NCBI GenBank assembly: GCA_023264975.1
Contig: JAHFUS010000005.1
Coordinates: forward strand, 10,771 to 74,770
DNA: 64,000 nucleotides
Direction of reading: 5' to 3'
Origin: Actinomycetes bacterium
GTDB lineage: Bacteria > Actinomycetota > Acidimicrobiia > Acidimicrobiales > GCA-2861595
Below are positions 1 to 64,000 of the stretch, in pieces; position 1 is the first letter of the stretch; each line of letters begins with the position of its first letter. The translations under genes were made by a program, and so were the position numbers. The notes beneath the pieces were generated by a model, which saw only the letters and a program-made list of their open reading frames with translations, was not told where the DNA came from and did not search any database.

Positions 1-1707
1 GGCGGCTCCGACGTTGGTGCCGGGTGATTGGGTGACGGTGACGTCTGCGCCGTTGGTGAGGCGGGCGTCGATGTCGGCTTGTTGGCGGTAGGTGGCGTTG
101 AAAACCGCGGTGGATGCCGCGAAGGCCGTGGTGAGGGCCACGAGCACGAGCGCGTTGGCGAGGATCCGGCGTTGTCGTGACATGGAGGAAGCGACGGTGC
201 CTGCGAGGGGGCCGGCGACGGGACGGAGCACGCGGCGCATGATCGGTCGGCCGCGCCCGAGGATCAGGTCGGCGATCCGCCAGGCGAACAGCCCGGCTCC
301 AGTCCACAGCAGCGCCGGTCCGGCGAAGGCCCAGTAGCTGACGGAGATGGTGGGGACCCCTTCGGGGGCGAGGACGAGTTTGTAGCCGCCGCGCCCGGTG
401 AGCCAGAAGATCAGTGCGCCGGCGCCGAGAAGCAGGAGGTCGAGGCCGTAGCTGGCCCAGCGGGGAGGACCTGCCCGGCCGACGCTGCGACGCCCGGCAA
501 TGACGGTCACGCCGCGGGCGTCACGCCAGGCCGGCACGGCGATGGTGGCAGCGGCGATGAGGAACCCGACGGCGGCGGACCCGGCGGCCCAGCCGGCGGC
601 GGCGACCGTGGTGGCACCGAAGCCGAAGGTCCCGAACATGGCTTTGCCGAGCGCGAGCGCGGCGGCCAACCCGACGGTGGCGCCGATAGCGCCGACGGCC
701 GCGGCTTCGATGCCGCCCAGCCGAGTGAGCTGGCTTCCCGTGGCGCCGCGGGCCCGCAACAGCGCTTGTTCCTTACGGCGCCGGTCGACGCCTGCGCCAG
801 CCACCGCGGCGGTGAGCAGCCCGGCGAGAACGGCGCCGGGGAGGCCGAGGAAGAGGAACAGGATCTGGGCGTAGAGAGCGTCGGCTCGCGCCGCACCGAG
901 GGTGGCGGCGAGGTTGTCACCGACGGTCCCCGCGCCGGCGAGTTTCACCTCGAGGTTGCGGGCCTGGCCCGACACCTGGGAGTAGGCGGCGGAGGGGTCG
1001 GCCGGGAGGTGGTGGGCGAGCCGGGCGTGGATCTGGGTGTGGGCCAGTTCCGGCCGGTTCTGAGCGAGCGGGTCGAACAGGGCGTGCCATTGGGCGGCTG
1101 GGAGGAGGACGACGTTGTCGGGCGGCGCCTGGGGTTGCGCGCCGACGGGCGCGCCGACGGCCTGGAACAGCGAGTCGGCTTGGGGGAGGTCGACGTCGCC
1201 GTCGACGTGGACGGCAACTGCCGAAAGCCCGGCGCGGCCCACGGTGATGGTGTCACCGGGGGAGGCGTGCAGGTTGGCGGCGGTCTGTTGGGCGAGGAGG
1301 ACGCCCGTGCCGGCGCCGGCGAGGTCCCGCAGTTCCTCGGGGAACGTGTTGCGGTAGCCGTCGGGAAGGCCGAGCACGACACCGGGACCGGTCGACTGGG
1401 TGGACCCGCCGGTGGTGGCCTGTAGGCCGGAGGTGGCGGCGAAGCCGACGGGCGCCGCCGCGGTCACCCCGGGGGCGGCCTTGACGGTGTCGAGCACGAT
1501 GGTGGGGTCGGCGCCGGGCTGGGCTTGAACCTGCCAGTCGACGGCGACGTCGGCGGCGGCCCGGGCGGTCATGGTCGCCTTGGATGCGGACAGGAACGAG
1601 CCGATCGACGCGAGGAGGGCCACGGCGATGGCGACACCGCACGCGGCGGCGGCGAGGCGCCCGCGCCGGCGGGCGGTGAGCCCGCGGAGCCAGGTCAAGC
1701 TGAGCAT
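1..1707 (-). CDS. ABC transporter permease, FtsX/MacB-like, partial (C-terminal end runs off the window at position 1)
   Basis: Absent from the ORF track because its stop lies outside the window. My translation of the minus strand from ATG 1707..1705 reads MLSLTWLRGLTARRRGRLAAAACGVAIAVALLASIGSFLSASK... This gives an N-terminal TM helix, a long extracytoplasmic stretch, then clustered TM helices (..YAQILFLFLGLPGAVLAGLLTAAVAGAG..), typical of FtsX-domain permeases. The start overlaps the end of the upstream ATPase gene. Confidence 0.8.
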   Translation of the reverse strand, partial: MLSLTWLRGLTARRRGRLAAAACGVAIAVALLASIGSFLSASKATMTARAAADVAVDWQVQAQPGADPTIVLDTVKAAPGVTAAAPVGFAATSGLQATTGGSTQSTGPGVVLGLPDGYRNTFPEELRDLAGAGTGVLLAQQTAANLHASPGDTITVGRAGLSAVAVHVDGDVDLPQADSLFQAVGAPVGAQPQAPPDNVVLLPAAQWHALFDPLAQNRPELAHTQIHARLAHHLPADPSAAYSQVSGQARNLEVKLAGAGTVGDNLAATLGAARADALYAQILFLFLGLPGAVLAGLLTAAVAGAGVDRRRKEQALLRARGATGSQLTRLGGIEAAAVGAIGATVGLAAALALGKAMFGTFGFGATTVAAAGWAAGSAAVGFLIAAATIAVPAWRDARGVTVIAGRRSVGRAGPPRWASYGLDLLLLGAGALIFWLTGRGGYKLVLAPEGVPTISVSYWAFAGPALLWTGAGLFAWRIADLILGRGRPIMRRVLRPVAGPLAGTVASSMSRQRRILANALVLVALTTAFAASTAVFNATYRQQADIDARLTNGADVTVTQSPGTNVGAA

Positions 1708-2405
1708 GTGAGGCCCCTTTCGCGCGGGTCGCGCGGGGTGACGAAGCCGCCGTCGGCCATGACCCAACCGGAGTTGAGGCGGGCGGCGACAAGGGGGTCA
1801 TGGGTGGTGAGGACCAGCGCGGCGCCGAGGTCGGTGGCCGAGCGGATCAGGGCGTCGACGATCAGGGCGCCGGCGGCGTGGTCGAGTTGGCCGGTGGGTT
1901 CATCGGCCAGGATGAGCCGGGGTCGGCCGGCGAGGACGCGGGCGACTGCGACTCGTTGGGCTTGCCCGCCGGAGAGCTCCTCGGGAAGCTTGGTTGCCAA
2001 CGCCGAGAGGTGCAGCCGGTCGAGCGCGGCGGCAGCCGCCGCGGTGGCGGCGGCTTCGCTGGTGCCGCCGAGGAGCAGCGGCAGGGCGACGTTCTCGAGC
2101 ACATCGAGGGGCGGGAGCAGGCTCGGGCCTTGGAACACAACGCCGACGGGGCCGGGGCGCAGCGCGTCCCGGTCACCGAGGGCGGGCCAGGACACGCTCC
2201 CGGCGGTGGGTTCGTCGAGCCCGGCGAGCAGGTGCAGCAGGGTCGACTTTCCGGACCCGGACGGCCCGGTGATGGCGACCTGTTGAGCGGCGAGGATCTC
2301 GCAGGTGATGTCGTGCACGGCGACGACGGCGCCGAATCCGGAGCCGAACGTTCGGGCGACGCCGTCGCAGCGGACCAACACCCGGCCGTTCTCGCTTGCG
2401 GTCAT
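1695..2405 (-). CDS. ABC transporter ATP-binding protein (MacB/LolD-like)
   Basis: ORF track 236 aa. Walker A GPSGSGKST, ABC signature LSGGQAQRVAVAR, Walker B LILADEPTGQLD. ATGA start/stop overlap with the upstream ATPase at 2402..2405. Confidence 0.9.
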   Translation of the reverse strand: MTASENGRVLVRCDGVARTFGSGFGAVVAVHDITCEILAAQQVAITGPSGSGKSTLLHLLAGLDEPTAGSVSWPALGDRDALRPGPVGVVFQGPSLLPPLDVLENVALPLLLGGTSEAAATAAAAAALDRLHLSALATKLPEELSGGQAQRVAVARVLAGRPRLILADEPTGQLDHAAGALIVDALIRSATDLGAALVLTTHDPLVAARLNSGWVMADGGFVTPRDPRERGLTCSA

Positions 2406-3064
2406 TGGGTCACCGCGCCGTCGGTGAGCTCGACGGTGCGGTCGGTGGCGGCGGCCACACCGCGACTGTGGGTGACGATGACGACCGCGGCGCCGGCGTC
2501 GGCTCGGCGGCGGAGCAGGGCGAGCACCTGGTGCTCGGTCGCAGCGTCGACCTCGCCGGTCGGTTCGTCGGCGAGCAGTACGGCGGGGTTGTTGGCCAGC
2601 GCGACGGCGAGCCCGGCTCGGGCCGCTTCACCGCCGGACAGCTGCGAGGGGTGGGCGTGGCGCCGTCGGCTGATTCCGAGGTCGTCGAGCAGGCCGGCGC
2701 GACGTCCGGCGTCGCGGGTGCCGGCCAACGCCTGGGCGAGGGCGAGGTTCTGGTCGACTGTGAGGTGTTCGAGAAGGTTGGCGGACTGGAACAGCATCCC
2801 GATGTGGCGGGCCCGCAACGCGGCCCGTTCAGGTTCGGGACGCCGCGAGACGGCGTGGCCGGCGACGTGGACCATTCCGCCGTCGGGCTCGTCGAGGCCG
2901 GCGAGGCAGGCGAGGAGGGTCGACTTGCCTGACCCGGACGGCCCGGTGACCGCCACCATCTCGCCGCTGTCGACGCTGATCGACACCCCCCGCAACGCCA
3001 GCGTCTCCTCGTCGCCGGCATGGAAGAACCGGTAGAGGTCCTGTGCCTCGAGCGCGGCGGTCAT
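2402..3064 (-). CDS. ABC transporter ATP-binding protein (second, distinct ATPase)
   Basis: C-terminal 220 aa of ORF 2402..3646 (MTAALEAQDLYRFF...). Walker A GPSGSGKST, signature LSGGEAARAGLA, Walker B LLADEPTGEVD. The Arg-rich N-terminal extension in the track overlaps the lipoprotein gene and was trimmed. ATG 3064 forms an ATGA overlap with the lipoprotein stop (3063..3061). Confidence 0.88.
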   Translation of the reverse strand: MTAALEAQDLYRFFHAGDEETLALRGVSISVDSGEMVAVTGPSGSGKSTLLACLAGLDEPDGGMVHVAGHAVSRRPEPERAALRARHIGMLFQSANLLEHLTVDQNLALAQALAGTRDAGRRAGLLDDLGISRRRHAHPSQLSGGEAARAGLAVALANNPAVLLADEPTGEVDAATEHQVLALLRRRADAGAAVVIVTHSRGVAAATDRTVELTDGAVTQ

Positions 3065-3705
3065 GCCTGCCATCCGAAGGAGTCGGTGACGATCCGCCAT
3101 GGGTCGACGTTGTCGGCGCCCTGAGGACCCGACAGGGTGAGGATGACCTCGGTGCCTGACTTCCAGAACTCGTAGCGTTCGACGGCGTCGTGCACGACCT
3201 TGCCGGTCACCGGGTCCGGTGCGCTGTCGGCCCGGTAGGTGAGCAGCACCGCGGGGCCGGCTTTTCGGGTGACGGCACTGACCTTGCCGGCCTGGAAGTT
3301 CTTGGCCGCGGCGCGGATGGCCGGCAGCTCGGTCTGCTCGGCGGACGGCACCGTCGGCGCGCTGGATGCCGGCACCGACTCCATGAGAACGCGGTTGAGC
3401 TTGTCGGTGAAGGTGACCGCGCCGCCGGCCTCGGTGCGGGCCCAGCCTTCGGGGACCTTTACGCTGAACCCGCCCGCCGGCGGCGTGTAGGCGACGAACA
3501 CCTGGTTGTCGCGGATGTCTCCGGCCGGATTGACCTCTGCTGCGTTCGGGTCGACGCCGGGTCCCTTCGTGTTCGACGGTGCCGTGGCCGTCGTCGATCC
3601 CTTCGAGGTCGCTGCCGGGCCGCTCGACGAGCCTCCGCCGCCGCACGCGGCGGCGGTCAAGGTCAGAGCGATCGAGCCGGAGACGATCAGAACGGTGCGC
3701 TTCAT
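3061..3705 (-). CDS. Secreted lipoprotein of unknown function, first gene of the ABC operon
   Basis: Trimmed from ORF 3061..3801 to MKRTVLIVSGSIALTLTAAAC (signal peptide plus lipobox LTAAAC). GAGGAG Shine-Dalgarno 6 nt upstream of ATG 3705. Gly/Ser/Thr-rich linker follows the lipobox. Confidence 0.75.
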   Translation of the reverse strand: MKRTVLIVSGSIALTLTAAACGGGGSSSGPAATSKGSTTATAPSNTKGPGVDPNAAEVNPAGDIRDNQVFVAYTPPAGGFSVKVPEGWARTEAGGAVTFTDKLNRVLMESVPASSAPTVPSAEQTELPAIRAAAKNFQAGKVSAVTRKAGPAVLLTYRADSAPDPVTGKVVHDAVERYEFWKSGTEVILTLSGPQGADNVDPWRIVTDSFGWQA

Positions 3706-3849
3706 GAGGTGCTCCTCGGGTTGCGATGACCTGACCGTACGAGTCAAGGCGTCACCGGCCGCTGCGGTGAAGGTCAACGCCACCTGAACTCTCGGGCCCA
3801 CCCGCGTGTTCGAGGCTCCCGCCGTCGGGGCGCCTCCTACGCTGGGCCG

Positions 3850-4532
<683 letters not shown>

Positions 4533-4536
<4 letters not shown>

Positions 4537-5894
4537 CCCGCCGCATCCTGTCCGCCATCGTGCTCGTCGCCGGGCTGGTCATCGTCGGCTTCGGTGTCCC
4601 GCTCGGCGCCGCCGTCCAGGACCTCTACCGCGAGGAAGCCATGGCCCAGCTCGTCCGCGAGGCCGCCCGCGCCGGTGCCGGCGTCCCTTCCTCCATCGAT
4701 CCCAGCGACCCGATCGAGCTTCCCCGCTCGCCGCACGGCATCGATCTTGCCGTCTACACCCCCGACGGTCGACGCCTCACCGGCACCGGTCCGCTCCAGG
4801 GCGGCGAGGAGGTCGCGCTCGCCGCCGCCGGCCGGATCGCCGAATCCGAAGGTGACCCGTTCGTCGTCGCCGCACCCCTCAGCAGTGCCGAGCACGTCGT
4901 CGCCGTGGTCCGCGCCGAACTTCCGGCCTCCACCGTCGCCAACCGGGTCGACCGTGCCTGGCTGCTCATGACCGCCCTCGCCGCCGGCCTGCTCCTGTTG
5001 GCCGCCATCGTCGGGCGAGCGCTCTCCGCCCGCATCGCCAAACCGGTCGCCGAGCTCGCGTCGGCATCGGCCCGGCTCGGCCACGGTGACTTCACCGTCC
5101 GTCCCGCCAAATCCGGCATCCCTGAGCTGGACGACGCGGCCGAGAACCTGGGCCTCACCGCCGAACGACTGGGACGTCTCCTTGACCGTGAACGCGCCTT
5201 CAGTGCCGACGCGTCCCACCAGCTCCGCACCCCGCTCACCGGGCTCCGCCTTCACCTCGAGACCGCGCTCGCCAACCCATCGGTGGATCCGCGAGCGACG
5301 ATTAACGTCGTGCTCGGCGAGGTCGACCGCCTGGAGGCCACCATCGAGGATCTCCTTGCCCTCGCCCGAGAAGCGCAGACCAGCCGCGGACCCCTCGACA
5401 TCCACGGCGTCATCGACGCCGCCGAACAGGCCTGGCACGGCGCCCTGGCCGCGCAGGGCCGCCCGTTGCGCATCGAGATCGCCGACCCGCTCACCGCCCA
5501 CGCGTCGGGCGCAGCCGTCTCCCAAATCCTCGATGTGTTGCTCGCCAACGCGGCCGAGCACGGCACCGGCGTCGTCCAGATCCGCGCCTCCCGCGTCGGC
5601 GAGGGAGTCGTCATCGACGTGTCCGACGACGGGCCCGGGCCCGAAGGCGATCCCGACGCGATCTTCCAACGCCGCTCCGGGGCGGGCCACGGCATCGGCC
5701 TCTCGCTGGCGCGGTCCCTCGCCCACGCCGAGGGCGGGCGGCTCCTGCTCGCCCACCCCGGATCCCCCACGACGTTCCGTCTCGTGCTGCTCGACACCGA
5801 CCCCGCCGAACCCGCTCCCCGAAACCCGCAGCCGAAGGTGATGCTCGCGGGAGTCGATCAGCGCCGTCAGGCGAGCAGCTCGCCGGGAGTCTGA
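4533..5894 (+). CDS. Sensor histidine kinase
   Basis: Trimmed from ORF 4395..5894 to MTRRILSAIVLVAGLVIVGF (ATGA overlap with the regulator stop). Two TM helices, H-box FSADASHQLRTPLTGL, ATPase boxes DDGPGP and GHGIGLSLARSL. Confidence 0.9.
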
Positions 5895-5976
5895 TACACC
5901 GAACGTCCCCATTCGCCTCTCGCCTCTCGCCGGCGTTGGGCCGACTGCTCGTTCGGCTCGGCAGGACGGCGTGGGA

Positions 5977-7320
5977 TCAACGAGCCCGTGGGGCGATCCC
6001 GGGAAGAGGCCGGTGCGCTGCCCTCCAGGCCCGCACCAGATGGTCGGGGCGCGCCATCAGCTCGGGCCGGGCCTGGAGGTTGAGGACGCGCAGGAACAGC
6101 CGGTGCACGTCGGCGTCGCGCAGGGTCGCCCGGGTGTAGAGGTCATTGAGGCGGTGCGTCATCCACAAGCCCTTCGGACGGTCGCCGGTGACGTGGCTCA
6201 GCCGGAAGTCGGCCGTGGTTGACAACGTCCAGACGGAGTCCACAACAGAACTCAGCCGCCGGAAGTAGCTCATGGCCGGCTCGAGGACGGTCGCGCCGGA
6301 GGCGAGGTAGGCGCCGATCTCGGCCGCGTGGAGCGCGGCCGATGTCATCCCCTGGCCGTAGATGGGGTTGAACGAGGCGACGGCGTCCCCGGCCGCGAGG
6401 AAGCCAGCGGGGAGGCGCTTGCAGCGGTGGTAGTCCCGCCGCACGCTCGCCGCGTAGCGGAAGGTGACCACGTCGGTCAGGGCATCGTCGCGATCGGCGA
6501 ACTGGCGCAGGGCGACGGCGGGATCCGCAGCGAGCCGGGACGAGAAGTCGTCGGGGTCCAGGGTGGGCCGGTCGTCGTGGTAGCCACCTACCGTCACGAT
6601 CCACCGGCCGGCCTCGACCGCAAAGGCCACCGACCCCCGGAACCGGTCGGGTTCCTCGGTTATCGAGAGGATGCCTCGGGCTCCGTCGAGCCGGTCATCG
6701 GGCTGGCGGGGGAACAGACGCGTCGCGTACCCCAGCTCGACGTTCACGGACCGGCGGGGCGGCGCCTCGTAGCCCAACGCGCCCAGCCAGGCGTCGGCGC
6801 GACTGGTACGCCCGGAGCAGTCGACGACAAGGTCGCCGCGCAGACGCTCGCCCTCGGTCGCTCCGGCCGAGCCCTCGAGGACGGCACCGTCGACCTTGCC
6901 GCCGGTGGCGGTGAGGTGGTCCACCCGACCACGGACCGCCGTGACGTTGGGGAGGGCGGTCAGCCGGCGCCGAAGGTGGGCCTCGAGGAAGGGCCGGGTG
7001 CTGGCGATGCCGTTGCCGATCTCGGCGGGAGGCTTGCGTGCGCCCCCGACGTACCAGTGGAGGTCGACGCCGGGGTCGGCGATCTCGCCGCCGTCCGCGG
7101 CCAACTCGGCGGTGATCCCAGGGAACAGCCGCTCGATCTCTTCGAGGCCCCGGGCAAGGAGCCCGTGGACGTGCCTTCCCTGCGGCACGCCCTTCCGTTC
7201 GGCAGGGCCGCCGGCCAGCTCGTCCCGGTCGACGACCATCACCTCTTCGGCGTGGTCCGCGAGGACTCGCGCGGCGAGGAGCCCGGCGACGCTTCCGCCG
7301 AGCACCAGTGCGCGTTCCAC
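5977..7320 (-). CDS. FAD-dependent oxidoreductase/monooxygenase family protein
   Basis: 447 aa. N-terminal dinucleotide fold VLGGSVAGLLAARVLA. Flavoprotein-monooxygenase-type GDAVASFNPIYGQGMT motif. Confidence 0.8.
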   Translation of the reverse strand: MERALVLGGSVAGLLAARVLADHAEEVMVVDRDELAGGPAERKGVPQGRHVHGLLARGLEEIERLFPGITAELAADGGEIADPGVDLHWYVGGARKPPAEIGNGIASTRPFLEAHLRRRLTALPNVTAVRGRVDHLTATGGKVDGAVLEGSAGATEGERLRGDLVVDCSGRTSRADAWLGALGYEAPPRRSVNVELGYATRLFPRQPDDRLDGARGILSITEEPDRFRGSVAFAVEAGRWIVTVGGYHDDRPTLDPDDFSSRLAADPAVALRQFADRDDALTDVVTFRYAASVRRDYHRCKRLPAGFLAAGDAVASFNPIYGQGMTSAALHAAEIGAYLASGATVLEPAMSYFRRLSSVVDSVWTLSTTADFRLSHVTGDRPKGLWMTHRLNDLYTRATLRDADVHRLFLRVLNLQARPELMARPDHLVRAWRAAHRPLPGIAPRAR

Positions 7321-7383
7321 ATCGGCATGGCTACCAGAACGAAAACGGCAAGACCACCGGCGCGACGGGCGCGTGCGGTGTGC

Positions 7384-10152
7384 CTACACGTCGCCCTTCG
7401 TGAGCCGGACTGTGGCGATGGCCCAGGGGGCCAGGGCGAACGAGCCGTCGAACGCGGCAACAGGGCGTCCCCGAAGGTCGACCAGCCAACCGGTACGGCC
7501 GTCGATCCGGACCGTCACAGGCAACGCAGTCGGGTTGAACACCCGCACCTCCAAGGCCCCGGCGACGCGCTGGAGGGCGGACACCTCGGCGCCCTCGACG
7601 GTGAGGGCCCGGCCCGACGGCGGCCGGTTCCCGCCCCCGTCGGCATGCACGACCGGCAGCGGCAGGAAGGCGTCGTCGGCCAGGGCGTAGGCGTCGGCGT
7701 CGCCTACGTGGACGGCGTACCGGGCCTCCACCGGCCCGAGCATCTGCGGGCCGTCGAGCCGATCGGGCGGGCCGGCGGGAAGCGGCCGGGTCAGCATCTC
7801 GACGCGCGAGAGCATGCCGGTGGCCCGCAGGAGGGTGACGGCAAGGGTGGCGGCGGTGTCGTCCTCCACGTCCACCAGCTCGTACTCGAGCAGGCCCTCG
7901 TGGACGACGGTGAGGCCGCCCGCCTGCACGAACCGGCGGGACGGGAAGGTGGGCAGCGGCTCCTCGGTGGGGCCGCCCTCCGCCTCGAGACCCCGCTCCA
8001 CCACGGCGAAGGCGCACTCGGCCCGGCTGACGGTCGCCGGTCCCGGGAGCGGGAAGTGGGCCCGCAGGCGGTGGTCCCGGCTCGGGTTGTCGAATGTCGT
8101 ATGCACGCGCACGAGCCGCTCGCCGGCCCGCACCTCGAGGACGGTGGTGACCTCGACCGTCCGCTCGCCTATGCGCGTTCGCTCCTCGTCGTCGATGCCC
8201 TCGTGCCACGTGAAGGTCCGCCGCACACGCAGGCGGCCCCGAAGGGGACCGGTCTCGACGGCGTCGGTGACCACCGCGTCCGGCGTGTCGACCACCGTGT
8301 CGAACTCGGGCGGCGACCAGTTGTAGGTGTCGCCGTGGTCGCCGCCGTCGACCAGCCGGTCGAAGCCGGCCAGCCCATCGACGGAGAACGTGCCGTCCTC
8401 GGCGTCGACCTCGATGCGCACCAGGCCGTTGTCGAGGACGTTGTCACCCTCGGCCCGCACCGGCTCGGCGGTGCTCGCCGCCGGGGTCCAGGCCGCCCAT
8501 CCGTACCCGGGCACGTCGTCGACCCGGGCCAGCACCCGCCGCGACGGCGGTTGGCTGATGCGCACCCGCACGTCCATGTCGGGCCGGGCGCCGGCCCGCG
8601 CGTAGAGGTCCCGCTTCACCTGCTCGACCAGGAACTCCGTGCGCAGGCGGGCGTCGGCGTGCAGGACGATGTCGAGACCGTCGTCGGTCTCGACCACGTC
8701 GACGGCGTTCACGTAGGTGGTGGCGTCGAGCTGCTGGCTGCGGATCTGGGCCAGGATCCCGCCCAGGTCCCGGGCCTTCACGGTGCGGTCGGCCAGCGCC
8801 GGCGGGCGGTCGTCCAGCACCTGCGTGCCGGGCAGGCGCCCCTCCCCCGCGACTGTGATCTCCACCAGGCCGCTGCGGGCCCGGGCGCTCGGGTTGACCA
8901 CCACCGGGCCGGGCTCGGCCATGGACGACGCCAGGGCGGCGAGAGCCCGGTCGGCCAGGCCGTCGGCGATCTGGCGGGCCTCGGCGAAGCGGTGGAGGAC
9001 GGCGGCGCCCACCTCGTCGGCCGAGCAGGCGCAGATGGAGTCGTGGGCCGAGTTACGGATGACCTCCTTCCACGCCAGCGCCAGCAGCCGGTCGGGCCAC
9101 CGGGCGGGCTCGACGAACAGGGCGCACAGCGGCTCGGCCATGCGCTCCAGGGCCCGCTCGGTCCGGGCCGCCGCCTGCTTCACGTCGACCCGGTTCGACG
9201 CCACGCCCATGAGCAGGTTGGCCCGGGCGCCCGAGCGCAGCTCGCCGGTCCACACCGGCAGCCCGCCGGTGGGAGCGGTGGCCAGGTACTCGGCCAGCGA
9301 CGTCACTTCGAGGCGGTACTCGTCCTGGAGGTCGTTGGCCTCGGCCACCACCCTGCCGAGCCACGGTTGCGGCACCTGGTGGTCGGTGCCGTTCATGAAC
9401 AGCAGGCCGTCGAGGAGGAACGGCTCGACCTCGGCCTCGTGGGAGGCGATGCGGGCGACGAGCGCCTTGGCGTCGTCGGGGATGGCGGCGCCGTTGCCGT
9501 AGCCCCTCAACAGGTACTCGGCTCGCACGGTCGACCCGTCCGGCGCCGACCAACGGAATGCCGACCGGTCGACGGCGCCGGGCACGCCCCGCCACACGAC
9601 TGCGTGCTCGAGCCCGGCCTGGCGCAGGAGCTGGGGCATCTGGGCGATGTGGCCGAACATGTCGGGGAGATAGCCGACCTGGGCCGCTCCGCCGAACGCC
9701 GCCGCCCGCTCCATGCCGAGCTGGAGGTTGCGCACGATGGTCTCGCCCGACACGGCGAACTCGTCCATGAGGACGTACCACGGCCCCATGGCCACCCGGC
9801 CGCCGGCGCCCAGGCGCCGCAGCGTCGCCTCCGCCTCGGGGCGTACCTCGAGGTAGTCGTCCACCACCGCCATCTGCCCGTCGAGCAGGAACCGGGCGTA
9901 CCCGAGGTCGGCCTCCAGCATGGGTAGGAATTCGTCGAGGAGGTCGACCAGGCGGAGGCGGAACGACTGGAACGGGGCGTACCACTCACGGTCCCAGTGG
10001 GTGTGGGGGACGATGGCGACGGTGCGCGGCCGGCGGAGCGTTGGCTGGGTCTCGGGCGTGATGCCAGGGTAGAACGTACAGGTGGGGACTAGAGATGGGA
10101 ACCGACTTTCCGGACGGCGGTCGGCGGGAGGAGCTGGTCGATGGACGGGCAC
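7384..10152 (-). CDS. Glycoside hydrolase family 38 alpha-mannosidase (mannosylglycerate-hydrolase-like); start uncertain
   Basis: ORF 7384..10578. GH38 N-terminal signature VAIVPHTHWDREWY, then GPWYVLMDEF and YLPDMFGH. The track N-terminus overlaps cutA on the other strand and is Arg-rich. The nearest in-frame canonical start upstream of the conserved block is GTG 10152. Confidence 0.85.
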   Translation of the reverse strand: MPVHRPAPPADRRPESRFPSLVPTCTFYPGITPETQPTLRRPRTVAIVPHTHWDREWYAPFQSFRLRLVDLLDEFLPMLEADLGYARFLLDGQMAVVDDYLEVRPEAEATLRRLGAGGRVAMGPWYVLMDEFAVSGETIVRNLQLGMERAAAFGGAAQVGYLPDMFGHIAQMPQLLRQAGLEHAVVWRGVPGAVDRSAFRWSAPDGSTVRAEYLLRGYGNGAAIPDDAKALVARIASHEAEVEPFLLDGLLFMNGTDHQVPQPWLGRVVAEANDLQDEYRLEVTSLAEYLATAPTGGLPVWTGELRSGARANLLMGVASNRVDVKQAAARTERALERMAEPLCALFVEPARWPDRLLALAWKEVIRNSAHDSICACSADEVGAAVLHRFAEARQIADGLADRALAALASSMAEPGPVVVNPSARARSGLVEITVAGEGRLPGTQVLDDRPPALADRTVKARDLGGILAQIRSQQLDATTYVNAVDVVETDDGLDIVLHADARLRTEFLVEQVKRDLYARAGARPDMDVRVRISQPPSRRVLARVDDVPGYGWAAWTPAASTAEPVRAEGDNVLDNGLVRIEVDAEDGTFSVDGLAGFDRLVDGGDHGDTYNWSPPEFDTVVDTPDAVVTDAVETGPLRGRLRVRRTFTWHEGIDDEERTRIGERTVEVTTVLEVRAGERLVRVHTTFDNPSRDHRLRAHFPLPGPATVSRAECAFAVVERGLEAEGGPTEEPLPTFPSRRFVQAGGLTVVHEGLLEYELVDVEDDTAATLAVTLLRATGMLSRVEMLTRPLPAGPPDRLDGPQMLGPVEARYAVHVGDADAYALADDAFLPLPVVHADGGGNRPPSGRALTVEGAEVSALQRVAGALEVRVFNPTALPVTVRIDGRTGWLVDLRGRPVAAFDGSFALAPWAIATVRLTKGDV

Positions 10153-10491
10153 GTACAGGTGCTGACGACGGCCGGCAGCCCCGAGGAGGCGGACGCCATC
10201 GCCGCCGCCCTGCTCGACGCCCGGCTGGCCGCGTGCGTGCAGGTGGTGGGGCCGGTGCGTAGCCGGTATCGCTGGCAGGGTCGGGTGGAGTCGGCCGAGG
10301 AGTGGCTCTGCGTGGTGAAGACCACGGCGGCGGCGGCGGGCGCGGCCATGACCGAGATCGCCCGGGTCCACAGCTACGAAACGCCGGAGATCACTGTGAC
10401 GCCCATCGTGGCCGGCGCTGCGTCGTACCTGGCGTGGATCGACGGGGAGGTCGGCGCCGGCGCCGGCGCACCGGGGCCGTCCGGCCCATAA
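10141..10491 (+). CDS. cutA: Divalent-cation tolerance protein CutA
   Basis: 116 aa. The CutA1 pattern VQVLTTAGSPEEADAIAAALLDARLAACVQV...YRWQG...EEW.CVVKTT...SYETPEI aligns by eye with E. coli CutA. The start could instead be GTG 10156. Confidence 0.85.
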   Translation: MDGHVQVLTTAGSPEEADAIAAALLDARLAACVQVVGPVRSRYRWQGRVESAEEWLCVVKTTAAAAGAAMTEIARVHSYETPEITVTPIVAGAASYLAWIDGEVGAGAGAPGPSGP

Positions 10492-10519
10492 CGGCGGGAC
10501 CGGCCGTACGCTTGCATGC

Positions 10520-11524
10520 ATGACCGTCACCGAGCTGAAGCTGACCGAGTGGACATCGTGCGGTGGGTGCGCGGCCAAGTGGGGCGCCGCCCCGCTGAAC
10601 GCCCTGATCCGCGAGCTGGCAGCCGGCTCGGCCGACCTGCTGGTGGGACTCGCCCCCTTCGACGACGCCGCCGTCTACCGCCTCACCGACGACCTGGCCA
10701 TGGTGTCGACCACCGACTTCTTCCCGCCGCTCGTGGACGACCCCGCCGACTTCGGCGCCATCGCCGCCGCCAACGCGTGCAGCGACGTGTTCGCCATGGG
10801 GGCGCGGGTCGTGCTGGCCCTCAACATCTCTGCCTTCCCCGAGCGCCTGCCGGTGGAGGCGGTGGCCGCCGTCCTGGGCGCCGCCGGCGCGGTGGTGGCC
10901 GAGGCGGGCGGTGTTGTGGCGGGCGGTCACACCATCCGCTCCGAGGAGCCGATCTTCGGCCTCGCCGTGCAGGGGCTGGTGCACCCCGACCGCATCTGGA
11001 CCAAGGCCGGCGCCCGCCCGGGCGACGCCATCGTGCTGTCCAAGCCGCTCGGCACCGGGATCGTGCTGGCCGGCGGTCAGCCCGACGAGAAGGCGGCGGC
11101 CATCGTGCGCATGCGCCAGCTGAACCGGGCTGCGGCTGAGGCCCTGTCCGCCCTGGGCGACGGCGCCGCCCACGCCGTCACCGATGTCACCGGGTTCGGC
11201 CTGTTCGGCCACGGCTGGGAGATGGCCGAGCGCTCCGAAGCCATCCTGCGCTTCCACGCCTCCGCTCTCCCGTTCTACGACGGGGCCCTGGCGGCAGCCG
11301 AGGCGGGCGTGCGCACCGGCGGCGATGCCCGCAACCGGGCGCACCTGGAGGGCCGCGTCACCTCCACCGCCACGGCCGCCGTCGAAGCCCTCGGGTACGA
11401 CCCGCAGACGTCGGGCGGCCTCCTGGCCTCCGTGTCGCCGGCGGACGCCGTCCGCCTGGCCGATGCCGGATTCGTCACCATCGGTGAGGTCGTGACAGGG
11501 CCGGCCGGCGTGGAGGTCGGCTGA
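10520..11524 (+). CDS. selD: Selenide, water dikinase (selenophosphate synthetase), Cys-type
   Basis: 334 aa. N-terminal active-site loop LTEWTSCGGCAAKWG (Cys at the Cys/Sec position). PurM/AIR-synthase-like motifs DDAAVY, TTDFFPP, DVTGFGL. Confidence 0.9.
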   Translation: MTVTELKLTEWTSCGGCAAKWGAAPLNALIRELAAGSADLLVGLAPFDDAAVYRLTDDLAMVSTTDFFPPLVDDPADFGAIAAANACSDVFAMGARVVLALNISAFPERLPVEAVAAVLGAAGAVVAEAGGVVAGGHTIRSEEPIFGLAVQGLVHPDRIWTKAGARPGDAIVLSKPLGTGIVLAGGQPDEKAAAIVRMRQLNRAAAEALSALGDGAAHAVTDVTGFGLFGHGWEMAERSEAILRFHASALPFYDGALAAAEAGVRTGGDARNRAHLEGRVTSTATAAVEALGYDPQTSGGLLASVSPADAVRLADAGFVTIGEVVTGPAGVEVG

Positions 11525-11566
11525 CCGGCTGGGGCTGCCGCGCCGGCCGGCTGTAACGTCCGACTC

Positions 11567-12280
11567 GTGGCGACATCGCGCCAGCAGTTGCGACCGTCGC
11601 TGCGACCCAAGGCTCCCACGCTGGCCCTCGAGCGGGAGCTGTGGGGCCGTGGGCGCGAGGTCGTGGTCGGTGTCGACGAGGTGGGCCGGGGGGCGTGGGC
11701 CGGCCCCATCAGCGTGGGCGCCGCCGTGCTCCCGCCCGACAAGCGGGTCTACAAGGTCCGCGACTCGAAGATGCTCACCGAGGCCGAGCGGGAGCGCCTG
11801 TTCGACCGGGTCGCCTCGTGGTGCCGTGCGTGGGCGGTCGGCCATGCCAGCCAGGTCGAGTGCGACAGCCTCGGGATGTCGGAGGCGCAACGCCTGGCTG
11901 CCCGCCGGGCCGTTGCGGGCCTCGGCATCGAGCCCGACCACGTCCTCATCGACGGCCGCTGGGACTTCGTCGGGAAGGGGCCGGCCGCCACCACCCGCAT
12001 CGTGAAGGGCGACGCCACCTGCCTGTCCATCGCCGCCGCATCGGTGCTGGCCAAGGTCACGCGCGACCGGATCATGCGGGGGGAGGCGCAGCACTACCCG
12101 GGCTACGACTTCGACCTCAACAAGGGGTACCCGTGCCCCCGGCACAAGGCCGCCCTGAAGGCGTGGGGCCCGACCTCGATACACCGCCGCAGCTGGGTGT
12201 TCATGGACAACCTGCCCTGGGGCGTGCGCCCCGCCCCCGACCCCACGCAACCCATGCTGACCGAAGCCCCCGACCTGTGA
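11567..12280 (+). CDS. rnhB: Ribonuclease HII
   Basis: 237 aa. VVGVDEVGRGAWAGP catalytic motif, DSKMLT, IVKGDA and AASVLAKV blocks. Confidence 0.9.
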   Translation: MATSRQQLRPSLRPKAPTLALERELWGRGREVVVGVDEVGRGAWAGPISVGAAVLPPDKRVYKVRDSKMLTEAERERLFDRVASWCRAWAVGHASQVECDSLGMSEAQRLAARRAVAGLGIEPDHVLIDGRWDFVGKGPAATTRIVKGDATCLSIAAASVLAKVTRDRIMRGEAQHYPGYDFDLNKGYPCPRHKAALKAWGPTSIHRRSWVFMDNLPWGVRPAPDPTQPMLTEAPDL

Positions 12281-13116
12281 CGCCAGGTCGAACGGCGGCC
12301 GCCCTGGCCGCCCTCGTGGTGCTGGCCACGGGCGGGTGCAAGGAGCCGGCCAAGCCCTCCCTCGAGCAGTCCGGCCCGCCCGACGCCGCCACCGGCCCTG
12401 CGCAGGGTCAGGCGCTCGAGACGGTGGCGGAGGGCAAGCTCACCGCCTGTACGGCCGTCCCCGACCCGCCCTTTGCCTTCGACGACGAGGGGGAGCTCGA
12501 CGGCATCGACATCGAGCTGGTGCGTGCCGTCGCCGGCCGGCTCGGGCTCGTGCCGACGTTCGAGCAGGTGGCGCCGGGGGAGCTCTTCCGGGCCATGGAT
12601 GCGGGTACCTGCGACCTGGTGGCGGCGTCGGTGACGATCACGTCCGAACGACAGGAGACATTCGCCTTCTCGGCGCCCTACTTCCGGGTCGACCAGTCGC
12701 TACTCGTGCGCAAGGCCGACGAGACGAGGTACCCCGACCTTGCCGCCCTGGCAGGCCGGACGGTGGGTGTGCAGGCGTCGACCAGCGGGGCCGTCTACGC
12801 GCAGGCGAACGGCGCCGGCACCACCGTGAAGGAGTACGGCAGTGCCGACGAGCTGCTGACGGCTCTCGCCGCCAAAGAGGTGGATGCCGCCCTCCAGGAC
12901 CTGCCCGTCAACGCCTTCGACGCCAAGACGACGGGCGAGACGGTCGTCACCGAGACGTTCGCCGACGGCGACAAGGAGCTCTACGGGTTCGTCATGGCGA
13001 AGGGGCGGACGGCGCTGAGGGCGGCGGTGGACGGAGCGCTCGGCCAGGTCCGCTCCGACGACACCTACCCCACCATCCTGCGCAGTTTCCTGGGCGGCAC
13101 GGCCGGGCAGATCTGA
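12277..13116 (+). CDS. Amino-acid ABC transporter substrate-binding lipoprotein (family 3 SBP), orphan
   Basis: In-frame C-terminal part of ORF 11641..13116, starting at GTG 12277 (GTGA overlap with the rnhB stop). Signal plus lipobox AALAALVVLATGGC. SBP_bac_3-like blocks PPFAFDD..G.LDGIDIEL and FSAPYF. No permease or ATPase adjacent. Confidence 0.82.
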   Translation: MTPGRTAAALAALVVLATGGCKEPAKPSLEQSGPPDAATGPAQGQALETVAEGKLTACTAVPDPPFAFDDEGELDGIDIELVRAVAGRLGLVPTFEQVAPGELFRAMDAGTCDLVAASVTITSERQETFAFSAPYFRVDQSLLVRKADETRYPDLAALAGRTVGVQASTSGAVYAQANGAGTTVKEYGSADELLTALAAKEVDAALQDLPVNAFDAKTTGETVVTETFADGDKELYGFVMAKGRTALRAAVDGALGQVRSDDTYPTILRSFLGGTAGQI

Positions 13117-13218
13117 GCCGCCCGCCCTCGGCCGATGTGGCCGCCCCGGCGAAAGGCCTCACGTTTTCGGTACGGTCTTCGCTTCGGGATCGTGATCGTT
13201 CATGGCACAGTTCTACCC

Positions 13219-13812
13219 ATGAGCGGCCCCGCCATCGCCATAGTCCTGTTCCCCGGCGTCGAGGAGCTCGACTGGGTCGGGCCGTGGGAGGTCCTTTCGG
13301 GCTGGGCCCGAAACTGGCCCGACGACGGGGCCGGCGTGTTCACCGTGGCCGACACCACCGACGTGATCAGCTGCGCCCAGGGCGCCCGCGTGCTGGCCGA
13401 CCACACGTGGGAGACGGCGCCGGCCTACGACCTGCTCTTGTACCCCGGTGGTCCGGGGGTGCGGCCGCTGCTCGACAACGACGTGGTGCGCAAGCGGGTG
13501 AGGGCGGCGGCCGAGGCGGGCACCGTGCTGGCCAGCGTGTGCACCGGTTCGCTGGTGCTGGCCGACGCCGGGGTGCTCGACGGCAAGCCGGCCACGACGT
13601 ACTGGTCGTCGTTCGACATGCTGGTCTCGCTCGGCACCGACATCGAGCCGCGCCCCGACGACCGCTACGTGGACGCCGGCGAGGTGGTCACCGCTGCCGG
13701 CGTGTCGGCCGGCATCGACATGGCCCTCCACCTCGTGCGCCGCTTTGTTGGCGAGGAGCGTGCCCGCGAGGTGCGCCGTTTCATCCAGTACGACCCTCAG
13801 CCGCCCGTCTGA
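13219..13812 (+). CDS. DJ-1/PfpI family protein (ThiJ-like glutamine-amidotransferase-like fold)
   Basis: Trimmed from ORF 13135..13812 to MSGPAIAIVLFPGVEELD. Nucleophile-elbow LASVCTGSLVLA. C-terminal AAGVSAGIDMALHLV. Confidence 0.85.
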   Translation: MSGPAIAIVLFPGVEELDWVGPWEVLSGWARNWPDDGAGVFTVADTTDVISCAQGARVLADHTWETAPAYDLLLYPGGPGVRPLLDNDVVRKRVRAAAEAGTVLASVCTGSLVLADAGVLDGKPATTYWSSFDMLVSLGTDIEPRPDDRYVDAGEVVTAAGVSAGIDMALHLVRRFVGEERAREVRRFIQYDPQPPV

Positions 13813-14147
13813 GAGCCGCCCCTCACGTGACTTCACCCAGCTGAGGCTCGACACGTCCGGCCGCACCGTCACCGACCTCACCGACGGGGACCGTTTCTGC
13901 TCCGGCCGGGGCGACGGCGGAGCATCGTGCTGGTCGACCCCAACGACGACAACCCCGCGAGGACCGTGCGCCTCAGCTTCCAGCGCGGCTGACGCGCTCC
14001 CGGGTGCGGGCCGCCCCACATCGTTTCCGCCGCGGGGTCCCTTCTCTGCTCTCCTCGTCTCCGGCCCCTGTTCCCGATCGTGCCCGTCGCCGGGGCTCGG
14101 CGGTTGGATCGGCGGCCGCCCGGGTCGGCGCCACGGGCGTGGCCGCC

Positions 14148-14369
14148 CTACTGCTCTGCGTCGAGGAGCGATTGGGCAGCGGCCAGCGCCGTCAGGGGAT
14201 CGGACGTCGACGCCCCTGCGAGCCAGGCGGCCAGAGGAGCATTCTTCCGCTCGGTGCCGTGGGCGACGACCCGGGCCAGGTCGAGGATGGCGTCGACCTC
14301 GGTCGGGTCGAGCGGCGGCACCCCGAGGGCAGCGGCATAGCGGTCCAGCCAGTCGTCCATGGGCCCCAT
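14148..14369 (-). CDS. Small conserved hypothetical protein (DUF6457-like)
   Basis: 73 aa: MGPMDDWLDRYAAALGVPPLDPTEVDAILDLARVVAHGTERKNAPLAAWLAG... From memory this resembles a small actinobacterial family. Non-biased composition, unlike the surrounding shadow ORFs. Confidence 0.55.
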   Translation of the reverse strand: MGPMDDWLDRYAAALGVPPLDPTEVDAILDLARVVAHGTERKNAPLAAWLAGASTSDPLTALAAAQSLLDAEQ

Positions 14370-14429
14370 CCTGGCGCGCCGGCGGGTGGCCCGCCCCGCC
14401 CGCCGATCGGCACAGGGATGCTGCGCGAG

Positions 14430-16257
<1,828 letters not shown>

Positions 16258-16302
16258 GTCGCCTCGGCGTGGCTCTCCCGGTTCGTCGCCTCGATCGTCG
16301 AA

Positions 16303-17838
16303 GTGACCGCGCCGGCGGTGGAACGGGTATGCAAGGGCCAACTCCGGCGAACTTCCTCAGGGCCGGAGCACTTTGCACCCCGAATCCCCAACGTTTCCTC
16401 TCGTCGTCCACAGGACGACCCCTCTACGGTCGTGCCCGGTGACGGTGGCGCGGTGAAGACATGGCCGAATCCACCGTCGTTGGCAGCGGCCCTCGGATTC
16501 GGACGCCGGCACGCTCGGGCGTCGCTGCGCCCGCCGGACCTGGACGACGACCCGGTCGTCGGCGAGGACGACGTAGCCCCGACCGACATGTCGGAGCAGC
16601 CCGGAGAGGACACGGGGCTTGCGGAGGCCGATGGCGGCCTGTCGGTGGATGTGCCCGACGAGGCGGGCCCACCGACCGCGCCCGGAGGCGAAAGGGTGGC
16701 TGCCGGGGGCGACGGCGACCTGTCGGTGGGTCGGCCGGCAGAGGCGAGACTGGCGAACGAGCCCGCTGACGACGTGGCGCCGGCGCCGTGGCCCCGGCCG
16801 CATGCCGCTCCGCCGGCTGCGGCGCCGGGGCTTTCGTCGCCGCCCACCACGTCTCCCGTACCGGCGGCGCCGGACGCCACCCTGAGCGAGGCGGTGGCGG
16901 GCGACCGTATCCGGGCGGCCGCCGAAGGCGCCGTCGCCAGCGACGCCCTGGCCGCGGTCCGCGACGAGCTGGCCGGCGTGCGCCGGCGGCTCTTGGCGGC
17001 GGCGGGAGAGCTGGCCGACCGGCGGGCGGCAGCCGAACAGCAGGAGCAAATGTTCGGCCGGCTCAGTGCCGAGCTCAAGGCGGAGCGTCAGGGTCGTCAG
17101 CAGGAACGTCAGGCGCGGGAGGGCCAGTGTCCCGAGGACCGTGGCCACCTGTCCGCCGATCTCGCCGCAGTGGCCGAACGCCAGCGCCAGGAAGCCGAGC
17201 GGTTGGCGCGGGAGCGCCAGGTGCTCGACGCCATGAGCCGCACGCTCGCCGGCGAGCGGGCCCACCTCGAGCTCGATGCGGAGCGGGACCTGGTCGCTGC
17301 CCAGCGCGCCCATCTCGACGAGGAGCGCTCCGAGCTCGACCGGCTCCGGCGCCGGGCGATGGCGGCGGCGGCCTCCGGCCGGTCGGCCGAGGACGCCCCG
17401 AGCGGTGGGTCGGGCGGCGCAGCGGTGCCGCAGAGTCTCGGCAGCGCCAGGCGCAGCCGGCCCACCGCGGCCCCGCCGGCAGCTGGTCCGCCAGCCCGCA
17501 CCCCAACTCGTTCCCGGTCCGCTGTGGGAGCGGCGCCGGGCGTCGGGGGCCGGCGGTCGACCAACGGCACCGCCCCGCCGGCGGCCCCGAAGGCGCCCCC
17601 CCCGGAGCGCCGCCGCAACGAGACCGATTCCGTGCCGGCGCCGCCCGGGCGCCGCCGCAACGAGGCCGATTCCGTGCCGGTCGTCCCGTCCACCCGTCGC
17701 GAACCGGGTGCCCTCCGCCCGGGGGCCCTCGCCGCTGCCCACCCGCCGGTCGAGGATGCACAGGCGCAGGTCAACAGGCGGCGGCGCCGGGGCGGAAGCG
17801 GAGCTGACGACCTCAGGGCCGACGACCCCTCGAGGTAG
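16303..17838 (+). CDS. Hypothetical disordered/coiled-coil protein; true start probably downstream (candidates GTG 16432, GTG 16453, ATG 16597)
   Basis: ORF track 511 aa. The central segment (AAEQQEQMFGRLSAELKAERQ...AERQRQEAERLARERQVLDAM...AHLDEERSELDRLRRR) is heptad-like, Glu/Arg/Gln-rich and looks genuine. The flanks are Pro/Ala-rich. The first ~100 nt have poor third-position GC and are probably non-coding. No family recognised. Confidence 0.5.
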   Translation: MTAPAVERVCKGQLRRTSSGPEHFAPRIPNVSSRRPQDDPSTVVPGDGGAVKTWPNPPSLAAALGFGRRHARASLRPPDLDDDPVVGEDDVAPTDMSEQPGEDTGLAEADGGLSVDVPDEAGPPTAPGGERVAAGGDGDLSVGRPAEARLANEPADDVAPAPWPRPHAAPPAAAPGLSSPPTTSPVPAAPDATLSEAVAGDRIRAAAEGAVASDALAAVRDELAGVRRRLLAAAGELADRRAAAEQQEQMFGRLSAELKAERQGRQQERQAREGQCPEDRGHLSADLAAVAERQRQEAERLARERQVLDAMSRTLAGERAHLELDAERDLVAAQRAHLDEERSELDRLRRRAMAAAASGRSAEDAPSGGSGGAAVPQSLGSARRSRPTAAPPAAGPPARTPTRSRSAVGAAPGVGGRRSTNGTAPPAAPKAPPPERRRNETDSVPAPPGRRRNEADSVPVVPSTRREPGALRPGALAAAHPPVEDAQAQVNRRRRRGGSGADDLRADDPSR

Positions 17839-17870
17839 CGCTTCTGCCGGCGAGCCGGCGCCGGCCGGGC

Positions 17871-18344
17871 TCAGGCGGCGTCGAGCGGTTGGGCGCGGAT
17901 GGCAGCGACCGCCGCGTTGAGGGCGTCCGCCTCCAGGATGTCGGCCATGATCCCGATCTGCTCGTCCCAGACCTCGGGCGGGATGTCGGCCTTCACTTCG
18001 TCGTCGAGCACGTGGTACACGCCGAGGCCCAACTGGACCCCTGCCAGCGCACCTGCATATGCCGGGTCTCCCAGCCGGACCGTTTCCGCCGAGATCTCCG
18101 CCGCCTCCGGATCGGGGGCACCGAGGATCACGACGACCTGGTCACGGCCGTGGGTCTCCGCCAGCCGGAGGATTGCCTCCTGGCTCTGCAGGTCCATGGC
18201 GCCTGACGCCGTTCAGACGAAGCACTCCGTGGCCGTGAAGACCACCGTCGCCCCAGCCGCCTCCATGCAGGCGGCGATGGCGGGGCCTGACACCCCGTCA
18301 CGTTCGCCCAAGGCGACGATCTTCTTGCCCTCCAGTACTCCCAC
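17871..18344 (-). CDS. grdA: Glycine/sarcosine/betaine reductase complex selenoprotein A (GrdA), with in-frame TGA = selenocysteine at 18213..18215
   Basis: ORFs 18213..18395 and 17871..18197 are in the same frame, separated by one TGA plus five sense codons. The joined peptide ..VLEGKKIVALGERDGVSGPAIAACMEAAGATVVFTATECFV-U-TASGAMDLQSQEAILRLAETHGRDQVVVILGAP...GDPAYAGALAGVQLGLGVYHV.. matches the GrdA pattern (..TECFVUTAAGAMDLENQ..) as I recall it. The total of ~157 aa fits GrdA. Start GTG 18344 (GGAAGGAG 6 nt upstream) or GTG 18350. Confidence 0.9.
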
Positions 18345-18346
18345 CC

Positions 18347-18694
18347 TCACTCCTTCCCGACGCCGGCACCAGCTGCCAGCGTGTCGTTGACCCACTGCTC
18401 CACCTTCGACTCTGTGAGCGCGGCGCCGGCGATGCGGCCGATCTCTTCGCCGTCACGGAACAGCACGAAGGCGGGCAGGCCCATGAGCCGAAGCTCCATG
18501 CACAGCCGGCGCGCCTTGGGCGCCTCCAACTTGACGACCTTGAACTGCTCTTCCCGCTCGGCGGCCATGCGCTCGATGAACGGCATCATGACCAGGCACG
18601 GCTGGCAGTCCGGACCCCACACGTCGACGAGCGTGGTGCCCTCGGCGACCAGTTCCCGGAAGTTCTCGCGAGTGGCCTCGGTGAGTGTTCCCAT
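18347..18694 (-). CDS. Thioredoxin-family protein with atypical CQPC active site
   Basis: ORF 18347..18712. The start is likely ATG 18694, 1 nt after the grdC stop (alternative 18712). Thioredoxin fold pattern LVDVWGPDCQPCLVMMPFIE...KVVKLEAPKARRL...GLPAFVLFRDGEE. Confidence 0.85.
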   Translation of the reverse strand: MGTLTEATRENFRELVAEGTTLVDVWGPDCQPCLVMMPFIERMAAEREEQFKVVKLEAPKARRLCMELRLMGLPAFVLFRDGEEIGRIAGAALTESKVEQWVNDTLAAGAGVGKE

Positions 18695-18695
18695 C

Positions 18696-20135
18696 TCAGT
18701 TCCCTTTCCCATTGCGCTCCAGCAGCACGCTCATGCCGTCCGACAGCTGCGACATCCGGCCGAGGAACAGGCTTCCCTTGGCCAGCAGCAGCACCTTGTT
18801 CGCGCCTCCCGTGGTGAGGCGGTCGACGGCGTGCGGCAAGTAGCACAGCGAGGATGCCAGATGGCCCTGCGTCGGTGCGAAACCGGGCATGCCGTGCTCG
18901 GCCGCGAACGCGGCGATATCGGCCCGTTCGATCTCGCCCGCCTGGGCCGCCAGTGCGGCGATCGTCTTGTAGTTGCGGGCGGGTACGTCTCCCGAACCCT
19001 GCGGCTCGGTGATCTCCGGGTTGTGCAACTCGGTCGCGTAGTCGTCCACCGCGGCCATGGGGATGCCGAGCCGGCGAAGGGGTTCCACGGCCAGCGCCTC
19101 CATGATCGCCGGGTTCGAGCCGCCCATTCCGACCCGGTGCCGGCCCACGGAGTCGAGCCGGATGCGGGGTGACACGCCGTCGTCGGCCTGCACCAGGGCG
19201 GCGGCGCCGCCGAGCACGTCTTCCATCACCGGCATGTCGTGCTTCAGGTGGCCTTGGAACTTCATGCCGAGCTTGGCCATCGACCCGCCTGCGATGACGG
19301 CGACGCGGTCGAACAGGCCGGCCGACACCATGGCCGCCGCCGTCACCAGCGCCGGCGCAGGGGCGGCGCAGAAGTTCTTCACGTCCATGCCGGACGCCTC
19401 GGACAGACCGGCCACCTCGGCCACCGCCTTGGCCATGTTGCCGCCGCCCCGCTGGTAGCGGTCGCCGATGGCCTCCTCGCCGCACCCGATCACGAAGTCG
19501 ATCGACGCCGGGTCGATGCCCCCGTTGTGCAGGAGGTGCAGGAGGGACAGGGTGGCGGTGGCCTTGGACGCCAGGTTGTCGAGCAGCACGGCGGCGGTGA
19601 GCGCCTCGTCCTCCTCGTGGGCGGCGGTGATCGCCCCGCCCAGCCGGGTCGCGCCGAGGTGCAGGGGCATGCTGCCGGGCCGCAGGAGCACGGCCGCCAC
19701 GTCGCCCTTGGCCTTGTCGATGCGGTCGATGTCGAGGTGCTTGGCCAGCGGGTGGGTCGCCAGTGCGGCGGCTGCTTCGTCGGCCACGTCGGGGGACAGG
19801 GTGATCAGGTCGAAGCGGTCGACCGCCACGAGCAGGCCGAGGAACTCGAGGTCGGGCACGATCTCGCCCCGCGGCCCGAGCCGCGACGCGTTGCCGCTCC
19901 TGCCCCACCAGGGGCGCTCCCCCATGGCACGGGGGTGGACGGCGCCCACGTACGCCTGGTGGGGCGCGTAGGCCACGGCGTCGTCGTAGGAGCGCAGTGA
20001 GGCCAGGAACTTCTCCGACACGTCGGGGTGCCTCGGCAGTTCGCGCGCCGGCTTGGACCCGTGGCGGGCCAGTCCGGGCACGTGGGCCAGCACCTGGGTC
20101 GACCCGGCGACGACGGCCGTCCGTTGCTCGCTCAT
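18696..20135 (-). CDS. grdC: Glycine reductase complex protein C, beta-subunit-like (GrdC)
   Basis: Trimmed from ORF 18696..20264 to MSEQRTAVVAGSTQVLAHVPGL (GGGGAGG 5 nt upstream of ATG 20135). The N-terminal pattern ..LRSYDDAVAYAPHQAYVG...RLGPRGEIVPDLEFLGLL..DRFDLI.. matches the clostridial GrdC pattern as I recall it. 479 aa. Confidence 0.8.
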   Translation of the reverse strand: MSEQRTAVVAGSTQVLAHVPGLARHGSKPARELPRHPDVSEKFLASLRSYDDAVAYAPHQAYVGAVHPRAMGERPWWGRSGNASRLGPRGEIVPDLEFLGLLVAVDRFDLITLSPDVADEAAAALATHPLAKHLDIDRIDKAKGDVAAVLLRPGSMPLHLGATRLGGAITAAHEEDEALTAAVLLDNLASKATATLSLLHLLHNGGIDPASIDFVIGCGEEAIGDRYQRGGGNMAKAVAEVAGLSEASGMDVKNFCAAPAPALVTAAAMVSAGLFDRVAVIAGGSMAKLGMKFQGHLKHDMPVMEDVLGGAAALVQADDGVSPRIRLDSVGRHRVGMGGSNPAIMEALAVEPLRRLGIPMAAVDDYATELHNPEITEPQGSGDVPARNYKTIAALAAQAGEIERADIAAFAAEHGMPGFAPTQGHLASSLCYLPHAVDRLTTGGANKVLLLAKGSLFLGRMSQLSDGMSVLLERNGKGN

Positions 20136-20151
20136 GCGCCTCCCCTGCCCT

Positions 20152-20199
20152 TTCTGGTATCGGAAACCGACCGCTGGCGGTCGGTTTCCGATACCAGAA
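20152..20199. repeat. Perfect inverted repeat / RNA hairpin (about 22 bp stem, 4-nt loop) between grdB and grdC
   Basis: TTCTGGTATCGGAAACCGACCGC-TG-GCGGTCGGTTTCCGATACCAGAA read directly. Lies 10 nt after the grdB stop and 17 nt before the grdC ATG. No U/T tract on either side. Confidence 0.9.
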
Positions 20200-20208
20200 G
20201 CTTGGCCG

Positions 20209-21513
20209 TCACTCCGTCTCCCGGTCGACCGGGAACAGGGTCGGCTTGTGGACGGCGGTGGCAACCGCCTCCAGGCCCCGCTCCACCAGCCTCCGCCGCC
20301 ACGCCCGCTCCTTCTCGGCCCCGAGCGACGGGTCGCCCGTCGGGTAGGGGATGCCCCGCGTGGGTACGATGCGCGGCGCCCCCACCCGCTCGGCGATCGA
20401 GGTGAGGTTGCACAGCAGTGCCGTGGGAATCCCGGCCCGCTCCAACTCCTTCGCTAGCGTTGACCCGCAACGCGTCCCCGTTCCTCACGTGGCGGTGAGC
20501 AGGGCGGCCTGCACCCCCTGTCTGCGCAGGTCGGCCGCCCACTCCACGCCGAAGCGGCGGGCGTTGCCCACCGACGTGCCGTTGCCCGCCGTCACCAGGT
20601 ACTCGCCGTGCAGCTTGCCGATGGCGCCCTCGGCCTCCAACTGGCGGGCCGCGTCCAGGGGGACGATGCGGTGCGGGTCCTCGTTGGCCCACACGGTGGA
20701 GAAGCCGCCGTGCACCGACCGGAACTCGCCGGCGGGCAGGACATCGCGACCGTCGAGCGAGTACCGCAGCCAGCGGGTGGCGCGGGCGGACTCGAGGCTG
20801 TCGGGGTTGGCGTCGGGCACCAGAGCGCCCTCGGTGACGAGGGCCACCAGGGCGGTGGTGACATCGGTCACCGGCTGGGCCGGCGTCACCTGGTCGAAGC
20901 GGGGGAGGGGGACCTCCGTCGCCTCCCGGTCGCCACCCAGGCGGGCCAGCACCAGGGCGACGGCCCGCTCCGCGCTGGTCCGGTCGACGGTGACGTTGCG
21001 GCGGGGGATCTTGCCCACCCGGCCGTCGTCGGCACCCAGGGGCTCGCCTGCGGCAACCTTGCGGACGGCGGCGGCCAGTGTCTCCAGCGACGGCCCCATC
21101 TGGCGGGCCACCTCGCCGCTGGCCACCACGGGGGCGGTGCCGGCTTCGTCGATGCCCGGGTTGTCGGGGTGCATGCAGGCCACGGCGGCGATGCCCTCGG
21201 CCGCGGCCGCGGCGGCCACCCGCGCGCAGGCCAGGCCGTAGCGGCCGCTCGTGAATGCGGGGCCGGTGACCACCACGTCGGGACCGGCCGCCCGCACCAG
21301 GGCCAGGAGGTCGTCCATCACCTCGGGGCCGGCGGCGTGGTCGTCGCCGCACCACACCGTGGCCACGATCTCGAAGTCGTCGCCCAGTAACTGGGCCAGC
21401 TTGCGCCCGGGCCCGGCGGCGCCCGCCTTCGACGCCGGCGGCACCGTGGCGGTGTCCTCCCCGCCGAGGCCGGCGAAGAACTGGTTGATGTAGTGGACGA
21501 CGCGTGTGGTCAC
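20209..21513 (-). CDS. grdB: Glycine/sarcosine/betaine reductase selenoprotein B (GrdB/GrdF/GrdH family), with in-frame TGA = selenocysteine at 20485..20487
   Basis: The C-terminal part of ORF 20485..22335 (from VTTRVVHYINQFFAGLGGED) and ORF 20209..20445 share one frame, separated by one TGA plus 13 sense codons. The joined peptide ..GVQAALLTAT-U-GTGTRCGSTLAKELERAGIPTALLC...RIVPTRGIPYPTGDPSL.. follows the GrdB pattern (..TSTUGTCTRCGATMVKEIERAGIP..) as I recall it. GTG 21513 has AGGAGG 6 nt upstream and a GTGA overlap with the grdE stop. 434 aa. Confidence 0.9.
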
Positions 21514-22808
21514 GAGGCCTCCTGACACGTGAGGTGGCCCCAGCCGAGGGGGCTGAGCGAGGCGTAGACGACGGCGGCGGGCAGCTCGAAGGCGTCGAGG
21601 GCGGTGGCGGCGGCCACGTCGACCCGGTCGCCACCGAGCGCCCGTTCCATGGCGGGGAGCGACAGCCGCTCGTCGTAGTTGCCGGTGCTCACCATGGCGG
21701 TCGCCTTGGTGGGCGGCACCACGATCGACGGCCCGGTGCCGTCCGCCCCTGCCATCTCGGCGTAGAGGGCGACGGTGGGTATACCCAGCTCTTCGAGGGC
21801 GTCCATCTTGAGGGCCATGTCGGCGTCGGCGTTGCCGCCACCCTCCTTGGTGACGATGACGGCGTCGAACCCGGCCGCCTTGCACAGGCGGGCGGCGTGG
21901 GCGCTCACCAGTTCCTTGTTGGTGGCGTCGACCGGTTCGGGCGACAGCACCACGCCGGCGCAGAGCAGATCGACGCCGTGGCGGGCCCGCAGGGCGGCCA
22001 CCACCGGGTGGTTCTGGAACACCCAGGTGGGGTTCTTGAGGCTGGGGTGGCCCAGCTGACCGCTCACCACGGCGCCGTCGTCGAGGTCGCCCGGGTCGAT
22101 GAGGGTGGGCAGGGCGATGGAGCCGAAGCTGCGCCCGTAGACGAAGATCTCCTTGAACGTGCCCTGCGTCTGGAGGTTGGTGATGGCCGCCACCCGGGGC
22201 AGGCTCCGGTCGCCGGCATCGGGCAGCCCGGGCAGCTCCTCGACGGCATCGGGGGTGGCGCCCAGGGCCGCCTCGGCCAGTCGGGCGGCGAGAGCCAGCG
22301 AGCCATTGCGTAGCGCCTCGTAGACGGCCTCCCATGCCGCGCCGGGAGCGGGTGCGAACTCGACCACCAGGTTGTGGGTGGTGCCGAGGGGCGACAGTGG
22401 TGCGGCCGGCCCGGACATGTCGACCACGGCCTCCTGGGCCCGGGGCAGGAAACCGGCCGTCACCACCGCTGTGCCCCGCAGGACGTGCGTGGTGCCGCGA
22501 CCCTGGGGCATGGCGGGCCCGACGAAGCCCGGGAAGATACCTCCGCCACCCGGGCCCTTGGTGCGGGGCTCCACTGCATCCAGAACCTTCACGATTCGGG
22601 TCGAATCGCCCGGCGATGCCCAGGACACCCGTACCTCGGCCAGCGCAGGGTCGGCCACGAGGGCCGCAGCTTCGGCGGACGACACGGTGAGCGTACCGGC
22701 GTCGTACGTGGTCTGGTCACCGAGTGCGACGGCGCGCACAAGGTGGACCAGCCGGGTCAGACCTGTGCCGGAGCTGTCTCGTGCCGACGCACCACTCCTC
22801 GCGTCCAC
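21510..22808 (-). CDS. grdE: Glycine reductase proprotein GrdE-like (substrate-binding protein B alpha/beta precursor)
   Basis: 432 aa. The blocks ..RLVHLVRAVALGDQTTYDAGTLTV..SWASPGDSTRIVKVLDAVEPRTK.. resemble the clostridial GrdE N-terminus (..IKDVQFGEKT...ARPGESVRI.PVKDVIEPR.K). The position upstream of grdB also fits. The exact start is uncertain: GTG 22808 has only a weak SD. Confidence 0.8.
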   Translation of the reverse strand: MDARSGASARDSSGTGLTRLVHLVRAVALGDQTTYDAGTLTVSSAEAAALVADPALAEVRVSWASPGDSTRIVKVLDAVEPRTKGPGGGGIFPGFVGPAMPQGRGTTHVLRGTAVVTAGFLPRAQEAVVDMSGPAAPLSPLGTTHNLVVEFAPAPGAAWEAVYEALRNGSLALAARLAEAALGATPDAVEELPGLPDAGDRSLPRVAAITNLQTQGTFKEIFVYGRSFGSIALPTLIDPGDLDDGAVVSGQLGHPSLKNPTWVFQNHPVVAALRARHGVDLLCAGVVLSPEPVDATNKELVSAHAARLCKAAGFDAVIVTKEGGGNADADMALKMDALEELGIPTVALYAEMAGADGTGPSIVVPPTKATAMVSTGNYDERLSLPAMERALGGDRVDVAAATALDAFELPAAVVYASLSPLGWGHLTCQEAS

Positions 22809-22907
22809 ACCCCAGTTGTACTCGCAGGAGGACCTGATCGAACAGTTCTCAAGGCCAGCCCTCTCCGTGCCGATAGCGAAGTGGGCGAAGTCTGGGAGGA
22901 CCGGAGC

Positions 22908-23576
22908 GTGGTTGCAGGGCTGTCCAGCCGGGTGCGGCGGCGGGTTCCCGCCGTGGTCATCGCCCTAGCGGTGCTGTGGGCCGTCGGCCTTGCGCTCTTG
23001 GAGCCCGCTGCCGCGGCCGGAGGGGGGCCTGGCGACGGCGACCCGATCGGGCCGCTCGCGCCCACGACGAACCTCCAGGTGACACCCCTCACCGTGCCGC
23101 CCGCGACGCTTCCGCCGGTGACCCTGCCACCCGTCCCGGTGGAGCCGTCGATCGCCGTGCCTCCGGTTCCGCTTCCCGACCTCCAGTCGCTCGTGCCCGG
23201 ACCCGCGCCGGCCGGGGTGTCCGAGGGCCAGACGGCGGCCGCACCCGATGCGGCGCCCACTCCGACGGACGTGGCGTCGGCGCCCGCCGCCTCGGATGCC
23301 CCGGCCGTCGCCAAAGCGCCGCCCAGTTCGCCCCACCCCGTGGCCCCGGTGGTGCGCACGCCGCCGGCGCCGGCGACGGTCCCGTCGGTCACCGGGCCAC
23401 TCCCGCTCCGCCTGCGCAACGCCGCATTGCAGACGGCCCGGCGGCTCTCCGTGCCCATGGGGCTGGCTGCCGCCATCGTGGTCTTCCTCGTGCTGCAACC
23501 CCGGCTCGACCGGAATGACCCGAACGTGGCCCACGCCGGCGTCAGCCGCGACGACGACCTCCTCGGTTTCCAGTGA
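22908..23576 (+). CDS. Proline-rich membrane-anchored hypothetical protein
   Basis: In-frame part of ORF 22374..23576 that does not overlap grdE. GTG 22908 has GGGAGGA 7 nt upstream. N-terminal TM/signal VPAVVIALAVLWAVGLALL, Pro-rich repeats (TVPPATLPPVTLPPVPVEP), C-terminal TM LSVPMGLAAAIVVFLVL. Confidence 0.55.
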   Translation: MVAGLSSRVRRRVPAVVIALAVLWAVGLALLEPAAAAGGGPGDGDPIGPLAPTTNLQVTPLTVPPATLPPVTLPPVPVEPSIAVPPVPLPDLQSLVPGPAPAGVSEGQTAAAPDAAPTPTDVASAPAASDAPAVAKAPPSSPHPVAPVVRTPPAPATVPSVTGPLPLRLRNAALQTARRLSVPMGLAAAIVVFLVLQPRLDRNDPNVAHAGVSRDDDLLGFQ

Positions 23577-23619
23577 CCGGCCCCCGCCCCTGCTGGGCGC
23601 CGCTCCGGTCGGCGAACCG

Positions 23620-25527
23620 ATGCGAACTTCACAGCGTTCTGCCGACCAGAACCGGTTGGCAGTGACGGGCCGGGTCGTGCGGGCCATCGAGGAGCGCGGT
23701 GTCGCGGCTCCCGGGGCCGAAGCAGCGCCGGAGACGAGTCGAGCCGCACAGTTCCTCCAGGAGCTGGCCGAGGTGGGGTGGACCGACGCTGCGTCAACGC
23801 CTCCCGACGGCGCCACGGTCCTGCCGGCCGAAGGCCGCCCCTTCGCGCGGAGGCGGGTGTTGAAGCCCGCCTCGCCGTCGGTGCCGTTCCCCATCGCCGT
23901 GTCGGAGCCGGCGCCGAAGCCGGCCGACGCCGAGGGACCGGCCGCGGCCGACCACGCCGTCGACCTGGCGCCGCTCCACCTGCGCCTCCTCATGCTCCAG
24001 GCCCTGCGGATCGCCCTCGCCGTCATAACCGCCACCACCGTCCTGGTCCTCCCCGGGCCGCTCGGGCCCGACCCAGGCCCCGGCCTGGCCGTTGTGAGCG
24101 TGGCCTACGCCCTGGTCTCCAGCGGCATCGAGCTGGCCCGTCGCCACATGGCCCTTCGGAGCGCGGCGCTGGTGGGCGGGCTGATCCTCTTCGACGGCGT
24201 CTACCTGGCCGTCGTCATGGCCGACACGGGTGGGCCCCAGAGCGTCCTGTCATTCCTGGTCCTGGTGCACGTGATCGCCGTCACCCTGCTCCTCTCCTTC
24301 CGCAACGGGCTGAAGGCGGCGCTGTGGCACGCCCTCCTGCTGTTCGTCGCGTCCTGGTTGACCCAGGCGGGCGTGGTGGACGCCCGGCCCGGCGGCAGCC
24401 CCGAGCAGGCCGCCGTGCTCGGCGCGTTGGCCCTGCTGGTGGTGGCCGTGGCCACCGCCTGGTTCTCGTCCCTGAACGAGGGTGAGCTGCGGCGGGGCAA
24501 GGCCGGGCTGCGGGCGCTGGCCGGGATGGGCGCCCGGATGGCCGGCAGCCGCGACCGCACCGAGTTGGTGCAGGCCCTGCTCGAAGCGGTGGCGGAAGCG
24601 TTCGGGCACCAGCGGGCCGCCGTGGTCGTCGCCGACGACGAGAGCCGTACCGCCACCGCCTACGTGATCGGCCGGTACGGATCGCTGGACAAGGCGGCCA
24701 CCGGCCCGGCCGGCAACGCCGTCGTGCGCCATTCGCTGAGCATCGTCGAGGGGGCCGCCGCCGTCGACCCGCTGCTCATGCGAGCCATCGACCCCGACCG
24801 CGACCACCTGCTGGCGGTCGCCCTTCCCGGTGCTGTCAACGTGATGGTCGCGCCCCTGGTGGTGGAGGGCCGTCCCATCGGCGCCCTGGCCGTGGAGCGG
24901 GGCGGCGGTCGCCGCACCCGGGTGACGGCCCGCACGGTCGACCTGCTCGGCCAGTTTGCCGCCCATGCCGCGCTGGCGTTGCGCGCCGCATCCCTTCAGG
25001 CCGAGGTGGAGCGCCTGGCCCGCACCGACGGTCTTACCGGCCTGGCCAATCGCCGCTCGTTCGAAGCCGCCCTCGAGCACGAGCTGGCCCAGGCCGTGCG
25101 CCGGGGGGAACCGTGCGGGCTGATCGTGGTCGATGTCGACCACTTCAAGGCGGTCAACGACACGTACGGGCACCAGACGGGCGACGAGGTCCTCGAGAAG
25201 GTGGCGTGGGCGCTCGCCGCCGCCGCCCGCACGACCGACCTGGTGGCCCGCTACGGCGGCGAGGAGTTCGCCGTCATCCTTCCGTCGTGCGACGGCATCG
25301 AGGCCGTTCAGGTGGCCGAGCGGCTGCGGGCGGCGGTGGCCGGGCAGGAGGGGGCAGTCGCCGTCACCGTCAGCGCCGGCGTCGCCGTGTTCCCGGCCGA
25401 CGGCAGCGACGGCTCGTCGCTCGTGGCGGCGGCCGACAAGGCGCTCTACAAGGCCAAGCGGCAGGGTCGTGACCGCACCGTGCGCTACCGCCGTCCCCGC
25501 CCCGCTGCCGCTGCCGCTGCCTCGTAG
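23620..25527 (+). CDS. Membrane-bound diguanylate cyclase (6 TM - GAF-like - GGDEF)
   Basis: In-frame part of ORF 23248..25527 from ATG 23620 (start approximate). Six hydrophobic helices. The GGDEF domain carries DGLTGLANRR and the active site RYGGEEF, with an RTTD I-site (RxxD) five residues upstream. Confidence 0.85.
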   Translation: MRTSQRSADQNRLAVTGRVVRAIEERGVAAPGAEAAPETSRAAQFLQELAEVGWTDAASTPPDGATVLPAEGRPFARRRVLKPASPSVPFPIAVSEPAPKPADAEGPAAADHAVDLAPLHLRLLMLQALRIALAVITATTVLVLPGPLGPDPGPGLAVVSVAYALVSSGIELARRHMALRSAALVGGLILFDGVYLAVVMADTGGPQSVLSFLVLVHVIAVTLLLSFRNGLKAALWHALLLFVASWLTQAGVVDARPGGSPEQAAVLGALALLVVAVATAWFSSLNEGELRRGKAGLRALAGMGARMAGSRDRTELVQALLEAVAEAFGHQRAAVVVADDESRTATAYVIGRYGSLDKAATGPAGNAVVRHSLSIVEGAAAVDPLLMRAIDPDRDHLLAVALPGAVNVMVAPLVVEGRPIGALAVERGGGRRTRVTARTVDLLGQFAAHAALALRAASLQAEVERLARTDGLTGLANRRSFEAALEHELAQAVRRGEPCGLIVVDVDHFKAVNDTYGHQTGDEVLEKVAWALAAAARTTDLVARYGGEEFAVILPSCDGIEAVQVAERLRAAVAGQEGAVAVTVSAGVAVFPADGSDGSSLVAAADKALYKAKRQGRDRTVRYRRPRPAAAAAAS

Positions 25528-25593
25528 GCGCGGGAGGCGTCGTAGGCTCGGCCTCCCGTGGCGGCCGCCGCCGGCGGCCAGCAAGGAGCGCCC

Positions 25594-26013
25594 ATGAGCC
25601 CGGAGATGGCCAAGACCGACGAGGAATGGCGCCGGCAGCTGACGCCCGAGCAGTTCCGGGTCCTGCGTCAGAAGGGGACCGAGCGGGCGTTCACCGGCAA
25701 GTACGTCGACGCCAAGGACGACGGCACCTACCGGTGCGCGGCGTGCGGCGCCGCTCTGTTCATGTCGGGCACCAAGTTCGAGTCCGGCACAGGCTGGCCG
25801 AGCTTCACCGAGCCGGCGGTGGCCGAGGCGGTCGAGCTGATCAAGGACCGCAGCCACGGCATGGTGCGCACCGAGGTGGTGTGCCGCAACTGTGGTGGCC
25901 ACCTGGGCCACGTGTTCGACGACGGCCCCGGCCCCGGCGGCCAGCGATTCTGCATCAACTCCGCCTCGCTGGATCTCGACACCGACGCGCCGCCGCCGCT
26001 GCCCGGGGTCTGA
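25594..26013 (+). CDS. msrB: Peptide-methionine (R)-S-oxide reductase MsrB
   Basis: ORF 25558..26013. Zinc CxxC pairs ([23 protein letters not shown]) and catalytic RFCINS. Start ATG 25594 ([12 protein letters not shown]) or 25558. Confidence 0.9.
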
Positions 26014-26041
26014 GCCACCTGGGGGGCCGTAGGATCGGCCA

Positions 26042-26878
26042 GTGCCCCGCATCGTCGACATCCTCCCGTCCTTCGAGGAGTACGCCCGGAAGACGTTCGT
26101 CGACTCGCCGATGGTGCGCGAGTCGCGCTGGAAGGACCTCTACGAGAGCGCCAACCCCGAGATCTTCGAGGCGTTCTACGCCGGTCAGGGGGACACGGTG
26201 GGCAAGTCGGCGGTGGTGCGCGAGCTCACCATCGTGCGGGACCGGGTGAGCGAGGGCGGTCCCGTGCTCCACCGGGTGATCGAGGAGGTGGAGCCGGCCG
26301 TGCGCGACGTACTCGGCCTGGCTCCCACACCCGATCCGCTGCACGTCCTCATGGTCGGGCCCTACTCGGTCAACGTGCTGGTCGGCTCGATGGGCGACGA
26401 GGTTGCGGTCTTCCACTGCCTGGAGTGGTTCCAGTCCGAGGCGGGCAGCCGGGTCCTGGTGGCCCATGAGGACGCCCACGCCTGGCACCGGATCGTGCTC
26501 GGCGCCGTGCCCCCCGAGAGTGATGCGGTATGGACGACGTTCTCCGAGGGGCTGGCCACGCTCGTTTCCCGCCAGGTCGTGGCGGACCGCCCGGAGGAGG
26601 ACTACTTCTGGTTCGGCCACGAGGGCTTCGAGGACTGGCTGCCGTGGTGCGTGGAGCACCGGGCCGAGCTGGTGGCCCGCTTCCGCGACGAGCTCGACGC
26701 CGAGGGCACGGCCGACACGTTCTTCGGCTCAGGTCTGGTGGAGAAGCGCTGGCGGGTCGGGTACTACCTGGCCGATCTCGTGGTTGGGGCGATGGAGCGC
26801 ACCCTGCCCGAGCTGGTCGCACTGACCGTGGACGAAGCGCGCGACGCCGTGCGAGAGGCGCTTGCGAATCTCACTTGA
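26042..26878 (+). CDS. Hypothetical protein with HExxH motif (possible DUF2268-like zinc-dependent peptidase)
   Basis: 278 aa, unbiased composition. HEDAH at VLVAHEDAHAWH. Family assignment is from memory only. Confidence 0.65.
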   Translation: MPRIVDILPSFEEYARKTFVDSPMVRESRWKDLYESANPEIFEAFYAGQGDTVGKSAVVRELTIVRDRVSEGGPVLHRVIEEVEPAVRDVLGLAPTPDPLHVLMVGPYSVNVLVGSMGDEVAVFHCLEWFQSEAGSRVLVAHEDAHAWHRIVLGAVPPESDAVWTTFSEGLATLVSRQVVADRPEEDYFWFGHEGFEDWLPWCVEHRAELVARFRDELDAEGTADTFFGSGLVEKRWRVGYYLADLVVGAMERTLPELVALTVDEARDAVREALANLT

Positions 26879-26970
26879 CCTGGCCCCAAGGGCCAGGTTC
26901 TACCCTTCTCTCCAGATGCGATCCCCCGACGCGATGCCGGGGTGCTCTGCATCGGAGGAGGAGTTCCAGC

Positions 26971-27171
26971 ATGACGATGACGACCGGCTGCTCCTGCGGC
27001 TGCAGTTCCATGACGTCTCTCACGGCCGCCGCCGAGCCCTGCGGCTGCGGGTGCGAGTGCTGCGGCGCCGCGGCCAAGTCCCGCGAGGACGAGATCACCG
27101 AGCTGCACAACCTGCGGGCGGCCATCGAGACACGCCTGTCCGAGCTCTCGACCGACCCCGTCCCGGGGTAA
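26971..27171 (+). CDS. Small Cys-rich protein (66 aa), metallothionein-like N-terminus plus amphipathic C-terminal helix
   Basis: In-frame tail of ORF 26530..27171. ATG 26971 is preceded by GGAGGAGGAG (26954..26963). Peptide: MTMTTGCSCGCSSMTSLTAAAEPCGCGCECCGAAAKSREDEITELHNLRAAIETRLSELSTDPVPG, with 8 Cys in the first 31 residues. No family recognised. Confidence 0.6.
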   Translation: MTMTTGCSCGCSSMTSLTAAAEPCGCGCECCGAAAKSREDEITELHNLRAAIETRLSELSTDPVPG

Positions 27172-27370
27172 CCCGAGGATGTCCGGGCGGCGACGAGGCC
27201 GGCCGGAGCCGGCTGATCCCCCGGCCGGCCCGGCCGGCCTCGCGCGCACCCGCGGGCCAGGCCCGCCGGCCGGGGACCCTCCCGCGCGAGTGACCCGTGC
27301 CGGCCTCGCGCTCGCGTGAAGATCCACCGTCATGTCGTCGACGGCTCCCTGGGGGCGGACTGATCGCCCG

Positions 27371-28519
27371 CTACGCCCCGTCCGGCAACGCCGTCGCCGC
27401 CATCGGGGCGGTGACATCGAGGCGGTAGCCCCGACCGGGGCTGGGCCGGAGCGCCGCTCCGCACGGCCCCAGGCGTCGGCGCAGGCGGGTGATGGTGGCC
27501 TCCAGGAGATGGGGGTCGGCGGTGGGCGATCCCCAGAGCTTCTGGAGGAGCACGGGCCGGGACACCACCGCCCCGGGCCGGTTGGCCAGCAGGGCGAACA
27601 CGGCCTGCTCCAGCGGCGGCATCTCCACCGTGCGATCGCCGATCTGCACGGCGAAGCCCTGCACCACCACCTCGGTCCCGGCCAGCACCAGGGTGCGCCG
27701 GCGGTCCTCGAACCGATCGCTCAGGGCCCGGATCATCAGCCCGAGGCGCCCGATCGCCGGCTCGACCGGAGCCTCGATGCCCTCGTCGCGGGCCACGCCG
27801 GCGCACACCGCCCCGACGCAGGCGGCGACCAGGCCGCCCGAGTTGAACGCCCGGCGCAGGTGCTGGTCGCGGTTGTGATGGGCGGCGACAGCGAAGAGGT
27901 TCTGGACAGCGGGGGCGCTGGTGAACGTCACGGCATCGACCCGCCCGTCACAGGCGGCGTCCACCAGGCGCAGGGCGGGGCCGGTGTCGTCGGGCATCCG
28001 CCAGCGGTAGACCGGCACCTCGACCACGTCGGCGCCCCGCTTTCGAAGCGCCAGGGTGATGTCGACCGCCTCCGCACCAGCCTCCTGTACTGCGACTCGC
28101 TTGCCCTCGAGGGACTCGGCCAGGAGTAGGGGCAGCAGCTGGTCGAGGCGCTCGTTGGGGGACGACTGCCATACGGTCATCCCCGCCGCCTGCACGGCGC
28201 CGGCCGACTTGGGCCCCCGGGCCACGATCCGGGCCGGCGTGAGGGCTGAAAGCAGCGCCTCACCCATGCCCCAGGCCTGGGCTGCCTCCAGCCACGCCCG
28301 CATGCCGATCCCGGTGGTGGCCACCAGGTAGTCCGGCGGCTCGCCGGCCACCGAAGCGGTGGCGGAACGCAGCGCTTCGTCGGAGGCCAGGTACTGGGTG
28401 GCGATGCTCGGCCCGTGCAGGACACGGGCCCCGCGCCGGCGCAACAACTCGGCCTGGTCCTCCCAGCGGCGGTCGGCGGTGACGCCCACGGTGTAGCCCT
28501 CCAGGGGGCGCAACGGCAT
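27371..28519 (-). CDS. nnaR: Uroporphyrinogen-III-synthase (HemD)-like domain fused to OmpR/PhoB-type winged-helix DNA-binding domain (NnaR-like nitrate/nitrite assimilation regulator)
   Basis: Trimmed from ORF 27371..28621 to MPLRPLEGYTVGVTADRR, removing the overlap with nasC. The N-terminal two-thirds is HemD-like. The C-terminus (PLEQAVFALLANRPGAVVSRPVLLQKLW...LEATITRLRRRLG...GRGYRL) is a trans_reg_C-type wHTH. Last gene of the nitrate operon. This architecture is known from Streptomyces NnaR and M. tuberculosis Rv0260c. Confidence 0.85.
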   Translation of the reverse strand: MPLRPLEGYTVGVTADRRWEDQAELLRRRGARVLHGPSIATQYLASDEALRSATASVAGEPPDYLVATTGIGMRAWLEAAQAWGMGEALLSALTPARIVARGPKSAGAVQAAGMTVWQSSPNERLDQLLPLLLAESLEGKRVAVQEAGAEAVDITLALRKRGADVVEVPVYRWRMPDDTGPALRLVDAACDGRVDAVTFTSAPAVQNLFAVAAHHNRDQHLRRAFNSGGLVAACVGAVCAGVARDEGIEAPVEPAIGRLGLMIRALSDRFEDRRRTLVLAGTEVVVQGFAVQIGDRTVEMPPLEQAVFALLANRPGAVVSRPVLLQKLWGSPTADPHLLEATITRLRRRLGPCGAALRPSPGRGYRLDVTAPMAATALPDGA

Positions 28520-28617
28520 TCCCCAATCCTGGGGGGGAGGTGTTACCAACTTGTTTCTGCCGCCCTGGTATCGGGGTGAAATCCGTCTGAACGGCGGCTG
28601 TACGCGTCGTGTCGTGC

Positions 28618-30849
28618 TCACATGCGCTCGATCCGTACGGCCGCCTGTTTGTAGTTGGGTTCGCGCGAGATCGGGTCGAACTCATCGACGGTGAGGCGGT
28701 TTGCGCAGCGCTCGTCGTAGTGGAAGGGCACGAACACCTCGCCCTCGCGCACGATGGCCGTTACCCGCACCAGCAGGTCGTCCACCACGCCCCGCCGCGA
28801 CGCCAGCCGCACCAGGTCGCCGGAGCCGAGGCCGAGGTGCTCCGCGTCGACCGGGTTGATCTCCACCCACGCCTCCGGCGCAAGGTGGTCGAGCACCGCC
28901 ACCCGGCCGGTCTTGGTGCGGGTGTGCCAGTGCTCGACGGTGCGACCGGTGTTCAACAGGAACGGGTAGCGGGAGCTCGGGGCGTCGCTGATGGGCTGCG
29001 GGGTGACGCACCACAGCTTCGCCCTGCCGCTCGGCGTCTGGAACACGCCGTCGGCGTAGATGCGTGGGGTGCCTCCCACCGCCTCCGTCTCCGGCGTGCA
29101 CGGCCACTGGACGCCGCCCGCGGCGTCGATGCGGTCGTACGTGATGCCGCTGTAGTCACACAGCCGCCCGGCCGACACCCGGGCCCATTCGATGAACGCG
29201 TCCTCGGGTGTGGTCCACCCCGGGTAGAGCTCGCCGGCCATGCCGAATGCCTGGGCCATGGCGAGGAAGATGTCGAAGTCGGCCTTGGCCTGGCCCGGCG
29301 GCTCGACCGCTTTGCGGACCCGGGAGACCCGGCGCTCGGCGTTGGTGTAGGTGCCGTCCTTCTCGCCCCAGATGGCGGCGGGGAGCACCACATCGGCCAT
29401 GGCGGTGGTGGGCGTGGCGAAGCCGTCCTGCACGACGAACAGGTCGAGCTTGCGGATGGCCGCCTCCAGGCGGGCCCGGTTCGGGAAGGACACCACCGGG
29501 TTGGTGGCGATGACCCAAAGCCCCTTGATGGTGCCGTCGAGGACGCCGTCGATGATGTCGGGGTAGGCCCGGCCCCGCTCGGTGGGGAGGCGATCGGCGG
29601 GCACGCCCCACAGGGCCGCCATCTCAGCCCGGGCGGCCGGGTCGTCCCAGTTGCGGTAGCCGGGCAGCGATGCGGTGCCGCCCGCCTCCCGGGTGCCCAT
29701 GGCGTTGCACTGGCCGGTGAGGGAGAAGGGGGCGGCGCCGGCCCGACCCACATTGCCCGTCACCAGGCACAGGGTGTTGAGCAGCGTGACGGTCTCGGTG
29801 CCCTGCACCGAGTGGTTGACGCCCATCGTCCACGCCACGAAGGCCCGCTCGGCCCTACCGAAGGCGAGGGCCGCCTCCCGGATCTGATCGGCCGGCACGC
29901 CGCAGTCGACCGCCACCCGGTCGAGGTCGTAGGCGGCCACGTGGGCGGCCAGCTCGGCGAAGCCCTCGGTGTGGGCGTCGACGTAAGCCCGGTCGACAAG
30001 GCCCTCGTCGATGATCACCTTCAGCATCCCGTTGACCAGGGCGATGTCGCTGCGGGGCCGGACGGCCAGGTGGAGGTCGGCGACCATGGCCGTCTTGGTG
30101 ACGCGCGGGTCGACCACGATCACGGTGGCGCCGGCGTTGTCGAGCACGCGGGGCGCCAGCAGCGGATGGTTGTCGGCCACGTTGGCGCCGACGAGCAGGA
30201 TTACGTCGGCCTGCTCGAGGTCCTCATAGGCGCCCGGCGGGCCGTCGCTGCCGAAGCTGCGCTTGTAACCGGCCACCGCGCTCGACATGCACAGCGTGGT
30301 GTTGCCGTCGTAGTGGCGCAGGCCCAGGCCGCCCCGGCACAGCTTGCCAAGGGCGTAGAACTCCTCGGTCACCAGTTGGCCGGTGCTGATGACGGCCACC
30401 GCCTCGGGCCCGTGCTCGTGCAGCAGCCGGTTGAAGCCCACGACGGTGGCGCCCAGCGCCTCGTCCCAGGTGGCCGGCTCCTGGGCGCCGCCCGCCGACC
30501 TGCGAAGGAGGGGAGTGGTGAGTCGCCCTTGTGCGGCAAGGGTCTGGTGCTCGGAGAGGCCCTTAGGGCACAGGCGACCCGCGTTCACCGGGTGGTCGGG
30601 ATCGCCCTGAACCGCCACCGCAATGCCGTCCTTGACACCCACGAACATGCCGCACCCCACCGCGCAGTAGCCGCACGTCGTGCGCACCCACGTGTCGGGT
30701 TTTCGGGTCTCGTTCAGCGTTCCGAACCGGTCGTCGGCCACGTACGCCCGCGGCGACGTGCTGGCCGCCCGTGCCGCGTCGGCCGCTTCCTCGGACCGGG
30801 TCCCCAGCCCGAGCAGCCGGGTGAGGGCGGCTCCCCCCGGCCGGCTCAC
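28618..30849 (-). CDS. nasC: Assimilatory nitrate reductase catalytic subunit (molybdopterin oxidoreductase, NasC/NarB type)
   Basis: 743 aa. N-terminal 4Fe-4S motif TTCGYCAVGCGMFVG...RLCPKG. MopB-type blocks and a C-terminal molybdopterin-binding beta-barrel. No twin-arginine signal. Context with nirBD and narK. GTG start. Confidence 0.88.
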   Translation of the reverse strand: MSRPGGAALTRLLGLGTRSEEAADAARAASTSPRAYVADDRFGTLNETRKPDTWVRTTCGYCAVGCGMFVGVKDGIAVAVQGDPDHPVNAGRLCPKGLSEHQTLAAQGRLTTPLLRRSAGGAQEPATWDEALGATVVGFNRLLHEHGPEAVAVISTGQLVTEEFYALGKLCRGGLGLRHYDGNTTLCMSSAVAGYKRSFGSDGPPGAYEDLEQADVILLVGANVADNHPLLAPRVLDNAGATVIVVDPRVTKTAMVADLHLAVRPRSDIALVNGMLKVIIDEGLVDRAYVDAHTEGFAELAAHVAAYDLDRVAVDCGVPADQIREAALAFGRAERAFVAWTMGVNHSVQGTETVTLLNTLCLVTGNVGRAGAAPFSLTGQCNAMGTREAGGTASLPGYRNWDDPAARAEMAALWGVPADRLPTERGRAYPDIIDGVLDGTIKGLWVIATNPVVSFPNRARLEAAIRKLDLFVVQDGFATPTTAMADVVLPAAIWGEKDGTYTNAERRVSRVRKAVEPPGQAKADFDIFLAMAQAFGMAGELYPGWTTPEDAFIEWARVSAGRLCDYSGITYDRIDAAGGVQWPCTPETEAVGGTPRIYADGVFQTPSGRAKLWCVTPQPISDAPSSRYPFLLNTGRTVEHWHTRTKTGRVAVLDHLAPEAWVEINPVDAEHLGLGSGDLVRLASRRGVVDDLLVRVTAIVREGEVFVPFHYDERCANRLTVDEFDPISREPNYKQAAVRIERM

Positions 30850-30859
30850 GGCCCGGCCG

Positions 30860-30906
30860 CTTTCGAGTAAATAGGGTGTCGTTTTGACACCCTATTTACT
30901 CGAAAG
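30860..30906. repeat. Perfect AT-rich inverted repeat / RNA hairpin (21 bp stem, 5-nt loop) between the Fe-S/DmsC gene and nasC
   Basis: CTTTCGAGTAAATAGGGTGTC-GTTTT-GACACCCTATTTACTCGAAAG read directly. Lies 13 nt after the upstream stop (30920..30922) and 10 nt before nasC GTG 30849. Strikingly AT-rich for this DNA. Confidence 0.9.
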
Positions 30907-30919
30907 AGGGGGAGGGCGG

Positions 30920-32479
30920 TCATCGGCCGGAGAAGAAGCTGCCGGCGACCCGGAACGGGACGACGGTGACGTAGAAGAGGTAGCGGCCGGCCAGCTCGCC
31001 GAGGGCGGCGACGCCCAGAGCGGTGGCCAGGCGGCCACCGGCGGACGGGCCGGCGAGGGGGACGGTGAGCGTCCACGCCAGCAGCGCGACGGTGACGAAC
31101 ACGGCCGTCACCCGGGCGGCGAGGAGCGTCCTGAAACGGCCGGTGAGGAGGGTGGCGGTGCCCCGGTGCTGGCGGTCGGTGCGGCCCCGGACGGTGCGCA
31201 GGAGGTGGCGCACCGCACCCACCTGGACGGCACCGCCCATTGCGGCTGCGGCCATCAGGCCTGTGGTCAGTGACGGCGCCATCTCGGCCCGGTCGAGGCA
31301 CAGGGCGGCGAGGAGGGGACCGGTGGCGAGAGCAGCGGCGAAGAACTGCACCAGGGTCCGGCGGGAGTTCCATACCGGGCGGGCGGGCACGAGGTAGAGC
31401 CGACCGCTGGCATACACGCCGGCCGCGCCGGCCACCACGGTGCCGACGCCGAGGGCGAGGCGGGGGCCGAGGCCGACGTCGCCGCCCCATTCCCATGCCG
31501 CGGCGTAGGCGAGCGACGCGCCGGAGAAGGCGGACAGCAGGGCGACCTCCCGGCTGAGCCACGACGTGCGCCAGTTCCGCAATGCCTTGAAGGCGACGGC
31601 CGGCCGGCCCAGGTGGAACAGGGAGGCGGCCAGGGCGACGGCGCCGGCGAGGGCGGCGCCCACCGCGCCGCCGGCCAGACCGCCCCGGCCCGCTCCACCG
31701 GCTGCCTCGGCGACCACGGTGGAGGCGACCGTGCCGAGGGACAGCTGGGTGAGCAGGGTGAGGGCCACCAGGGGCCAGTGGGGGTCTTCTGGCTTCACCG
31801 AGTAATCGGTGGCCGCCACCAGGTCGGGGAGACCGGCGGGGGTGACGATGCGGGTGGTGGAAAGGGTGATGGACGCCGGGGGTAGGCCGGGGGCGTCGGC
31901 GGTCGCGTGGTCGGCCCGCCATTCGGCCACGTTCACCGGCTCGACAGTGATGGCCGACGTGGGGCAGGCCAGCACGCACGCCGGACTCTCGCCCTGCGAC
32001 AGCCGGGGCAGGCACATGTCGCACTTGGCTACGACCTTCGCCGCCTTGTCGTACACGGGAACCTCATAGGGGCAGTTCCAGATGCAGTACTGGCAGCCGA
32101 TGCACTCGGCTGCGTCGTGGCGCACGACGCCGTTCTGCAGCTTGGTGTAGGCCTGCGTGGGGCAGCCCGACAGGCAGGTGGGCTCCAGGCAGTGATTGCA
32201 CGCCATGGACAGGTTGAGGCGCCTGGTCGTGGGAAAGGCGCCCCCTTCAAGCTCGCCCACCCGCCGCCAGGCCTTGTCGACGGGCGTGGCGTTCTGCTCG
32301 GCGCAGGCGACCTCACAGGAGTGGCAGCCGACGCACGCGTCCATGGCGAAGCTGAAGCGGTACTGCTCGCCGGCGTCGAGGGGCAGCAGTCCTGGGCCGC
32401 GCTCGTCGATACCCGTGAGCTTCCGCAAGCGATCGGTGACCGGTGCGACCGTTGCATCCCGGTCCTCGAGGAGCGTCAA
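30920..32479 (-). CDS. Fusion protein: DmsB-like 4x[4Fe-4S] ferredoxin domain + DmsC-like polytopic membrane anchor
   Basis: 519 aa. Cys clusters CVGCHSCEVAC, CNHCLEPTCLSGCP, CIGCQYCIWNCP and CDMC...CVLACP, then roughly 8 hydrophobic helices (..WPLVALTLLTQLSLGTV.. to ..LGELAGRYLFYVTVV..). TTG start 32479 forms a TTGA overlap with the nirD stop. Confidence 0.85.
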   Translation of the reverse strand: MTLLEDRDATVAPVTDRLRKLTGIDERGPGLLPLDAGEQYRFSFAMDACVGCHSCEVACAEQNATPVDKAWRRVGELEGGAFPTTRRLNLSMACNHCLEPTCLSGCPTQAYTKLQNGVVRHDAAECIGCQYCIWNCPYEVPVYDKAAKVVAKCDMCLPRLSQGESPACVLACPTSAITVEPVNVAEWRADHATADAPGLPPASITLSTTRIVTPAGLPDLVAATDYSVKPEDPHWPLVALTLLTQLSLGTVASTVVAEAAGGAGRGGLAGGAVGAALAGAVALAASLFHLGRPAVAFKALRNWRTSWLSREVALLSAFSGASLAYAAAWEWGGDVGLGPRLALGVGTVVAGAAGVYASGRLYLVPARPVWNSRRTLVQFFAAALATGPLLAALCLDRAEMAPSLTTGLMAAAAMGGAVQVGAVRHLLRTVRGRTDRQHRGTATLLTGRFRTLLAARVTAVFVTVALLAWTLTVPLAGPSAGGRLATALGVAALGELAGRYLFYVTVVPFRVAGSFFSGR

Positions 32480-32829
32480 GTGATCGCGACCTCGACCCTG
32501 CCATCGCGCTCACGGATCAGATGAACCGGGAGGGACACGGCGGGATCGTCGAGGCACGTACCCGTGCGCAGGTCGAAGCTCTGCTTGTACATCGGTGACG
32601 CGACCTTGGGCACATCGCCCTTCGAACCCACGATGCCGCGGGAGATCACGTTGGCGCCGCTGAACGGGTCGTGGTTCGAAAGGGCGAACAGCTCGTCGGT
32701 GGGCGAGACGCGGAACAACGCGACCTGCCGGCCGTCCACCAGGGCGCACGCGCCCCGGTCGGGGACGAGGTCGTCGAAGGCGCAGACGTCCTGCCAGGTG
32801 AGCGTGGCGGTATCGAGGATGGCTGTCAT
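32476..32829 (-). CDS. nirD: Nitrite reductase [NAD(P)H] small subunit NirD
   Basis: C-terminal 117 aa of ORF 32476..34524 (MTAILDTATLTWQDVCAFDDLVPDRGACALVDGRQVALFR...SPMYKQSFDLRTGTCLDD). Rieske-like NirD fold pattern. ATGA overlap with the nirB stop. Confidence 0.9.
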   Translation of the reverse strand: MTAILDTATLTWQDVCAFDDLVPDRGACALVDGRQVALFRVSPTDELFALSNHDPFSGANVISRGIVGSKGDVPKVASPMYKQSFDLRTGTCLDDPAVSLPVHLIRERDGRVEVAIT

Positions 32830-35384
32830 GAAGATCGGACCTCCTGCTTCTCGTGGGAGAAGGCGGGGCGGCGCTGGCCGCGTTCGGCGACGAAGACGAC
32901 GTTGGGGTCGGGCTCGTCGGAGTTCACGAAGGTGCGGAAGCGCGCCACCTTCTCGGGATCGTTGATGGTGGCTGCCCACTCGCACTCGTACTCGGCCACG
33001 TGGCGGTCCATCTCGGCGTCGAGCTCGGCACAGATGCCGAGGGCGTCGTCGAGGACCACCGCCTTGAGGTGGTCGAGGCCGCCCTCGAGCTTGTTGAGCC
33101 ACGTGGCCGTGCGCTCCAGGCGGTCGGCCGTGCGGATGTAGTACCCGAGGAAGCGGTCGATGGTGCGGATGAGGATGTCGTGGTCCACCCCTTCGACCAG
33201 CAGCTGGGCGTGCTGGGGGCGCATGCCGCCGTTGCCGCACACGTAGAGGTTCCAGCCCTGCTCCGTGGCGATGATGCCGAAGTCCTTGCTCTGAGCCTCG
33301 GCGCACTCGCGGGTGCAGCCGGAGACGGCCGACTTCAGCTTGTGGGGCGCCCGCAGTCCCCGGTACCGCAGCTCGATCTCGATGGCCAGGCTGGTGGAGT
33401 CCTGCACCCCGTAACGGCACCAGGTGGTACCGACGCACGACTTCACCGTGCGCAGCGCCTTGCCGTACGCGTGGCCCGACTCCATGCCGGCGTCGATGAG
33501 GCGGCTCCAGATCTCGGGCAGGTGGTCGACCCGGGCTCCGAGCAGGTCGATGCGCTGGCCGCCTGTGATCTTGCAGTAGAGGCCGTAGTCCTTGGCGACC
33601 TGGCCGATCACGATGAGCTGGTCGGGGGTGATCTCGCCACCCGGCACGCGGGGGATGACCGAGTAGGTGCCGTCGCGCTGGAGGTTGGCCAGGAAGTGGT
33701 CGTTGGTGTCCTGGAGGGGCGCCTGGGAGCGCTCGAGGATGTAGCCGCCTCCGACGCCCAGCGACGCGAACATCGACGCCACCGCCGGCTTGCACACCTC
33801 GCAGCCGAGGCCGCGGCCGTGGTCGGCCAGCACCTGGGAGAACGAGGTGAGGCGGTGCACGCGGACGATGTCGAACAGCTCGGCGCGGCTGTAGTCGAAG
33901 TGCTCGCACAGGTTGTTGCGGACCTCGATGCCCGCCTTGCGCAGCTCCAGCTTCAGCAGGTCGGTGACCACGGGGACGCAACCCCCACAGCCTGTTCCTG
34001 CCGCCGTGCACGCCTTCAGGGCGGGGACATCGACGGCCCCGCCCTGGACGGCGGCGCAGATGGCGCCCTTGCTCACGCTGTTGCACGAGCAGACCATGGC
34101 GGTGTCGGAGAGCGACTCGACGCCCATACCGACGGCGGCACCGTCGCCGGTGCGGACGGGCAGGACCAGCTCTTCGCAGTTGGGCGGAGTGGGCATGTCG
34201 CCCCGCACCATCTGCACGAGGGTCTGGTACATCGACGCGTCGCCCACGAGGATTCCGCCGAGCACCTGGGAGCCGTCGCCCGACAGAACAAGGCGCTTGT
34301 ACACGTTGGCCACCGGGTCGGAGAACACGATCGACTCGGCGCCCGGGGTGGCCGCGAACCCGTCGCCGAAGCTGGCCACGTCGATGCCCATGAGCTTCAA
34401 CTTGGTGGACAGGTCGGCCCCGCCGAAGGTGGACTCGCCGCCCAGGATGCGGTCGGCCACGACCCGGGCCATCTGGTAGCCCGGCGCCACCAGCCCCCAG
34501 ATGCGGCCCTCGGCCAGGGCGCACTCACCGATGGCGAAGATGCGGGGATCGCTGGTGCGGCAGGCCGCGTCCACCACCACGCCACCGCGCTCGCCCACCG
34601 CCAGACCGGCCTCCCGGGCCAGCTGGTCGCGGGGGCGGATGCCGGCCGAGAACACCACCAGGTCGACGGGAAGGTCGGCGTCGTCCTCGCCGGCGAAGCG
34701 CATGCCGCACACCCGCCCGTCCGGGCCCTCCAGGATCTCGGAGGTGGCAATGCCCGTGTGGACCGACACCCCCAGGTCCTCGATGCGCCGGCGCAGTGCA
34801 GAACCGCCGCCGTCGTCGACCTGCACCGGCATCAGGCGAGGGGCGAACTCGACCACGTGGGTCTCCAGGCCGAGGCTGCGCAGGGCGTTGGCCGCCTCCA
34901 GGCCGAGCAGGCCCCCGCCCACCACGGCGCCCACCCGCCGGCCCTGGGCGTCGGCCCGGATGGCCTCCAGGTCGTCGAGGGTCCGGTAGACGTGACATCC
35001 GGGCAGGTCCTTTCCGGGTACCGGGGGGACGAAGGGGTAGGAGCCGGTGGCCAGCACCAGGGCGTCGTAGGCGATCCTCGTACCCCGGGTGGACACGACC
35101 TTGCCGGCCTCGGTGTCGATGGAGGCGACGGCGTCGCCAACGTGGACCTCGAGACCGGCCGAGTCGAAGAACCCGGGCGCCACCAGTGACAGTTCCTCGG
35201 CCGACGTCCCGGTGAAGAACGAGCTGAGCCCGACCCGGTCGTAGGCGAGGCGGCCCTCTTCGCAGAAGGTGACGATGTCCCACTCGACGGTGGCGCCCCG
35301 CTCCACCAGCACCTCGAGCAGCTTCTGGCCAACCATGCCGTTGCCGGCGACCACGAGTGTGCGACGGGCGGTGTCCGTCGCCAT
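32826..35384 (-). CDS. nirB: Nitrite reductase [NAD(P)H] large subunit NirB
   Basis: Trimmed from ORF 32826..36395 to MATDTARRTLVVAGNGMVGQKLLE. FAD/NAD folds (VVAGNGMVG, VVGGGLLGLEAA), BFD-like 2Fe-2S region (CSCNSVSKG), sirohaem/4Fe-4S motifs (SCVGTTWCRYG, SGCTRECAEA). 852 aa. Confidence 0.95.
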   Translation of the reverse strand: MATDTARRTLVVAGNGMVGQKLLEVLVERGATVEWDIVTFCEEGRLAYDRVGLSSFFTGTSAEELSLVAPGFFDSAGLEVHVGDAVASIDTEAGKVVSTRGTRIAYDALVLATGSYPFVPPVPGKDLPGCHVYRTLDDLEAIRADAQGRRVGAVVGGGLLGLEAANALRSLGLETHVVEFAPRLMPVQVDDGGGSALRRRIEDLGVSVHTGIATSEILEGPDGRVCGMRFAGEDDADLPVDLVVFSAGIRPRDQLAREAGLAVGERGGVVVDAACRTSDPRIFAIGECALAEGRIWGLVAPGYQMARVVADRILGGESTFGGADLSTKLKLMGIDVASFGDGFAATPGAESIVFSDPVANVYKRLVLSGDGSQVLGGILVGDASMYQTLVQMVRGDMPTPPNCEELVLPVRTGDGAAVGMGVESLSDTAMVCSCNSVSKGAICAAVQGGAVDVPALKACTAAGTGCGGCVPVVTDLLKLELRKAGIEVRNNLCEHFDYSRAELFDIVRVHRLTSFSQVLADHGRGLGCEVCKPAVASMFASLGVGGGYILERSQAPLQDTNDHFLANLQRDGTYSVIPRVPGGEITPDQLIVIGQVAKDYGLYCKITGGQRIDLLGARVDHLPEIWSRLIDAGMESGHAYGKALRTVKSCVGTTWCRYGVQDSTSLAIEIELRYRGLRAPHKLKSAVSGCTRECAEAQSKDFGIIATEQGWNLYVCGNGGMRPQHAQLLVEGVDHDILIRTIDRFLGYYIRTADRLERTATWLNKLEGGLDHLKAVVLDDALGICAELDAEMDRHVAEYECEWAATINDPEKVARFRTFVNSDEPDPNVVFVAERGQRRPAFSHEKQEVRSS

Positions 35385-36601
35385 CAGATCGCCACCTCGA
35401 GGTCCCAGCTGGTGGCCCACACCCGCTGGCGCCGGTTGACGCAGAACGAGGCGATGCCGACGGCGGCGGCCACGACGGCGAAGCCGGCGGTGAAGGAGCC
35501 GGTGCTGCCCTTGAGGGACCCGAGGGCGAAGGGCAGGAGGAAGCCGCCCACGCCACCCGCGGCGCCGACCAGGCCGGTCATGGCGCCCATACGGCCCGGG
35601 AAGCGCTGCGGCACCAGCTGGAACACCGAACCGTTGCCCATGCCGAACGCGCCCATGGCGCCGAACAGGAGGAGGACGGTGACCGGCAGACCGGGCAGGG
35701 TGGCTATGCCGAGGAGGAGGAGCGCCGCGACGCCCAGCGCGGCAGCAAGGACGCGGGTGCCGCCCAGCCGGTCGGACAGCCACCCGCCGAGGGGACGGAG
35801 GAAGGAGCCGGCGGCGGCGCACAGAGCGGCGAACCCGCCGGCGGTCACCTTGGTGAGCCCGAAGCGGTCGACGAAGAAGATGGGCAGGTACCCGGCCAGC
35901 CCGACGAAGCCGCCGAACGTCACCAGGTAGAAGCTGCACAGCCACCGGGCGTCGCGGTCCTGCAGCAGCGAGAAGGGATTGTTCGACACACCAAGAGCGG
36001 ACACCGGCCGGGGCGGCTCCTTGGCCAGGACGGCGAACGCCAGCCAGGCCAGGCTGACGGGGATCGCCGCCAGGCCGAACACGCCGTGCCACCCGACGTG
36101 TTCGGCCAAACGGGGGGCTGCCAGTGCGGCTATCAGGGTCCCGGAGTTGCCGGCGCCCGCGATGCCCAGGGCCAGGCCCTGGTGCTCGGGCGGGTACCAG
36201 CGGCTGGCGAGGGGCAGGGCGACGGCGAAGCTGGCGCCGGCGATGCCGAGGAGCAGGCCGATGCCGATGACCTGCGAGTAGGTGCCGCCGCCCAGCCAAC
36301 CCCACGTCAGGGGCACGAGGGTCAGGCCCATGGTGACGAGGCCGGTGCGGCGAACGCCCACGCGGTCGGCCAGCGTGCCGAGCAGGAGGCGGCATGCCGA
36401 TCCGCCGAGCGGCGGCACCGCCACCATCAGGCCCTTCTGAGCGGCAGACAGGTGGAGGTCGGACCCGACGTAGGCGCCGAGGGCGCCGAGCAGGACCCAG
36501 ACCATGAACGAGATGTCGAAGTGCACCAGCGCCGCCACCAGGCTGGGCGTATGGCCGGCGTCGCGAAAACCTTTGATTGCCACCCGCTCAGGCTCTCGCA
36601 C
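35384..36601 (-). CDS. narK: Nitrate/nitrite transporter, MFS NarK/NasA family
   Basis: 405 aa, 12-TM MFS pattern. NNP-type Gly-rich motifs (GTLADRVGVRR, GIAGAGNSG). First gene of the operon. GTG start. Its stop overlaps the nirB start (TGATG). Confidence 0.9.
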   Translation of the reverse strand: MREPERVAIKGFRDAGHTPSLVAALVHFDISFMVWVLLGALGAYVGSDLHLSAAQKGLMVAVPPLGGSACRLLLGTLADRVGVRRTGLVTMGLTLVPLTWGWLGGGTYSQVIGIGLLLGIAGASFAVALPLASRWYPPEHQGLALGIAGAGNSGTLIAALAAPRLAEHVGWHGVFGLAAIPVSLAWLAFAVLAKEPPRPVSALGVSNNPFSLLQDRDARWLCSFYLVTFGGFVGLAGYLPIFFVDRFGLTKVTAGGFAALCAAAGSFLRPLGGWLSDRLGGTRVLAAALGVAALLLLGIATLPGLPVTVLLLFGAMGAFGMGNGSVFQLVPQRFPGRMGAMTGLVGAAGGVGGFLLPFALGSLKGSTGSFTAGFAVVAAAVGIASFCVNRRQRVWATSWDLEVAI

Positions 36602-36655
36602 CCCTGTGTTGCGCCGGTTGCCGTGGTGTCAACGCAAGACTACGAAGCGCTGACG

Positions 36656-36698
36656 GTCACTCCAGGGTGACGTGCGGGAATCGTCACCCGCTGTTCAC
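36656..36698 (+). promoter_or_regulatory. Array of GTnAC-type half sites upstream of narK (GlnR/NnaR-box-like)
   Basis: GTCAC-n6-GTGAC-n11-GTCAC-n6-TTCAC read directly, 55-97 nt upstream of narK GTG 36601. It resembles the actinomycete GlnR consensus gTnAc-n6-GaAAc. The b-sites deviate from consensus. Confidence 0.4.
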
Positions 36699-36796
36699 AG
36701 TGCCGGCGTCCAGCGGCTCGGGGCGCTCGGAACCCGCCTCCTGTCCCCATGGTGCTCTGTGTGCCGGCGCCCTGGGCGGGGCGGGGCCGGACTGCC

Positions 36797-37363
36797 TCAG
36801 GCAGGGACCAGCCCACCGCCGACCGGCTCGATGCCGAGGTCCCCGTAGGTCACCAGGGCGACGTAGGGGATGCCCTTGTCCTTGAAGTAGGAGGCGGCTA
36901 CCTCGCCGCGGTCCACGAGGGTGACGGCGGCGACCACCGTGGCGCCGGTGGCGACGATGGCGTCATGCGCCTTCTGGATCGAGCCGCCCGAGGTGACGGC
37001 GTCGTCCACCAGCACCACTCGGATGCCCGGTCCCACCTTCGCCCCCTCCACCAGCTTGCCGGTGCCACGGCCTTTTGGCTGCTTGCGCACCACGAACCAC
37101 TCGGCGCCCGACAGGATGGCGACGCCGTGGGCCAGATGGTCGGCGCCCATGGTGAGCCCGCCGACGGCGTCGAACGCGATGCCGTGCACCGCCTCGAGCA
37201 GGGCCCGGCATGCCACCTCCAGGTCGGCGCCACGGCTCAGGGCGGCCTTCCCGTCGACGAAGTCCCGGCTGGTCTGGCCCGAGGCCAGCACGACAGGCTC
37301 GGGAAGGTGGATCAGCCCGCGCTCGCGTACGGTGTCGACGACCTGCTGGCGGAGACTGCTCAT
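36797..37363 (-). CDS. pyrE: Orotate phosphoribosyltransferase-like type I PRTase
   Basis: ORF 36797..37402 trimmed to MSSLRQQVVD (AGGAGC 6 nt upstream of ATG 37363). Blocks GGLTMGADHLA, FVVRKQPKGRGTGKLVEG and the PRPP loop VVLVDDAVTSGGS parallel mycobacterial PyrE as I recall it. Confidence 0.78.
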   Translation of the reverse strand: MSSLRQQVVDTVRERGLIHLPEPVVLASGQTSRDFVDGKAALSRGADLEVACRALLEAVHGIAFDAVGGLTMGADHLAHGVAILSGAEWFVVRKQPKGRGTGKLVEGAKVGPGIRVVLVDDAVTSGGSIQKAHDAIVATGATVVAAVTLVDRGEVAASYFKDKGIPYVALVTYGDLGIEPVGGGLVPA

Positions 37364-37433
37364 GTGCTGCTCCTGTGTCGCGGTGGCCGGGCGGTAAGCC
37401 ATGGTTGCACGGCATGGCCGTCACCTATGGGCA

Positions 37434-37913
37434 TCAGGCCTCGCGCTCGGCCGCCTGCTTGAGGGCCGCCAGCGTGGTGCGGATGCCCTCCTCCATGTCG
37501 CCACGGCGGTCGGTGACGCCGGTGGTGGCCCGGGTGAGCAGCCGGGCGCCGGCGCCGAGGGCCTTGCGCATCTCGAACGACTCGGTGACGAGCGTGCCCC
37601 CGTCGACCGGTTCGAAGCGGTACCGCCACCAGGTGCCCGGCTTGCCCGTGCCGCCGGTGACGAAGACGAAGCTGCGGCCAGGTTCCGCTTCGGTGACCTC
37701 GCACGTGGTGGACCACTTGGACCGGCCCCGGCGGTTGTAGCCCTTGAACCGGGCGCCGACGACCGGGCCGGTGGCGCCGTCGAGCCATTCGCCCCGCTCG
37801 TTCTCCGGGCTCCAGTCGCCCATGCGCGTCACGTCGGTGACCATCGCCCACAACGTTTCCGGCGCCGCCCGCACGTTGATGCTGCCCTCGCCGGTCCGTC
37901 CGTCGTCGTTCAT
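37434..37913 (-). CDS. SRPBCC (START/polyketide-cyclase-like) family protein
   Basis: 159 aa. Pattern INVRAAPETLWAMVTDVTRMGDWSPE...WSTTCEVTEAEPGRSFVF...WRYRFEP..GGTLVTESFE is typical of SRPBCC ligand-binding proteins. Confidence 0.8.
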   Translation of the reverse strand: MNDDGRTGEGSINVRAAPETLWAMVTDVTRMGDWSPENERGEWLDGATGPVVGARFKGYNRRGRSKWSTTCEVTEAEPGRSFVFVTGGTGKPGTWWRYRFEPVDGGTLVTESFEMRKALGAGARLLTRATTGVTDRRGDMEEGIRTTLAALKQAAEREA

Positions 37914-38031
37914 GGCTTCCTCCGTTGCCGTTCGTCCCCATCATGGCCGACGGTGATTGCTCCGTCGCACCAGCGGGCAGAACGAAGCCCACCGGCGGTC
38001 GCCTCCCCAAGCTCGCGGGCTGACACGCAAA

Positions 38032-38064
38032 CCCGGCGAGGCGACGACTGTCCGCCTCGCCGGG
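38032..38064. repeat. GC-rich hairpin (12 bp stem, 9-nt loop) in the SRPBCC/protease intergenic region
   Basis: CCCGGCGAGGCG-ACGACTGTC-CGCCTCGCCGGG read directly. Confidence 0.85.
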
Positions 38065-38085
38065 GGGACCGGCCTGCCGGCCGAG

Positions 38086-38121
38086 TTCCCGTAGGTACCT
38101 CCGTTCCCGTGGGTACCTCCG
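38086..38121 (+). repeat. 18-bp tandem direct repeat (2 copies, 1 mismatch) upstream of the S8 protease gene
   Basis: TTCCCGTAGGTACCTCCG / TTCCCGTGGGTACCTCCG. Each copy contains the palindrome GGTACC. Ends 48 nt before ATG 38170. Confidence 0.9.
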
Positions 38122-38169
38122 CCGGGTGAGAATGCACACCCTGAATGGGAACCGGCCGACCTCCGGTCG

Positions 38170-41100
38170 ATGAGCGCCGACGATGGAACGGGTGAGCGAT
38201 CTGTGCGACGAGTCCTTCATCTTCACCGCTCACCTGGCGCTGCCCGCCACTGGACGGCGATCACCGCCGGTGTCGTCGCGGCACTTGCCGCCTCCACTGT
38301 GGCGGCCGTGGGAAGCGTGCCGGCCGGCGCTCAGTACGGCGGGAGGGCGACCGGGAAGCCCACAACGGGTCGCCTCTCCGCCCGCCTGGATGCACTGTCC
38401 CGGACGGCGGAGGGACGGGCGCCGAGAGCCGGTGTTCCGGGCTCCGACCTCCCGAGCGGCCGCAGCGGCGGGGTAAGGCGTCTCGACGACGGCAGAGTCG
38501 TCGTCGACGTAGACGTGTACGCCGACCGCATGCACGGGGCTCCAGAAGCGTTGGGCGCCATCGGTGACGTCCTGGCGGTGAGCGACACAAGCCTTCACAC
38601 GGTCACCATGGCGGTGGAGGCCGGCGAGCTCGACCGGCTGGCACAGCGCGACGCGGTCCGCTACGTGAACGAGGTCGTGACACCGGTGCAGCGGGGCTGC
38701 TCCCCCGGGATCTCCGAGGGGGACGGACAACTCAAGGCCGGGCCGGCCCGGTCGACCTACGGTGTCGACGGGACCGGCGTCCGTGTCGGCATCCTGTCGG
38801 ACTCGTTCGACCGGTCGCCCGCCGGTGCCGCCACCAGCCCCACTGCCGACATGGCGGCTGGCGATCTGCCCGGCGCCGCCAACCCGTGCGGCCGCCTCGC
38901 GCCGGTGAGTGTCCTCGCCGACGACGCGGTGGAGACGACCGACCGGCCCAACCAGGACGAGGGCCGGGCCATGGCCCAGATCGTCCACGACCTGGCTCCC
39001 GGCGCCAGCCTGTCGTTCGCCTCCGCAAACGTGAGCGAAACCGCCTTCGCCAACAACATCACCTCGCTCGTCAACGCCGGCGCCAAGGTGATCGTCGACG
39101 ACGTGGGCTACTTCAGCGAGCCCTTCTACCAGGACGGCCCGGTGGCGGTGGCCATCAACAACGCGCGGGCGGCGGGCGTGTCGTATGTCACTGCCGCAGG
39201 CAACGCCAACATCGTGGTCGGCGGTGCCGACGTGGGTTCCTACGAAGCGACGAGCTACCGCCCCACGCCGTGCCCGCCGCTCGTCACGGGCTACCTCGAC
39301 TGCCACTCGTTCACTCCCGCAGGCCCTGGCGACAGCACCTCCCGGATGGTTATCCCGGCCGGCAGGACCGTGACCCTCGATCTCCAGTGGGCGCAGCCGC
39401 GGGGCGGCGTGACCACCGATCTCGATGTTTGCATCCTCAACGCCGCAACTGGTGTGTTGCTGCGGTGCGCGGTAGACGACAACCCCGGCCCCGGCGGCAG
39501 CCAGCGTCCCTTCGAGCTGGCGTCGTACAAGAACACCACGGGCAGCTCCCAGGCCGTCGACGTGGTCGTGGCCCGCTACTCCGGCCCTGGTGCCCGGTTC
39601 AAGTGGGTCCACGGCGGCGATGCGCCGTCGAGCGTGGAGTACTCGGTGTCGTCCGGGGGCGACGTCTACGGGCCGACGGTCTTCGGGCACAGCGGAGCGG
39701 AGGGCGCCATCTCGATCGGCGCCGTCCCCTACAGCAACGCCGGCGTGGCGGAGCCGTACTCGTCGCGCGGGCCCGTGACCTACCTCTTCAACCCGGTGCC
39801 GAGCACCGCCGCGCTGGGGTCGCCCCTCGTATTGGCCAAGCCGGACGTCGCCGCGTCGGACTGCGGGCAGACGTCCTTCTTTCCGCCGCTCTCGGCCTCA
39901 CCCCACCGCTTCTGCGGGACCTCCGCCGCCGCACCGCACGCCGCCGGCGTCGTGGCGCTGCTGCTCAACGCCAGCACCACGCTCACGCCGGCGCAGGTTG
40001 CAGCCACGCTGCGGAACACGGCGGCGCCGGTCCCCGGGGCGCCCGCTTCGGCCGTCGGCACCGGACTGATCGATGCAGCCGCAGCGGTCGCATCTCTCGG
40101 CGTGCCGGTGAGCGACGTGTCGGCTTCGATCGCCGACGCGTCGGTGCTGGAAGGCGGCCCGGGGCTCACGGCCTCGCTGAGCTTCACCGTCACCCTGTCG
40201 GCCCCCAGCGCAGCCACCGTCACCCTCGGGTACGCCACGGCCGACGGGACGGCGACGGCGCCCGGCGACTACTCGTCCACCTCGGGCACGCTCGCCATAG
40301 CGCCCGGGCAGCGCAGCGCCACCATCGTCGTGCCGGTGGTGGGCGACGCCTCCGTCGAGGGGAACGAGACGCTCACCGTGCACCTCGGGAGCCCGGCCGC
40401 CGTCCCGCTGGCCGACGGCGTGGCGACCGGCACCATCGTGGACGACGAGCAGCGCAACGGCTACTGGCTCGTCGCCTCCGACGGTGGCATCTTCGCCTTC
40501 GGTGACGCCAGGTTCCTCGGCTCCACCGGCGCCATCCGCTTGGCCCAGCCCATCGTCGGGATGGCGCCGACCCCCTCCGGAAACGGGTATTGGTTGGTCG
40601 CGTCGGACGGCGGGATCTTCGCCTTCGGCGACGCCAGGTTCCTCGGGTCCACCGGCGCCGTCCGCCTGGCCCAGCCGATCGTCGGGATGGTGCCGACACC
40701 GTCCGGAAAGGGGTACTGGCTGGTCGCCGCCGACGGCGGCATCTTCGCCTTCGGTGACGCCCGGTTCCTCGGGTCCACCGGCGCCCTCAAGCTGAACCGG
40801 CCGATCGTGGCCATGGCGGCCACGCCGTCGGGCAACGGCTACTGGCTGGTCGCGTCGGACGGCGGGATCTTCGCCTTCGGCGACGCCGCCTTCCTCGGCT
40901 CGACGGGAGCCATCCGCCTGGCCCAGCCGATCGTGGGGATGGCGGCCACCCCGTCCGGCAGGGGGTACTGGCTGGTCGCCTCCGACGGCGGCATCTTCGC
41001 CTTCGGCGACGCCAGGTTCCTCGGTTCCACGGGCGCCATCAAGCTCAACCTACCCATCGTCGCCATGGCGCCGACGCGGTCGGGCAACGGCTACTGGCTC

Positions 41101-41211
41101 ACGGCATCCGACGGCGGGATCTTTGCCTTCGGCGGCGCCGCATTCTTCGGCTCGACCGGCGCCATCAAGCTGGCCCGGCCGGTCGTCGGCGTCGGCGTCG
41201 CCCGTCCCTGA
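38170..41211 (+). CDS. Secreted subtilisin-like (S8) serine protease with Calx-beta domain and six C-terminal 42-aa repeats
   Basis: 1013 aa. Signal-like ITAGVVAALAASTVAAVGSVPAGA. Catalytic blocks GVRVGILSDSFD, AQIVHDLAPGA and CGTSAAAPHAAGVVALL. Calx-beta-like segment (..YATADGTATAPGDYSSTSGTLAIAPGQRSATIVVPVVGD..). Repeats listed separately. Confidence 0.9.
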   Translation: MSADDGTGERSVRRVLHLHRSPGAARHWTAITAGVVAALAASTVAAVGSVPAGAQYGGRATGKPTTGRLSARLDALSRTAEGRAPRAGVPGSDLPSGRSGGVRRLDDGRVVVDVDVYADRMHGAPEALGAIGDVLAVSDTSLHTVTMAVEAGELDRLAQRDAVRYVNEVVTPVQRGCSPGISEGDGQLKAGPARSTYGVDGTGVRVGILSDSFDRSPAGAATSPTADMAAGDLPGAANPCGRLAPVSVLADDAVETTDRPNQDEGRAMAQIVHDLAPGASLSFASANVSETAFANNITSLVNAGAKVIVDDVGYFSEPFYQDGPVAVAINNARAAGVSYVTAAGNANIVVGGADVGSYEATSYRPTPCPPLVTGYLDCHSFTPAGPGDSTSRMVIPAGRTVTLDLQWAQPRGGVTTDLDVCILNAATGVLLRCAVDDNPGPGGSQRPFELASYKNTTGSSQAVDVVVARYSGPGARFKWVHGGDAPSSVEYSVSSGGDVYGPTVFGHSGAEGAISIGAVPYSNAGVAEPYSSRGPVTYLFNPVPSTAALGSPLVLAKPDVAASDCGQTSFFPPLSASPHRFCGTSAAAPHAAGVVALLLNASTTLTPAQVAATLRNTAAPVPGAPASAVGTGLIDAAAAVASLGVPVSDVSASIADASVLEGGPGLTASLSFTVTLSAPSAATVTLGYATADGTATAPGDYSSTSGTLAIAPGQRSATIVVPVVGDASVEGNETLTVHLGSPAAVPLADGVATGTIVDDEQRNGYWLVASDGGIFAFGDARFLGSTGAIRLAQPIVGMAPTPSGNGYWLVASDGGIFAFGDARFLGSTGAVRLAQPIVGMVPTPSGKGYWLVAADGGIFAFGDARFLGSTGALKLNRPIVAMAATPSGNGYWLVASDGGIFAFGDAAFLGSTGAIRLAQPIVGMAATPSGRGYWLVASDGGIFAFGDARFLGSTGAIKLNLPIVAMAPTRSGNGYWLTASDGGIFAFGGAAFFGSTGAIKLARPVVGVGVARP
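40456..41208 (+). repeat. Six tandem 126-bp coding repeats (42 aa: NGYWLVASDGGIFAFGDARFLGSTGAIRLAQPIVGMAPTPSG)
   Basis: Period of 126 nt seen directly (40456, 40582, 40708, 40834, 40960, 41086). Amino acids are nearly invariant while many third-codon positions differ between copies. Confidence 0.9.
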
Positions 41212-41296
41212 GAGCGCGTCTGCCGGTCGTCAGCGGAGCCCCTGGAGGACAGCCGGAGTCCACACCGTCGATGCGTCGACCACGTCGGCATCCTCC

Positions 41297-42184
41297 CTAC
41301 GTGTTGTCGTACCGGTAGAAGCCGCGCCCGGTCTTGCGGCCGAGCAGCCCGCCGTCCACCATCCGCGACAGCAGCGGGGGCACGGCGTAGAGGGGCTCTT
41401 TGAACTCGTCGTAGAGGGATTGGGCGGCCGCCCTGGTGACGTCGAGGCCGATGAAGTCGGCCAGGGCCAGCGGGCCCATGGGGTGGTTGCACCCGAGCGT
41501 CATGCCGGCGTCCACGTCCTCCGCGGTGGCGAAGCCCGTCTCCACCATGCGGATGGCGGAGACCAAGTAGGGGATGAGGAGTGCGTTGACCACGAAGCCG
41601 GCCCGGTCCTTGGAGATGATCACCCGCTTGTGGAGGACCCCCTCGGCGAACGACTGGGCGGCGAGGACGGCCCCGTCGCTGGTGAGCAGCGACGGGACCA
41701 GCTCCACCAGCTTCAGCACCGGCACGGGGCTGAAGAAGTGCAGCCCGAGGACCTGCTGCGGGCGATCGGTTGCCATGGCCAGGCGCATGATCGGGATGGC
41801 CGACGTGTTGGTGGCCAGCACCGCGTCGTGTGCCGTCACGACCTTGTCGAGGGTGGCGAACACCTCGACCTTGGCCGGCTCGTACTCGGTGACGGCCTCG
41901 ATGACGAGCTGGCGGTCGGCCATTTCCCCGAGGTCCGTGGTGTACCGCAGGCGGGCAACGGCGCCGGCGTGGTCCTCCTCCGAGAGCTTCTGGCGGGCCA
42001 GCCCCTTTCGGAGTGACCCCTCGATGCGGCGGCGGCCGGCGCCCATGGCGTCGGCGTCGACCTCGCGGACGACCACGTCGACACCTGCTTTGGCGCACAC
42101 CTCGGCGATGCCCGAGCCCATGAGGCCGCAGCCCACGACGCCAACGCGCTCGATCGACGTGGTGGTGACCGACGCCGGTGTCAC
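41297..42184 (-). CDS. 3-hydroxyacyl-CoA / 3-hydroxybutyryl-CoA dehydrogenase (copy 1)
   Basis: Trimmed from ORF 41297..42886 to the GTG 42184 start (VTPASVTTTSIERVGVVGCGLMGSGIAEV). NAD fold plus HFFSPVPVLKLVE, DRAGFVVNALL and GCNHPMGPL blocks. 295 aa. Confidence 0.9.
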   Translation of the reverse strand: MTPASVTTTSIERVGVVGCGLMGSGIAEVCAKAGVDVVVREVDADAMGAGRRRIEGSLRKGLARQKLSEEDHAGAVARLRYTTDLGEMADRQLVIEAVTEYEPAKVEVFATLDKVVTAHDAVLATNTSAIPIMRLAMATDRPQQVLGLHFFSPVPVLKLVELVPSLLTSDGAVLAAQSFAEGVLHKRVIISKDRAGFVVNALLIPYLVSAIRMVETGFATAEDVDAGMTLGCNHPMGPLALADFIGLDVTRAAAQSLYDEFKEPLYAVPPLLSRMVDGGLLGRKTGRGFYRYDNT

Positions 42185-42188
42185 TGAT

Positions 42189-42211
42189 GCACCATCCCTT
42201 CGTGATGTCGC
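42189..42211 (-). promoter_or_regulatory. Conserved leader motif/hairpin covering the SD of hbd copy 1 (paralogous to 44966..44988)
   Basis: mRNA sense GCGACATCACGAAGGGATGGTGC, then 4 nt, then GTG start. 19 of its nucleotides are identical to the aceE leader. Confidence 0.45.
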
Positions 42212-42249
42212 ACCAGCGAGTTGCTTGATGGACCGTCCTCCCGGGCCGG

Positions 42250-44961
42250 TCATGCCAGGCGCGACTCGACCGCTTCGGGATCGAGATCGTACCGGGCGAT
42301 GGCGGCGGCGACCTCCTCGGGGTCGGCCGCTCCGGTGGCGGCCAGCCGGGCGAGGACGGCGACCACCAGGTGGGGGGCGTCGGTCTCGAAGTGGCGCCGC
42401 AGGGCGGGACGCGTGTCCGAGCGCCCGTATCCGTCGGTGCCGAGGGTGGTGAGGCCACCGGGGATCCACCCGGCCACCTGGTCGGGGACGGCCTTCATGA
42501 AGTCGGTGATGGCCACCACCGGCCCCTGTGCGGCCGACAGCGCCTCGGACACGTAGGGGCTGCGGGGGGCGTCTGTGGGGTGCAGCCGGTTCCACCGGGT
42601 TGCGGTCAGGGCGTCCTCCCGCAGCGCCTTGTACGACGTCGCGCTCCACAGCTCCGCAGCCACGTCGTGGTCCTCGGCCAGCAGTTCCCGGGCCTCGCGG
42701 GCCGCGCCCTGGGCGGTGCCGCTGAACAGGATGGTCGCCCGCCGCTCCGGTCCCTCCGGTGCCTCGGCGAATTGGTACAGCCCGCGCAGGATGCCGGCGG
42801 TGGCGCCCTCCGGCATGGGGGGCATCGGGTAGTTCTCGTTGTAGAGGGTGAGGTAGTAGAAGACGTCCTCGGGCTCGTCGCCGCACATGCGGGCGATGCC
42901 GTCCTGCACGATGGTGGCCACCTCGTAGGCGAAGGCCGGGTCATAGGCGGCCAGGTTCGGCACGGTGGCGGCCAGGACCAGGCTGTGGCCGTCCTGGTGC
43001 TGGAGCCCTTCGCCGTTCAGGGTCGTGCGGCCGGCGGTGGCGCCCAGAAGGAAGCCACGTCCCCGGAGGTCGCCGAAGGCCCAGATGAGGTCGCCCACCC
43101 GCTGGAACCCGAACATGGAATAGAAGATGTAGAAGGGGATCATGGGCTCGCCCCACGTGGCGTAGCTGGTGCCCGCCGCTGCGAACGACGCCATGGCGCC
43201 CGCCTCGTTGATCCCCTCCTCCAGGATCTGCCCCTGCTTGCTCTCGCGGTACGACAGCTGCATGCCGGAGTCGACCGGCTCGTAACGCTGTCCCGACGGG
43301 GCATAGATCTTCACCTCGTTGAACAGCGGGTCGAGCCCGAAGGTGCGGGCCTCGTCGGGGACGATGGGCACTACCCGCCTACCGATCGTCCTGTCCCGAA
43401 GGAGCGACCGGAGGAGGCCGGCGAAGGCCATGGTGGTGGATACCGACCGGTTGCCCGACCCACCCACAAGGTCGGCGAAGGCGGTCGCGTCCGGCTGGCC
43501 GGACGGGTTCGGGCGCACGACCCGCTTGGGCAAGAACCCTCCGAGCGCGCGGCGGCGCTCGTGCAGGTATGCCTCCTCCGGCGAGCCCTTGGGCAGGCAG
43601 ACATAGGGCGGAAGGTCGCCGGCCAGGGCGTCGTCGGGGACGAGGTCGCCCAGGTTCAGCCGTTGGCACAGCTCGGACAGCTGCGCTCGGGCCATCTTCT
43701 TGATCTGATGGGCCGAGTTGCGGCTCTCGATGCCGGTGCCGAGGCGTGACCCCTTCAACGTCTTGGCCAGGATCACGGTGGGCGACGACTCGTGGTTCGC
43801 CGCCGCGTGGAACGCCGCATAGAGCTTGGCCCGATCGTGGCCGCCGCGGGGGAGGGTGAACACGGGGTCGTCGTCCGGCAGGTGCGCCACCATGCGGGCC
43901 AGGCGGGGGTCGGAGCCGAAGAACCGCTCCCGCACATAGGCGGCCCCTTCGACGGCGTACTTCTGGTACTCGCCGTCGAGGGTGGCGTTCAGCTTATCCA
44001 GCAGGACGCCCTCGACGTCGGCCGCCAGCAGGTCGCTCCAGCGCGAGCCCCACACCACCTTGGCCACGTTCCAGCCTGCGCCCCGGAACACGGCTTCGAG
44101 CTCCTGGATGATCTTGCCGTTGCCCCGCACCGGCCCGTCGAGGCGCTGGAGGTTGCAGTTGACGACGAAGATCAGGTTGTCGAGGTGCTCACGGGCGGCG
44201 ATGGACAGCGCGCCGAGGGTCTCGGGCTCGTCGCATTCGCCGTCGCCGATGAAGCACCACACCCTTGAGGCGCTGGTGTCGACGATGCCGCGGTCCGCCA
44301 GGTACCGGTTGAAGCGGGCCTGGTAAATGGCCGAGATCGGGCCCAGCCCCATCGAGACGGTGGGGAACTCCCAGAAGTCCTTCATGAGCCGGGGGTGGGG
44401 ATAGCTCGACAGGCCGGCGCCGCCGATCTCGCGCCTGAAGTGGTCGAGCTGGTCCTCGCTGAGGCGCCCCTCCAGGAACGCCCGGGCGTAGATGCCCGGC
44501 GAGGCATGGCCCTGGAAGAAGACCTGATCCCCTGGCGTGTCGCCGTCCTTGCCCCTGAAGAAGTGGTTGAAGCCCATCTCGTAGAGGCAGGTGGCCGAGG
44601 CGGGGGTGGAAAGGTGGCCGCCGATGCCCTCGCTCTGGGCGTTGGCGCGGATCACCATGGCCGCCGCGTTCCAGCGCACCATGCCCTCGATGCGCCGCTC
44701 CAGGGCGACGTCGCCCGGGTAGGCGGGCTCGTTGGCGGGCGGGATGCTGTTGACGTACGGGCTGGCGACCGTGGCCGGGAAGCCGACGTCGTTCTCGTTG
44801 GCCCAGTGCAGCAGCCGGCTCAGCACCAGGCGGGCACCGCCGGCGCCGTGGGCGTCCACGACTGCACCGAGCGAGTCGGCCCACTCCTCGGTGAGCCCGG
44901 CGTCGGCCTCGGGGAGCTGATCGGCGTACCCGCCGTTCAGCTGCAAGCGTGTACCGGTCAC
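42250..44961 (-). CDS. aceE: Pyruvate dehydrogenase E1 component, homodimeric type (AceE)
   Basis: 903 aa. The N-terminal E1 pattern (..TEEWADSLGAVVDAHGAGGARLVLSRLL..), the ThDP-binding region (GDGECDEPE..NLIFVVNCNLQRLDGPVRGN) and the overall length are typical of AceE. GTG start. Confidence 0.95.
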   Translation of the reverse strand: MTGTRLQLNGGYADQLPEADAGLTEEWADSLGAVVDAHGAGGARLVLSRLLHWANENDVGFPATVASPYVNSIPPANEPAYPGDVALERRIEGMVRWNAAAMVIRANAQSEGIGGHLSTPASATCLYEMGFNHFFRGKDGDTPGDQVFFQGHASPGIYARAFLEGRLSEDQLDHFRREIGGAGLSSYPHPRLMKDFWEFPTVSMGLGPISAIYQARFNRYLADRGIVDTSASRVWCFIGDGECDEPETLGALSIAAREHLDNLIFVVNCNLQRLDGPVRGNGKIIQELEAVFRGAGWNVAKVVWGSRWSDLLAADVEGVLLDKLNATLDGEYQKYAVEGAAYVRERFFGSDPRLARMVAHLPDDDPVFTLPRGGHDRAKLYAAFHAAANHESSPTVILAKTLKGSRLGTGIESRNSAHQIKKMARAQLSELCQRLNLGDLVPDDALAGDLPPYVCLPKGSPEEAYLHERRRALGGFLPKRVVRPNPSGQPDATAFADLVGGSGNRSVSTTMAFAGLLRSLLRDRTIGRRVVPIVPDEARTFGLDPLFNEVKIYAPSGQRYEPVDSGMQLSYRESKQGQILEEGINEAGAMASFAAAGTSYATWGEPMIPFYIFYSMFGFQRVGDLIWAFGDLRGRGFLLGATAGRTTLNGEGLQHQDGHSLVLAATVPNLAAYDPAFAYEVATIVQDGIARMCGDEPEDVFYYLTLYNENYPMPPMPEGATAGILRGLYQFAEAPEGPERRATILFSGTAQGAAREARELLAEDHDVAAELWSATSYKALREDALTATRWNRLHPTDAPRSPYVSEALSAAQGPVVAITDFMKAVPDQVAGWIPGGLTTLGTDGYGRSDTRPALRRHFETDAPHLVVAVLARLAATGAADPEEVAAAIARYDLDPEAVESRLA

Positions 44962-44965
44962 TTTC

Positions 44966-44988
44966 GCACCATCCCTTCGTGATGGCGC
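44966..44988 (-). promoter_or_regulatory. Conserved leader motif/hairpin covering the SD of aceE (paralogous to 42189..42211)
   Basis: mRNA sense GCGCCATCACGAAGGGATGGTGC, then 4 nt, then GTG 44961. GCGCCAUC can pair with GAUGGUGC (8 bp including one G-U), enclosing the loop ACGAAGG. Confidence 0.45.
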
Positions 44989-45025
44989 ACGTGTGCGTTT
45001 CCGGCAGGCCGACCTCGCCGGCCGT

Positions 45026-46210
45026 TCATGAGCTACCCACCTTCACGAGCACTGCCTCGCCCTGGCCGCCGCCGCCGCACAGGGCAGCGGCGCCCAGCCC
45101 GCCACCGCGCCGGCGCAGCTCCTCGGCCAGTGTCATGACGACGCGGGTGCCTGACATGCCGATGGGGTGCCCGAGGGCGATGGCCCCGCCGTTGACGTTC
45201 ACGATGTGGCCGGTGATGCCGAGGTCGGTCATGCTGGCCGCGCTGACGGCCGCGAACGCCTCGTTGATCTCGAACAGGTCGACGTCGGCCGTCGCCCTGC
45301 CCGTCTTCTCCAGGGCGCGCAGGATTGCCCGGCTGGGCTGGGTGAGGAGCGACGGATCGGGCCCGGACACGATCCCGAAGCCGACAAGCTCGGCCGGGTG
45401 TGTGAGGCCCAGCTCGGCCGCCTTGGCCGCGCTGACCACGACCACGGCGGCGGCGCCATCGGAGATCTGCGAGGCGTTGCCGGCCGTGACCGTGCCGTCC
45501 TTGGCGAAGGCGGGCTTGAGCCGGGCCAGCGCGGCCACTGTGGTGTCGGGGCGCACCCCTTCGTCGGTGTCCATCACCAGAGGGTCGCCCCGCTGGGAGA
45601 CGCTGACGGACACGATCTCGGAGGCCAGCCTTCCGTCCTTGATGGCCGCGGCCGCCCGCTCGTGGCTCTTGGCCGCCAGCTCGTCCTGGGCGGTCCGGGA
45701 GATGGACGCTGCCTTCACGTACGCATCGGTGCCGGCACCCATGTGCACGTCGTCGAACGAGCACCACAGGCCGTCGTGCACCAGTGCGTCGACGGCCGTG
45801 ACGTCGCCGAGTCGGAAGCCGGCGCGGGCGCCGGGCAGCAGGTAGGGCGCCCTGCTCATCGACTCCATGCCGCCCGCCACCACGATGTCGGCATCGCCTG
45901 AGCGGATCATCTGGTCGGCCACGTAGATGGCGTGCAACCCGGAGAGGCACACGTTGTTGACGGTCACGGCGGGGACGCCCATGGGAATGCCGCCCCTGGC
46001 CGCCGCTTGGCGAGCCGGGTTCTGGCCCTGGCCGGCCTGCAGGACCTGGCCCATGACGACCTGGTCGACCTGTCCGGGGTCGATGCCGGCGCGGGCCAGG
46101 GCGGCGGCGATGGCGAGACCGCCCAACTCCACGGCCGGGAGGGATGAAAGCGCTCCACCGAGCTTGCCGATGGGCGTGCGGGCGGACCCGGCGAGAAAGG
46201 ATCCCTGCAT
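45026..46210 (-). CDS. Acetyl-CoA acetyltransferase (thiolase II, PhaA-like)
   Basis: Trimmed from ORF 45026..47224 to MQGSFLAGSARTPIGKLGG (GAGGAG 8 nt upstream). Active-site Cys block VNNVCLSGL. C-terminal NVNGGAIALGHPIGMSG and ALCGGGGQG. Confidence 0.95.
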   Translation of the reverse strand: MQGSFLAGSARTPIGKLGGALSSLPAVELGGLAIAAALARAGIDPGQVDQVVMGQVLQAGQGQNPARQAAARGGIPMGVPAVTVNNVCLSGLHAIYVADQMIRSGDADIVVAGGMESMSRAPYLLPGARAGFRLGDVTAVDALVHDGLWCSFDDVHMGAGTDAYVKAASISRTAQDELAAKSHERAAAAIKDGRLASEIVSVSVSQRGDPLVMDTDEGVRPDTTVAALARLKPAFAKDGTVTAGNASQISDGAAAVVVVSAAKAAELGLTHPAELVGFGIVSGPDPSLLTQPSRAILRALEKTGRATADVDLFEINEAFAAVSAASMTDLGITGHIVNVNGGAIALGHPIGMSGTRVVMTLAEELRRRGGGLGAAALCGGGGQGEAVLVKVGSS

Positions 46211-46248
46211 GTTTTCGCTCCTCATTCTAGGGGAAGTCGTGCGTGAGA

Positions 46249-47130
46249 TCAGCGCCTGGCCGGGTACTCGTAGAAGCCCTGGCCGGTCTTGCGGCCCAGT
46301 TGCTCCGCCGTCACCATGCGCTTGAGCAGCGGGGCCGGTGCGAAGCACGCCTCGGGGCGGTCGGCGTGCAGGGCGTCGAGTATCGCCACGCTGGTGTCGA
46401 GGCCGATGAGGTCGAGCAGTTCCAGCGGCCCCATCGGGAACCCGCAGCCACCCTTCATGGCGGCGTCGATGTCCTCCTTGGACGCGGTCTCGGCGTCGAG
46501 CATCTTGACGGCGCCATTGAGGTACGGGAACAGCAGGGCATTGACGATGAAGCCGGCGTTGTCCTTCACCATCACGGTGTCCTTGCCGCAGTCCTCGGCG
46601 AACCGGCGTGCGGTGTCGACGGTGACGGGGTCGGTGGTGACGGCGGGCACGATCTCCACCAGCGGCATCCTCGGGGCGGGGTTGAAGAAGTGGAGGCCGA
46701 CGACCCGGTCGGGCCGGCCGGTGGCCATGGCCACGTCGGACACCGCCAGCGTGGAGGTGTTGGTGGCGAGGATGGTCTCGTCCGAGCAGACCCGGTCGAG
46801 CTCCTGGAACACGCGGCGCTTGACCTCGAGGTCCTCGACGACGGACTCGAGGACGAGCCCGCAACTGCCGAGTTCTTCGATGTCGGTGGTCGTCCGCATC
46901 CGGCCGATGGCGGCGTCGCGGTCCTCGGCCGAGAGCATGCCCTTCTCGACCTGAGAGCTCAGGGACTTCAGGACCCTTCCCATGGCCGCATCGGCGCTTG
47001 ACTGCTGGCGGCTCCGCAGGGTCACGTCGAAGCCGGCCAGTGCGGCCACTTCCGCGATCCCCGAGCCCATGATCCCGGACCCTGCGACGCCTACCGACGT
47101 GAGGCCTTCTGTCTTCGTTGCGGTCGTCAT
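46249..47130 (-). CDS. 3-hydroxyacyl-CoA / 3-hydroxybutyryl-CoA dehydrogenase (copy 2)
   Basis: Trimmed from ORF 46249..48729 to MTTATKTEGLTSVGVAGSGIMGSGIAEV. Blocks HFFNPAPRMPLVE, DNAGFIVNALL, GCGFPMGPL. 293 aa. Confidence 0.9.
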   Translation of the reverse strand: MTTATKTEGLTSVGVAGSGIMGSGIAEVAALAGFDVTLRSRQQSSADAAMGRVLKSLSSQVEKGMLSAEDRDAAIGRMRTTTDIEELGSCGLVLESVVEDLEVKRRVFQELDRVCSDETILATNTSTLAVSDVAMATGRPDRVVGLHFFNPAPRMPLVEIVPAVTTDPVTVDTARRFAEDCGKDTVMVKDNAGFIVNALLFPYLNGAVKMLDAETASKEDIDAAMKGGCGFPMGPLELLDLIGLDTSVAILDALHADRPEACFAPAPLLKRMVTAEQLGRKTGQGFYEYPARR

Positions 47131-47171
47131 TGTGGAGGTATCTCCTTGATCGGTGTTCTCGAAGGCGGACG

Positions 47172-48839
47172 TCACCCGTGGACGTACGTACCTGGCGCAT
47201 CGCAGAGCACGGGGTGCTCGGCACTGCCCATCTCGGGCGGTTTTCGCCGTCGTCCGGCCCGGTCGGCCAGCCACGTCACCCAGTCCTCCCACCACGAGCC
47301 TTCGTGCTCGACGGCCCCTGCCAACCAGAGCTCGGGGTCCTTGGGAAGGGCTTCGTTGATCCAGTGCAACCGCCGCGGCCCCGGTGGGTTCACGATGCCG
47401 GCGATGTGACCGGCCGAGCTGAGCACGAAGCGGACGGCGGCGTTCTCCAGAAGGCCGGTGGTGGCGTACGACGAGCTCCACGGGGTGATGTGGTCCTCCC
47501 TTGCGCCCAGCACGTAGGTGTCGGCCGTGATGGCGTCGAGGCGGAGCGGCTGTCCGGCCAGTTCCATGGTCCCTCGGGCCAGGCGGTTCTCGACGTAGAA
47601 CGAGCGCAGGTACTGCGAATGGGTGGCGGCCGAGATCCGGGTTGCATCGGAGTTCCACGCCAGGATGTCGAAGGCGGGGGGCGTTTCGCCCATGAGCCAG
47701 TTGGCGGCGACGTAGTTCCAGATGAGGTCGTTGGGTCGTAAAGCGTCGAAGGTGGTGGCCATCTCCCGTCCGTCGAGATAGCCCTGCGCGGCCATGCGCT
47801 CCTCGACCCGCGCCACCGCCCGGGCATCGGTGAAGCAGGCCAGGGGGCCCGGTTCGCTGAAGTCGATCAGCGTGTTCAACAACGTGGTGGAGCGGACCTT
47901 GTCCTTGCCGGCCGCCGCCAGCCACGCTTCGAGCATCACGGCGAGGGTGCCGCCGACGCACAGGCCGGCCAGGTTCACCTGGGGAGCGCCGGTGATCCGG
48001 CGCACGACGTCGACCGCCGTCCCCAGCCCGGTGAGGAGGTAGTCGTCGAGGCCGACTTCCCGCATGGACTCGTCCGGGTTGGTGTAGCTGATGGCGAAGG
48101 TAGTGTGCCCGTGGGCAACGGCCCATTCGACGAAGCTCCGGCCGGGCGCCAGGTCCATGACGTAGTAGCGGTTGATCCACGGCGGACTCAGGAGCAGCGG
48201 GACATCGAACACGGTCCCGGTCGCAGGCTCGTACTGGATGAGCTCGATCAGCTCGTTCCGGAAGACGACCCTGCCCGGCGTGCAGCCCAGGTTGGTGCCG
48301 ACCTCGAAGCCCGATGTGTCGACCTGCCGGGGCCGGCCGTGGTTCTCGGCCACGTCGTCGGCCAGGTTCCGCAGGCCACTCACCACGCTGGCGCCCTTGG
48401 TGTCGACCGCCTTGCGCAGGGCCGTGGGGTTCCCCCACAAGAAGTTGGTGGGCGCCAGCGAGTCCACTACCAGGTCGACGGCGAAGCCGGCCTTGCGTGC
48501 TTCGGGGCCGTGGAGGCCGGCAGCCGCAGGCAGGTCTCGCATGGAGCGGGACCAGGCCAGGTAGGCCTGCCGTTGGGCCAGGAACCACGGGCGCTCTTCC
48601 CATGCGGGGTCGCTGAACCGGCGGTCCTTCGGGGCCGGCGCCAGGCGGGGCTGACCCTTCCAACCGAGGGCGCGTGCGGCCGATTGTGCTCCGGCGGCCG
48701 CCATGCCGGCACCGAGGCGCGTGGCCCACTGCAGGGCCGGTACGGGCCGGGTGGCCATGCGGGCACCCACGTGAACCAGGGCCCGGCCGAACGAGCTGGG
48801 GTCACTGGCGGCGACGGAGGCGCACTTCCCGGGGCTCAT
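47172..48839 (-). CDS. phaC: Class I poly(3-hydroxyalkanoate) synthase PhaC (copy 1)
   Basis: Trimmed from ORF 47172..49256 to MSPGKCASVAAS (ATGA overlap with the upstream stop). Blocks DRRFSDPAW, PLLLSPPWINRYYVMDL and the lipase box GLCVGG. 555 aa. Confidence 0.9.
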   Translation of the reverse strand: MSPGKCASVAASDPSSFGRALVHVGARMATRPVPALQWATRLGAGMAAAGAQSAARALGWKGQPRLAPAPKDRRFSDPAWEERPWFLAQRQAYLAWSRSMRDLPAAAGLHGPEARKAGFAVDLVVDSLAPTNFLWGNPTALRKAVDTKGASVVSGLRNLADDVAENHGRPRQVDTSGFEVGTNLGCTPGRVVFRNELIELIQYEPATGTVFDVPLLLSPPWINRYYVMDLAPGRSFVEWAVAHGHTTFAISYTNPDESMREVGLDDYLLTGLGTAVDVVRRITGAPQVNLAGLCVGGTLAVMLEAWLAAAGKDKVRSTTLLNTLIDFSEPGPLACFTDARAVARVEERMAAQGYLDGREMATTFDALRPNDLIWNYVAANWLMGETPPAFDILAWNSDATRISAATHSQYLRSFYVENRLARGTMELAGQPLRLDAITADTYVLGAREDHITPWSSSYATTGLLENAAVRFVLSSAGHIAGIVNPPGPRRLHWINEALPKDPELWLAGAVEHEGSWWEDWVTWLADRAGRRRKPPEMGSAEHPVLCDAPGTYVHG

Positions 48840-49396
48840 GCGCGGGTCCCGCCCGAGCCACCGGGGACATCGACGTAGTAGTGGAACAAGATGTCGGCCA
48901 CGCAGCCCGGCTTGACCTGCCCCTCGACCTCGTAGGTCAGGCGGTAGGTGGTCTGGAAGCCGCCGGCCAGAGTCTTCACGGCCGGGAGCGCGATGAGCGC
49001 ACGCACCCGCGAGCCGACGCGAACGGGTGCCGGGAAGCGCACCCGGTCCGAGCCGTAGTTGAGGATGAGCCCTGCGCCGCGCACGGTGACGACCTCGTAG
49101 AGGAACACAGTCGACAGCGAGAGGGTGAAGTAGCCGTGGGCCACGGTTGTCGCGAAGGGCCCGCTCGCCGAACGCACGGGATCGACATGGATCCACTGCT
49201 CGTCGCCGGTCAGGCGGGCGAAGGTATCGACCTCGTCCTGGGTGATGTGGTGCCATGAACTCTGCCCGAGCGTGTGGCCGGCCCGCGCCGGGAGATCGGC
49301 GATGTCGATGACTGAACTTGTGGTCTGCTCGTTCTGGGGCATGTCCTCCGGTCCGGCGGGGCGGCTGTGCTGCTCCGGCCCGGTCACGTACGGCAC
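48836..49396 (-). CDS. MaoC-like (R)-specific enoyl-CoA hydratase (PhaJ-like hot-dog fold)
   Basis: 186 aa. Blocks VDTFARLTGDEQWIHVD and TVAHGYFTLSL. Start uncertain (GTG 49396 or ATG 49342). Confidence 0.82.
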   Translation of the reverse strand: MPYVTGPEQHSRPAGPEDMPQNEQTTSSVIDIADLPARAGHTLGQSSWHHITQDEVDTFARLTGDEQWIHVDPVRSASGPFATTVAHGYFTLSLSTVFLYEVVTVRGAGLILNYGSDRVRFPAPVRVGSRVRALIALPAVKTLAGGFQTTYRLTYEVEGQVKPGCVADILFHYYVDVPGGSGGTRA

Positions 49397-49631
49397 TGGT
49401 GCGCGTCTCGATGGGTCAAGGGTCCGACTCTGCGACGGCGCCCCATCGCTCCCGTCCTGTTGCCATCATGCGCTACTCGAGTTACGCCCTCGTGGCTTGA
49501 GTACCAAGGGCCCATGACCGTTCTGTGAAAGCCGCCTGAACGCCCGACGCCAACCCCTCGGGGCGTTCGGGATGGCTTCAACTCCCGCGCCTACCCCGCA
49601 CTGCACCGGCCGAAACACAGAAAAGTTTTAT

Positions 49632-49661
49632 TTCTCATACCGAGCATGTGCGTGGTATAGT
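49632..49661 (+). promoter_or_regulatory. Candidate promoter of the phasin-like gene in an AT-rich island
   Basis: Extended -10 TGGTATAGT (49653..49661). Weak -35 TTCTCA (49632..49637) at 18-nt spacing. ~35 nt upstream of the GGGAGG SD and ATG 49696. Confidence 0.35.
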
Positions 49662-49695
49662 TAACTAACCAACCGGAACAGAAAGGGAGGCTCAC

Positions 49696-50004
49696 ATGCC
49701 AACCGCGCTTGACGCCACCACCGAGATCCAGCAGAAGTTCCTCGACGGGCTGGAGGCGAGCCAGAAGGCGTTCGTCTCCATCGTGGGCACCTGGGCCGAC
49801 ACCGTGGAGGCAGTCGTCGCCAAGCTGCCCGAGCTGATGTTCACGCAGCCGGTCAAGCCCACAGAAGCAATGGAGAGCCTGTTCGGGTTCACCGAGAAGG
49901 TGCTGGCCGGCCAGAGGGACTTCGCCAGCCAAGTGTTCCAGGCGGCAATGCCGGCCACCAAGGCGCCGGCCACCGCGGCCCGGGCTGCGTCCTCCAAGGC
50001 CTGA
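49696..50004 (+). CDS. Small hypothetical protein, phasin-like by composition and context
   Basis: 102 aa, helical, Ala/Glu/Lys/Gln-rich (MPTALDATTEIQQKFLDGLEASQKAFVSIVGTWADTVEAVV..). GGGAGG SD. Sits between two phaC genes. Not confidently assigned to a phasin family. Confidence 0.6.
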   Translation: MPTALDATTEIQQKFLDGLEASQKAFVSIVGTWADTVEAVVAKLPELMFTQPVKPTEAMESLFGFTEKVLAGQRDFASQVFQAAMPATKAPATAARAASSKA

Positions 50005-50179
50005 GCGGGGTCACGCCGCCGGCCGCCCGTCCACGGGCACGTCCGCAAAGTCGGCTACAGGTAGGTGGGTCCCCCCACCTCGTGGCGGAGGCTGGGGGAT
50101 GGGGCCCCGGCCGGGTAGATAGCATTGCGTTCACGAGGAGTGTGGACACCGAGGGTGCGATGGGTGGTCGGCGGCGGGA

Positions 50180-50578
50180 GTGGCGGTGACTGACGACCCG
50201 TGGCAGGCGCACCGTGAGGCGCTCGGCGGATTTCTGAGGGCACAACGCAGCCTGGCCAAGCTGTCGCTGCGCGAGATGGCGGAACGCACGAAGGTGTCCA
50301 ACGCCTACCTCAGCCAGATCGAGCGGGGACTGCACGCGCCGTCGGTGCGCGTGCTCCGCTCCATCGCCCAGGCGCTCGACCTGTCGGCTGAGGCCGTGCT
50401 GGCCCAGGCCGGCTTGGTCGACGCCGCCGGCGGGGCCGACCAGGAGGACGGGACCGACCGTCCGGCCAGGGGAGGGACCGAGGCGGCCATCCGCCAGGAC
50501 CCGTCGTTGACTGACGACCAGAAGGAGGCGTTGCTCAGCGTGTACCGCAGCTACCGAGGCGCCAACCGACTTGGCTGA
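50180..50578 (+). CDS. XRE-family helix-turn-helix transcriptional regulator
   Basis: 132 aa. HTH_3 pattern LRAQRSLAKLSLREMAERTKVSNAYLSQIERGLHAPSVRVLRSIAQAL. Overlaps the phaC copy 2 start by 8 nt. Confidence 0.8.
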   Translation: MAVTDDPWQAHREALGGFLRAQRSLAKLSLREMAERTKVSNAYLSQIERGLHAPSVRVLRSIAQALDLSAEAVLAQAGLVDAAGGADQEDGTDRPARGGTEAAIRQDPSLTDDQKEALLSVYRSYRGANRLG

Positions 50579-52307
50579 GACGGACGGGGTCACCGACCCG
50601 ACCATCACGCCAGCGGCCGCCGCCGCCGCCGCCGCCGACGCGCTCGGCCCCGAAGTAGGCCTGCTGGCCGGATTGGAGTCGGCCCTTTCCCCCGAAGCCC
50701 TGAGCCACTTCGGCGTCGCGCTTGCGGCGCACCCCACCAGGGTCGTTGGGCCGACCCGGCGCTTCGGCCTCGCACTGGCGGAGGCCGCGTACGCCACGAC
50801 GGCCCGTTGGTTCGGGGGGTCTCGGCCGGCGCCACTGGAGCCCGAGGCAGGCGACCGCCGCTTCCTCGACCCCGCCTGGCGTGACCACCCGTGGTTCTTC
50901 GGGCTCGAGCAGGGCTATCTGGCGTGGGCCCGCTACATGCACGAGTTGCTCGACGCAGCCGACCTGGAACAAGGTGAGGGCGAGCGGGCCAGGCACAAGC
51001 TTGGACTGGTGGTCGACGGGTTGTCGCCCACCAACTTCCTGGCCACCAACCCGCTCGCCCTGCGTCGCGCCGTCGAGACCAAGGGCGCGTCGGTGGTCGC
51101 CGGCGTGCACAACTTCCTGGACGATCTGGCGACCAACGGTGGGAAGCCGAGGCAGGTCGACGCGTCGAAGTTCCGGGTGGGCGAGAACCTGGCCTGCACG
51201 CCCGGCAAGGTGGTGTTCCGCAACGAGTTGATGGAGCTCATCCAGTACGCGCCCACCACCAAGACGGTGCACACCACCCCGTTGCTCTGCAGCCCGCCGT
51301 GGATCAACAAGTACTACGTCATGGACCTTGCGCCCGGGCGCAGCTTCATCGAGTGGGCCGTGGCCCAGGGCCACACCGTGTTCGCCATCAGCTACGTCAA
51401 CCCTGGCGAGTCGATGCGGGACGTGGCCCTCGACGACTATCTGCTGAAGGGCCCGTACGAGGCGCTCGACGTCATTTCCGAGATCACCGGCACCGACAAG
51501 TTCAACATCGTCGGCCTTTGCCTGGGGGGATCGCTCTCGGTGATGCTCCTCGCCCACCTGGCGGCACACGGCAGGGACCGGGCCCGGTCCGTCACCCTGC
51601 TCAACACGCTGGTCGACTTCAGCGAGCCGGGCCCCATGGGCTGCTTCGTCGACCGCACCTCGGTCGAGCACCTCGAGAAGAAGATGCAGAGCCGGGGCTA
51701 TCTCGACTCGACCGAGATGTCGGGGATGTTCGACGTCCTGCGCTCGCGTGACCTGATCTGGAACTACGTGGTGACCGGGTGGCTGCTGGGCGAGAAGCCG
51801 CCCGCCTTCGACATCCTGGCCTGGAACGCGGACGCCACCCGGATGCCGGCTGACATGCACTCGTTCTATCTGCGCTGCTGCTACGTGGAGAACGAGTTGG
51901 CGCGTGGCGCCATGACGCTGGCCGGCACCCGCCTCGACGTCGGGAAGGTGACGGCCGACGCCTACATCCTCTCTGCCAAGGAGGACCACATCGCGCCGTG
52001 GCGGTCCGCGTACGCCACCACCACGTTGCTGGGCGGCGACAACCGCTTCGTGCTGAGCTCATCCGGCCACGTCGCCGGAATCGTCAACCCTCCGAACTCC
52101 AAGCGGAAGTACTGGACGAACGACACGCTGGCCGAGCAGCCGGACGACTGGCTTGCGGGCGCCGGCGAGCATCAGGGCTCGTGGTGGCAGGACTGGGGGC
52201 CCTGGATCGCCGAGCGCGCCGGCGCCCGCCGGAAGCCGCCCGCCATGGGGAGCACAGCCCATCCCCCGCTCGCCGATGCGCCGGGGGACTACGTCCACCA
52301 GCCCTGA
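50571..52307 (+). CDS. phaC: Class I poly(3-hydroxyalkanoate) synthase PhaC (copy 2)
   Basis: 578 aa. Blocks DRRFLDPAW and PLLCSPPWINKYYVMDL, lipase box GLCLGG. Clearly paralogous to copy 1 along the whole length. TTG start. Confidence 0.9.
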   Translation: MAETDGVTDPTITPAAAAAAAADALGPEVGLLAGLESALSPEALSHFGVALAAHPTRVVGPTRRFGLALAEAAYATTARWFGGSRPAPLEPEAGDRRFLDPAWRDHPWFFGLEQGYLAWARYMHELLDAADLEQGEGERARHKLGLVVDGLSPTNFLATNPLALRRAVETKGASVVAGVHNFLDDLATNGGKPRQVDASKFRVGENLACTPGKVVFRNELMELIQYAPTTKTVHTTPLLCSPPWINKYYVMDLAPGRSFIEWAVAQGHTVFAISYVNPGESMRDVALDDYLLKGPYEALDVISEITGTDKFNIVGLCLGGSLSVMLLAHLAAHGRDRARSVTLLNTLVDFSEPGPMGCFVDRTSVEHLEKKMQSRGYLDSTEMSGMFDVLRSRDLIWNYVVTGWLLGEKPPAFDILAWNADATRMPADMHSFYLRCCYVENELARGAMTLAGTRLDVGKVTADAYILSAKEDHIAPWRSAYATTTLLGGDNRFVLSSSGHVAGIVNPPNSKRKYWTNDTLAEQPDDWLAGAGEHQGSWWQDWGPWIAERAGARRKPPAMGSTAHPPLADAPGDYVHQP

Positions 52308-52327
52308 CCTCGTGCCACCATGCGGTG

Positions 52328-52687
52328 ATGGAGGTGACACGGGTGGATCGGTGGCTGTGGGCCGTCCGCCTCTACAAGACCCGTTCCGAGGCGACGGCCG
52401 CCTGCAGGGCCAACCATGTCCGGGTGAACGGTTTGCCGGCGAAACCGGCCTCGTCGGTGCGGGTCGGCGACAGGGTGGAGGCGCGGGCGCAAGGTCGGGA
52501 GCGGGTCCTTGAGGTCGTCGACGTCCTCGACAAGCGGGTGAGCGCGAAGGTGGCGGCCGAGAGCCACGTCGACCACAGCCCGCCGCCCCTGCGCGACGCC
52601 GAGGCGCCGGCGTTCCTCCGTGATCCCGCCGACGGCCGCCCCACCAAGCGCGATCGGCGCCGGCTCGACCGCCTCCGCGGCCGCTGA
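52328..52687 (+). CDS. S4-domain RNA-binding protein (Hsp15/YlmH-like)
   Basis: In-frame tail of ORF 51998..52687 from ATG 52328. MEVTRVDRWLWAVRLYKTRSEATAACRANHVRVNG is a typical S4 alpha-L motif. Confidence 0.8.
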   Translation: MEVTRVDRWLWAVRLYKTRSEATAACRANHVRVNGLPAKPASSVRVGDRVEARAQGRERVLEVVDVLDKRVSAKVAAESHVDHSPPPLRDAEAPAFLRDPADGRPTKRDRRRLDRLRGR

Positions 52688-52792
52688 CCCGTAGGGTCGT
52701 GGGCCTGCCATGCCGATCCCGACTGGACCACCGACCGCCGACGCCCTCCGGTCGGCCGGAGTGGTCCGTTCCGGTACGGATGGGCTGACCAA

Positions 52793-55333
52793 ATGGGCCG
52801 GGTGGGCTCTCCGGCGACCGGCCCGGGGGGACCGGTGACCACGTTGACCGACCGGATCGGGCCCGGCGCCGTGGCGGACGACGTGTTCGACGTCTTCGTC
52901 TCATGGGCGGACGAGCGCGGCCTCACCCTCTATCCGGCACAGGAGGAGGCGCTCATCGAGATCGTGTCGGGATCCAACGTGATCCTCAGCACCCCGACCG
53001 GCTCGGGCAAGAGCCTGGTGGCGGTGGGTGCCCATCTGGCTGCGCTGGCGGACGGACGGCGCACCTTCTACACGGCGCCCATCAAGGCGCTGGTCTCCGA
53101 GAAGTTCTTCGACCTGTGCGCCACGTTCGGCACCGACAGCGTCGGGATGATGACGGGTGACTCGAGCGTCAACGCCAAGGCCCCGATCATCTGCTGCACG
53201 GCCGAGATCCTGGCCAACATGGCGCTGCGCGACGGGGACGCGTCGACCGTGGGCCAGGTCGTCATGGACGAGTTCCACTTCTACGCGGAGCCCGACCGGG
53301 GCTGGGCCTGGCAAGTGCCGCTCCTCGCCCTGCCCAAGGCCCAGTTCCTCTTGATGTCGGCCACCCTCGGCGACGTGAGCGGGCTGGGAGCCGACCTCAC
53401 CAGGCGCACCGGGCGCCCGACGGCGTTGGTGACCAACACGACGCGGCCCGTGCCGCTGCACTACTCCTTCCGCACCTCGCCGCTGCACGAGACGCTGGAG
53501 GAGCTGCTGGCCACCCAGCAGGCGCCCGTCTACGTGGTGCACTTCACCCAGGCGGCGGCGGTGGAGCGGGCCCAGGCGCTGATGAGCGTGAACGTCTGCA
53601 CCCGTGAGGAGAAGGACGCCATCGCCGAAGTCGTGGCCGGCTTCCGCTTCACCACCGCCTTCGGGCGCACCCTCTCGCGCTACGTGCGCCACGGCATCGG
53701 CGTGCACCACGCCGGCATGCTCCCCAAGTACCGCCGCCTGGTGGAGCGCCTGGCCCAGGCCGGCCTGCTCAAGGTCATCTGCGGCACCGACACCCTCGGC
53801 GTGGGCATCAACGTGCCCATCCGCAGCGTGCTGTTCTGCGCCCTCAGCAAGTACGACGGCGTCAAGGTCCGGTTGCTCAGTGCTCGGGAGTTCCACCAGA
53901 TCGCAGGGCGGGCCGGCCGGGCCGGCTTCGACACGGCCGGTACCGTCGTCGCCCAGGCGCCGGACCACGTGGTGGAGAACGAGCGGTCTCTGGCCAAGGC
54001 GGGCGACGATCCGCGCCTGCGACGCAAGGTGGTCCGCAAGAAGCCGCCCGACGGGTTTGTGTCGTGGGGCCTGCCGACGTTCGAGCGCCTGATGGCGGCC
54101 GCACCCGAGACGATGACGTCGAGCTTCGTCGTGTCGCATTCGATGCTGCTCAACGTGCTCGACCGTCCCGGTGACGGGTGCTCCGCCCTGCGCGCCCTAC
54201 TGGTCGACAACCACGAGAACCGGCCGGCACAACGCCGCCACATCCGCCGCTCCATCGCCATCTTCCGCTCGTTGGTGGCGGCCGGCGTTGTGGAGCGGCT
54301 CGATCAACCCGACCGGGACGGGCGTACCGTGCGGGTCACCGTCGACCTCCAGGCCGACTTCGCCCTCAACCAACCGCTCAGCCCGTTCGCCCTTGCCGCC
54401 TTCGAGCTCCTCGACCGCCAGTCGGAGACCTACGCTCTCGACGTCCTCTCCATCGTGGAGGCCACGCTCGATGACCCGTCGAAGGTGCTCTACGCCCAGG
54501 AGAGCAAGGCCAAAGGTGAGGCCGTCACCGAGATGAAGGCGGCCGGCATCGAGTACGAGGAGCGTATGGCCCGCCTCGAGACGATCTCGTGGCCCAAGCC
54601 CCTGGCCGAGCTTCTGGGTGTGGCGTTCGACGCCTACCGCTCCGGCCACCCGTGGGTCGCCGACCACGCCCTGTCGCCCAAGTCGGTGGCCCGCGACCTG
54701 TACGAGCGGGCCATGACCTTCAACGACTTCACTGGCTACTACCAGCTGGCCCGGTCGGAGGGCGTGGTGCTGCGGTACCTGAGCGACGCCTTCAGGGCGC
54801 TGAACCAGACGGTGCCGGAGGGTGCCAAGACCGAGGAGCTGTACGACCTCACGGAGTGGCTCGGCACCCTTGTGCGCCAGGTGGACAGCTCGCTGCTCGA
54901 CGAATGGGAGCAGCTCCGCCACCCGGAGGCGGCCGTGCCCGGTGCGGCGCTGGACGACACCCCTCCGGCGGTGACGGCCAATCGGCGCGCCTTCGGTGTC
55001 CTGGTGCGCAACGCCATGTTCCGACGGGTGGAGCTGGCCGCCCTGCGCCGGTATACGGCGCTCGCCGAGATCGACACCGACTGGAGCGCGAGTCAATGGG
55101 AGGAGGCCATGGCTCCCTACTTCGCCGAGCACCCGTCGATCGGCACCGGGCAGGCGGCCCGTTCGAGCGCTCTGGTACAGGTGGTCGAGAGCGCGGAGCG
55201 GTGGGAGGTGCGCCAGGTCCTCGACGATCCCTCCGGGTTCCACGAGTGGGCCATGGTCGCCACAGTCGACCTGGCCGCCAGCGTGGAGGCGGGCGAGGCG
55301 GTGGTGCGCCCCACCGGGGTCGAGCGCCTGTAG
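52793..55333 (+). CDS. DEAD/DEAH-box (SF2, Ski2-like) helicase with DUF3516-type C-terminal region
   Basis: 846 aa. Walker A STPTGSGKS, motif II MDEFHF, motif III MSATLG, motif VI QIAGRAGRAG. Long helical C-terminal extension. Confidence 0.9.
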   Translation: MGRVGSPATGPGGPVTTLTDRIGPGAVADDVFDVFVSWADERGLTLYPAQEEALIEIVSGSNVILSTPTGSGKSLVAVGAHLAALADGRRTFYTAPIKALVSEKFFDLCATFGTDSVGMMTGDSSVNAKAPIICCTAEILANMALRDGDASTVGQVVMDEFHFYAEPDRGWAWQVPLLALPKAQFLLMSATLGDVSGLGADLTRRTGRPTALVTNTTRPVPLHYSFRTSPLHETLEELLATQQAPVYVVHFTQAAAVERAQALMSVNVCTREEKDAIAEVVAGFRFTTAFGRTLSRYVRHGIGVHHAGMLPKYRRLVERLAQAGLLKVICGTDTLGVGINVPIRSVLFCALSKYDGVKVRLLSAREFHQIAGRAGRAGFDTAGTVVAQAPDHVVENERSLAKAGDDPRLRRKVVRKKPPDGFVSWGLPTFERLMAAAPETMTSSFVVSHSMLLNVLDRPGDGCSALRALLVDNHENRPAQRRHIRRSIAIFRSLVAAGVVERLDQPDRDGRTVRVTVDLQADFALNQPLSPFALAAFELLDRQSETYALDVLSIVEATLDDPSKVLYAQESKAKGEAVTEMKAAGIEYEERMARLETISWPKPLAELLGVAFDAYRSGHPWVADHALSPKSVARDLYERAMTFNDFTGYYQLARSEGVVLRYLSDAFRALNQTVPEGAKTEELYDLTEWLGTLVRQVDSSLLDEWEQLRHPEAAVPGAALDDTPPAVTANRRAFGVLVRNAMFRRVELAALRRYTALAEIDTDWSASQWEEAMAPYFAEHPSIGTGQAARSSALVQVVESAERWEVRQVLDDPSGFHEWAMVATVDLAASVEAGEAVVRPTGVERL

Positions 55334-55462
55334 CGAGCTGGCCGGCGGGCGGCTGTTCGTGGCGCCGGCCGCCAGTGCGCACTCAACTCACGCGCTTGAC
55401 ACATGGGGACCGGCGGCCCGACCTGTAAGACTTGGGTCCTGGAGTCGAGGGGAGCGTGTGAC

Positions 55463-55975
55463 GTGAGGCTGAAGATGCTGGCGATGCTGATGGCGGCTAT
55501 GGGAGTGCTGGGCGCGTGCGGCGACGACAAGCCGTCCACCACGGCGACGGCAGGCAAGACGACAACTCCGAAGGGGTCGAGTGGCACCGGCATCGATGAT
55601 GTGACCAAATCCGTCGGTGCCTTCGGATCGGCGGAGTGCAGGAAGGCGGCGGGGGCCCTCGCCGCCGTGGCCGGCGCGATGCCGCAGGCGCTCACCGGCG
55701 GCAAGGCGGACGTGGGTGGCTCCATCGCCGAACTCGAGGCTTTCGCCAAGGGTGCCCCGTCGGATATCAGGCCCTCCATCGAGGTGCTGGCGACGGGCTA
55801 TTCGGAGATCGCCGCCGCCCTCAAGGATGCGGACTACGACCCCTCCAGTGGGAAGGCGCCGTCGGAGGAAACGCTGAAGAAGCTCCAGGCGGCGAGCGAG
55901 CGACTCGATGGGACGGAGTTCCAGGAAGCGGCCGAGCGAGTGAACGCGTGGTTCACCAAGGAGTGCGGGAAGTAA
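55463..55975 (+). CDS. Lipoprotein of unknown function
   Basis: In-frame part of ORF 55403..55975 from GTG 55463 (GAGGGGAG upstream). Signal plus lipobox MLAMLMAAMGVLGACG. Confidence 0.7.
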   Translation: MRLKMLAMLMAAMGVLGACGDDKPSTTATAGKTTTPKGSSGTGIDDVTKSVGAFGSAECRKAAGALAAVAGAMPQALTGGKADVGGSIAELEAFAKGAPSDIRPSIEVLATGYSEIAAALKDADYDPSSGKAPSEETLKKLQAASERLDGTEFQEAAERVNAWFTKECGK

Positions 55976-56080
55976 CCCCCGCGCCGGCCTGCTGGCCGCC
56001 ATGGTGTGACGTCGCAGGGCGCGTACGCCGAGTCGGCCATGCGGTGCGCCGCTCGTTCCATCTACCGCTGCGCCACCCAT

Positions 56081-57526
56081 CTACCGCTGCGCCACCGCCG
56101 GCGTCTGGCGCTCGAGGAAGTCGTAGACCTGGCTGACCTCCACGCCGGTGAACGACTCCGCCGGGAAGGTGGCGAGGATGTGCCCGTCGGCGCGGGCCAG
56201 CGGCCACGCCTGGCCCCGCCAGCGTGCGGCGAGCGCCTCGGGCGGGCGCCGGCAGCACTCGCCGTCGGGGCAGCGCGACACGGCCCGGTTGGTGGTCTCG
56301 TGGCCCCGGAACCAGCGGGCCTCCTTGGCCGTGGCGCCGATGGTGACCGCCGCCCGCCGCTCGACCTCCACCTGGGTGACGCACCAGTACTCTCCGGCCG
56401 GCGACGTCGTGTACTGGGCGTGCTCCGAGAACTGGTCGTGGGAGCTGAAGGCCTGGCGGGTGCCCCACATGCGGCACGCCCGCTGACCCTCGATGGCGCC
56501 GTCAGCGTCGGTCGGGAACGGCATGCCGTTGTTCTCGTAGGCCTTCCAGATGACGCCGTCCTCGTCGGCCCGCAGGAAGTGCACGGGCAGGTCGAGGTGG
56601 CGGGTGACCAGGTTGGTGAGGCGGTGGGCGGCCATCTCGTAGGAGATGTAGAAGACCTGCTTCAGGTCCTCCACCGACAGGTCGCGCCGGGCCTTGGCCC
56701 GCGACAGGAGCTCGACGGCGGGCCGCTCCGGCGCCAGCACGGCGCCCGCGAAGTAGTTCGCCTCCACCTGCTGGCGGAGGAAGTCCTCGAAGCTCCGGGC
56801 GTCGGTGTGGCCGAGAGCGAAGTGGCCGAGCGTCTGCAGCACCACCGAGCGCGCCGCTCGGGTGGGGAGGGCGTTGCGCTGGTGGATGTACAGCCGGCGG
56901 TGGCGCAGGTCGGTGACGGCCCGGGCCGACACTGGCAGGTCCTGCACCCGGTGGAGGCTGAAGCCGTAATGGGCCACCAGGTCGGTGAGCATCCGCTCGG
57001 CCACCGCTCCGCTGCCCTCGTAGCCCACGGCCTCCAGGGCGGCGGCGGCCTCCTGCTCGATCTCGGGGAAGTAGTTGTCCCGGCCCCGCATCTCGGCGCG
57101 TAGCTCGACGTTGGCCCTACGGGCCGCCTCGGGCGTGGACGTCTGCACCTGGGCCCGCCGGCGCAGGGCCTCGTACAGACCCACCACGTGCTCGAGGACG
57201 TTGTCCGGCAGGCCCGCGGCCGGCTTCAGCCACGGGAGGCCGAGCCCGCGGTAGAGGGGATCGTCCTGGGCGCGCTGCAGAGTCATCTCCAGCGAGGCGC
57301 GGCGATTGGGCGGTTCGCCCGACAAGAGGTCGGCGGGGGCCACGTCGAGCGCGCCCGCCAGCGCCTCGATGAGCGAGAGGCGGGGCTCCTTTCGCCCATT
57401 CTCCACAAGGGAGAGAAATGGCGCCGGCTTCCCAACCCGCGTCCCCAGTGCTTCGAGGGTGAGGCCGCGCTCACGGCGGAGGTGGCGGAGGCGCTGGCCG
57501 AACAGGAGCGTGTCGAGCTGAGGCAT
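56081..57526 (-). CDS. RamB/PrpR-like short-chain acyl-CoA-responsive regulator (XRE HTH + ImmA/IrrE-like + C-terminal Cys-rich domain)
   Basis: 481 aa. N-terminal [39 protein letters not shown]. Central LGHFALGH. C-terminal CPDGECC. Divergent from aceB-aceA, as ramB is in mycobacteria/corynebacteria. Confidence 0.82.
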
Positions 57527-57645
57527 GGGAAAGTTCCCGTTTCTACGGTGGTTTCCGCAAATTTACCCAAAGTTATCGCACAACAAGGCTTGCATCGAGG
57601 GCAATCAAAACAAACACTGATTCTGCGACAACAGAGGAGGCCGAA

Positions 57646-59229
57646 TTGGCGGCGGAGGACGGGATAGCAATCCCAGGCGGAAGTCCCGACCCGGAGGTGC
57701 TCAGCCCGGAGGCGGTGGCCTTCGTGGCCCGCCTCCACCGGACTTTCGCCGGCCGGCGCCGCGGCCTCCTGGCGGCCCGGGCGGAGCGCCAGTCGCGCAT
57801 CGATGCGGGCGAGCGTCCCGACTTCGCCGCCGGCGGTGTGCGCGAGCGGGAGTGGGCCGTGGCGCCGGTCCCCAAGGACCTGGCCGACCGGCGGGTCGAG
57901 ATCACCGGGCCGACCGACCGCAAGATGATGATCAACGCCCTGAACTCCGGCGCCGCCGTCTTCATGGCCGACTTCGAGGACTCCCTGGCGCCCACGTGGG
58001 AGAACGTGGTGCTGGGGCAGCGCAACCTCCACGACGCGGTGAGGCGCACGATCGCGTTCGACGGCCCTGACGGCCGCCGCTACGAGCTGGGCGACGACGT
58101 GGCCACCCTCATGGTGCGGCCCCGGGGCTGGCACCTGGTGGAGAAGCACCTGCGCGTCGACGGCGAGGCCGTGTCGGCGTCCCTGTTCGACTTCGGCCTC
58201 GCCTTCTTCCACAACGCCCGGGCCCTGCTCGACCTCGGCTCGGGCCCGTACTTCTACCTGCCCAAGCTCGAGAACCGGAGCGAGGCGGCGTTGTGGAACG
58301 ACGTGTTCCTGGCCGCCCAGGAGGACCTGGGACTGGCGCCCGGCACTATCAAGGCCACCGTGCTGCTGGAGACGGTGCTTGCGGCCTTCGAGATCGACGA
58401 GATCCTTTACGAGCTGCGGGAGCACTCGGCGGGCATGAACGCCGGCCGGTGGGACTACATCTTCAGCGTCATCAAGAAGTTCCGCGCCTCGCCCGACTTC
58501 GTCCTGCCGGACCGCTCGCTGGTCTCGATGACCGTCCCGTTCATGCGGGCCTACACCGAGCTGCTCGTGCAGTCCTGCCACAGGCGGGGGGCGCACGCCA
58601 TCGGTGGCATGGCCGCCTTCATCCCCAACCGCCGCGACCCCGATGTCACCGGCACCGCGCTGGCCAGGGTCCGCGAGGACAAGCTGCGGGAGTCGGCTGA
58701 CGGCTTCGACGGCACGTGGGTGGCCCACCCCGACCTGGTGGCCGTCGCCATGGACGTCTTCGACGGCGTGCTGGGCGACCGGCCCAACCAGCTGGACCGG
58801 CTGCGGGAGGACGTGGCGGTGACGGCCTCCGACCTCCTCGCGGTCGGCCTCACGGAGGGAGCGGTGACCGAGGAGGGCGTGCGGGCCGACGTCGGCATCG
58901 GCATCCGCTACCTCGAGTCGTGGCTCCAGGGGGCTGGCGCGGCGGCCATCTACAACCTCATGGAGGACGCGGCCACGGCAGAGATCTGCCGGGCCCAGAT
59001 CTGGCAGTGGCAGCGCCACGGCGTGGCCCTCGACGATGGGCGTGTCGTAACGCCCGAGCTGGTGACCGGCATCGTCAACGACGAGATGACCCGGCTGCGC
59101 GATGCCCTCGGTGCGGCCAGATTCGACGGCGGCCGCTTCGGCGATGCCCGCCGCCTTTTCGAACGGGTGGCCCTCGATGACGGCTTCCCCGAGTTCCTGA
59201 CTCTTCCCGCCTATGAGGTGCTCGATTGA
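57646..59229 (+). CDS. aceB: Malate synthase A
   Basis: 527 aa. Blocks [18 protein letters not shown] and [22 protein letters not shown] start with GAGGAGG 5 nt upstream. Confidence 0.9.
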
Positions 59230-59277
59230 CATGTGGGCCCCGGAGGAGCGCGGTTACCAACCCAGCGGAGGACGAAA

Positions 59278-60636
59278 GTGACCAGCGACGACAGCGGAAT
59301 TGGCAGCGCCGGAGGCAACGGCAATGGCAACGGCAACGGCAACGGCAACCAGGGTTGGCACACCTCTGATCTCGAGAACGACTGGCGGGGCAACCCCCGC
59401 TGGATCGGCGTGCGGCGCGACTACACCGGCGCCGACGTCGTGCGTCTCCGCGGGTCCTTCCGGGCCGACCACCGCCAGGCGACGCTGAGCGCCAAGCGGC
59501 TGTGGCGCCTGCTGCACCAGCGGAACTACGTGCACGCACTCGGGGCCATGACCGGCGGCCAGGCCGTGCAGATGGTGCGGGCCGGCCTCGAGGCGATCTA
59601 TGTGAGCGGGTGGCAGGCGGCGGCCGACGCCAACCTGTCCGAGCAGGTCTATCCCGACCAGAGCCTGTACCCCGCCAACAGCGTCCCGTCCCTCGTGCGC
59701 CGCATCAACAACGCGCTGCTGCGGGCAGATCAGGTGGAGTGGTCCGAGGGTGAGGTGAGCCGGCATTGGCTGGCGCCGGTGGTAGCCGACGCCGAGGCCG
59801 GATTCGGCGGTCCGCTGAACGCTTATGAGCTCATGCGCTCGATGATCGAGGCCGGCGCCGCCGGCGTGCACTTCGAGGACCAGCTGGCGTCGGAGAAGAA
59901 GTGCGGGCACATGGGGGGCAAGGTGCTCATCCCCACCGCCCAGCATGTCCGAACCTTGATCTCGGCCCGCCTGGCGGCCGACGTCCTCGGCGTGCCCACC
60001 GTCATCGTGGCCCGCACCGACTCACTCGGCGCCTCCCTTGTCACCAGCGACGTCGATCCCCGAGACCACCCGTTCCTCACCGGCGGCCGCACGGCCGAGG
60101 GGTACTTCCACACCCGGCCGTGCAACGAGGCGGCCATCGCCCGGGGCCTGGCCTACGCGCCCTACTCGGACGCACTGTGGTGCGAGACCTCCATGCCCGA
60201 CCTCGACCAGGCGCGCCGATTCGCCGAGGCGATCCACGCCGAGTTCCCCGACAAGCTGCTCGCCTACAACTGCTCGCCGTCGTTCAACTGGAAGCGCCAC
60301 CTCGACGACGACACCATCGCCCGCTTCCAGAAGGAGCTGGGGGCGATGGGCTACCGCTTCCAGTTCATCACCCTCGCCGGCTTCCACGCCCTCAACGCCG
60401 CCATGTTCGAGCTGGCCTCGGAGTACGCGACCAAGGACATGACCGCCTACGTCGCCCTCCAGGAGCGGGAGTTCGAGCTGGAGGCCTCCGGCTACACCGC
60501 CACACGCCACCAGCGCGAAGTGGGCGCCGGCTACTTCGACGAGGTGGCCAAGGTCATCTCCGGCCGCGAGGCGGCGACGCTGGCCATGGTCGGATCCACC
60601 GAGGAGGCCCAATTCGAACAGGAGGGCACCGGCTGA
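59278..60636 (+). CDS. aceA: Isocitrate lyase with an N-terminal Gly-Asn repeat extension
   Basis: ORF 59233..60636. GTG 59278 is preceded by GGAGGA. ICL signature KKCGHMGGK. Blocks [11 protein letters not shown] and YVSGWQ. Confidence 0.93.
59314..59349 (+). repeat. Hexanucleotide microsatellite (GGCAAC)x6 (one GGCAAT) inside the aceA 5' end
   Basis: Read directly. Encodes GNGNGNGNGNGN. Confidence 0.95.
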
Positions 60637-60836
60637 TCATCCGAAGGGTGGGCGGGTGACCAACGGCGTGAGCAGTCGGCACTCGTGGTGGAGGGGCTCC
60701 TCGTCAGCTTCGTGCCCGAGGTCGGGCGCTGGCTTCCCGGTGGCGCCGTCCCCGCTCTCACCGGCGTGGCGACGGGGCTGGGAGGTCGTCGCCCTGCCGG
60801 CGATGCGCCCGCCGACCTCGGGCGGGGGGTCACCGG

Positions 60837-61256
60837 TCAGTCCGCGGTCCCGCGTTCCACGATCCACTCGTGCGGTTGGGCGGTGATCCCGGCGACCAGC
60901 TCGAAGTCGGCGTCGTAGTGCAGGACGGTCAGGTCCCGAGCCTCGGCCACGGCGGCGACAAGAGCGTCGACCAGCGACAACGCTCGGTGCTGGCCGCGGC
61001 CGGACAGCACTTCTTGGACATCGAGGCAGCGTCGGTGGTCCGCATCGGACAATGGAACCCAAGGGAATGCGCCGAGTCGCCCCATTACGGCGAGGTAGTC
61101 GTCGTAGCTCCGGGCCGAGTAGCCGAGCTCGAAGGCGACCGGTGCACAGAGTCCGACCCGCCCCGCCGCGGCGCGAGGAGCGAAGGCCGCTGCCACCACC
61201 GGCTTCGACAGCCGAGCGAAGACGCTCGTGTCCGCGAGGTACTGGAGGCCGCCCAT
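60837..61256 (-). CDS. vapC: Type II toxin, PIN-domain ribonuclease VapC
   Basis: 139 aa. Conserved acidic residues in LADTSV, ..DALVAAVA.. and ..HYDADFE.. . Sits 2 nt downstream of a small antitoxin gene. Confidence 0.85.
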   Translation of the reverse strand: MGGLQYLADTSVFARLSKPVVAAAFAPRAAAGRVGLCAPVAFELGYSARSYDDYLAVMGRLGAFPWVPLSDADHRRCLDVQEVLSGRGQHRALSLVDALVAAVAEARDLTVLHYDADFELVAGITAQPHEWIVERGTAD

Positions 61257-61258
61257 CT

Positions 61259-61465
61259 CTAGTCGCTTGCGCCCCAGGCGTTCTCGGCCGCCTCGAAGTC
61301 GAACCGGCCCTCCTCGCTGAGAAGCGCCACCAGCTCGAGACGACGCTTGGCGTGCACGACCTCCCTCATGGACGCGTCGATCGTCTCCCGCAGCGTGGTC
61401 GTGCCGAGGATGGCGGCAGCCTCGCGAGCGATATCTCGATCTATCTCCACCGATGTCTTGCTCAT
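61259..61465 (-). CDS. vapB: Type II antitoxin, VapB family
   Basis: C-terminal 68 aa of ORF 61259..61870 (MSKTSVEIDRDIAREAAAILGTTTLRETIDASMREVV..), typical of the small VapB antitoxin pattern. Confidence 0.75.
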   Translation of the reverse strand: MSKTSVEIDRDIAREAAAILGTTTLRETIDASMREVVHAKRRLELVALLSEEGRFDFEAAENAWGASD

Positions 61466-61697
61466 CGCCAGAGGATATCGCGCTTCGTCGGGCAGGCGCG
61501 TGTCATCGAGGGCGTCGAGGGCGGCTGGGCCGCCGACGGCGCGCTCGAGATGGCGCGGGCCACGCACAATAAGCGGCACAGGTTGTCGTCGGCGACGGGC
61601 ATGGTCGCAGACGTGTCTTGCAACGTCTGGCGTTGGCTGCCGCGGGTTGCTACGTGTCGGAGATCGCTTACTGTCACTCTCGAGGAGGTTGCGGTAC

Positions 61698-63188
61698 ATG
61701 CCATCAGGATTCTCACGCCGGCGTTTCCTCGCGATCGCCGGAGGCGGGTACGCCAGCATCGTCCTTGCCGGCTGCGGAAAGAGTGCCGGCCCGGTCTCGT
61801 CCACCAGGTCGGCGGTAGCGGCGGCCGAGCGGCGTCGGAGGAAGCCAGGGGCGTCTGTCACCGAGCTCACCCTGACGGCGGCGCCCTACACGCTCGATCT
61901 GGCGGGAACGCAGGTAAAGACGTGGGCGTACAACGGGGCGGTGCCGGGCCCGGAGGTGCGCCTCAAAGCGGGGGAGGTGCTGCGGGCCAGATTCGTCAAT
62001 GACCTGCCCGAGGAGGCGGTCGTCCACTGGCACGGCATCGCCCTGCGCAACGACATGGACGGGGTACCGGGCGTCACCCAGGAAGCGGTGACGCCGGGCA
62101 AGAGCTTCATGTACGAATTCACCGTGCCCGACCCGGGCAGCTACTGGTTCCACCCTCACAACGGCCTCCAGCTCGATCAGGGCCTTTACGTGCCCCTGAT
62201 CGTCGACGATCCGGCCGAGCCCGGCCGTTACGACCGGGAGTTCACTGTTGTACTCGACGACTGGGTGAGCGGCATCGGGCCCACCCCGGAGGAGACACTG
62301 AAGGAGCTGCAAGGTGGTGCCATGCAGATGGGAACGATGCAGATGGCGAGGAGCGAGCTACTCGGGGGCGATGCCGGCGACGTGATGTACCCGATGTTCT
62401 TGATGAACGGCCGGCCGCCCAACGACCCTCCCTCCTTTGACGCCAAGCCGGGGGAGCGCCTTCGACTCCGGCTCATCAACGCCGGGGCCGAGACCGCCTT
62501 CCGGGTGGCCCTCGGCGGCCATCAACTGACTGTCACCCACACGGACGGCCTCCCGGTCGAGCCGGTCACCGTCGACACCCTCCTGGTCGGGATGAGCGAG
62601 CGCTACGACGTCATCGTCACCGTGGCCGGCCCTGGGGCCTTCCCGTTGGCGGCCATGGCCGAGGGAAAAAGCGGCCAGTCGTTAGGGGTCGTGCGCTCCG
62701 GGCCGGGCGAAGCCCCGGGAGCCGATGCCCGCCCGGCCGAGTTCGACGGCCGCCTGCTCGAGATGAGTGAGCTACGGGCGGCAGCATCCGTCACCTTGCC
62801 CGCCCGCAGCGTCGATCGCACCTACAACCTCGAGTTGAACGCCGCCGCCGAGGGCTACCGGTGGATGATCAACGGCAAGTCGGTCCTCGACCACGAGGAG
62901 GTGAGGGAGCAGACCACCCCGCTCAAGGTTGCCCAGGGCGAGCGCATCCGGCTTGTGTTCGACAACAAGTCGACGATGTTCCACCCGATGCATCTGCACG
63001 GGCACTCGTTCCAGGTGGTTGCGGCCGACGGCGGCGCCGGGCCCCGCAAGGACAGCATGATCGTAAGGCCGAAGGAGCGGATCTCCGTCGACGTTGCCGC
63101 CGACAACCCCGGCCAGTGGCTATTGCACTGCCATAACGTCTACCACCAGGCATCGGGCATGGTCACCCTTCTCTCCTACGAGAGTTGA
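61698..63188 (+). CDS. Multicopper oxidase, Tat-exported lipoprotein
   Basis: In-frame part of ORF 61347..63188 from ATG 61698 (GAGGAGG upstream). Tat motif SRRRFLAIAGGG, lipobox LAGC, Cu ligands HWHG, WFHPH, HPMHLHGH, HCHNVYH. Confidence 0.9.
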   Translation: MPSGFSRRRFLAIAGGGYASIVLAGCGKSAGPVSSTRSAVAAAERRRRKPGASVTELTLTAAPYTLDLAGTQVKTWAYNGAVPGPEVRLKAGEVLRARFVNDLPEEAVVHWHGIALRNDMDGVPGVTQEAVTPGKSFMYEFTVPDPGSYWFHPHNGLQLDQGLYVPLIVDDPAEPGRYDREFTVVLDDWVSGIGPTPEETLKELQGGAMQMGTMQMARSELLGGDAGDVMYPMFLMNGRPPNDPPSFDAKPGERLRLRLINAGAETAFRVALGGHQLTVTHTDGLPVEPVTVDTLLVGMSERYDVIVTVAGPGAFPLAAMAEGKSGQSLGVVRSGPGEAPGADARPAEFDGRLLEMSELRAAASVTLPARSVDRTYNLELNAAAEGYRWMINGKSVLDHEEVREQTTPLKVAQGERIRLVFDNKSTMFHPMHLHGHSFQVVAADGGAGPRKDSMIVRPKERISVDVAADNPGQWLLHCHNVYHQASGMVTLLSYES

Positions 63189-63682
63189 CCCCGCCGCAGC
63201 TTGCTCCGGGGGCGCTCAGCCGGGGCCGTCGTCGTCGGGCGGGCCAATGGCGTACCGGGTGGCGGCGGCCAGGAAGACGAAGCTCCTGGGCGGCCCGTGA
63301 CCGGTGGGCCCTTCCCCCCCTGGAGCTGCGCCCGCGTCCGCCCGCCCGGCCCACCCCGTAGCCCCTTCGTCGTCGAAGGTGTCGTGCTCGCCCGTGTCGT
63401 CGCCGAACAACGAGTAGGTGTGACTGTGTTCGAACCAGACGCTGTTGGCCGGGGCCTCGGGCTCCGCTGGGGCCTGCTTGTGGCAGGCGGCCCGCTTGCG
63501 GCGCAGCGTGACCGAGCGAGGCGTCAGGGTCGCCGGGACCGGACCTCGGCGGGCGGAGCGGCGGCCTGTTGCCGGTCGGTTCAGCACGCGCTGCTCATCG
63601 GCCGCGGCGGTCCGAAATGAAGTGGCTGGCTCGGCAGATTCCCGGAATCGCCTCTCCGCCCAGCCGGTACGGGAAGAAAGGG

Positions 63683-64000
63683 CTATGTCGCTCGTTCTTC
63701 GCCCTCCGGTCGCTCGGCGGCCGACAACAGCACGCGGCGGGCGGCGGCCCGCCCCTGGGCCACGCATGCGGCGATGCCGACGCCTCTGTACGCGGCGCCG
63801 GCCACCGCCACGCCGGGAAGGTCCCGGGCGAGGGCCGCCTCGGCCTGTGCCACCTGGTCGAGGTGTCCGGGCCGGTACTGGGGAAAGGCCCGCTCCCACC
63901 TCGTGACCCGCACCACCCGGGGCGGGGCCACCAGGCCGACGGCGGCGGCCAGCTCGCGGTGGAGGCGGTCGGTCAGCTCGCCGTCGCCCAAAGCCATGGC
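63683..64000 (-). CDS. Protoporphyrinogen/coproporphyrinogen oxidase (HemY/CgoX-like), 3' part only (5' end beyond the window)
   Basis: ORF 63683..63997. The C-terminal pattern RVTRWERAFPQYRPGH...GVAVAGAAYRGVGIAACV is typical of HemY-type oxidases. The frame stays open to the window edge. Confidence 0.7.
   Translation of the reverse strand, partial: AMALGDGELTDRLHRELAAAVGLVAPPRVVRVTRWERAFPQYRPGHLDQVAQAEAALARDLPGVAVAGAAYRGVGIAACVAQGRAAARRVLLSAAERPEGEERAT

Follow-up and report, generated by a model that had tools for sequence, protein, structure and literature searches.

The five-gene cluster described here is probably an intact operon for a reductase of the Grd family, carried by an Acidimicrobiales bacterium, predicted to yield selenoproteins and distinct from canonical glycine reductase. 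It lies within a 64-kb stretch of DNA (the window), in which five co-directional minus-strand genes run from 22808 to 17871 in the order grdE-like, grdB-like, grdC, trx and grdA (Table 1). An earlier note on this DNA had proposed a selenocysteine (Sec)-dependent operon of the Grd type, sited in DNA of actinobacterial appearance and obscured by two in-frame TGA codons. This proposal is strongly supported by the alignment of the Sec columns, the conservation of the TGA codons, the SECIS element predicted in grdB and a nearby selD, and the coordinates it gave for the five packed genes all hold. At the junctions, the grdE stop and the grdB start overlap (sharing GTGA), a single nucleotide lies between the TGA stop of grdC and the ATG of trx, and the gap between the TGA stop of trx and the GTG of grdA measures 2 nt. 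About 60 loci share this gene order but differ in their flanking genes.

Table 1. Features of the operon and of the linked selenium gene, in window coordinates.
Feature	Position	Strand	Description
grdE-like	21510..22808	-	432 aa; "protein B" substrate-specific partner subunit, non-pyruvoyl type
grdB-like (selenoprotein B gene)	20209..21513	-	one UGA predicted to be read through
In-frame UGA of grdB (predicted Sec codon)	20485..20487	-	context LLTAT-U-GTGTRCG
grdB hairpin (predicted SECIS)	20457..20473	-	stem GCGUUG/CAACGC, loop CGGGU; starts 11 nt after the UGA codon
Perfect inverted repeat, grdB-grdC spacer	20154..20197	-	20-nt arms; ~21 bp paired in the predicted fold; 4-nt loop
grdC	18696..20135	-	479 aa; protein C beta subunit, thiolase/FabH-like
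trx	18347..18694	-	Grd-associated-type thioredoxin, active site C-Q-P-C
grdA (selenoprotein A gene)	17871..18344	-	one UGA predicted to be read through
In-frame UGA of grdA (predicted Sec codon)	18213..18215	-	context TECFV-U-TASGAMDL
Candidate SECIS region of grdA	18164..18192	-	short conserved stem CCUG/CAGG at 18179-18192
selD (selenide, water dikinase), Cys form	10520..11524	+	start codon inferred

In grdB, and likewise in grdA, both ORF pieces share one frame and are split by a single TGA at the family Sec position, as had been claimed, and the read-through operon genes contain no further in-frame stops. The joined translations, which the earlier note had proposed to compare with the family models, match these over their full length with the Sec column aligned in both proteins. 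The U of the GrdB-like protein falls in the same column as the Sec of GrdB from A. noterae and of GrdH from Enterococcus gilvus (E. gilvus), and GrdA contains the CxxU redox motif (E-C-F-V-U-T), in which the predicted Sec comes from the in-frame UGA. Among orthologues from related MAGs (58-98% identity) the TGA is retained in 69/69 grdB and 61/61 grdA genes, the peptide is conserved on both sides of it in both families, and the T-U-GTGTRCG motif of the GrdB-like protein is invariant across 69 loci. Family matches of this strength are far beyond chance. TGA is the ordinary stop codon of 23 of the 29 window genes, including all five genes of the operon, so the genetic code is unchanged. On these comparisons the internal TGAs of grdB and grdA are predicted to be recoded codons and not the stops of pseudogenes.

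The hairpin downstream of the grdB UGA forms an invariant block of nucleotides. Synonymous diversity at codons +4 to +9 is 0.00-0.07, against a gene mean of 0.40, and all six pairs occur in each distinct sequence (71/71). At the base of the stem, the G-C pair seen here is replaced by U-A in the Firmicutes references (a compensatory change), and the hairpin core is also present in Firmicutes grdB/grdH; the Rfam SECIS_4 model matches at 20447-20484 with a sub-threshold score. As predicted from this pattern, the grdB hairpin is a SECIS element under nucleotide-level selection, conserved beyond coding need. In the candidate region of grdA, the four pairs of the short stem are retained in 55-58 of 58 distinct sequences, and a fifth pair varies, with A-U in 9 sequences, G-C in 8 and no pairing in 40. 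The source genome also has an overlapping GC-rich hairpin of 8 bp at 18164-18184, which only some 60% of sequences keep, and the conservation of the 4-5 bp candidate stem is largely explained by codon usage.

The selD gene, located 6.3 kb from grdA, scores 326 bits with TIGR00476 (cutoff 125; match at 10400-11524) and includes AIRS and AIRS_C domains. Its product provides selenophosphate for Sec synthesis. The selA, selB and tRNA-Sec genes were not found within the 64-kb window; in three related loci (L058, L064 and L080) selB, selA, tRNA-Sec and selD all adjoin the orthologous operon, and in L067 selB and selD do so. If grdB and grdA were decaying pseudogenes, or their TGAs true stops, the products would be truncated fragments or would be missing altogether. 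The missing selA, selB and tRNA-Sec would agree with such decay, and so would the fragments given by gene callers, which the earlier note had correctly anticipated (public calls: GRDB 342+66 aa, GRDA 41+112 aa). The comparative data nevertheless effectively refute this explanation and leave it with almost no probability, because the TGA stands exactly at the Sec column in 130/130 orthologous genes, the coding sequence 3' of it is conserved, the predicted SECIS is under purifying selection, other in-frame stops are lacking, and selD is nearby here and sel clusters adjoin the operon in relatives. Public relatives of GrdA are almost all C-terminal fragments, 106-112 aa long. Since public calls systematically split both selenoproteins, metabolic reconstructions of these MAGs would miss the pathway or mislabel it "glycine/sarcosine reductase."

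The read-through GrdA scores 206.9 bits with NF040748 (cutoff 130), its residues 4-152 covering profile positions 1-149 of 151, and 202 bits with PF04723. GrdC matches NF040746 over its full length (559 bits, cutoff 450) as well as PF19364, and is 40% identical to the GrdC of both E. gilvus and A. noterae. The read-through GrdB-like protein matches TIGR01918 over its full length (401 bits, cutoff 65) and also PF07355, and falls below the equivalog cutoffs for GrdB (TIGR01917, 373 versus 602 bits), GrdF (NF040794, 412 versus 800 bits) and GrdH (NF040795, 350 versus 775 bits). The GrdE-like protein, which has orthologues of 59-95% identity in 80 loci, reaches 321 bits with PF09338 (gathering score 22) and stays below the NCBIfam cutoffs, the best match being GrdG (218 versus 780 bits), with FarE at 143 versus 675 bits. 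A substrate-specific NCBIfam cutoff is reached by neither B-type subunit. The thioredoxin matches PF00085, and its best NCBIfam model is clostridial TrxA (84.6 bits, below the cutoff of 140); its gene is present in about 50 related operons and missing from 11.

The catalytic motifs of the B component are changed in both subunits. Where canonical GrdE has SGN-C242-VSA-C246, the GrdE-like protein has SGQ[L/F/Y]GHPS, with L/F/Y and S/G/P occupying the two Cys columns in an alignment anchored by the flanking DGAxxSG and KNPT motifs. Neither the window protein nor any aligned clade member has the pyruvoyl-forming cysteines. With both replaced, the GrdE-like protein is not a proprotein, in which it resembles GrdI and FarE, and its description as one in the earlier note is not borne out. 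Most of its nearest family relatives are also without Cys242, so that this trait does not single out betaine enzymes. The site of the GrdB-like protein is UxxGxxC (U-G-T-G-T-R-C) in the window and in all of the 69 orthologues, and UxxCxxC (U-G-T-C-T-R-C) in the references. Loss of the pyruvoyl Cys in GrdI and FarE has been tied to substrates that can be handled without a Schiff base (PMC10838667). A B component that has no pyruvoyl Cys and carries UxxGxxC would be unable to activate a primary or secondary amine via a Schiff base, and its predicted substrate most likely bears a leaving group that needs no imine chemistry. The best guess, of low confidence and drawn from the missing residues only, would be a quaternary ammonium or other "onium" acetate, for example glycine betaine. 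Among the related loci, the operon has no transporter or pathway gene as a consistent neighbor.

GrdD is the PlsX-like alpha subunit of protein C, which carries the acetyl-thioester Cys and forms acetyl phosphate. Its gene is located directly 3' of grdC in 3/3 reference clusters. For grdD, which the earlier note had listed among the genes to look for, two GrdD references used as tblastn queries gave no match at E<=1e-3, either to the 64-kb window or to the 80 related loci. Either GrdD is encoded at another place in the genome, as may well be the case across these genomes, or the last step is not acetyl-phosphate formation but, for example, the release of acetate or acetyl-CoA from GrdC.

The clostridial glycine reductase cluster is ordered grdX-trxB-trxA-grdE-grdA-grdB-grdC-grdD (e.g., in Acetoanaerobium/Clostridium sticklandii and Peptoclostridium acidaminophilum). 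The present operon shares with it a homologous GrdA with CxxU and predicted Sec, a GrdB-family selenoprotein, a PF09338 partner, GrdC with a dedicated CxPC thioredoxin, and the grdB SECIS core (CGUUGCGG-N-KCAACG) at the same position. By contrast, it has neither Cys242 nor Cys246 (hence no pyruvoyl proprotein) and UxxGxxC in place of UxxCxxC, grdD and grdX are unlinked, trxB is linked in only 2/80 loci, the gene order differs, identity is 34-47%, and the operon sits in a high-GC actinobacterium among genes of aerobic type. Betaine reductase (GrdH/GrdI), as in the E. gilvus pCR1A cluster (trxB-trx-grdA-grdC-grdD-grdI-grdH-BCCT), likewise combines the same A and C components with a partner subunit that lacks the pyruvoyl Cys and is presumably uncleaved. 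However, GrdH keeps UxxCxxC, and grdD and the betaine transporter are linked in E. gilvus but not here. The fluoroacetate reductase FarB/FarE of Synergistota has lost the pyruvoyl Cys, has an altered CxxC beside Sec and acts on a non-amine leaving group (PMC10838667), and is thus a precedent for the B component of the operon, although the FarE score given above is low. FarB is reported without the conserved CxxC residues, whereas the GrdB-like protein of the window keeps one Cys, and GrdA, GrdC and GrdD are supplied to FarB/FarE by the canonical cluster of the Synergistota host. Homology to D-proline reductase is distant (PrdB 69 bits, PrdA 35 bits, far below the cutoffs), and the architecture of that enzyme is different, with the pyruvoyl group on PrdA and no GrdA or GrdC in the system.

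For the operon as interpreted at the outset, a mechanism can be proposed by analogy with the canonical Grd enzymes. The UGAs of grdB and grdA would be recoded to Sec through SelB and tRNA-Sec acting on the hairpins just downstream. The GrdE-like/GrdB-like pair would bind an X-CH2-COO- substrate, and the GrdB selenol would displace X to give a Se-carboxymethyl intermediate, to be handed to the CxxU site of GrdA. GrdC would then take the C2 unit as an acyl-thioester, and the co-encoded thioredoxin would re-reduce the oxidized GrdA (Se-S) at the expense of NADPH. A bolder interpretation, possible but tentative, is that aerobic or facultative-looking soil and desert Actinomycetota keep a new type of two-selenoprotein Grd system. 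It would carry out a pyruvoyl- and GrdD-independent, NADPH/thioredoxin-driven cleavage of a non-glycine X-CH2-COO- substrate (betaine-like, or another "onium" or activated acetate), with an end product other than GrdD-made acetyl phosphate. If true, the Grd family would gain a new class of substrate and a new architecture of protein C, and this in organisms whose lineage and lifestyle are not expected to go with such selenoenzymes.

Two known activities compete with the main interpretation of the operon as a distinct subtype. A canonical glycine (or sarcosine) reductase, of the Stickland or reductive glycine pathway type, would involve a pyruvoyl-bearing GrdE and acetyl phosphate for ATP. GrdA and GrdC do reach their equivalog cutoffs, the B subunits have GrdF and GrdG as best NCBIfam matches, and relatives are labeled "glycine reductase" or "sarcosine reductase" by their sources; but with the pyruvoyl-forming cysteines missing throughout the aligned clade, GrdB, GrdF and GrdG scores of about half the curated cutoffs or less, the altered selenocysteine site and no grdD nearby, this assignment is quite improbable. 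An orthologue of betaine reductase (GrdH/GrdI), which would produce trimethylamine from the osmolyte glycine betaine, is rather unlikely. The GrdH score is the lowest among the three B models, identity to E. gilvus GrdI/GrdH is only 33-35% and no closer than to GrdE/GrdB, and no BCCT/Opu transporter is linked, in contrast to E. gilvus. The hydrophobic or aromatic residue at the Cys242 position does match GrdI and implies an unprocessed subunit, yet Cys242 is also missing in most of the nearest family relatives. Judging by isolate names, many host MAGs apparently come from arid or Antarctic soils, where betaine and other compatible solutes would be expected in abundance.

The operon clade is spread over 224 or more GTDB species of mostly uncultured Actinomycetota, the majority being MAGs of Acidimicrobiia and Thermoleophilia. 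Identity to the query is 61% or more for the clade representatives, 45-47% for the next relatives and no higher than 42% for the rest, values that set the compact clade clearly apart as a distinct subtype. The GC-rich actinobacterial context noted earlier is confirmed, with about 72% GC, PDH E1, two PhaC, malate synthase, isocitrate lyase and NirB; multicopper oxidase and KatG are also encoded nearby. Judged from neighboring genes only, the host would have an aerobic lifestyle. Grd enzymes are classically known as the selenoenzymes of strict anaerobes. They are still framed as such in a 2026 review, according to which selenoproteins are rarely kept by aerobic bacteria (PMC13188914), and no paper describing the operon clade was found in the literature. 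If functional, the operon would extend selenium dependence to abundant soil Actinomycetota, indicate an uncharacterized substrate class within the Grd family and question the obligatory role of GrdD.

The spacer between grdB and grdC includes a perfect inverted repeat with a fold energy of -50.1 kcal/mol (z = -8), present as a single copy in the 64-kb window. It was not found at the other related loci, where this spacer is mostly short. Candidate roles for the repeat are those of an RNA stabilizer, an attenuator or an inserted element.

The earlier note had read this stretch as a selenocysteine (Sec)-dependent Grd-type operon masked by two in-frame TGA codons. Its five co-directional minus-strand genes were all confirmed at the coordinates in the table, and the reading is supported with three corrections, which concern the proprotein, the Sec motif and the lack of a linked grdD. 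The grdE stop and grdB start overlap as GTGA, one nucleotide separates the grdC stop from trx, and two separate the trx stop from grdA. As proposed, grdB and grdA contain a single in-frame TGA each; the read-through products are full-length matches to their families, and alignment of the joined translations places both TGAs in the Sec column. The thioredoxin active site, C-Q-P-C, is similar to the C-E-P-C of Grd-associated thioredoxins. An exact look-up of the window GrdC in public assemblies returned no record, and PDB sequence searches with the GrdE-like protein and GrdC returned no solved relatives.

Coordinates, strands and supporting matches of features in the window
Feature	Coordinates	Strand	Match or description
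grdE-like	22808..21510	-	PF09338, 321 bits, full length
grdB-like	21513..20209	-	TIGR01918 (selenoprotein B superfamily), 401 bits, cutoff 65, full length read-through
grdB in-frame TGA	20487..20485	-	one only; family Sec position, T-U-GT.TRCG
grdB hairpin	20457-20473		6-7 bp
Inverted repeat in grdB-grdC spacer	20154-20197		perfect; 20-nt arms, ~21 bp paired (predicted fold), 4-nt loop
grdC	20135..18696	-	NF040746, 559 bits, cutoff 450, full length
trx	18694..18347	-	PF00085
grdA	18344..17871	-	NF040748, 207 bits, cutoff 130, full length read-through
grdA in-frame TGA	18215..18213	-	one only; family Sec position, ECFV-U-TA(S)GAMDL
Candidate 511-aa ORF	16303-17838	+	no Pfam match
selD (selenide, water dikinase), Cys form	10400-11524	+	TIGR00476, 326 bits, cutoff 125; motif SCGGCAAK
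Molybdopterin oxidoreductase, fused 4Fe-4S/DmsC-like protein, NirB-type nitrite reductase, in a row	28618-36587	-	
PhaC (PHA synthase) paralogue	47175-49415	-	
PhaC (PHA synthase) paralogue	50511-52307	+	

Interrupted reading frames of this kind could also mean that the operon genes are pseudogenes, or that the genetic code has changed. Against both, TGA is the stop codon of 23 of the 29 annotated window genes, including all five operon genes, and global reassignment of TGA was rejected on this count. Furthermore, SelD is encoded 6.3 kb from grdA, with the RNase HII gene next after it, and in three related loci (L058, L064 and L080) a selB-selA-tRNA-Sec-selD cluster lies immediately upstream of the orthologous operon; in a fourth (L067), selB and selD do so. 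Within the 64-kb window, selA, selB and tRNA-Sec were not found. Among orthologues from related MAG loci the Sec-column codon is TGA in all cases (69/69 for grdB, 61/61 for grdA), and the peptide on either side is conserved in both proteins. On this sequence evidence, the grdB and grdA codons are recoded as Sec.

GrdA was for long said to lack Cys homologues. A metagenomic GrdA homologue (L085:154-609, 68% identical) carries TGC (Cys) in place of the TGA and lies directly after the grdC end, without an intervening trx; it comes from a single 1.2-kb contig, and the TGC may be a sequencing error. In the public GrdA record P0338 (166 aa), Trp stands at the Sec position; a TGA=Trp code was probably used to translate the contig.

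Single-sequence folds 3' of the two UGAs are not significant alone (z -1 to -2), so that comparative analysis was needed. Directly 3' of the grdB UGA, the orthologues share an invariant nucleotide block, ACGCGUUGCGGG[U/G]C[A/G]ACGCU. Synonymous-site diversity is 0.00-0.07 at codons +4 to +9 vs. a gene-wide mean of 0.40, and 0.61-0.69 at the three codons immediately 5' of the block; among the codons frozen there are CGU and UCA/GCA, which a 72% GC genome disfavours. The block folds into a hairpin whose six pairs are present in 71/71 distinct sequences, the basal pair being G-C in actinobacterial sequences and U-A in two Firmicutes references. Acetoanaerobium noterae grdB and Enterococcus gilvus grdH have exactly the same core, CGUUGCGG...CAACG, and this identity makes the predicted hairpin a homologue of the canonical grdB SECIS. 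An Rfam scan returned SECIS_4 after the grdB UGA, below threshold only, and no match downstream of the grdA UGA. In grdA, a short, nearly invariant CCUG/CAGG stem lies about 21 nt 3' of the UGA, with an optional fifth pair that is A-U or G-C depending on lineage, and the window genome adds an 8-bp GC hairpin that is not conserved across the clade formed by the window operon and its close relatives. Neither of these two candidate stems shows convincing covariation when pairs are counted, and codon usage can explain most of the conservation.

The B component departs from its canonical counterparts in both subunits. Canonical GrdE reads ...DGAILSGN-C242-VSA-C246-DKNPT, whereas the window protein and its clade read ...DGAVVSGQ-[L/F/Y]-GHP-[S/G]-LKNPT. 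Judged by its primary structure, the GrdE-like subunit is no pyruvoyl proprotein, and its earlier description as a proprotein was not borne out. Among near-full-length relatives in a 50%-identity representative library, Cys occupies the C242 column in only 9 of 132, Tyr and Phe being dominant. Loss of the pyruvoyl cysteine has been reported for betaine GrdI and fluoroacetate FarE and tied to substrates that do not require a Schiff base (PMC10838667). The Sec motif of GrdB is U-G-T-G-T-R-C in 69/69 clade loci, vs. U-G-T-C-T-R-C in the references. No substrate-specific model reached its curated cutoff with the window B subunits: GrdB scored 373 bits (cutoff 602), GrdF 412 (800), GrdH 350 (775), GrdG 218 (780) and FarE 143 (675).

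The reference clusters were two from the plasmid collection, those of E. gilvus pCR1A (trxB-trx-grdA-grdC-grdD-grdI-grdH-BCCT) and A. noterae (grdX-trxB-trxA-grdE-grdA-grdB-grdC-grdD), plus the Photobacterium cluster (trxB-trx-grdA-grdA-grdC-grdD-grdE-grdB). In all three, grdD directly follows grdC. In the window and the 80 fetched loci grdD gave no tblastn match (E<=1e-3) and grdX is absent, and trxB is linked only in two Thermoleophilaceae loci, immediately downstream of grdA (L011:6375-7373, L012:14743-15822). No conserved neighbour that would reveal the substrate or replace GrdD emerged, each family being confined to at most 11/80 loci. Since the flanks vary between loci and no further gene family is consistently linked, the conserved module amounts to these five genes, reduced to four where trx is missing (11 of the best 80 loci). 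The acetyl-thioester/acetyl-phosphate step of the canonical enzyme was reportedly assigned to GrdD by Kohlstock et al. in 2001; for this reason, either all clade genomes encode GrdD elsewhere or the terminal chemistry is different.

The window encodes homologues of the A, B and C(beta) components together with a dedicated thioredoxin and a local selenophosphate synthetase, and it carries two recoded Sec codons and a SECIS for grdB. Following the established Grd mechanism, as outlined after Andreesen 2004 in PMC10838667 and PMC13188914, the Sec of the B component would attack the alpha-carbon of an X-CH2-COO- substrate, the carboxymethyl group would pass to the GrdA Sec and be converted to an acyl-thioester by GrdC, and thioredoxin would reduce the Se-S bond of GrdA. 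With no pyruvoyl group present, imine activation of glycine or sarcosine would not be possible in the known way, and the substrate more likely has an intrinsically good leaving group. Many MAG isolate names suggest an arid-soil or Antarctic provenance, which makes quaternary amines of the betaine type obvious candidates, though this is at best a tentative guess. Against them stand the GrdH score, the weakest of the GrdB, GrdF and GrdH models, and the lack of a linked betaine transporter in the window and related loci.

In nine Acidimicrobiales loci (L032 [7410-9977], L035, L036, L040, L042, L048, L052, L053 and L065) a protein of ~560-800 aa with a weak copper-amine-oxidase domain match (35 bits) is encoded divergently upstream of grdE, adjoined in five of them by a SAM methyltransferase. 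This pair may hint at amine metabolism, although the pattern is not general. One locus has FAD amine oxidases near the operon.

One genome per GTDB species was scanned with an alignment of GrdE-like relatives, which are encoded in at least 224 species. The best 80 loci were fetched; all come from MAGs, and their record labels are Acidimicrobiales/Acidimicrobiia/Acidimicrobiaceae (33), unclassified Actinomycetota/Actinomycetes (26), Thermoleophilia-type (Solirubrobacterales, Thermoleophilaceae; 17), Mycobacteriales (2), Egibacteraceae (1) and Gemmatimonadales (1). Essentially all sufficiently long loci retain the order grdE-grdB-grdC-(trx)-grdA, and the closest, the Acidimicrobiales MAG locus L001, encodes five proteins 91-98% identical to those of the window. 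Within the representative library, the clade forms a compact, isolated group: its representatives share at least 61% identity with the query, against 45-47% for two sister clusters and at most 42% for everything else. A Logan contig (L083, protein P0125) belongs to a sister clade; its adjacent genes encode GrdE-like and GrdB-like proteins 45 and 59% identical to those of the window, with the same SGQYGHP motif. In L012, the alignments of grdB (11269-12488) and grdA (14350-14801) each break into two HSPs that differ in frame, which could reflect frameshifts or MAG assembly errors.

Databases label the GrdE-like MAG proteins “glycine/sarcosine/betaine reductase component B subunit” or “sarcosine/glycine reductase.” As the earlier note had anticipated, gene callers give fragments only (342+66 aa for GRDB and 41+112 aa for GRDA in the public calls of L084), and nearly all public GrdA relatives are fragments of 106-112 aa. 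Literature searches on Grd in Acidimicrobiia, Thermoleophilia and soil Actinomycetota/Actinobacteria found no description of the clade. An early selenoproteome survey listed GrdA/GrdB under “Actinobacteria” for Symbiobacterium only, a GTDB-wide Grd phylogeny kept sequences by a canonical GrdB motif filter, and a 2026 review still ascribes glycine reductase to certain anaerobes and gives UxxCxxC as the GrdB motif (PMC13188914). As far as could be found, the Grd system of this clade is already visible in databases, yet undescribed and mis-called.

Other genes in the window code for ThiC, DJ-1/PfpI, RNase HII, a GH38 mannosidase, a GAF-GGDEF protein and MsrB. Its molybdopterin oxidoreductase gene has no in-frame TGA, and the two divergent PhaC genes lie near those for PDH E1, malate synthase, isocitrate lyase and a multicopper oxidase. 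In L064, a KatG gene adjoins selD. Judged by this gene content, the host would be an aerobic or facultative heterotroph.

The Ala/Arg/Pro/Glu-rich candidate ORF is convergent to grdA, in a region of long overlapping ORFs on both strands. The inverted repeat in the grdB-grdC spacer (predicted fold -50 kcal/mol, z -8) occurs once in the window; a repeat family or conserved element was rejected, as related loci lack it and their spacers are mostly short. At the same position, L001 carries a weaker hairpin.

What the first reader, a model, noticed from the sequence alone, without database searches (positions are those of the whole stretch)
30920..32479. DmsB-like 4x[4Fe-4S] domain fused to a DmsC-like membrane anchor inside a nitrate ASSIMILATION operon
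The operon narK-nirB-nirD-X-nasC-nnaR is translationally coupled (TGATG, ATGA and TTGA overlaps). X is a 519-aa protein with four ferredoxin-type Cys clusters followed by roughly eight TM helices. Known assimilatory nitrate reductases take electrons from a NADH-dependent flavoprotein (NasB/NirB type), a C-terminal 2Fe-2S extension, ferredoxin or flavodoxin. DmsBC-type modules are known from respiratory, quinol-linked molybdoenzymes. NasC here has no Tat signal. Together these suggest a cytoplasm-facing, menaquinol-linked electron supply to an assimilatory-type enzyme, or a dual assimilatory/dissimilatory role. I do not know of a characterised example.
Basis: partly seen in the sequence, partly recalled or inferred. 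Interest (0 to 1): 0.6.

Follow-up and report, generated by a model that had tools for sequence, protein, structure and literature searches.

The report
Membrane-anchored, probably quinol-fed assimilatory nitrate reductase
In this Acidimicrobiales nitrate-assimilation operon the nitrate reductase gene sits next to a gene for one protein that joins a four-cluster iron-sulfur wire to a quinol-binding membrane anchor facing the cell interior, a pairing kept in every related locus I checked across several phyla, so these bacteria probably reduce nitrate for growth with electrons from the membrane quinol pool, a route I found no description of in the searchable literature.

Summary
On the minus strand lie narK, nirB, nirD, X, nasC and nnaR. 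X (30920-32479, 519 aa) has a DmsB-type domain with 16 Cys in four groups and a DmsC-family domain of eight helices. Neither X nor NasC has a Tat signal.

- In 76 loci from many phyla, 7 sampled Actinomycetota genomes and 13 sampled Planctomycetota genomes, the fused gene always sits beside a NasC-type gene. The stop and start codons often overlap by 4 nt.
- X-linked NasC proteins form one clade inside the Cys-Met nitrate-reductase group. The two sister actinobacterial clades whose architecture I checked (one member each) carry fused NADH or diflavin reductase modules instead.
- The two E. coli DmsC menaquinol-site residues (H65, E87) align with H289 and E311, which are invariant in 64 homologues.
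- The Lys/Arg bias puts the iron-sulfur domain and the quinol site on the cytoplasmic side in 64 of 64. E. coli DmsC shows the opposite bias.
- This genome has MenA but no NarG or NapA.

Most likely X-NasC is a cytoplasm-facing menaquinol:nitrate oxidoreductase that serves assimilation. I rate it a new variant of a known kind. I found no description in the searchable literature, although other agents of this scan have flagged the same arrangement in other genomes.

The parts
35384..36601 (-). narK, NarK-family nitrate/nitrite MFS transporter (405 aa), first gene of the operon
   Evidence: Pfam MFS_1 3e-46; NCBIfam TIGR00886 NarK family 1.3e-77. Its stop overlaps the nirB start (TGATG).
32826..35384 (-). 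nirB, NAD(P)H nitrite reductase large subunit
   Evidence: NCBIfam PRK14989 1145 bits and TIGR02374 1047 bits, both above cut-off. Pfam Pyr_redox_2, Fer2_BFD, NIR_SIR.
32476..32829 (-). nirD, nitrite reductase small subunit. It lacks the Rieske CxH/CxxH cluster ligands.
   Evidence: Pfam Rieske_2 8e-39; TIGR02378 109.6 bits against cut-off 74.65. The translation has no CxH or CxxH motif. ATGA overlap with nirB and TTGA overlap with X.
30920..32479 (-). X: fused four-cluster iron-sulfur domain plus DmsC-type eight-helix membrane anchor (519 aa)
31931..32368 (-). X residues 38-183: DmsB/PsrB-type domain with four [4Fe-4S]-type Cys groups (16 Cys)
   Evidence: All 16 Cys are invariant in 64 homologues and align with E. 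coli DmsB. Foldseek matches ArrB 6cz7_B (9.6e-10), FdnH 1kqf_B and PsrB 2vpw_B (TM-score by target 0.78).
30968..31780 (-). X residues 234-504: DmsC/NrfD-type anchor, helices 235-259, 269-287, 307-331, 337-360, 373-394, 402-432, 450-470 and 478-504
   Evidence: Pfam PF04976 65.1 bits. AlphaFold secondary structure. Foldseek matches ActC 8k9e_C, 6lod_C and 6btm_C (TMq 0.43-0.44) and PsrC 2vpw_C.
31547..31615 (-). Putative menaquinol site: H289 (HLGRP) to E311 (SWLSRE), at the cytoplasmic ends of helices 2 and 3
   Evidence: These align with E. coli DmsC H65 and E87 at the same 22-residue spacing. H289, L290, G291, P293, S306, W307, S309, R310 and E311 are invariant in 64 homologues.
30861..30905 (.). 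45-nt perfect palindrome (20-nt arms, 5-nt loop) in the 70-nt X-nasC gap; one copy of a dispersed REP/MITE-like repeat
   Evidence: RNA fold of the 70-nt gap -45.5 kcal/mol. About 30 copies on 20 or more contigs of the same genome. The nearest relative, L042, has a variant with compensatory inner-stem changes at the same site.
28618..30849 (-). nasC: short Nas/NarB-type Mo-bisPGD nitrate reductase (743 aa) with FS0 motif C59-x2-C-x3-C, Mo-ligand Cys187 in TLCMSSAV, no Tat signal and no C-terminal redox domain
   Evidence: Pfam Molybdop_Fe4S4, Molybdopterin and Molydop_binding only. NCBIfam NasA_Halo 561 bits and NasC 539 bits, both below cut-off. Best solved relative is D. desulfuricans NapA 2jio, 501 bits. 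Motif positions. Tree placement.
27371..28621 (-). nnaR: HemD-like domain plus OmpR-type DNA-binding domain, the architecture of the actinobacterial nitrate/nitrite assimilation regulator
   Evidence: Pfam HEM4 3.9e-33 and Trans_reg_C 3.6e-11; NCBIfam PRK07239 345.6 bits against cut-off 273. GTGA overlap with nasC.
36656..36671 (.). GTCAC-n6-GTGAC palindrome 55-70 nt upstream of the narK start; fits the published GlnR-box consensus GTnAC-n6-GTnAC (weak evidence)
   Evidence: It is the only match in the 64-kb window, where chance predicts 0.59. The consensus is quoted in PMC10704036. It was found in only 1 of 11 related promoters.

Best explanation
X and NasC together form a two-gene, membrane-bound, cytoplasm-facing menaquinol:nitrate oxidoreductase that carries out the first step of nitrate assimilation.

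Proposed path: menaquinol binds in the DmsC-type domain of X, near the cytoplasmic face, at a site that includes H289 and E311. Its two electrons pass along the four [4Fe-4S] clusters of the N-terminal domain of X, which sits in the cytoplasm. They reach the FS0 cluster and then the Mo-bisPGD centre (Cys187 ligand) of soluble NasC, docked on X. NasC reduces nitrate imported by NarK. NirBD then reduces the nitrite to ammonium with NAD(P)H.

Shown by sequence and comparison: the domain make-up; conservation of the cluster ligands and the DmsC quinol-site residues; the invariable X-NasC gene pairing; the cytoplasmic orientation by charge bias and the lack of export signals; and the placement of NasC among nitrate reductases.

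Inferred: that X and NasC bind each other, that quinol is the donor, and that the physiological role is assimilation. The last rests on the operon partners nirBD, narK and nnaR.
For: 1. Pairing.
- In the 76 of the 80 best genome-contig loci where NasC was found beside X (the other four run out of DNA within or about 250 nt beyond X), X is followed directly by a NasC homologue on the same strand. These span Acidimicrobiia, Planctomycetota, Verrucomicrobiota, Myxococcota including Sorangium cellulosum, Acidobacteriota, Poribacteria and Latescibacterota.
- The same holds for all 7 Actinomycetota genomes with a full-length fusion in an even sample of 401. One of them has the order NasC then X.
- It also holds for 13 of 13 Planctomycetota hits from an even sample of 201.
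- In about half of the loci the X stop and the nasC start overlap by 4 nt.
- About 16 loci have no nirBD within the flanks, so the pair does not depend on NirBD.

2. Co-evolution. X-linked NasC proteins form one clade of 78 rows with SH-aLRT 98. The X and NasC distance matrices correlate with r = 0.94, reached by 0 of 999 permutations.

3. Other electron-input modules. One member checked from each of the two sister actinobacterial NasC clades carries its own fused module: NADH-FAD reductase plus BFD [2Fe-2S] in L129, and flavodoxin plus FAD diflavin in L143. The X-linked NasC has none.

4. Quinol site. H289 and E311 align with E. coli DmsC H65 and E87 and are invariant in 64 homologues of 31-82% identity. 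That H65 and E87 are needed for menaquinol oxidation by DmsABC comes from my own knowledge (Rothery & Weiner 1996; Geijer & Weiner 2004).

5. Orientation.
- The loops on the iron-sulfur side hold a mean of 11.2 Lys+Arg, against 1.6 on the other side, in 64 of 64 homologues. E. coli DmsC, whose N-terminus is periplasmic, gives 2 against 5.
- No Tat-like or hydrophobic N-terminal segment occurs in 64 X homologues or 72 NasC homologues.

6. This genome (98% complete) has MenA (241.9 bits, cut-off 102). It has no NarG above cut-off and no NapA or second Nas.

7. NirD here lacks Rieske cluster ligands, so it cannot act as a NasG-like redox shuttle to NasC.
Against: - There is no biochemical or genetic evidence for any member of the family. 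I found none in the literature.
- NirB, with its FAD/NADH domain and BFD [2Fe-2S], is encoded in the same operon. In principle it could feed NasC, as the NADH-dependent systems of Klebsiella and Paracoccus do.
- A quinol site on the cytoplasmic side gives no redox loop, so the energetic advantage is only indirect.
- The Lys/Arg rule is a statistical predictor, not a measurement.
- The 80 loci were chosen as the best matches to X among at least 596, so adjacency in the remainder was not inspected.
- In this genome a repeat element separates X from nasC, so tight co-translation is not required.
Confidence: 0.68

Rival explanations
1. NasC takes its electrons from NADH through NirB (FAD and BFD [2Fe-2S]), as in Klebsiella or Paracoccus. 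X is then only a membrane tether, for example to hold NasC next to NarK, or a secondary overflow route, and not the main donor.
For: nirB, with a complete NADH/FAD/[2Fe-2S] N-terminal half, lies in the same operon. nirBD are adjacent to X-NasC in most loci.
Against: - The X-NasC pair persists in about 16 loci with no nirBD nearby.
- NirD has no Rieske ligands to act as a shuttle.
- A mere tether would not need 16 invariant cluster Cys plus invariant quinol-site His and Glu across phyla.
- The one NADH-fed sister-clade NasC examined (L129) carries the reductase fused in cis.
Confidence: 0.12
2. X-NasC is mainly a dissimilatory or redox-balancing quinol:nitrate reductase, a functional stand-in for NarGHI or Nap. 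Its place in the nas/nir operon then reflects shared use of nitrite detoxification by NirBD.
For: - The architecture (catalytic subunit, four-cluster subunit, quinol anchor) is that of respiratory molybdoenzymes.
- The genome has no NarG or NapA, so this is its only nitrate reductase.
- From my own knowledge, M. tuberculosis NarGHI is known to serve both roles.
Against: - The operon holds the assimilation regulator nnaR, narK and NADH-nitrite reductase.
- A GlnR-box-like site lies in the promoter, though this is weak evidence.
- The quinol site and the active site are on the same (cytoplasmic) side, so no redox loop is expected.
- NasC belongs to the Nas lineage.
Confidence: 0.12
3. The DmsC domain no longer handles quinol. 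The iron-sulfur domain of X is a membrane-tethered ferredoxin reduced by a soluble or membrane partner such as a ferredoxin:NAD(P) reductase. On this reading the system is a variant of ferredoxin-dependent NarB.
For: X-linked NasC is a short, NarB-like enzyme with no extra domain. NarB-type enzymes use ferredoxin (own knowledge).
Against: - The HLGRP...SWLSRE motif carrying the DmsC H65/E87 equivalents is invariant, together with several other polar residues of the membrane domain: Q245, Y362, W370, R456, E495 and R499.
- No conserved third gene for such a reductase accompanies the pair.
Confidence: 0.06

Closest known systems
E. coli DMSO reductase DmsABC (complex iron-sulfur molybdoenzyme family)
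   Same: - The four-cluster subunit has the same 16-Cys pattern.
- The eight-helix DmsC anchor scores above the Pfam PF04976 cut-off.
- The WPL, HLG(S/R)P, S-x-LS-x-E and GEL-x-GR motifs are shared, and the H65/E87 equivalents are conserved.
- The iron-sulfur subunit sits on the side of the membrane where the anchor's N-terminus and quinol site lie.
   Different: - B and C are fused into one polypeptide.
- The complex faces the cytoplasm rather than the periplasm: the Lys/Arg bias is inverted and there is no Tat signal.
- The catalytic partner is a Nas-lineage nitrate reductase, not a DmsA-type S/N-oxide reductase.
- The setting is assimilatory, not respiratory.
SoeABC sulfite:quinone oxidoreductase (Allochromatium vinosum, Ruegeria pomeroyi)
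   Same: It is a membrane-bound molybdoenzyme of three modules (Mo subunit, iron-sulfur subunit, NrfD/PsrC-like anchor) whose active site is in the cytoplasm (PMC6335251). This is the published precedent for a cytoplasm-facing enzyme of this build.
   Different: - It has three separate subunits.
- Electrons flow from substrate to quinone (sulfite oxidation), the opposite direction.
- The function is sulfur dissimilation.
- I did not compare SoeA, SoeB or SoeC sequences with X or NasC.
Classical assimilatory nitrate reductases: NarB (ferredoxin/flavodoxin), NasA/NasC with NasB- or NasC-type NADH reductase, and NasN (fused diflavin reductase, M. smegmatis)
   Same: - The catalytic subunit has the same fold and motifs: FS0 Cys motif, Cys-Met Mo ligand context, cytoplasmic location.
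- It sits in the same operon company of nirBD and narK.
- It is short, like NarB.
   Different: - The electron-input module is a membrane quinol-binding protein, not a flavoprotein or soluble ferredoxin.
- X-linked NasC forms a clade of its own.
- It has a conserved N-terminal extension of about 45 residues before FS0.
- It scores below the NCBIfam NasC and NasA equivalog cut-offs.
- A DMSO-reductase-family phylogeny paper states that no member of the Nas/Nap/Aio clade is associated with the canonical four-cluster or membrane-anchor subunits (PMC7331816).
NarGHI respiratory nitrate reductase
   Same: It is a cytoplasm-facing quinol:nitrate oxidoreductase with a four-cluster subunit. NarH is a Foldseek match (1q16_B, 4.4e-4).
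   Different: - NarI is a dihaem cytochrome b that oxidises quinol on the outer side, which creates a redox loop. X has a haem-less DmsC/NrfD-type anchor with its site on the inner side.
- NarG is a distant type II enzyme with an Asp ligand. NarG is absent from this genome.
Polysulfide reductase PsrABC and Alternative Complex III (ActB/ActC)
   Same: These are the best structural matches for the two halves of X: PsrB and PsrC (2vpw) and ActC (8k9e_C, 6lod_C, 6btm_C). Both use a haem-less NrfD-type quinol site next to the last cluster.
   Different: They face the periplasm, have separate subunits, use other substrates, and function in respiration.

Membership tests
Four-cluster iron-sulfur subunit of complex iron-sulfur molybdoenzymes (DmsB/PsrB/NrfC type) | Four Cys groups (16 Cys) of the CxxCxxCxxxC type, arranged as in DmsB | tested here: met
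   C49-59, C94-106, C126-136 and C153-172 all align with E. coli DmsB and are invariant in 64 homologues.
Four-cluster iron-sulfur subunit of complex iron-sulfur molybdoenzymes (DmsB/PsrB/NrfC type) | Fold of the two-ferredoxin-domain four-cluster protein | tested here: met
   Foldseek matches ArrB (9.6e-10), FdnH (4.5e-9) and PsrB (5.9e-9, TM-score by target 0.78), using a model of pLDDT 89.9.
Four-cluster iron-sulfur subunit of complex iron-sulfur molybdoenzymes (DmsB/PsrB/NrfC type) | Equivalog-level match to DmsB (NCBIfam TIGR02951 cut-off) | tested here: not met
   149.2 bits against a cut-off of 214.1. It belongs to the family but is not a DmsB orthologue.
DmsC/YnfH membrane anchor (Pfam PF04976) | Profile match above the curated cut-off over the whole domain, with eight transmembrane helices | tested here: met
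   65.1 bits against 22.3, profile positions 7-273 of 275. The model has eight long helices.
DmsC/YnfH membrane anchor (Pfam PF04976) | Menaquinol-site residues equivalent to E. coli DmsC H65 and E87 | tested here: met
   H289 and E311 align with them at identical spacing and are invariant in 64 homologues. Their role in E. coli comes from my own knowledge of the literature.
DmsC/YnfH membrane anchor (Pfam PF04976) | N-terminus, quinol site and iron-sulfur partner on the periplasmic side, with Tat-dependent export of the partner subunits | tested here: not met
   Lys+Arg bias is 13 against 2 for the window protein (family mean 11.2 against 1.6), placing that side in the cytoplasm. E. coli DmsC gives 2 against 5. 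There is no Tat signal on X or NasC. This is a prediction, not a measurement.
Assimilatory nitrate reductase catalytic subunit (NasA/NasC/NarB) | N-terminal CxxCxxxC...C [4Fe-4S] motif, Mo-bisPGD domains, Cys Mo-ligand in a Cys-Met (not Cys/Sec-His) context, and no export signal | tested here: met
   C59-x2-C-x3-C; Pfam Molybdop_Fe4S4, Molybdopterin and Molydop_binding; Cys187 in TLCMSSAV aligns with the RLCMASAV segment of D. desulfuricans NapA, which from my own knowledge holds its Mo-ligand Cys140. The N-terminus has no twin-Arg or hydrophobic core.
Assimilatory nitrate reductase catalytic subunit (NasA/NasC/NarB) | Phylogenetic placement with nitrate reductases rather than formate dehydrogenases | tested here: met
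   In the maximum-likelihood tree of 105 sequences, all Cys-Met sequences, including E. coli NapA and the NADH- and diflavin-fused actinobacterial Nas, group together (SH-aLRT 98). The Cys/Sec-His FDH-type sequences fall outside. No biochemically characterised Nas sequence could be added as a reference.
Assimilatory nitrate reductase catalytic subunit (NasA/NasC/NarB) | Equivalog-level match to the NCBIfam NasC (NF047855) or haloarchaeal NasA (NF041323) models | tested here: not met
   539 bits against a cut-off of 1100, and 561 against 1000. It is a separate subfamily.
Assimilatory nitrate reductase catalytic subunit (NasA/NasC/NarB) | Nitrate reductase activity, and a requirement for growth on nitrate | not testable with these tools
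   This needs genetics or enzymology.
SoeABC-like cytoplasm-facing membrane molybdoenzymes | Mo subunit and iron-sulfur subunit without export signals, attached to an NrfD/PsrC/DmsC-type anchor | tested here: met
   The SoeABC description is from PMC6335251. This is a likeness in architecture only; homology to SoeA, SoeB or SoeC was not tested.
NarGHI | NarG-type catalytic subunit and dihaem cytochrome b NarI | tested here: not met
   The narG model gives only 30-32 bits anywhere in the genome, against a cut-off of 1084. The anchor of X is of the DmsC type.

The most novel reading that the evidence does not exclude
X-NasC may define a further, quinol-dependent class of assimilatory nitrate reductase, beside the ferredoxin/flavodoxin-, NADH- and diflavin-dependent classes. 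In addition, the inverted NrfD/DmsC-type module may be electrogenic: the protons of menaquinol, oxidised at the inner face, would be released to the outside through the conserved polar residues of the second four-helix bundle (Y362, R367, W370, R456, E495, R499). Nitrate assimilation itself would then add to the proton-motive force instead of only consuming reductant.
Probability: 0.15. Interest if true: 0.85.

Novelty: new variant of a known kind. Interest (0 to 1): 0.62.

Why it matters
From my own knowledge, textbook assimilatory nitrate reductases are soluble enzymes fed by ferredoxin, flavodoxin or NAD(P)H. A published phylogeny of the DMSO-reductase family states that the Nas/Nap/Aio clade is not associated with the canonical four-cluster and membrane-anchor subunits (PMC7331816). 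This operon, and every related locus examined, shows a Nas-lineage enzyme paired with exactly such a module, fused and turned towards the cytoplasm.

If quinol is the donor, three things follow.
- Nitrate assimilation in many soil, freshwater and marine bacteria would draw on the respiratory quinone pool. The carriers include Acidimicrobiia, Planctomycetota, Verrucomicrobiota, Myxococcota and Acidobacteriota.
- Reductant would first pass through proton-pumping NADH dehydrogenase, which lowers the energy cost of using nitrate.
- Assimilation would be tied to the redox state of the respiratory chain and to oxygen.

It also matters for annotation. Source names for this protein include 'formate dehydrogenase iron-sulfur subunit', 'DMSO reductase iron-sulfur subunit' and 'DmsC/YnfH family molybdoenzyme membrane anchor subunit'. 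Such names can lead metagenome surveys to score these genomes for DMSO or formate respiration and to miss the electron donor for their nitrate assimilation.

Tried and rejected
- Amycolatopsis mediterranei nasACKBDEF. I suspected its 'NasC' subunit might be this fusion and so a characterised example. The original paper (PubMed 21424691) is not held, and the papers that cite it say nothing about that subunit. This stays unresolved.
- Literature searches. Eight searches combined nitrate assimilation with DmsC, NrfD, quinol, membrane anchor or membrane-bound. None returned a description of the arrangement.
- Simple hydropathy scan. It found only five of the eight helices. The Ala/Gly-rich helices needed the AlphaFold model.
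- GlnR box. The strict GTnAC-n6-GTnAC pattern lies upstream of narK here but in only 1 of 11 related promoters. I do not rely on it.
- X-nasC hairpin as an operon-specific attenuator or terminator. Rejected, because it is a dispersed repeat with about 30 copies in the genome.
- Formate dehydrogenase reading of NasC. TIGR01591 is its top NCBIfam score (581 bits, below cut-off). Rejected on the Cys-Met active-site motif, the tree and the operon context.
- Model coordinates. They were not available in the Python box, so I could not measure the distance from H289/E311 to the nearest cluster ligands.
- Complex prediction for X plus NasC. The tools do not offer it.
Full report
**What is in the window**

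The window has 70-75% G+C. It belongs to a 3.78-Mb, 98%-complete genome. The nearest protein relatives carry the source names Acidimicrobiales and Actinomycetota.

Six genes lie on the minus strand between 27371 and 36601:

| Gene | Coordinates | Product |
|---|---|---|
| narK | 35384-36601 | NarK-family transporter |
| nirB | 32826-35384 | nitrite reductase large subunit |
| nirD | 32476-32829 | nitrite reductase small subunit |
| X | 30920-32479 | fused iron-sulfur and membrane-anchor protein |
| nasC | 28618-30849 | nitrate reductase |
| nnaR | 27371-28621 | HemD-like plus OmpR-type regulator |

The junctions narK/nirB (TGATG), nirB/nirD (ATGA), nirD/X (TTGA) and nasC/nnaR (GTGA) overlap. 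X and nasC are 70 nt apart.

**Anatomy of X**

- Pfam finds Fer4_11 and DmsC (PF04976, 65.1 bits against a cut-off of 22.3).
- NCBIfam's best model is DmsB (TIGR02951, 1e-43), below its equivalog cut-off.
- The 16 Cys fall into four groups and align one for one with E. coli DmsB.
- An AlphaFold model built on 64 homologues is confident (pLDDT 89.9, pTM 0.88). It shows a β-rich N-terminal domain and eight long helices between residues 235 and 504.
- Foldseek matches the N-terminal half to ArrB, FdnH and PsrB. It matches the C-terminal half to ActC of Alternative Complex III and to PsrC.

X is thus a genuine fusion of the two electron-transfer subunits of a complex iron-sulfur molybdoenzyme.

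**The quinol site**

Aligned with E. coli DmsC, X shares four motifs: WPL at helix 1, HLG(S/R)P after helix 2, S-x-LS-x-E before helix 3, and GEL-x-GR in helix 8. H289 and E311 fall on DmsC H65 and E87, with the same 22-residue spacing. From my own knowledge of the literature, these two residues are needed for menaquinol binding and oxidation in DmsABC.

In an alignment of 64 homologues of 31-82% identity to the window protein, drawn from several phyla, three sets of residues are invariant:
- all 16 Cys;
- H289, L290, G291, P293, S306, W307, S309, R310 and E311;
- further membrane-domain residues Q245, Y362, W370, R456, E495 and R499.

**Orientation**

I took the helix limits from the model and counted Lys+Arg in the loops.
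- The side that carries the iron-sulfur domain, H289 and E311 (loops 2, 4 and 6 plus the C-terminus) has 13 in the window protein and a mean of 11.2 in the family.
- The other side has 2 in the window protein and a mean of 1.6 in the family.
- The difference is at least 5 in all 64 sequences.
- E. coli DmsC, used as a control, gives the opposite bias (2 against 5). That fits its known periplasmic N-terminus.

None of 64 X homologues has a twin-arginine motif or a hydrophobic segment before the first Cys group. None of 72 partner NasC proteins has a Tat signal either. Two carry an RR dipeptide, but with no hydrophobic core after it.

The module therefore keeps the DmsB-DmsC geometry but is turned round as a whole, so that clusters and quinol site face the cytoplasm. 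This is a prediction.

**NasC**

NasC is a short enzyme of 743 aa. It has only the FS0, Mo-bisPGD and dinucleotide-binding domains.
- Its closest solved relative is the monomeric NapA of Desulfovibrio desulfuricans, at 501 bits.
- The Mo-ligand Cys187 lies in TLCMSSAV. This is the Cys-Met context of Nap and Nas, not the Cys/Sec-His context of formate dehydrogenases.
- In a maximum-likelihood tree of 105 sequences, the Cys-Met sequences group together with SH-aLRT 98. They include E. coli NapA and actinobacterial Nas enzymes. The FDH-type sequences fall outside.

**The pairing**

A scan of one genome per species returned at least 596 relatives of X. In 76 of the best 80 loci a NasC homologue directly follows X on the same strand. 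In the other four the locus ends within X or about 250 nt beyond it. The 80 come from Acidimicrobiia, Planctomycetota, Verrucomicrobiota, Myxococcota (including several complete Sorangium genomes), Acidobacteriota, Poribacteria and others.

Two even phylum samples give the same result.
- Actinomycetota: 7 of 401 genomes have a full-length fusion, all next to NasC. One has the order NasC then X.
- Planctomycetota: 14 of 201 have it, counting the query's own genome (L066), whose pair was already seen. All 13 others were adjacent to NasC.

Further points:
- In roughly half of the loci the X stop and the nasC start overlap by 4 nt.
- nirBD are adjacent in most loci but absent from the flanks of about 16.
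- X-linked NasC proteins form one clade of 78 rows. Of these, 77 are adjacent to X and one is a tandem duplicate.
- The X and NasC distance matrices correlate with r = 0.94. This fits inheritance as a unit but does not prove contact.

The two sister actinobacterial clades are informative. I checked one member of each:
- one (L129) has NasC fused to an NADH-FAD reductase with a BFD [2Fe-2S] domain;
- the other (L143) has NasC fused to a flavodoxin-FAD diflavin reductase, which is the NasN design.

Both examined sister enzymes thus carry their own electron-input module. In the X-linked clade, the only constant companion is X.

X-linked NasC also has a conserved extension of about 45 residues before FS0. 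The NADH-fused enzyme L129 lacks it. I take it as a candidate docking segment; this is inference.

**The rest of the genome**

The genome has MenA, at 241.9 bits against a cut-off of 102. It has no NarG above cut-off and no NapA or second Nas. NirD here has no CxH/CxxH Rieske ligands. It is therefore unlikely to shuttle electrons from NirB to NasC in the way that, from my own knowledge, has been proposed for Paracoccus NasG.

**Most likely mechanism**

Menaquinol is oxidised at the inner face of the DmsC domain. Electrons run through four clusters to FS0 and the Mo centre of NasC. NirBD then reduces the nitrite.

The midpoint potentials, from my own knowledge, leave ample driving force: about -74 mV for menaquinone and +420 mV for nitrate/nitrite.

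The benefit would be that reductant first passes through proton-pumping NADH dehydrogenase. With both sites on the same side of the membrane, no redox loop is expected. Whether the NrfD-type domain moves protons is open.

Rivals, with my estimates: NADH through NirB with X as a tether (0.12); a mainly dissimilatory role (0.12); a tethered ferredoxin with a dead quinol site (0.06).

**Comparison with what is known**

The build is that of DmsABC or PsrABC. The cytoplasmic orientation has a published precedent in SoeABC (PMC6335251). The catalytic subunit is of the Nas type. I did not find the combination described. A family-wide phylogeny paper states that the Nas/Nap/Aio clade is not associated with the canonical four-cluster or anchor subunits (PMC7331816). 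Sources name X 'formate dehydrogenase iron-sulfur subunit' or 'DmsC/YnfH family anchor'.

Earlier notes of this scan report the same arrangement in other genomes. They are AI notes, not independent evidence. I re-derived each point here.

**Limits**

- Nothing is experimental.
- No biochemically characterised NarB or NasA sequence was available as a tree reference.
- The Amycolatopsis nasACKBDEF paper could not be read.

**Verdict**

It is a new variant of a known kind. It is widespread and can be tested in cultured carriers.

Noticed in passing
window 30861-30905 (gap between X and nasC): A perfect 20+20-nt AT-rich palindrome, TTTCGAGTAAATAGGGTGTC-AAAAC-GACACCCTATTTACTCGAAA. It is one copy of a dispersed REP/MITE-like repeat with about 30 near-identical copies on 20 or more contigs of this genome. 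The nearest relative (L042) has, at the same site, a variant with the same outer arms and compensatory inner-stem changes. Here it breaks the 4-nt X/nasC overlap seen in many other genomes.
   Followed up: partly
window 36656-36671: GTCAC-n6-GTGAC palindrome 55-70 nt upstream of narK. It is the only match in the window to the published GlnR-box consensus GTnAC-n6-GTnAC. A similar site lies upstream of nirB in L042, but none in 10 other related promoters.
   Followed up: partly
window 38170-41211 (+): A 1013-aa protein with a subtilase domain, a Calx-beta domain and then about seven tandem copies of a ~38-residue repeat ([41 protein letters not shown]). The repeat matches no Pfam family.
   Followed up: partly
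NasC N-termini in L059-L121 and in the window (residues 1-55): X-linked NasC proteins carry a conserved pre-FS0 extension. The large clade has ...DGPLTRELL..PGGFGLGQVP....PD.TT..CGFCSTGC. The Acidimicrobiia clade has LGLGT....Y..D.RFG.....R.P..WVRTTCGYCSVGC. It has no Tat features and may be a docking peptide for X.
   Followed up: partly
X homologues of the large clade, e.g. L034:9724-11439, L037:9634-11400: Clade-B X proteins have an extra conserved N-terminal segment before the DmsB-like domain (TLIDEFLAEQA..TAVERFA..H....YRDLLP...P.PGQQYAFEVDLD). The window's clade has a shorter, poorly modelled version (residues 1-30, pLDDT 42-60).
   Followed up: no
L129 (G311) and L143 (G306), Actinomycetota: Single-polypeptide assimilatory nitrate reductases. 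One is NasC fused to an NADH-FAD reductase, Rubredoxin_C and a BFD [2Fe-2S] domain (1195-aa ORF). The other is NasC fused to flavodoxin and an FAD-binding domain (the NasN design).
   Followed up: partly
own genome G000:C46:2148-5782: A second molybdoenzyme-like gene (33% identity to NasC over the N-terminal part) sits next to a DmsB-like iron-sulfur region, in an open frame of about 946 aa. It could be a formate-dehydrogenase-like enzyme or an ActB-like protein. I did not examine it further.
   Followed up: no
L073 (Verrucomicrobiae MAG), 11849-16921: Two near-identical NasC copies in tandem lie downstream of one X gene.
   Followed up: no
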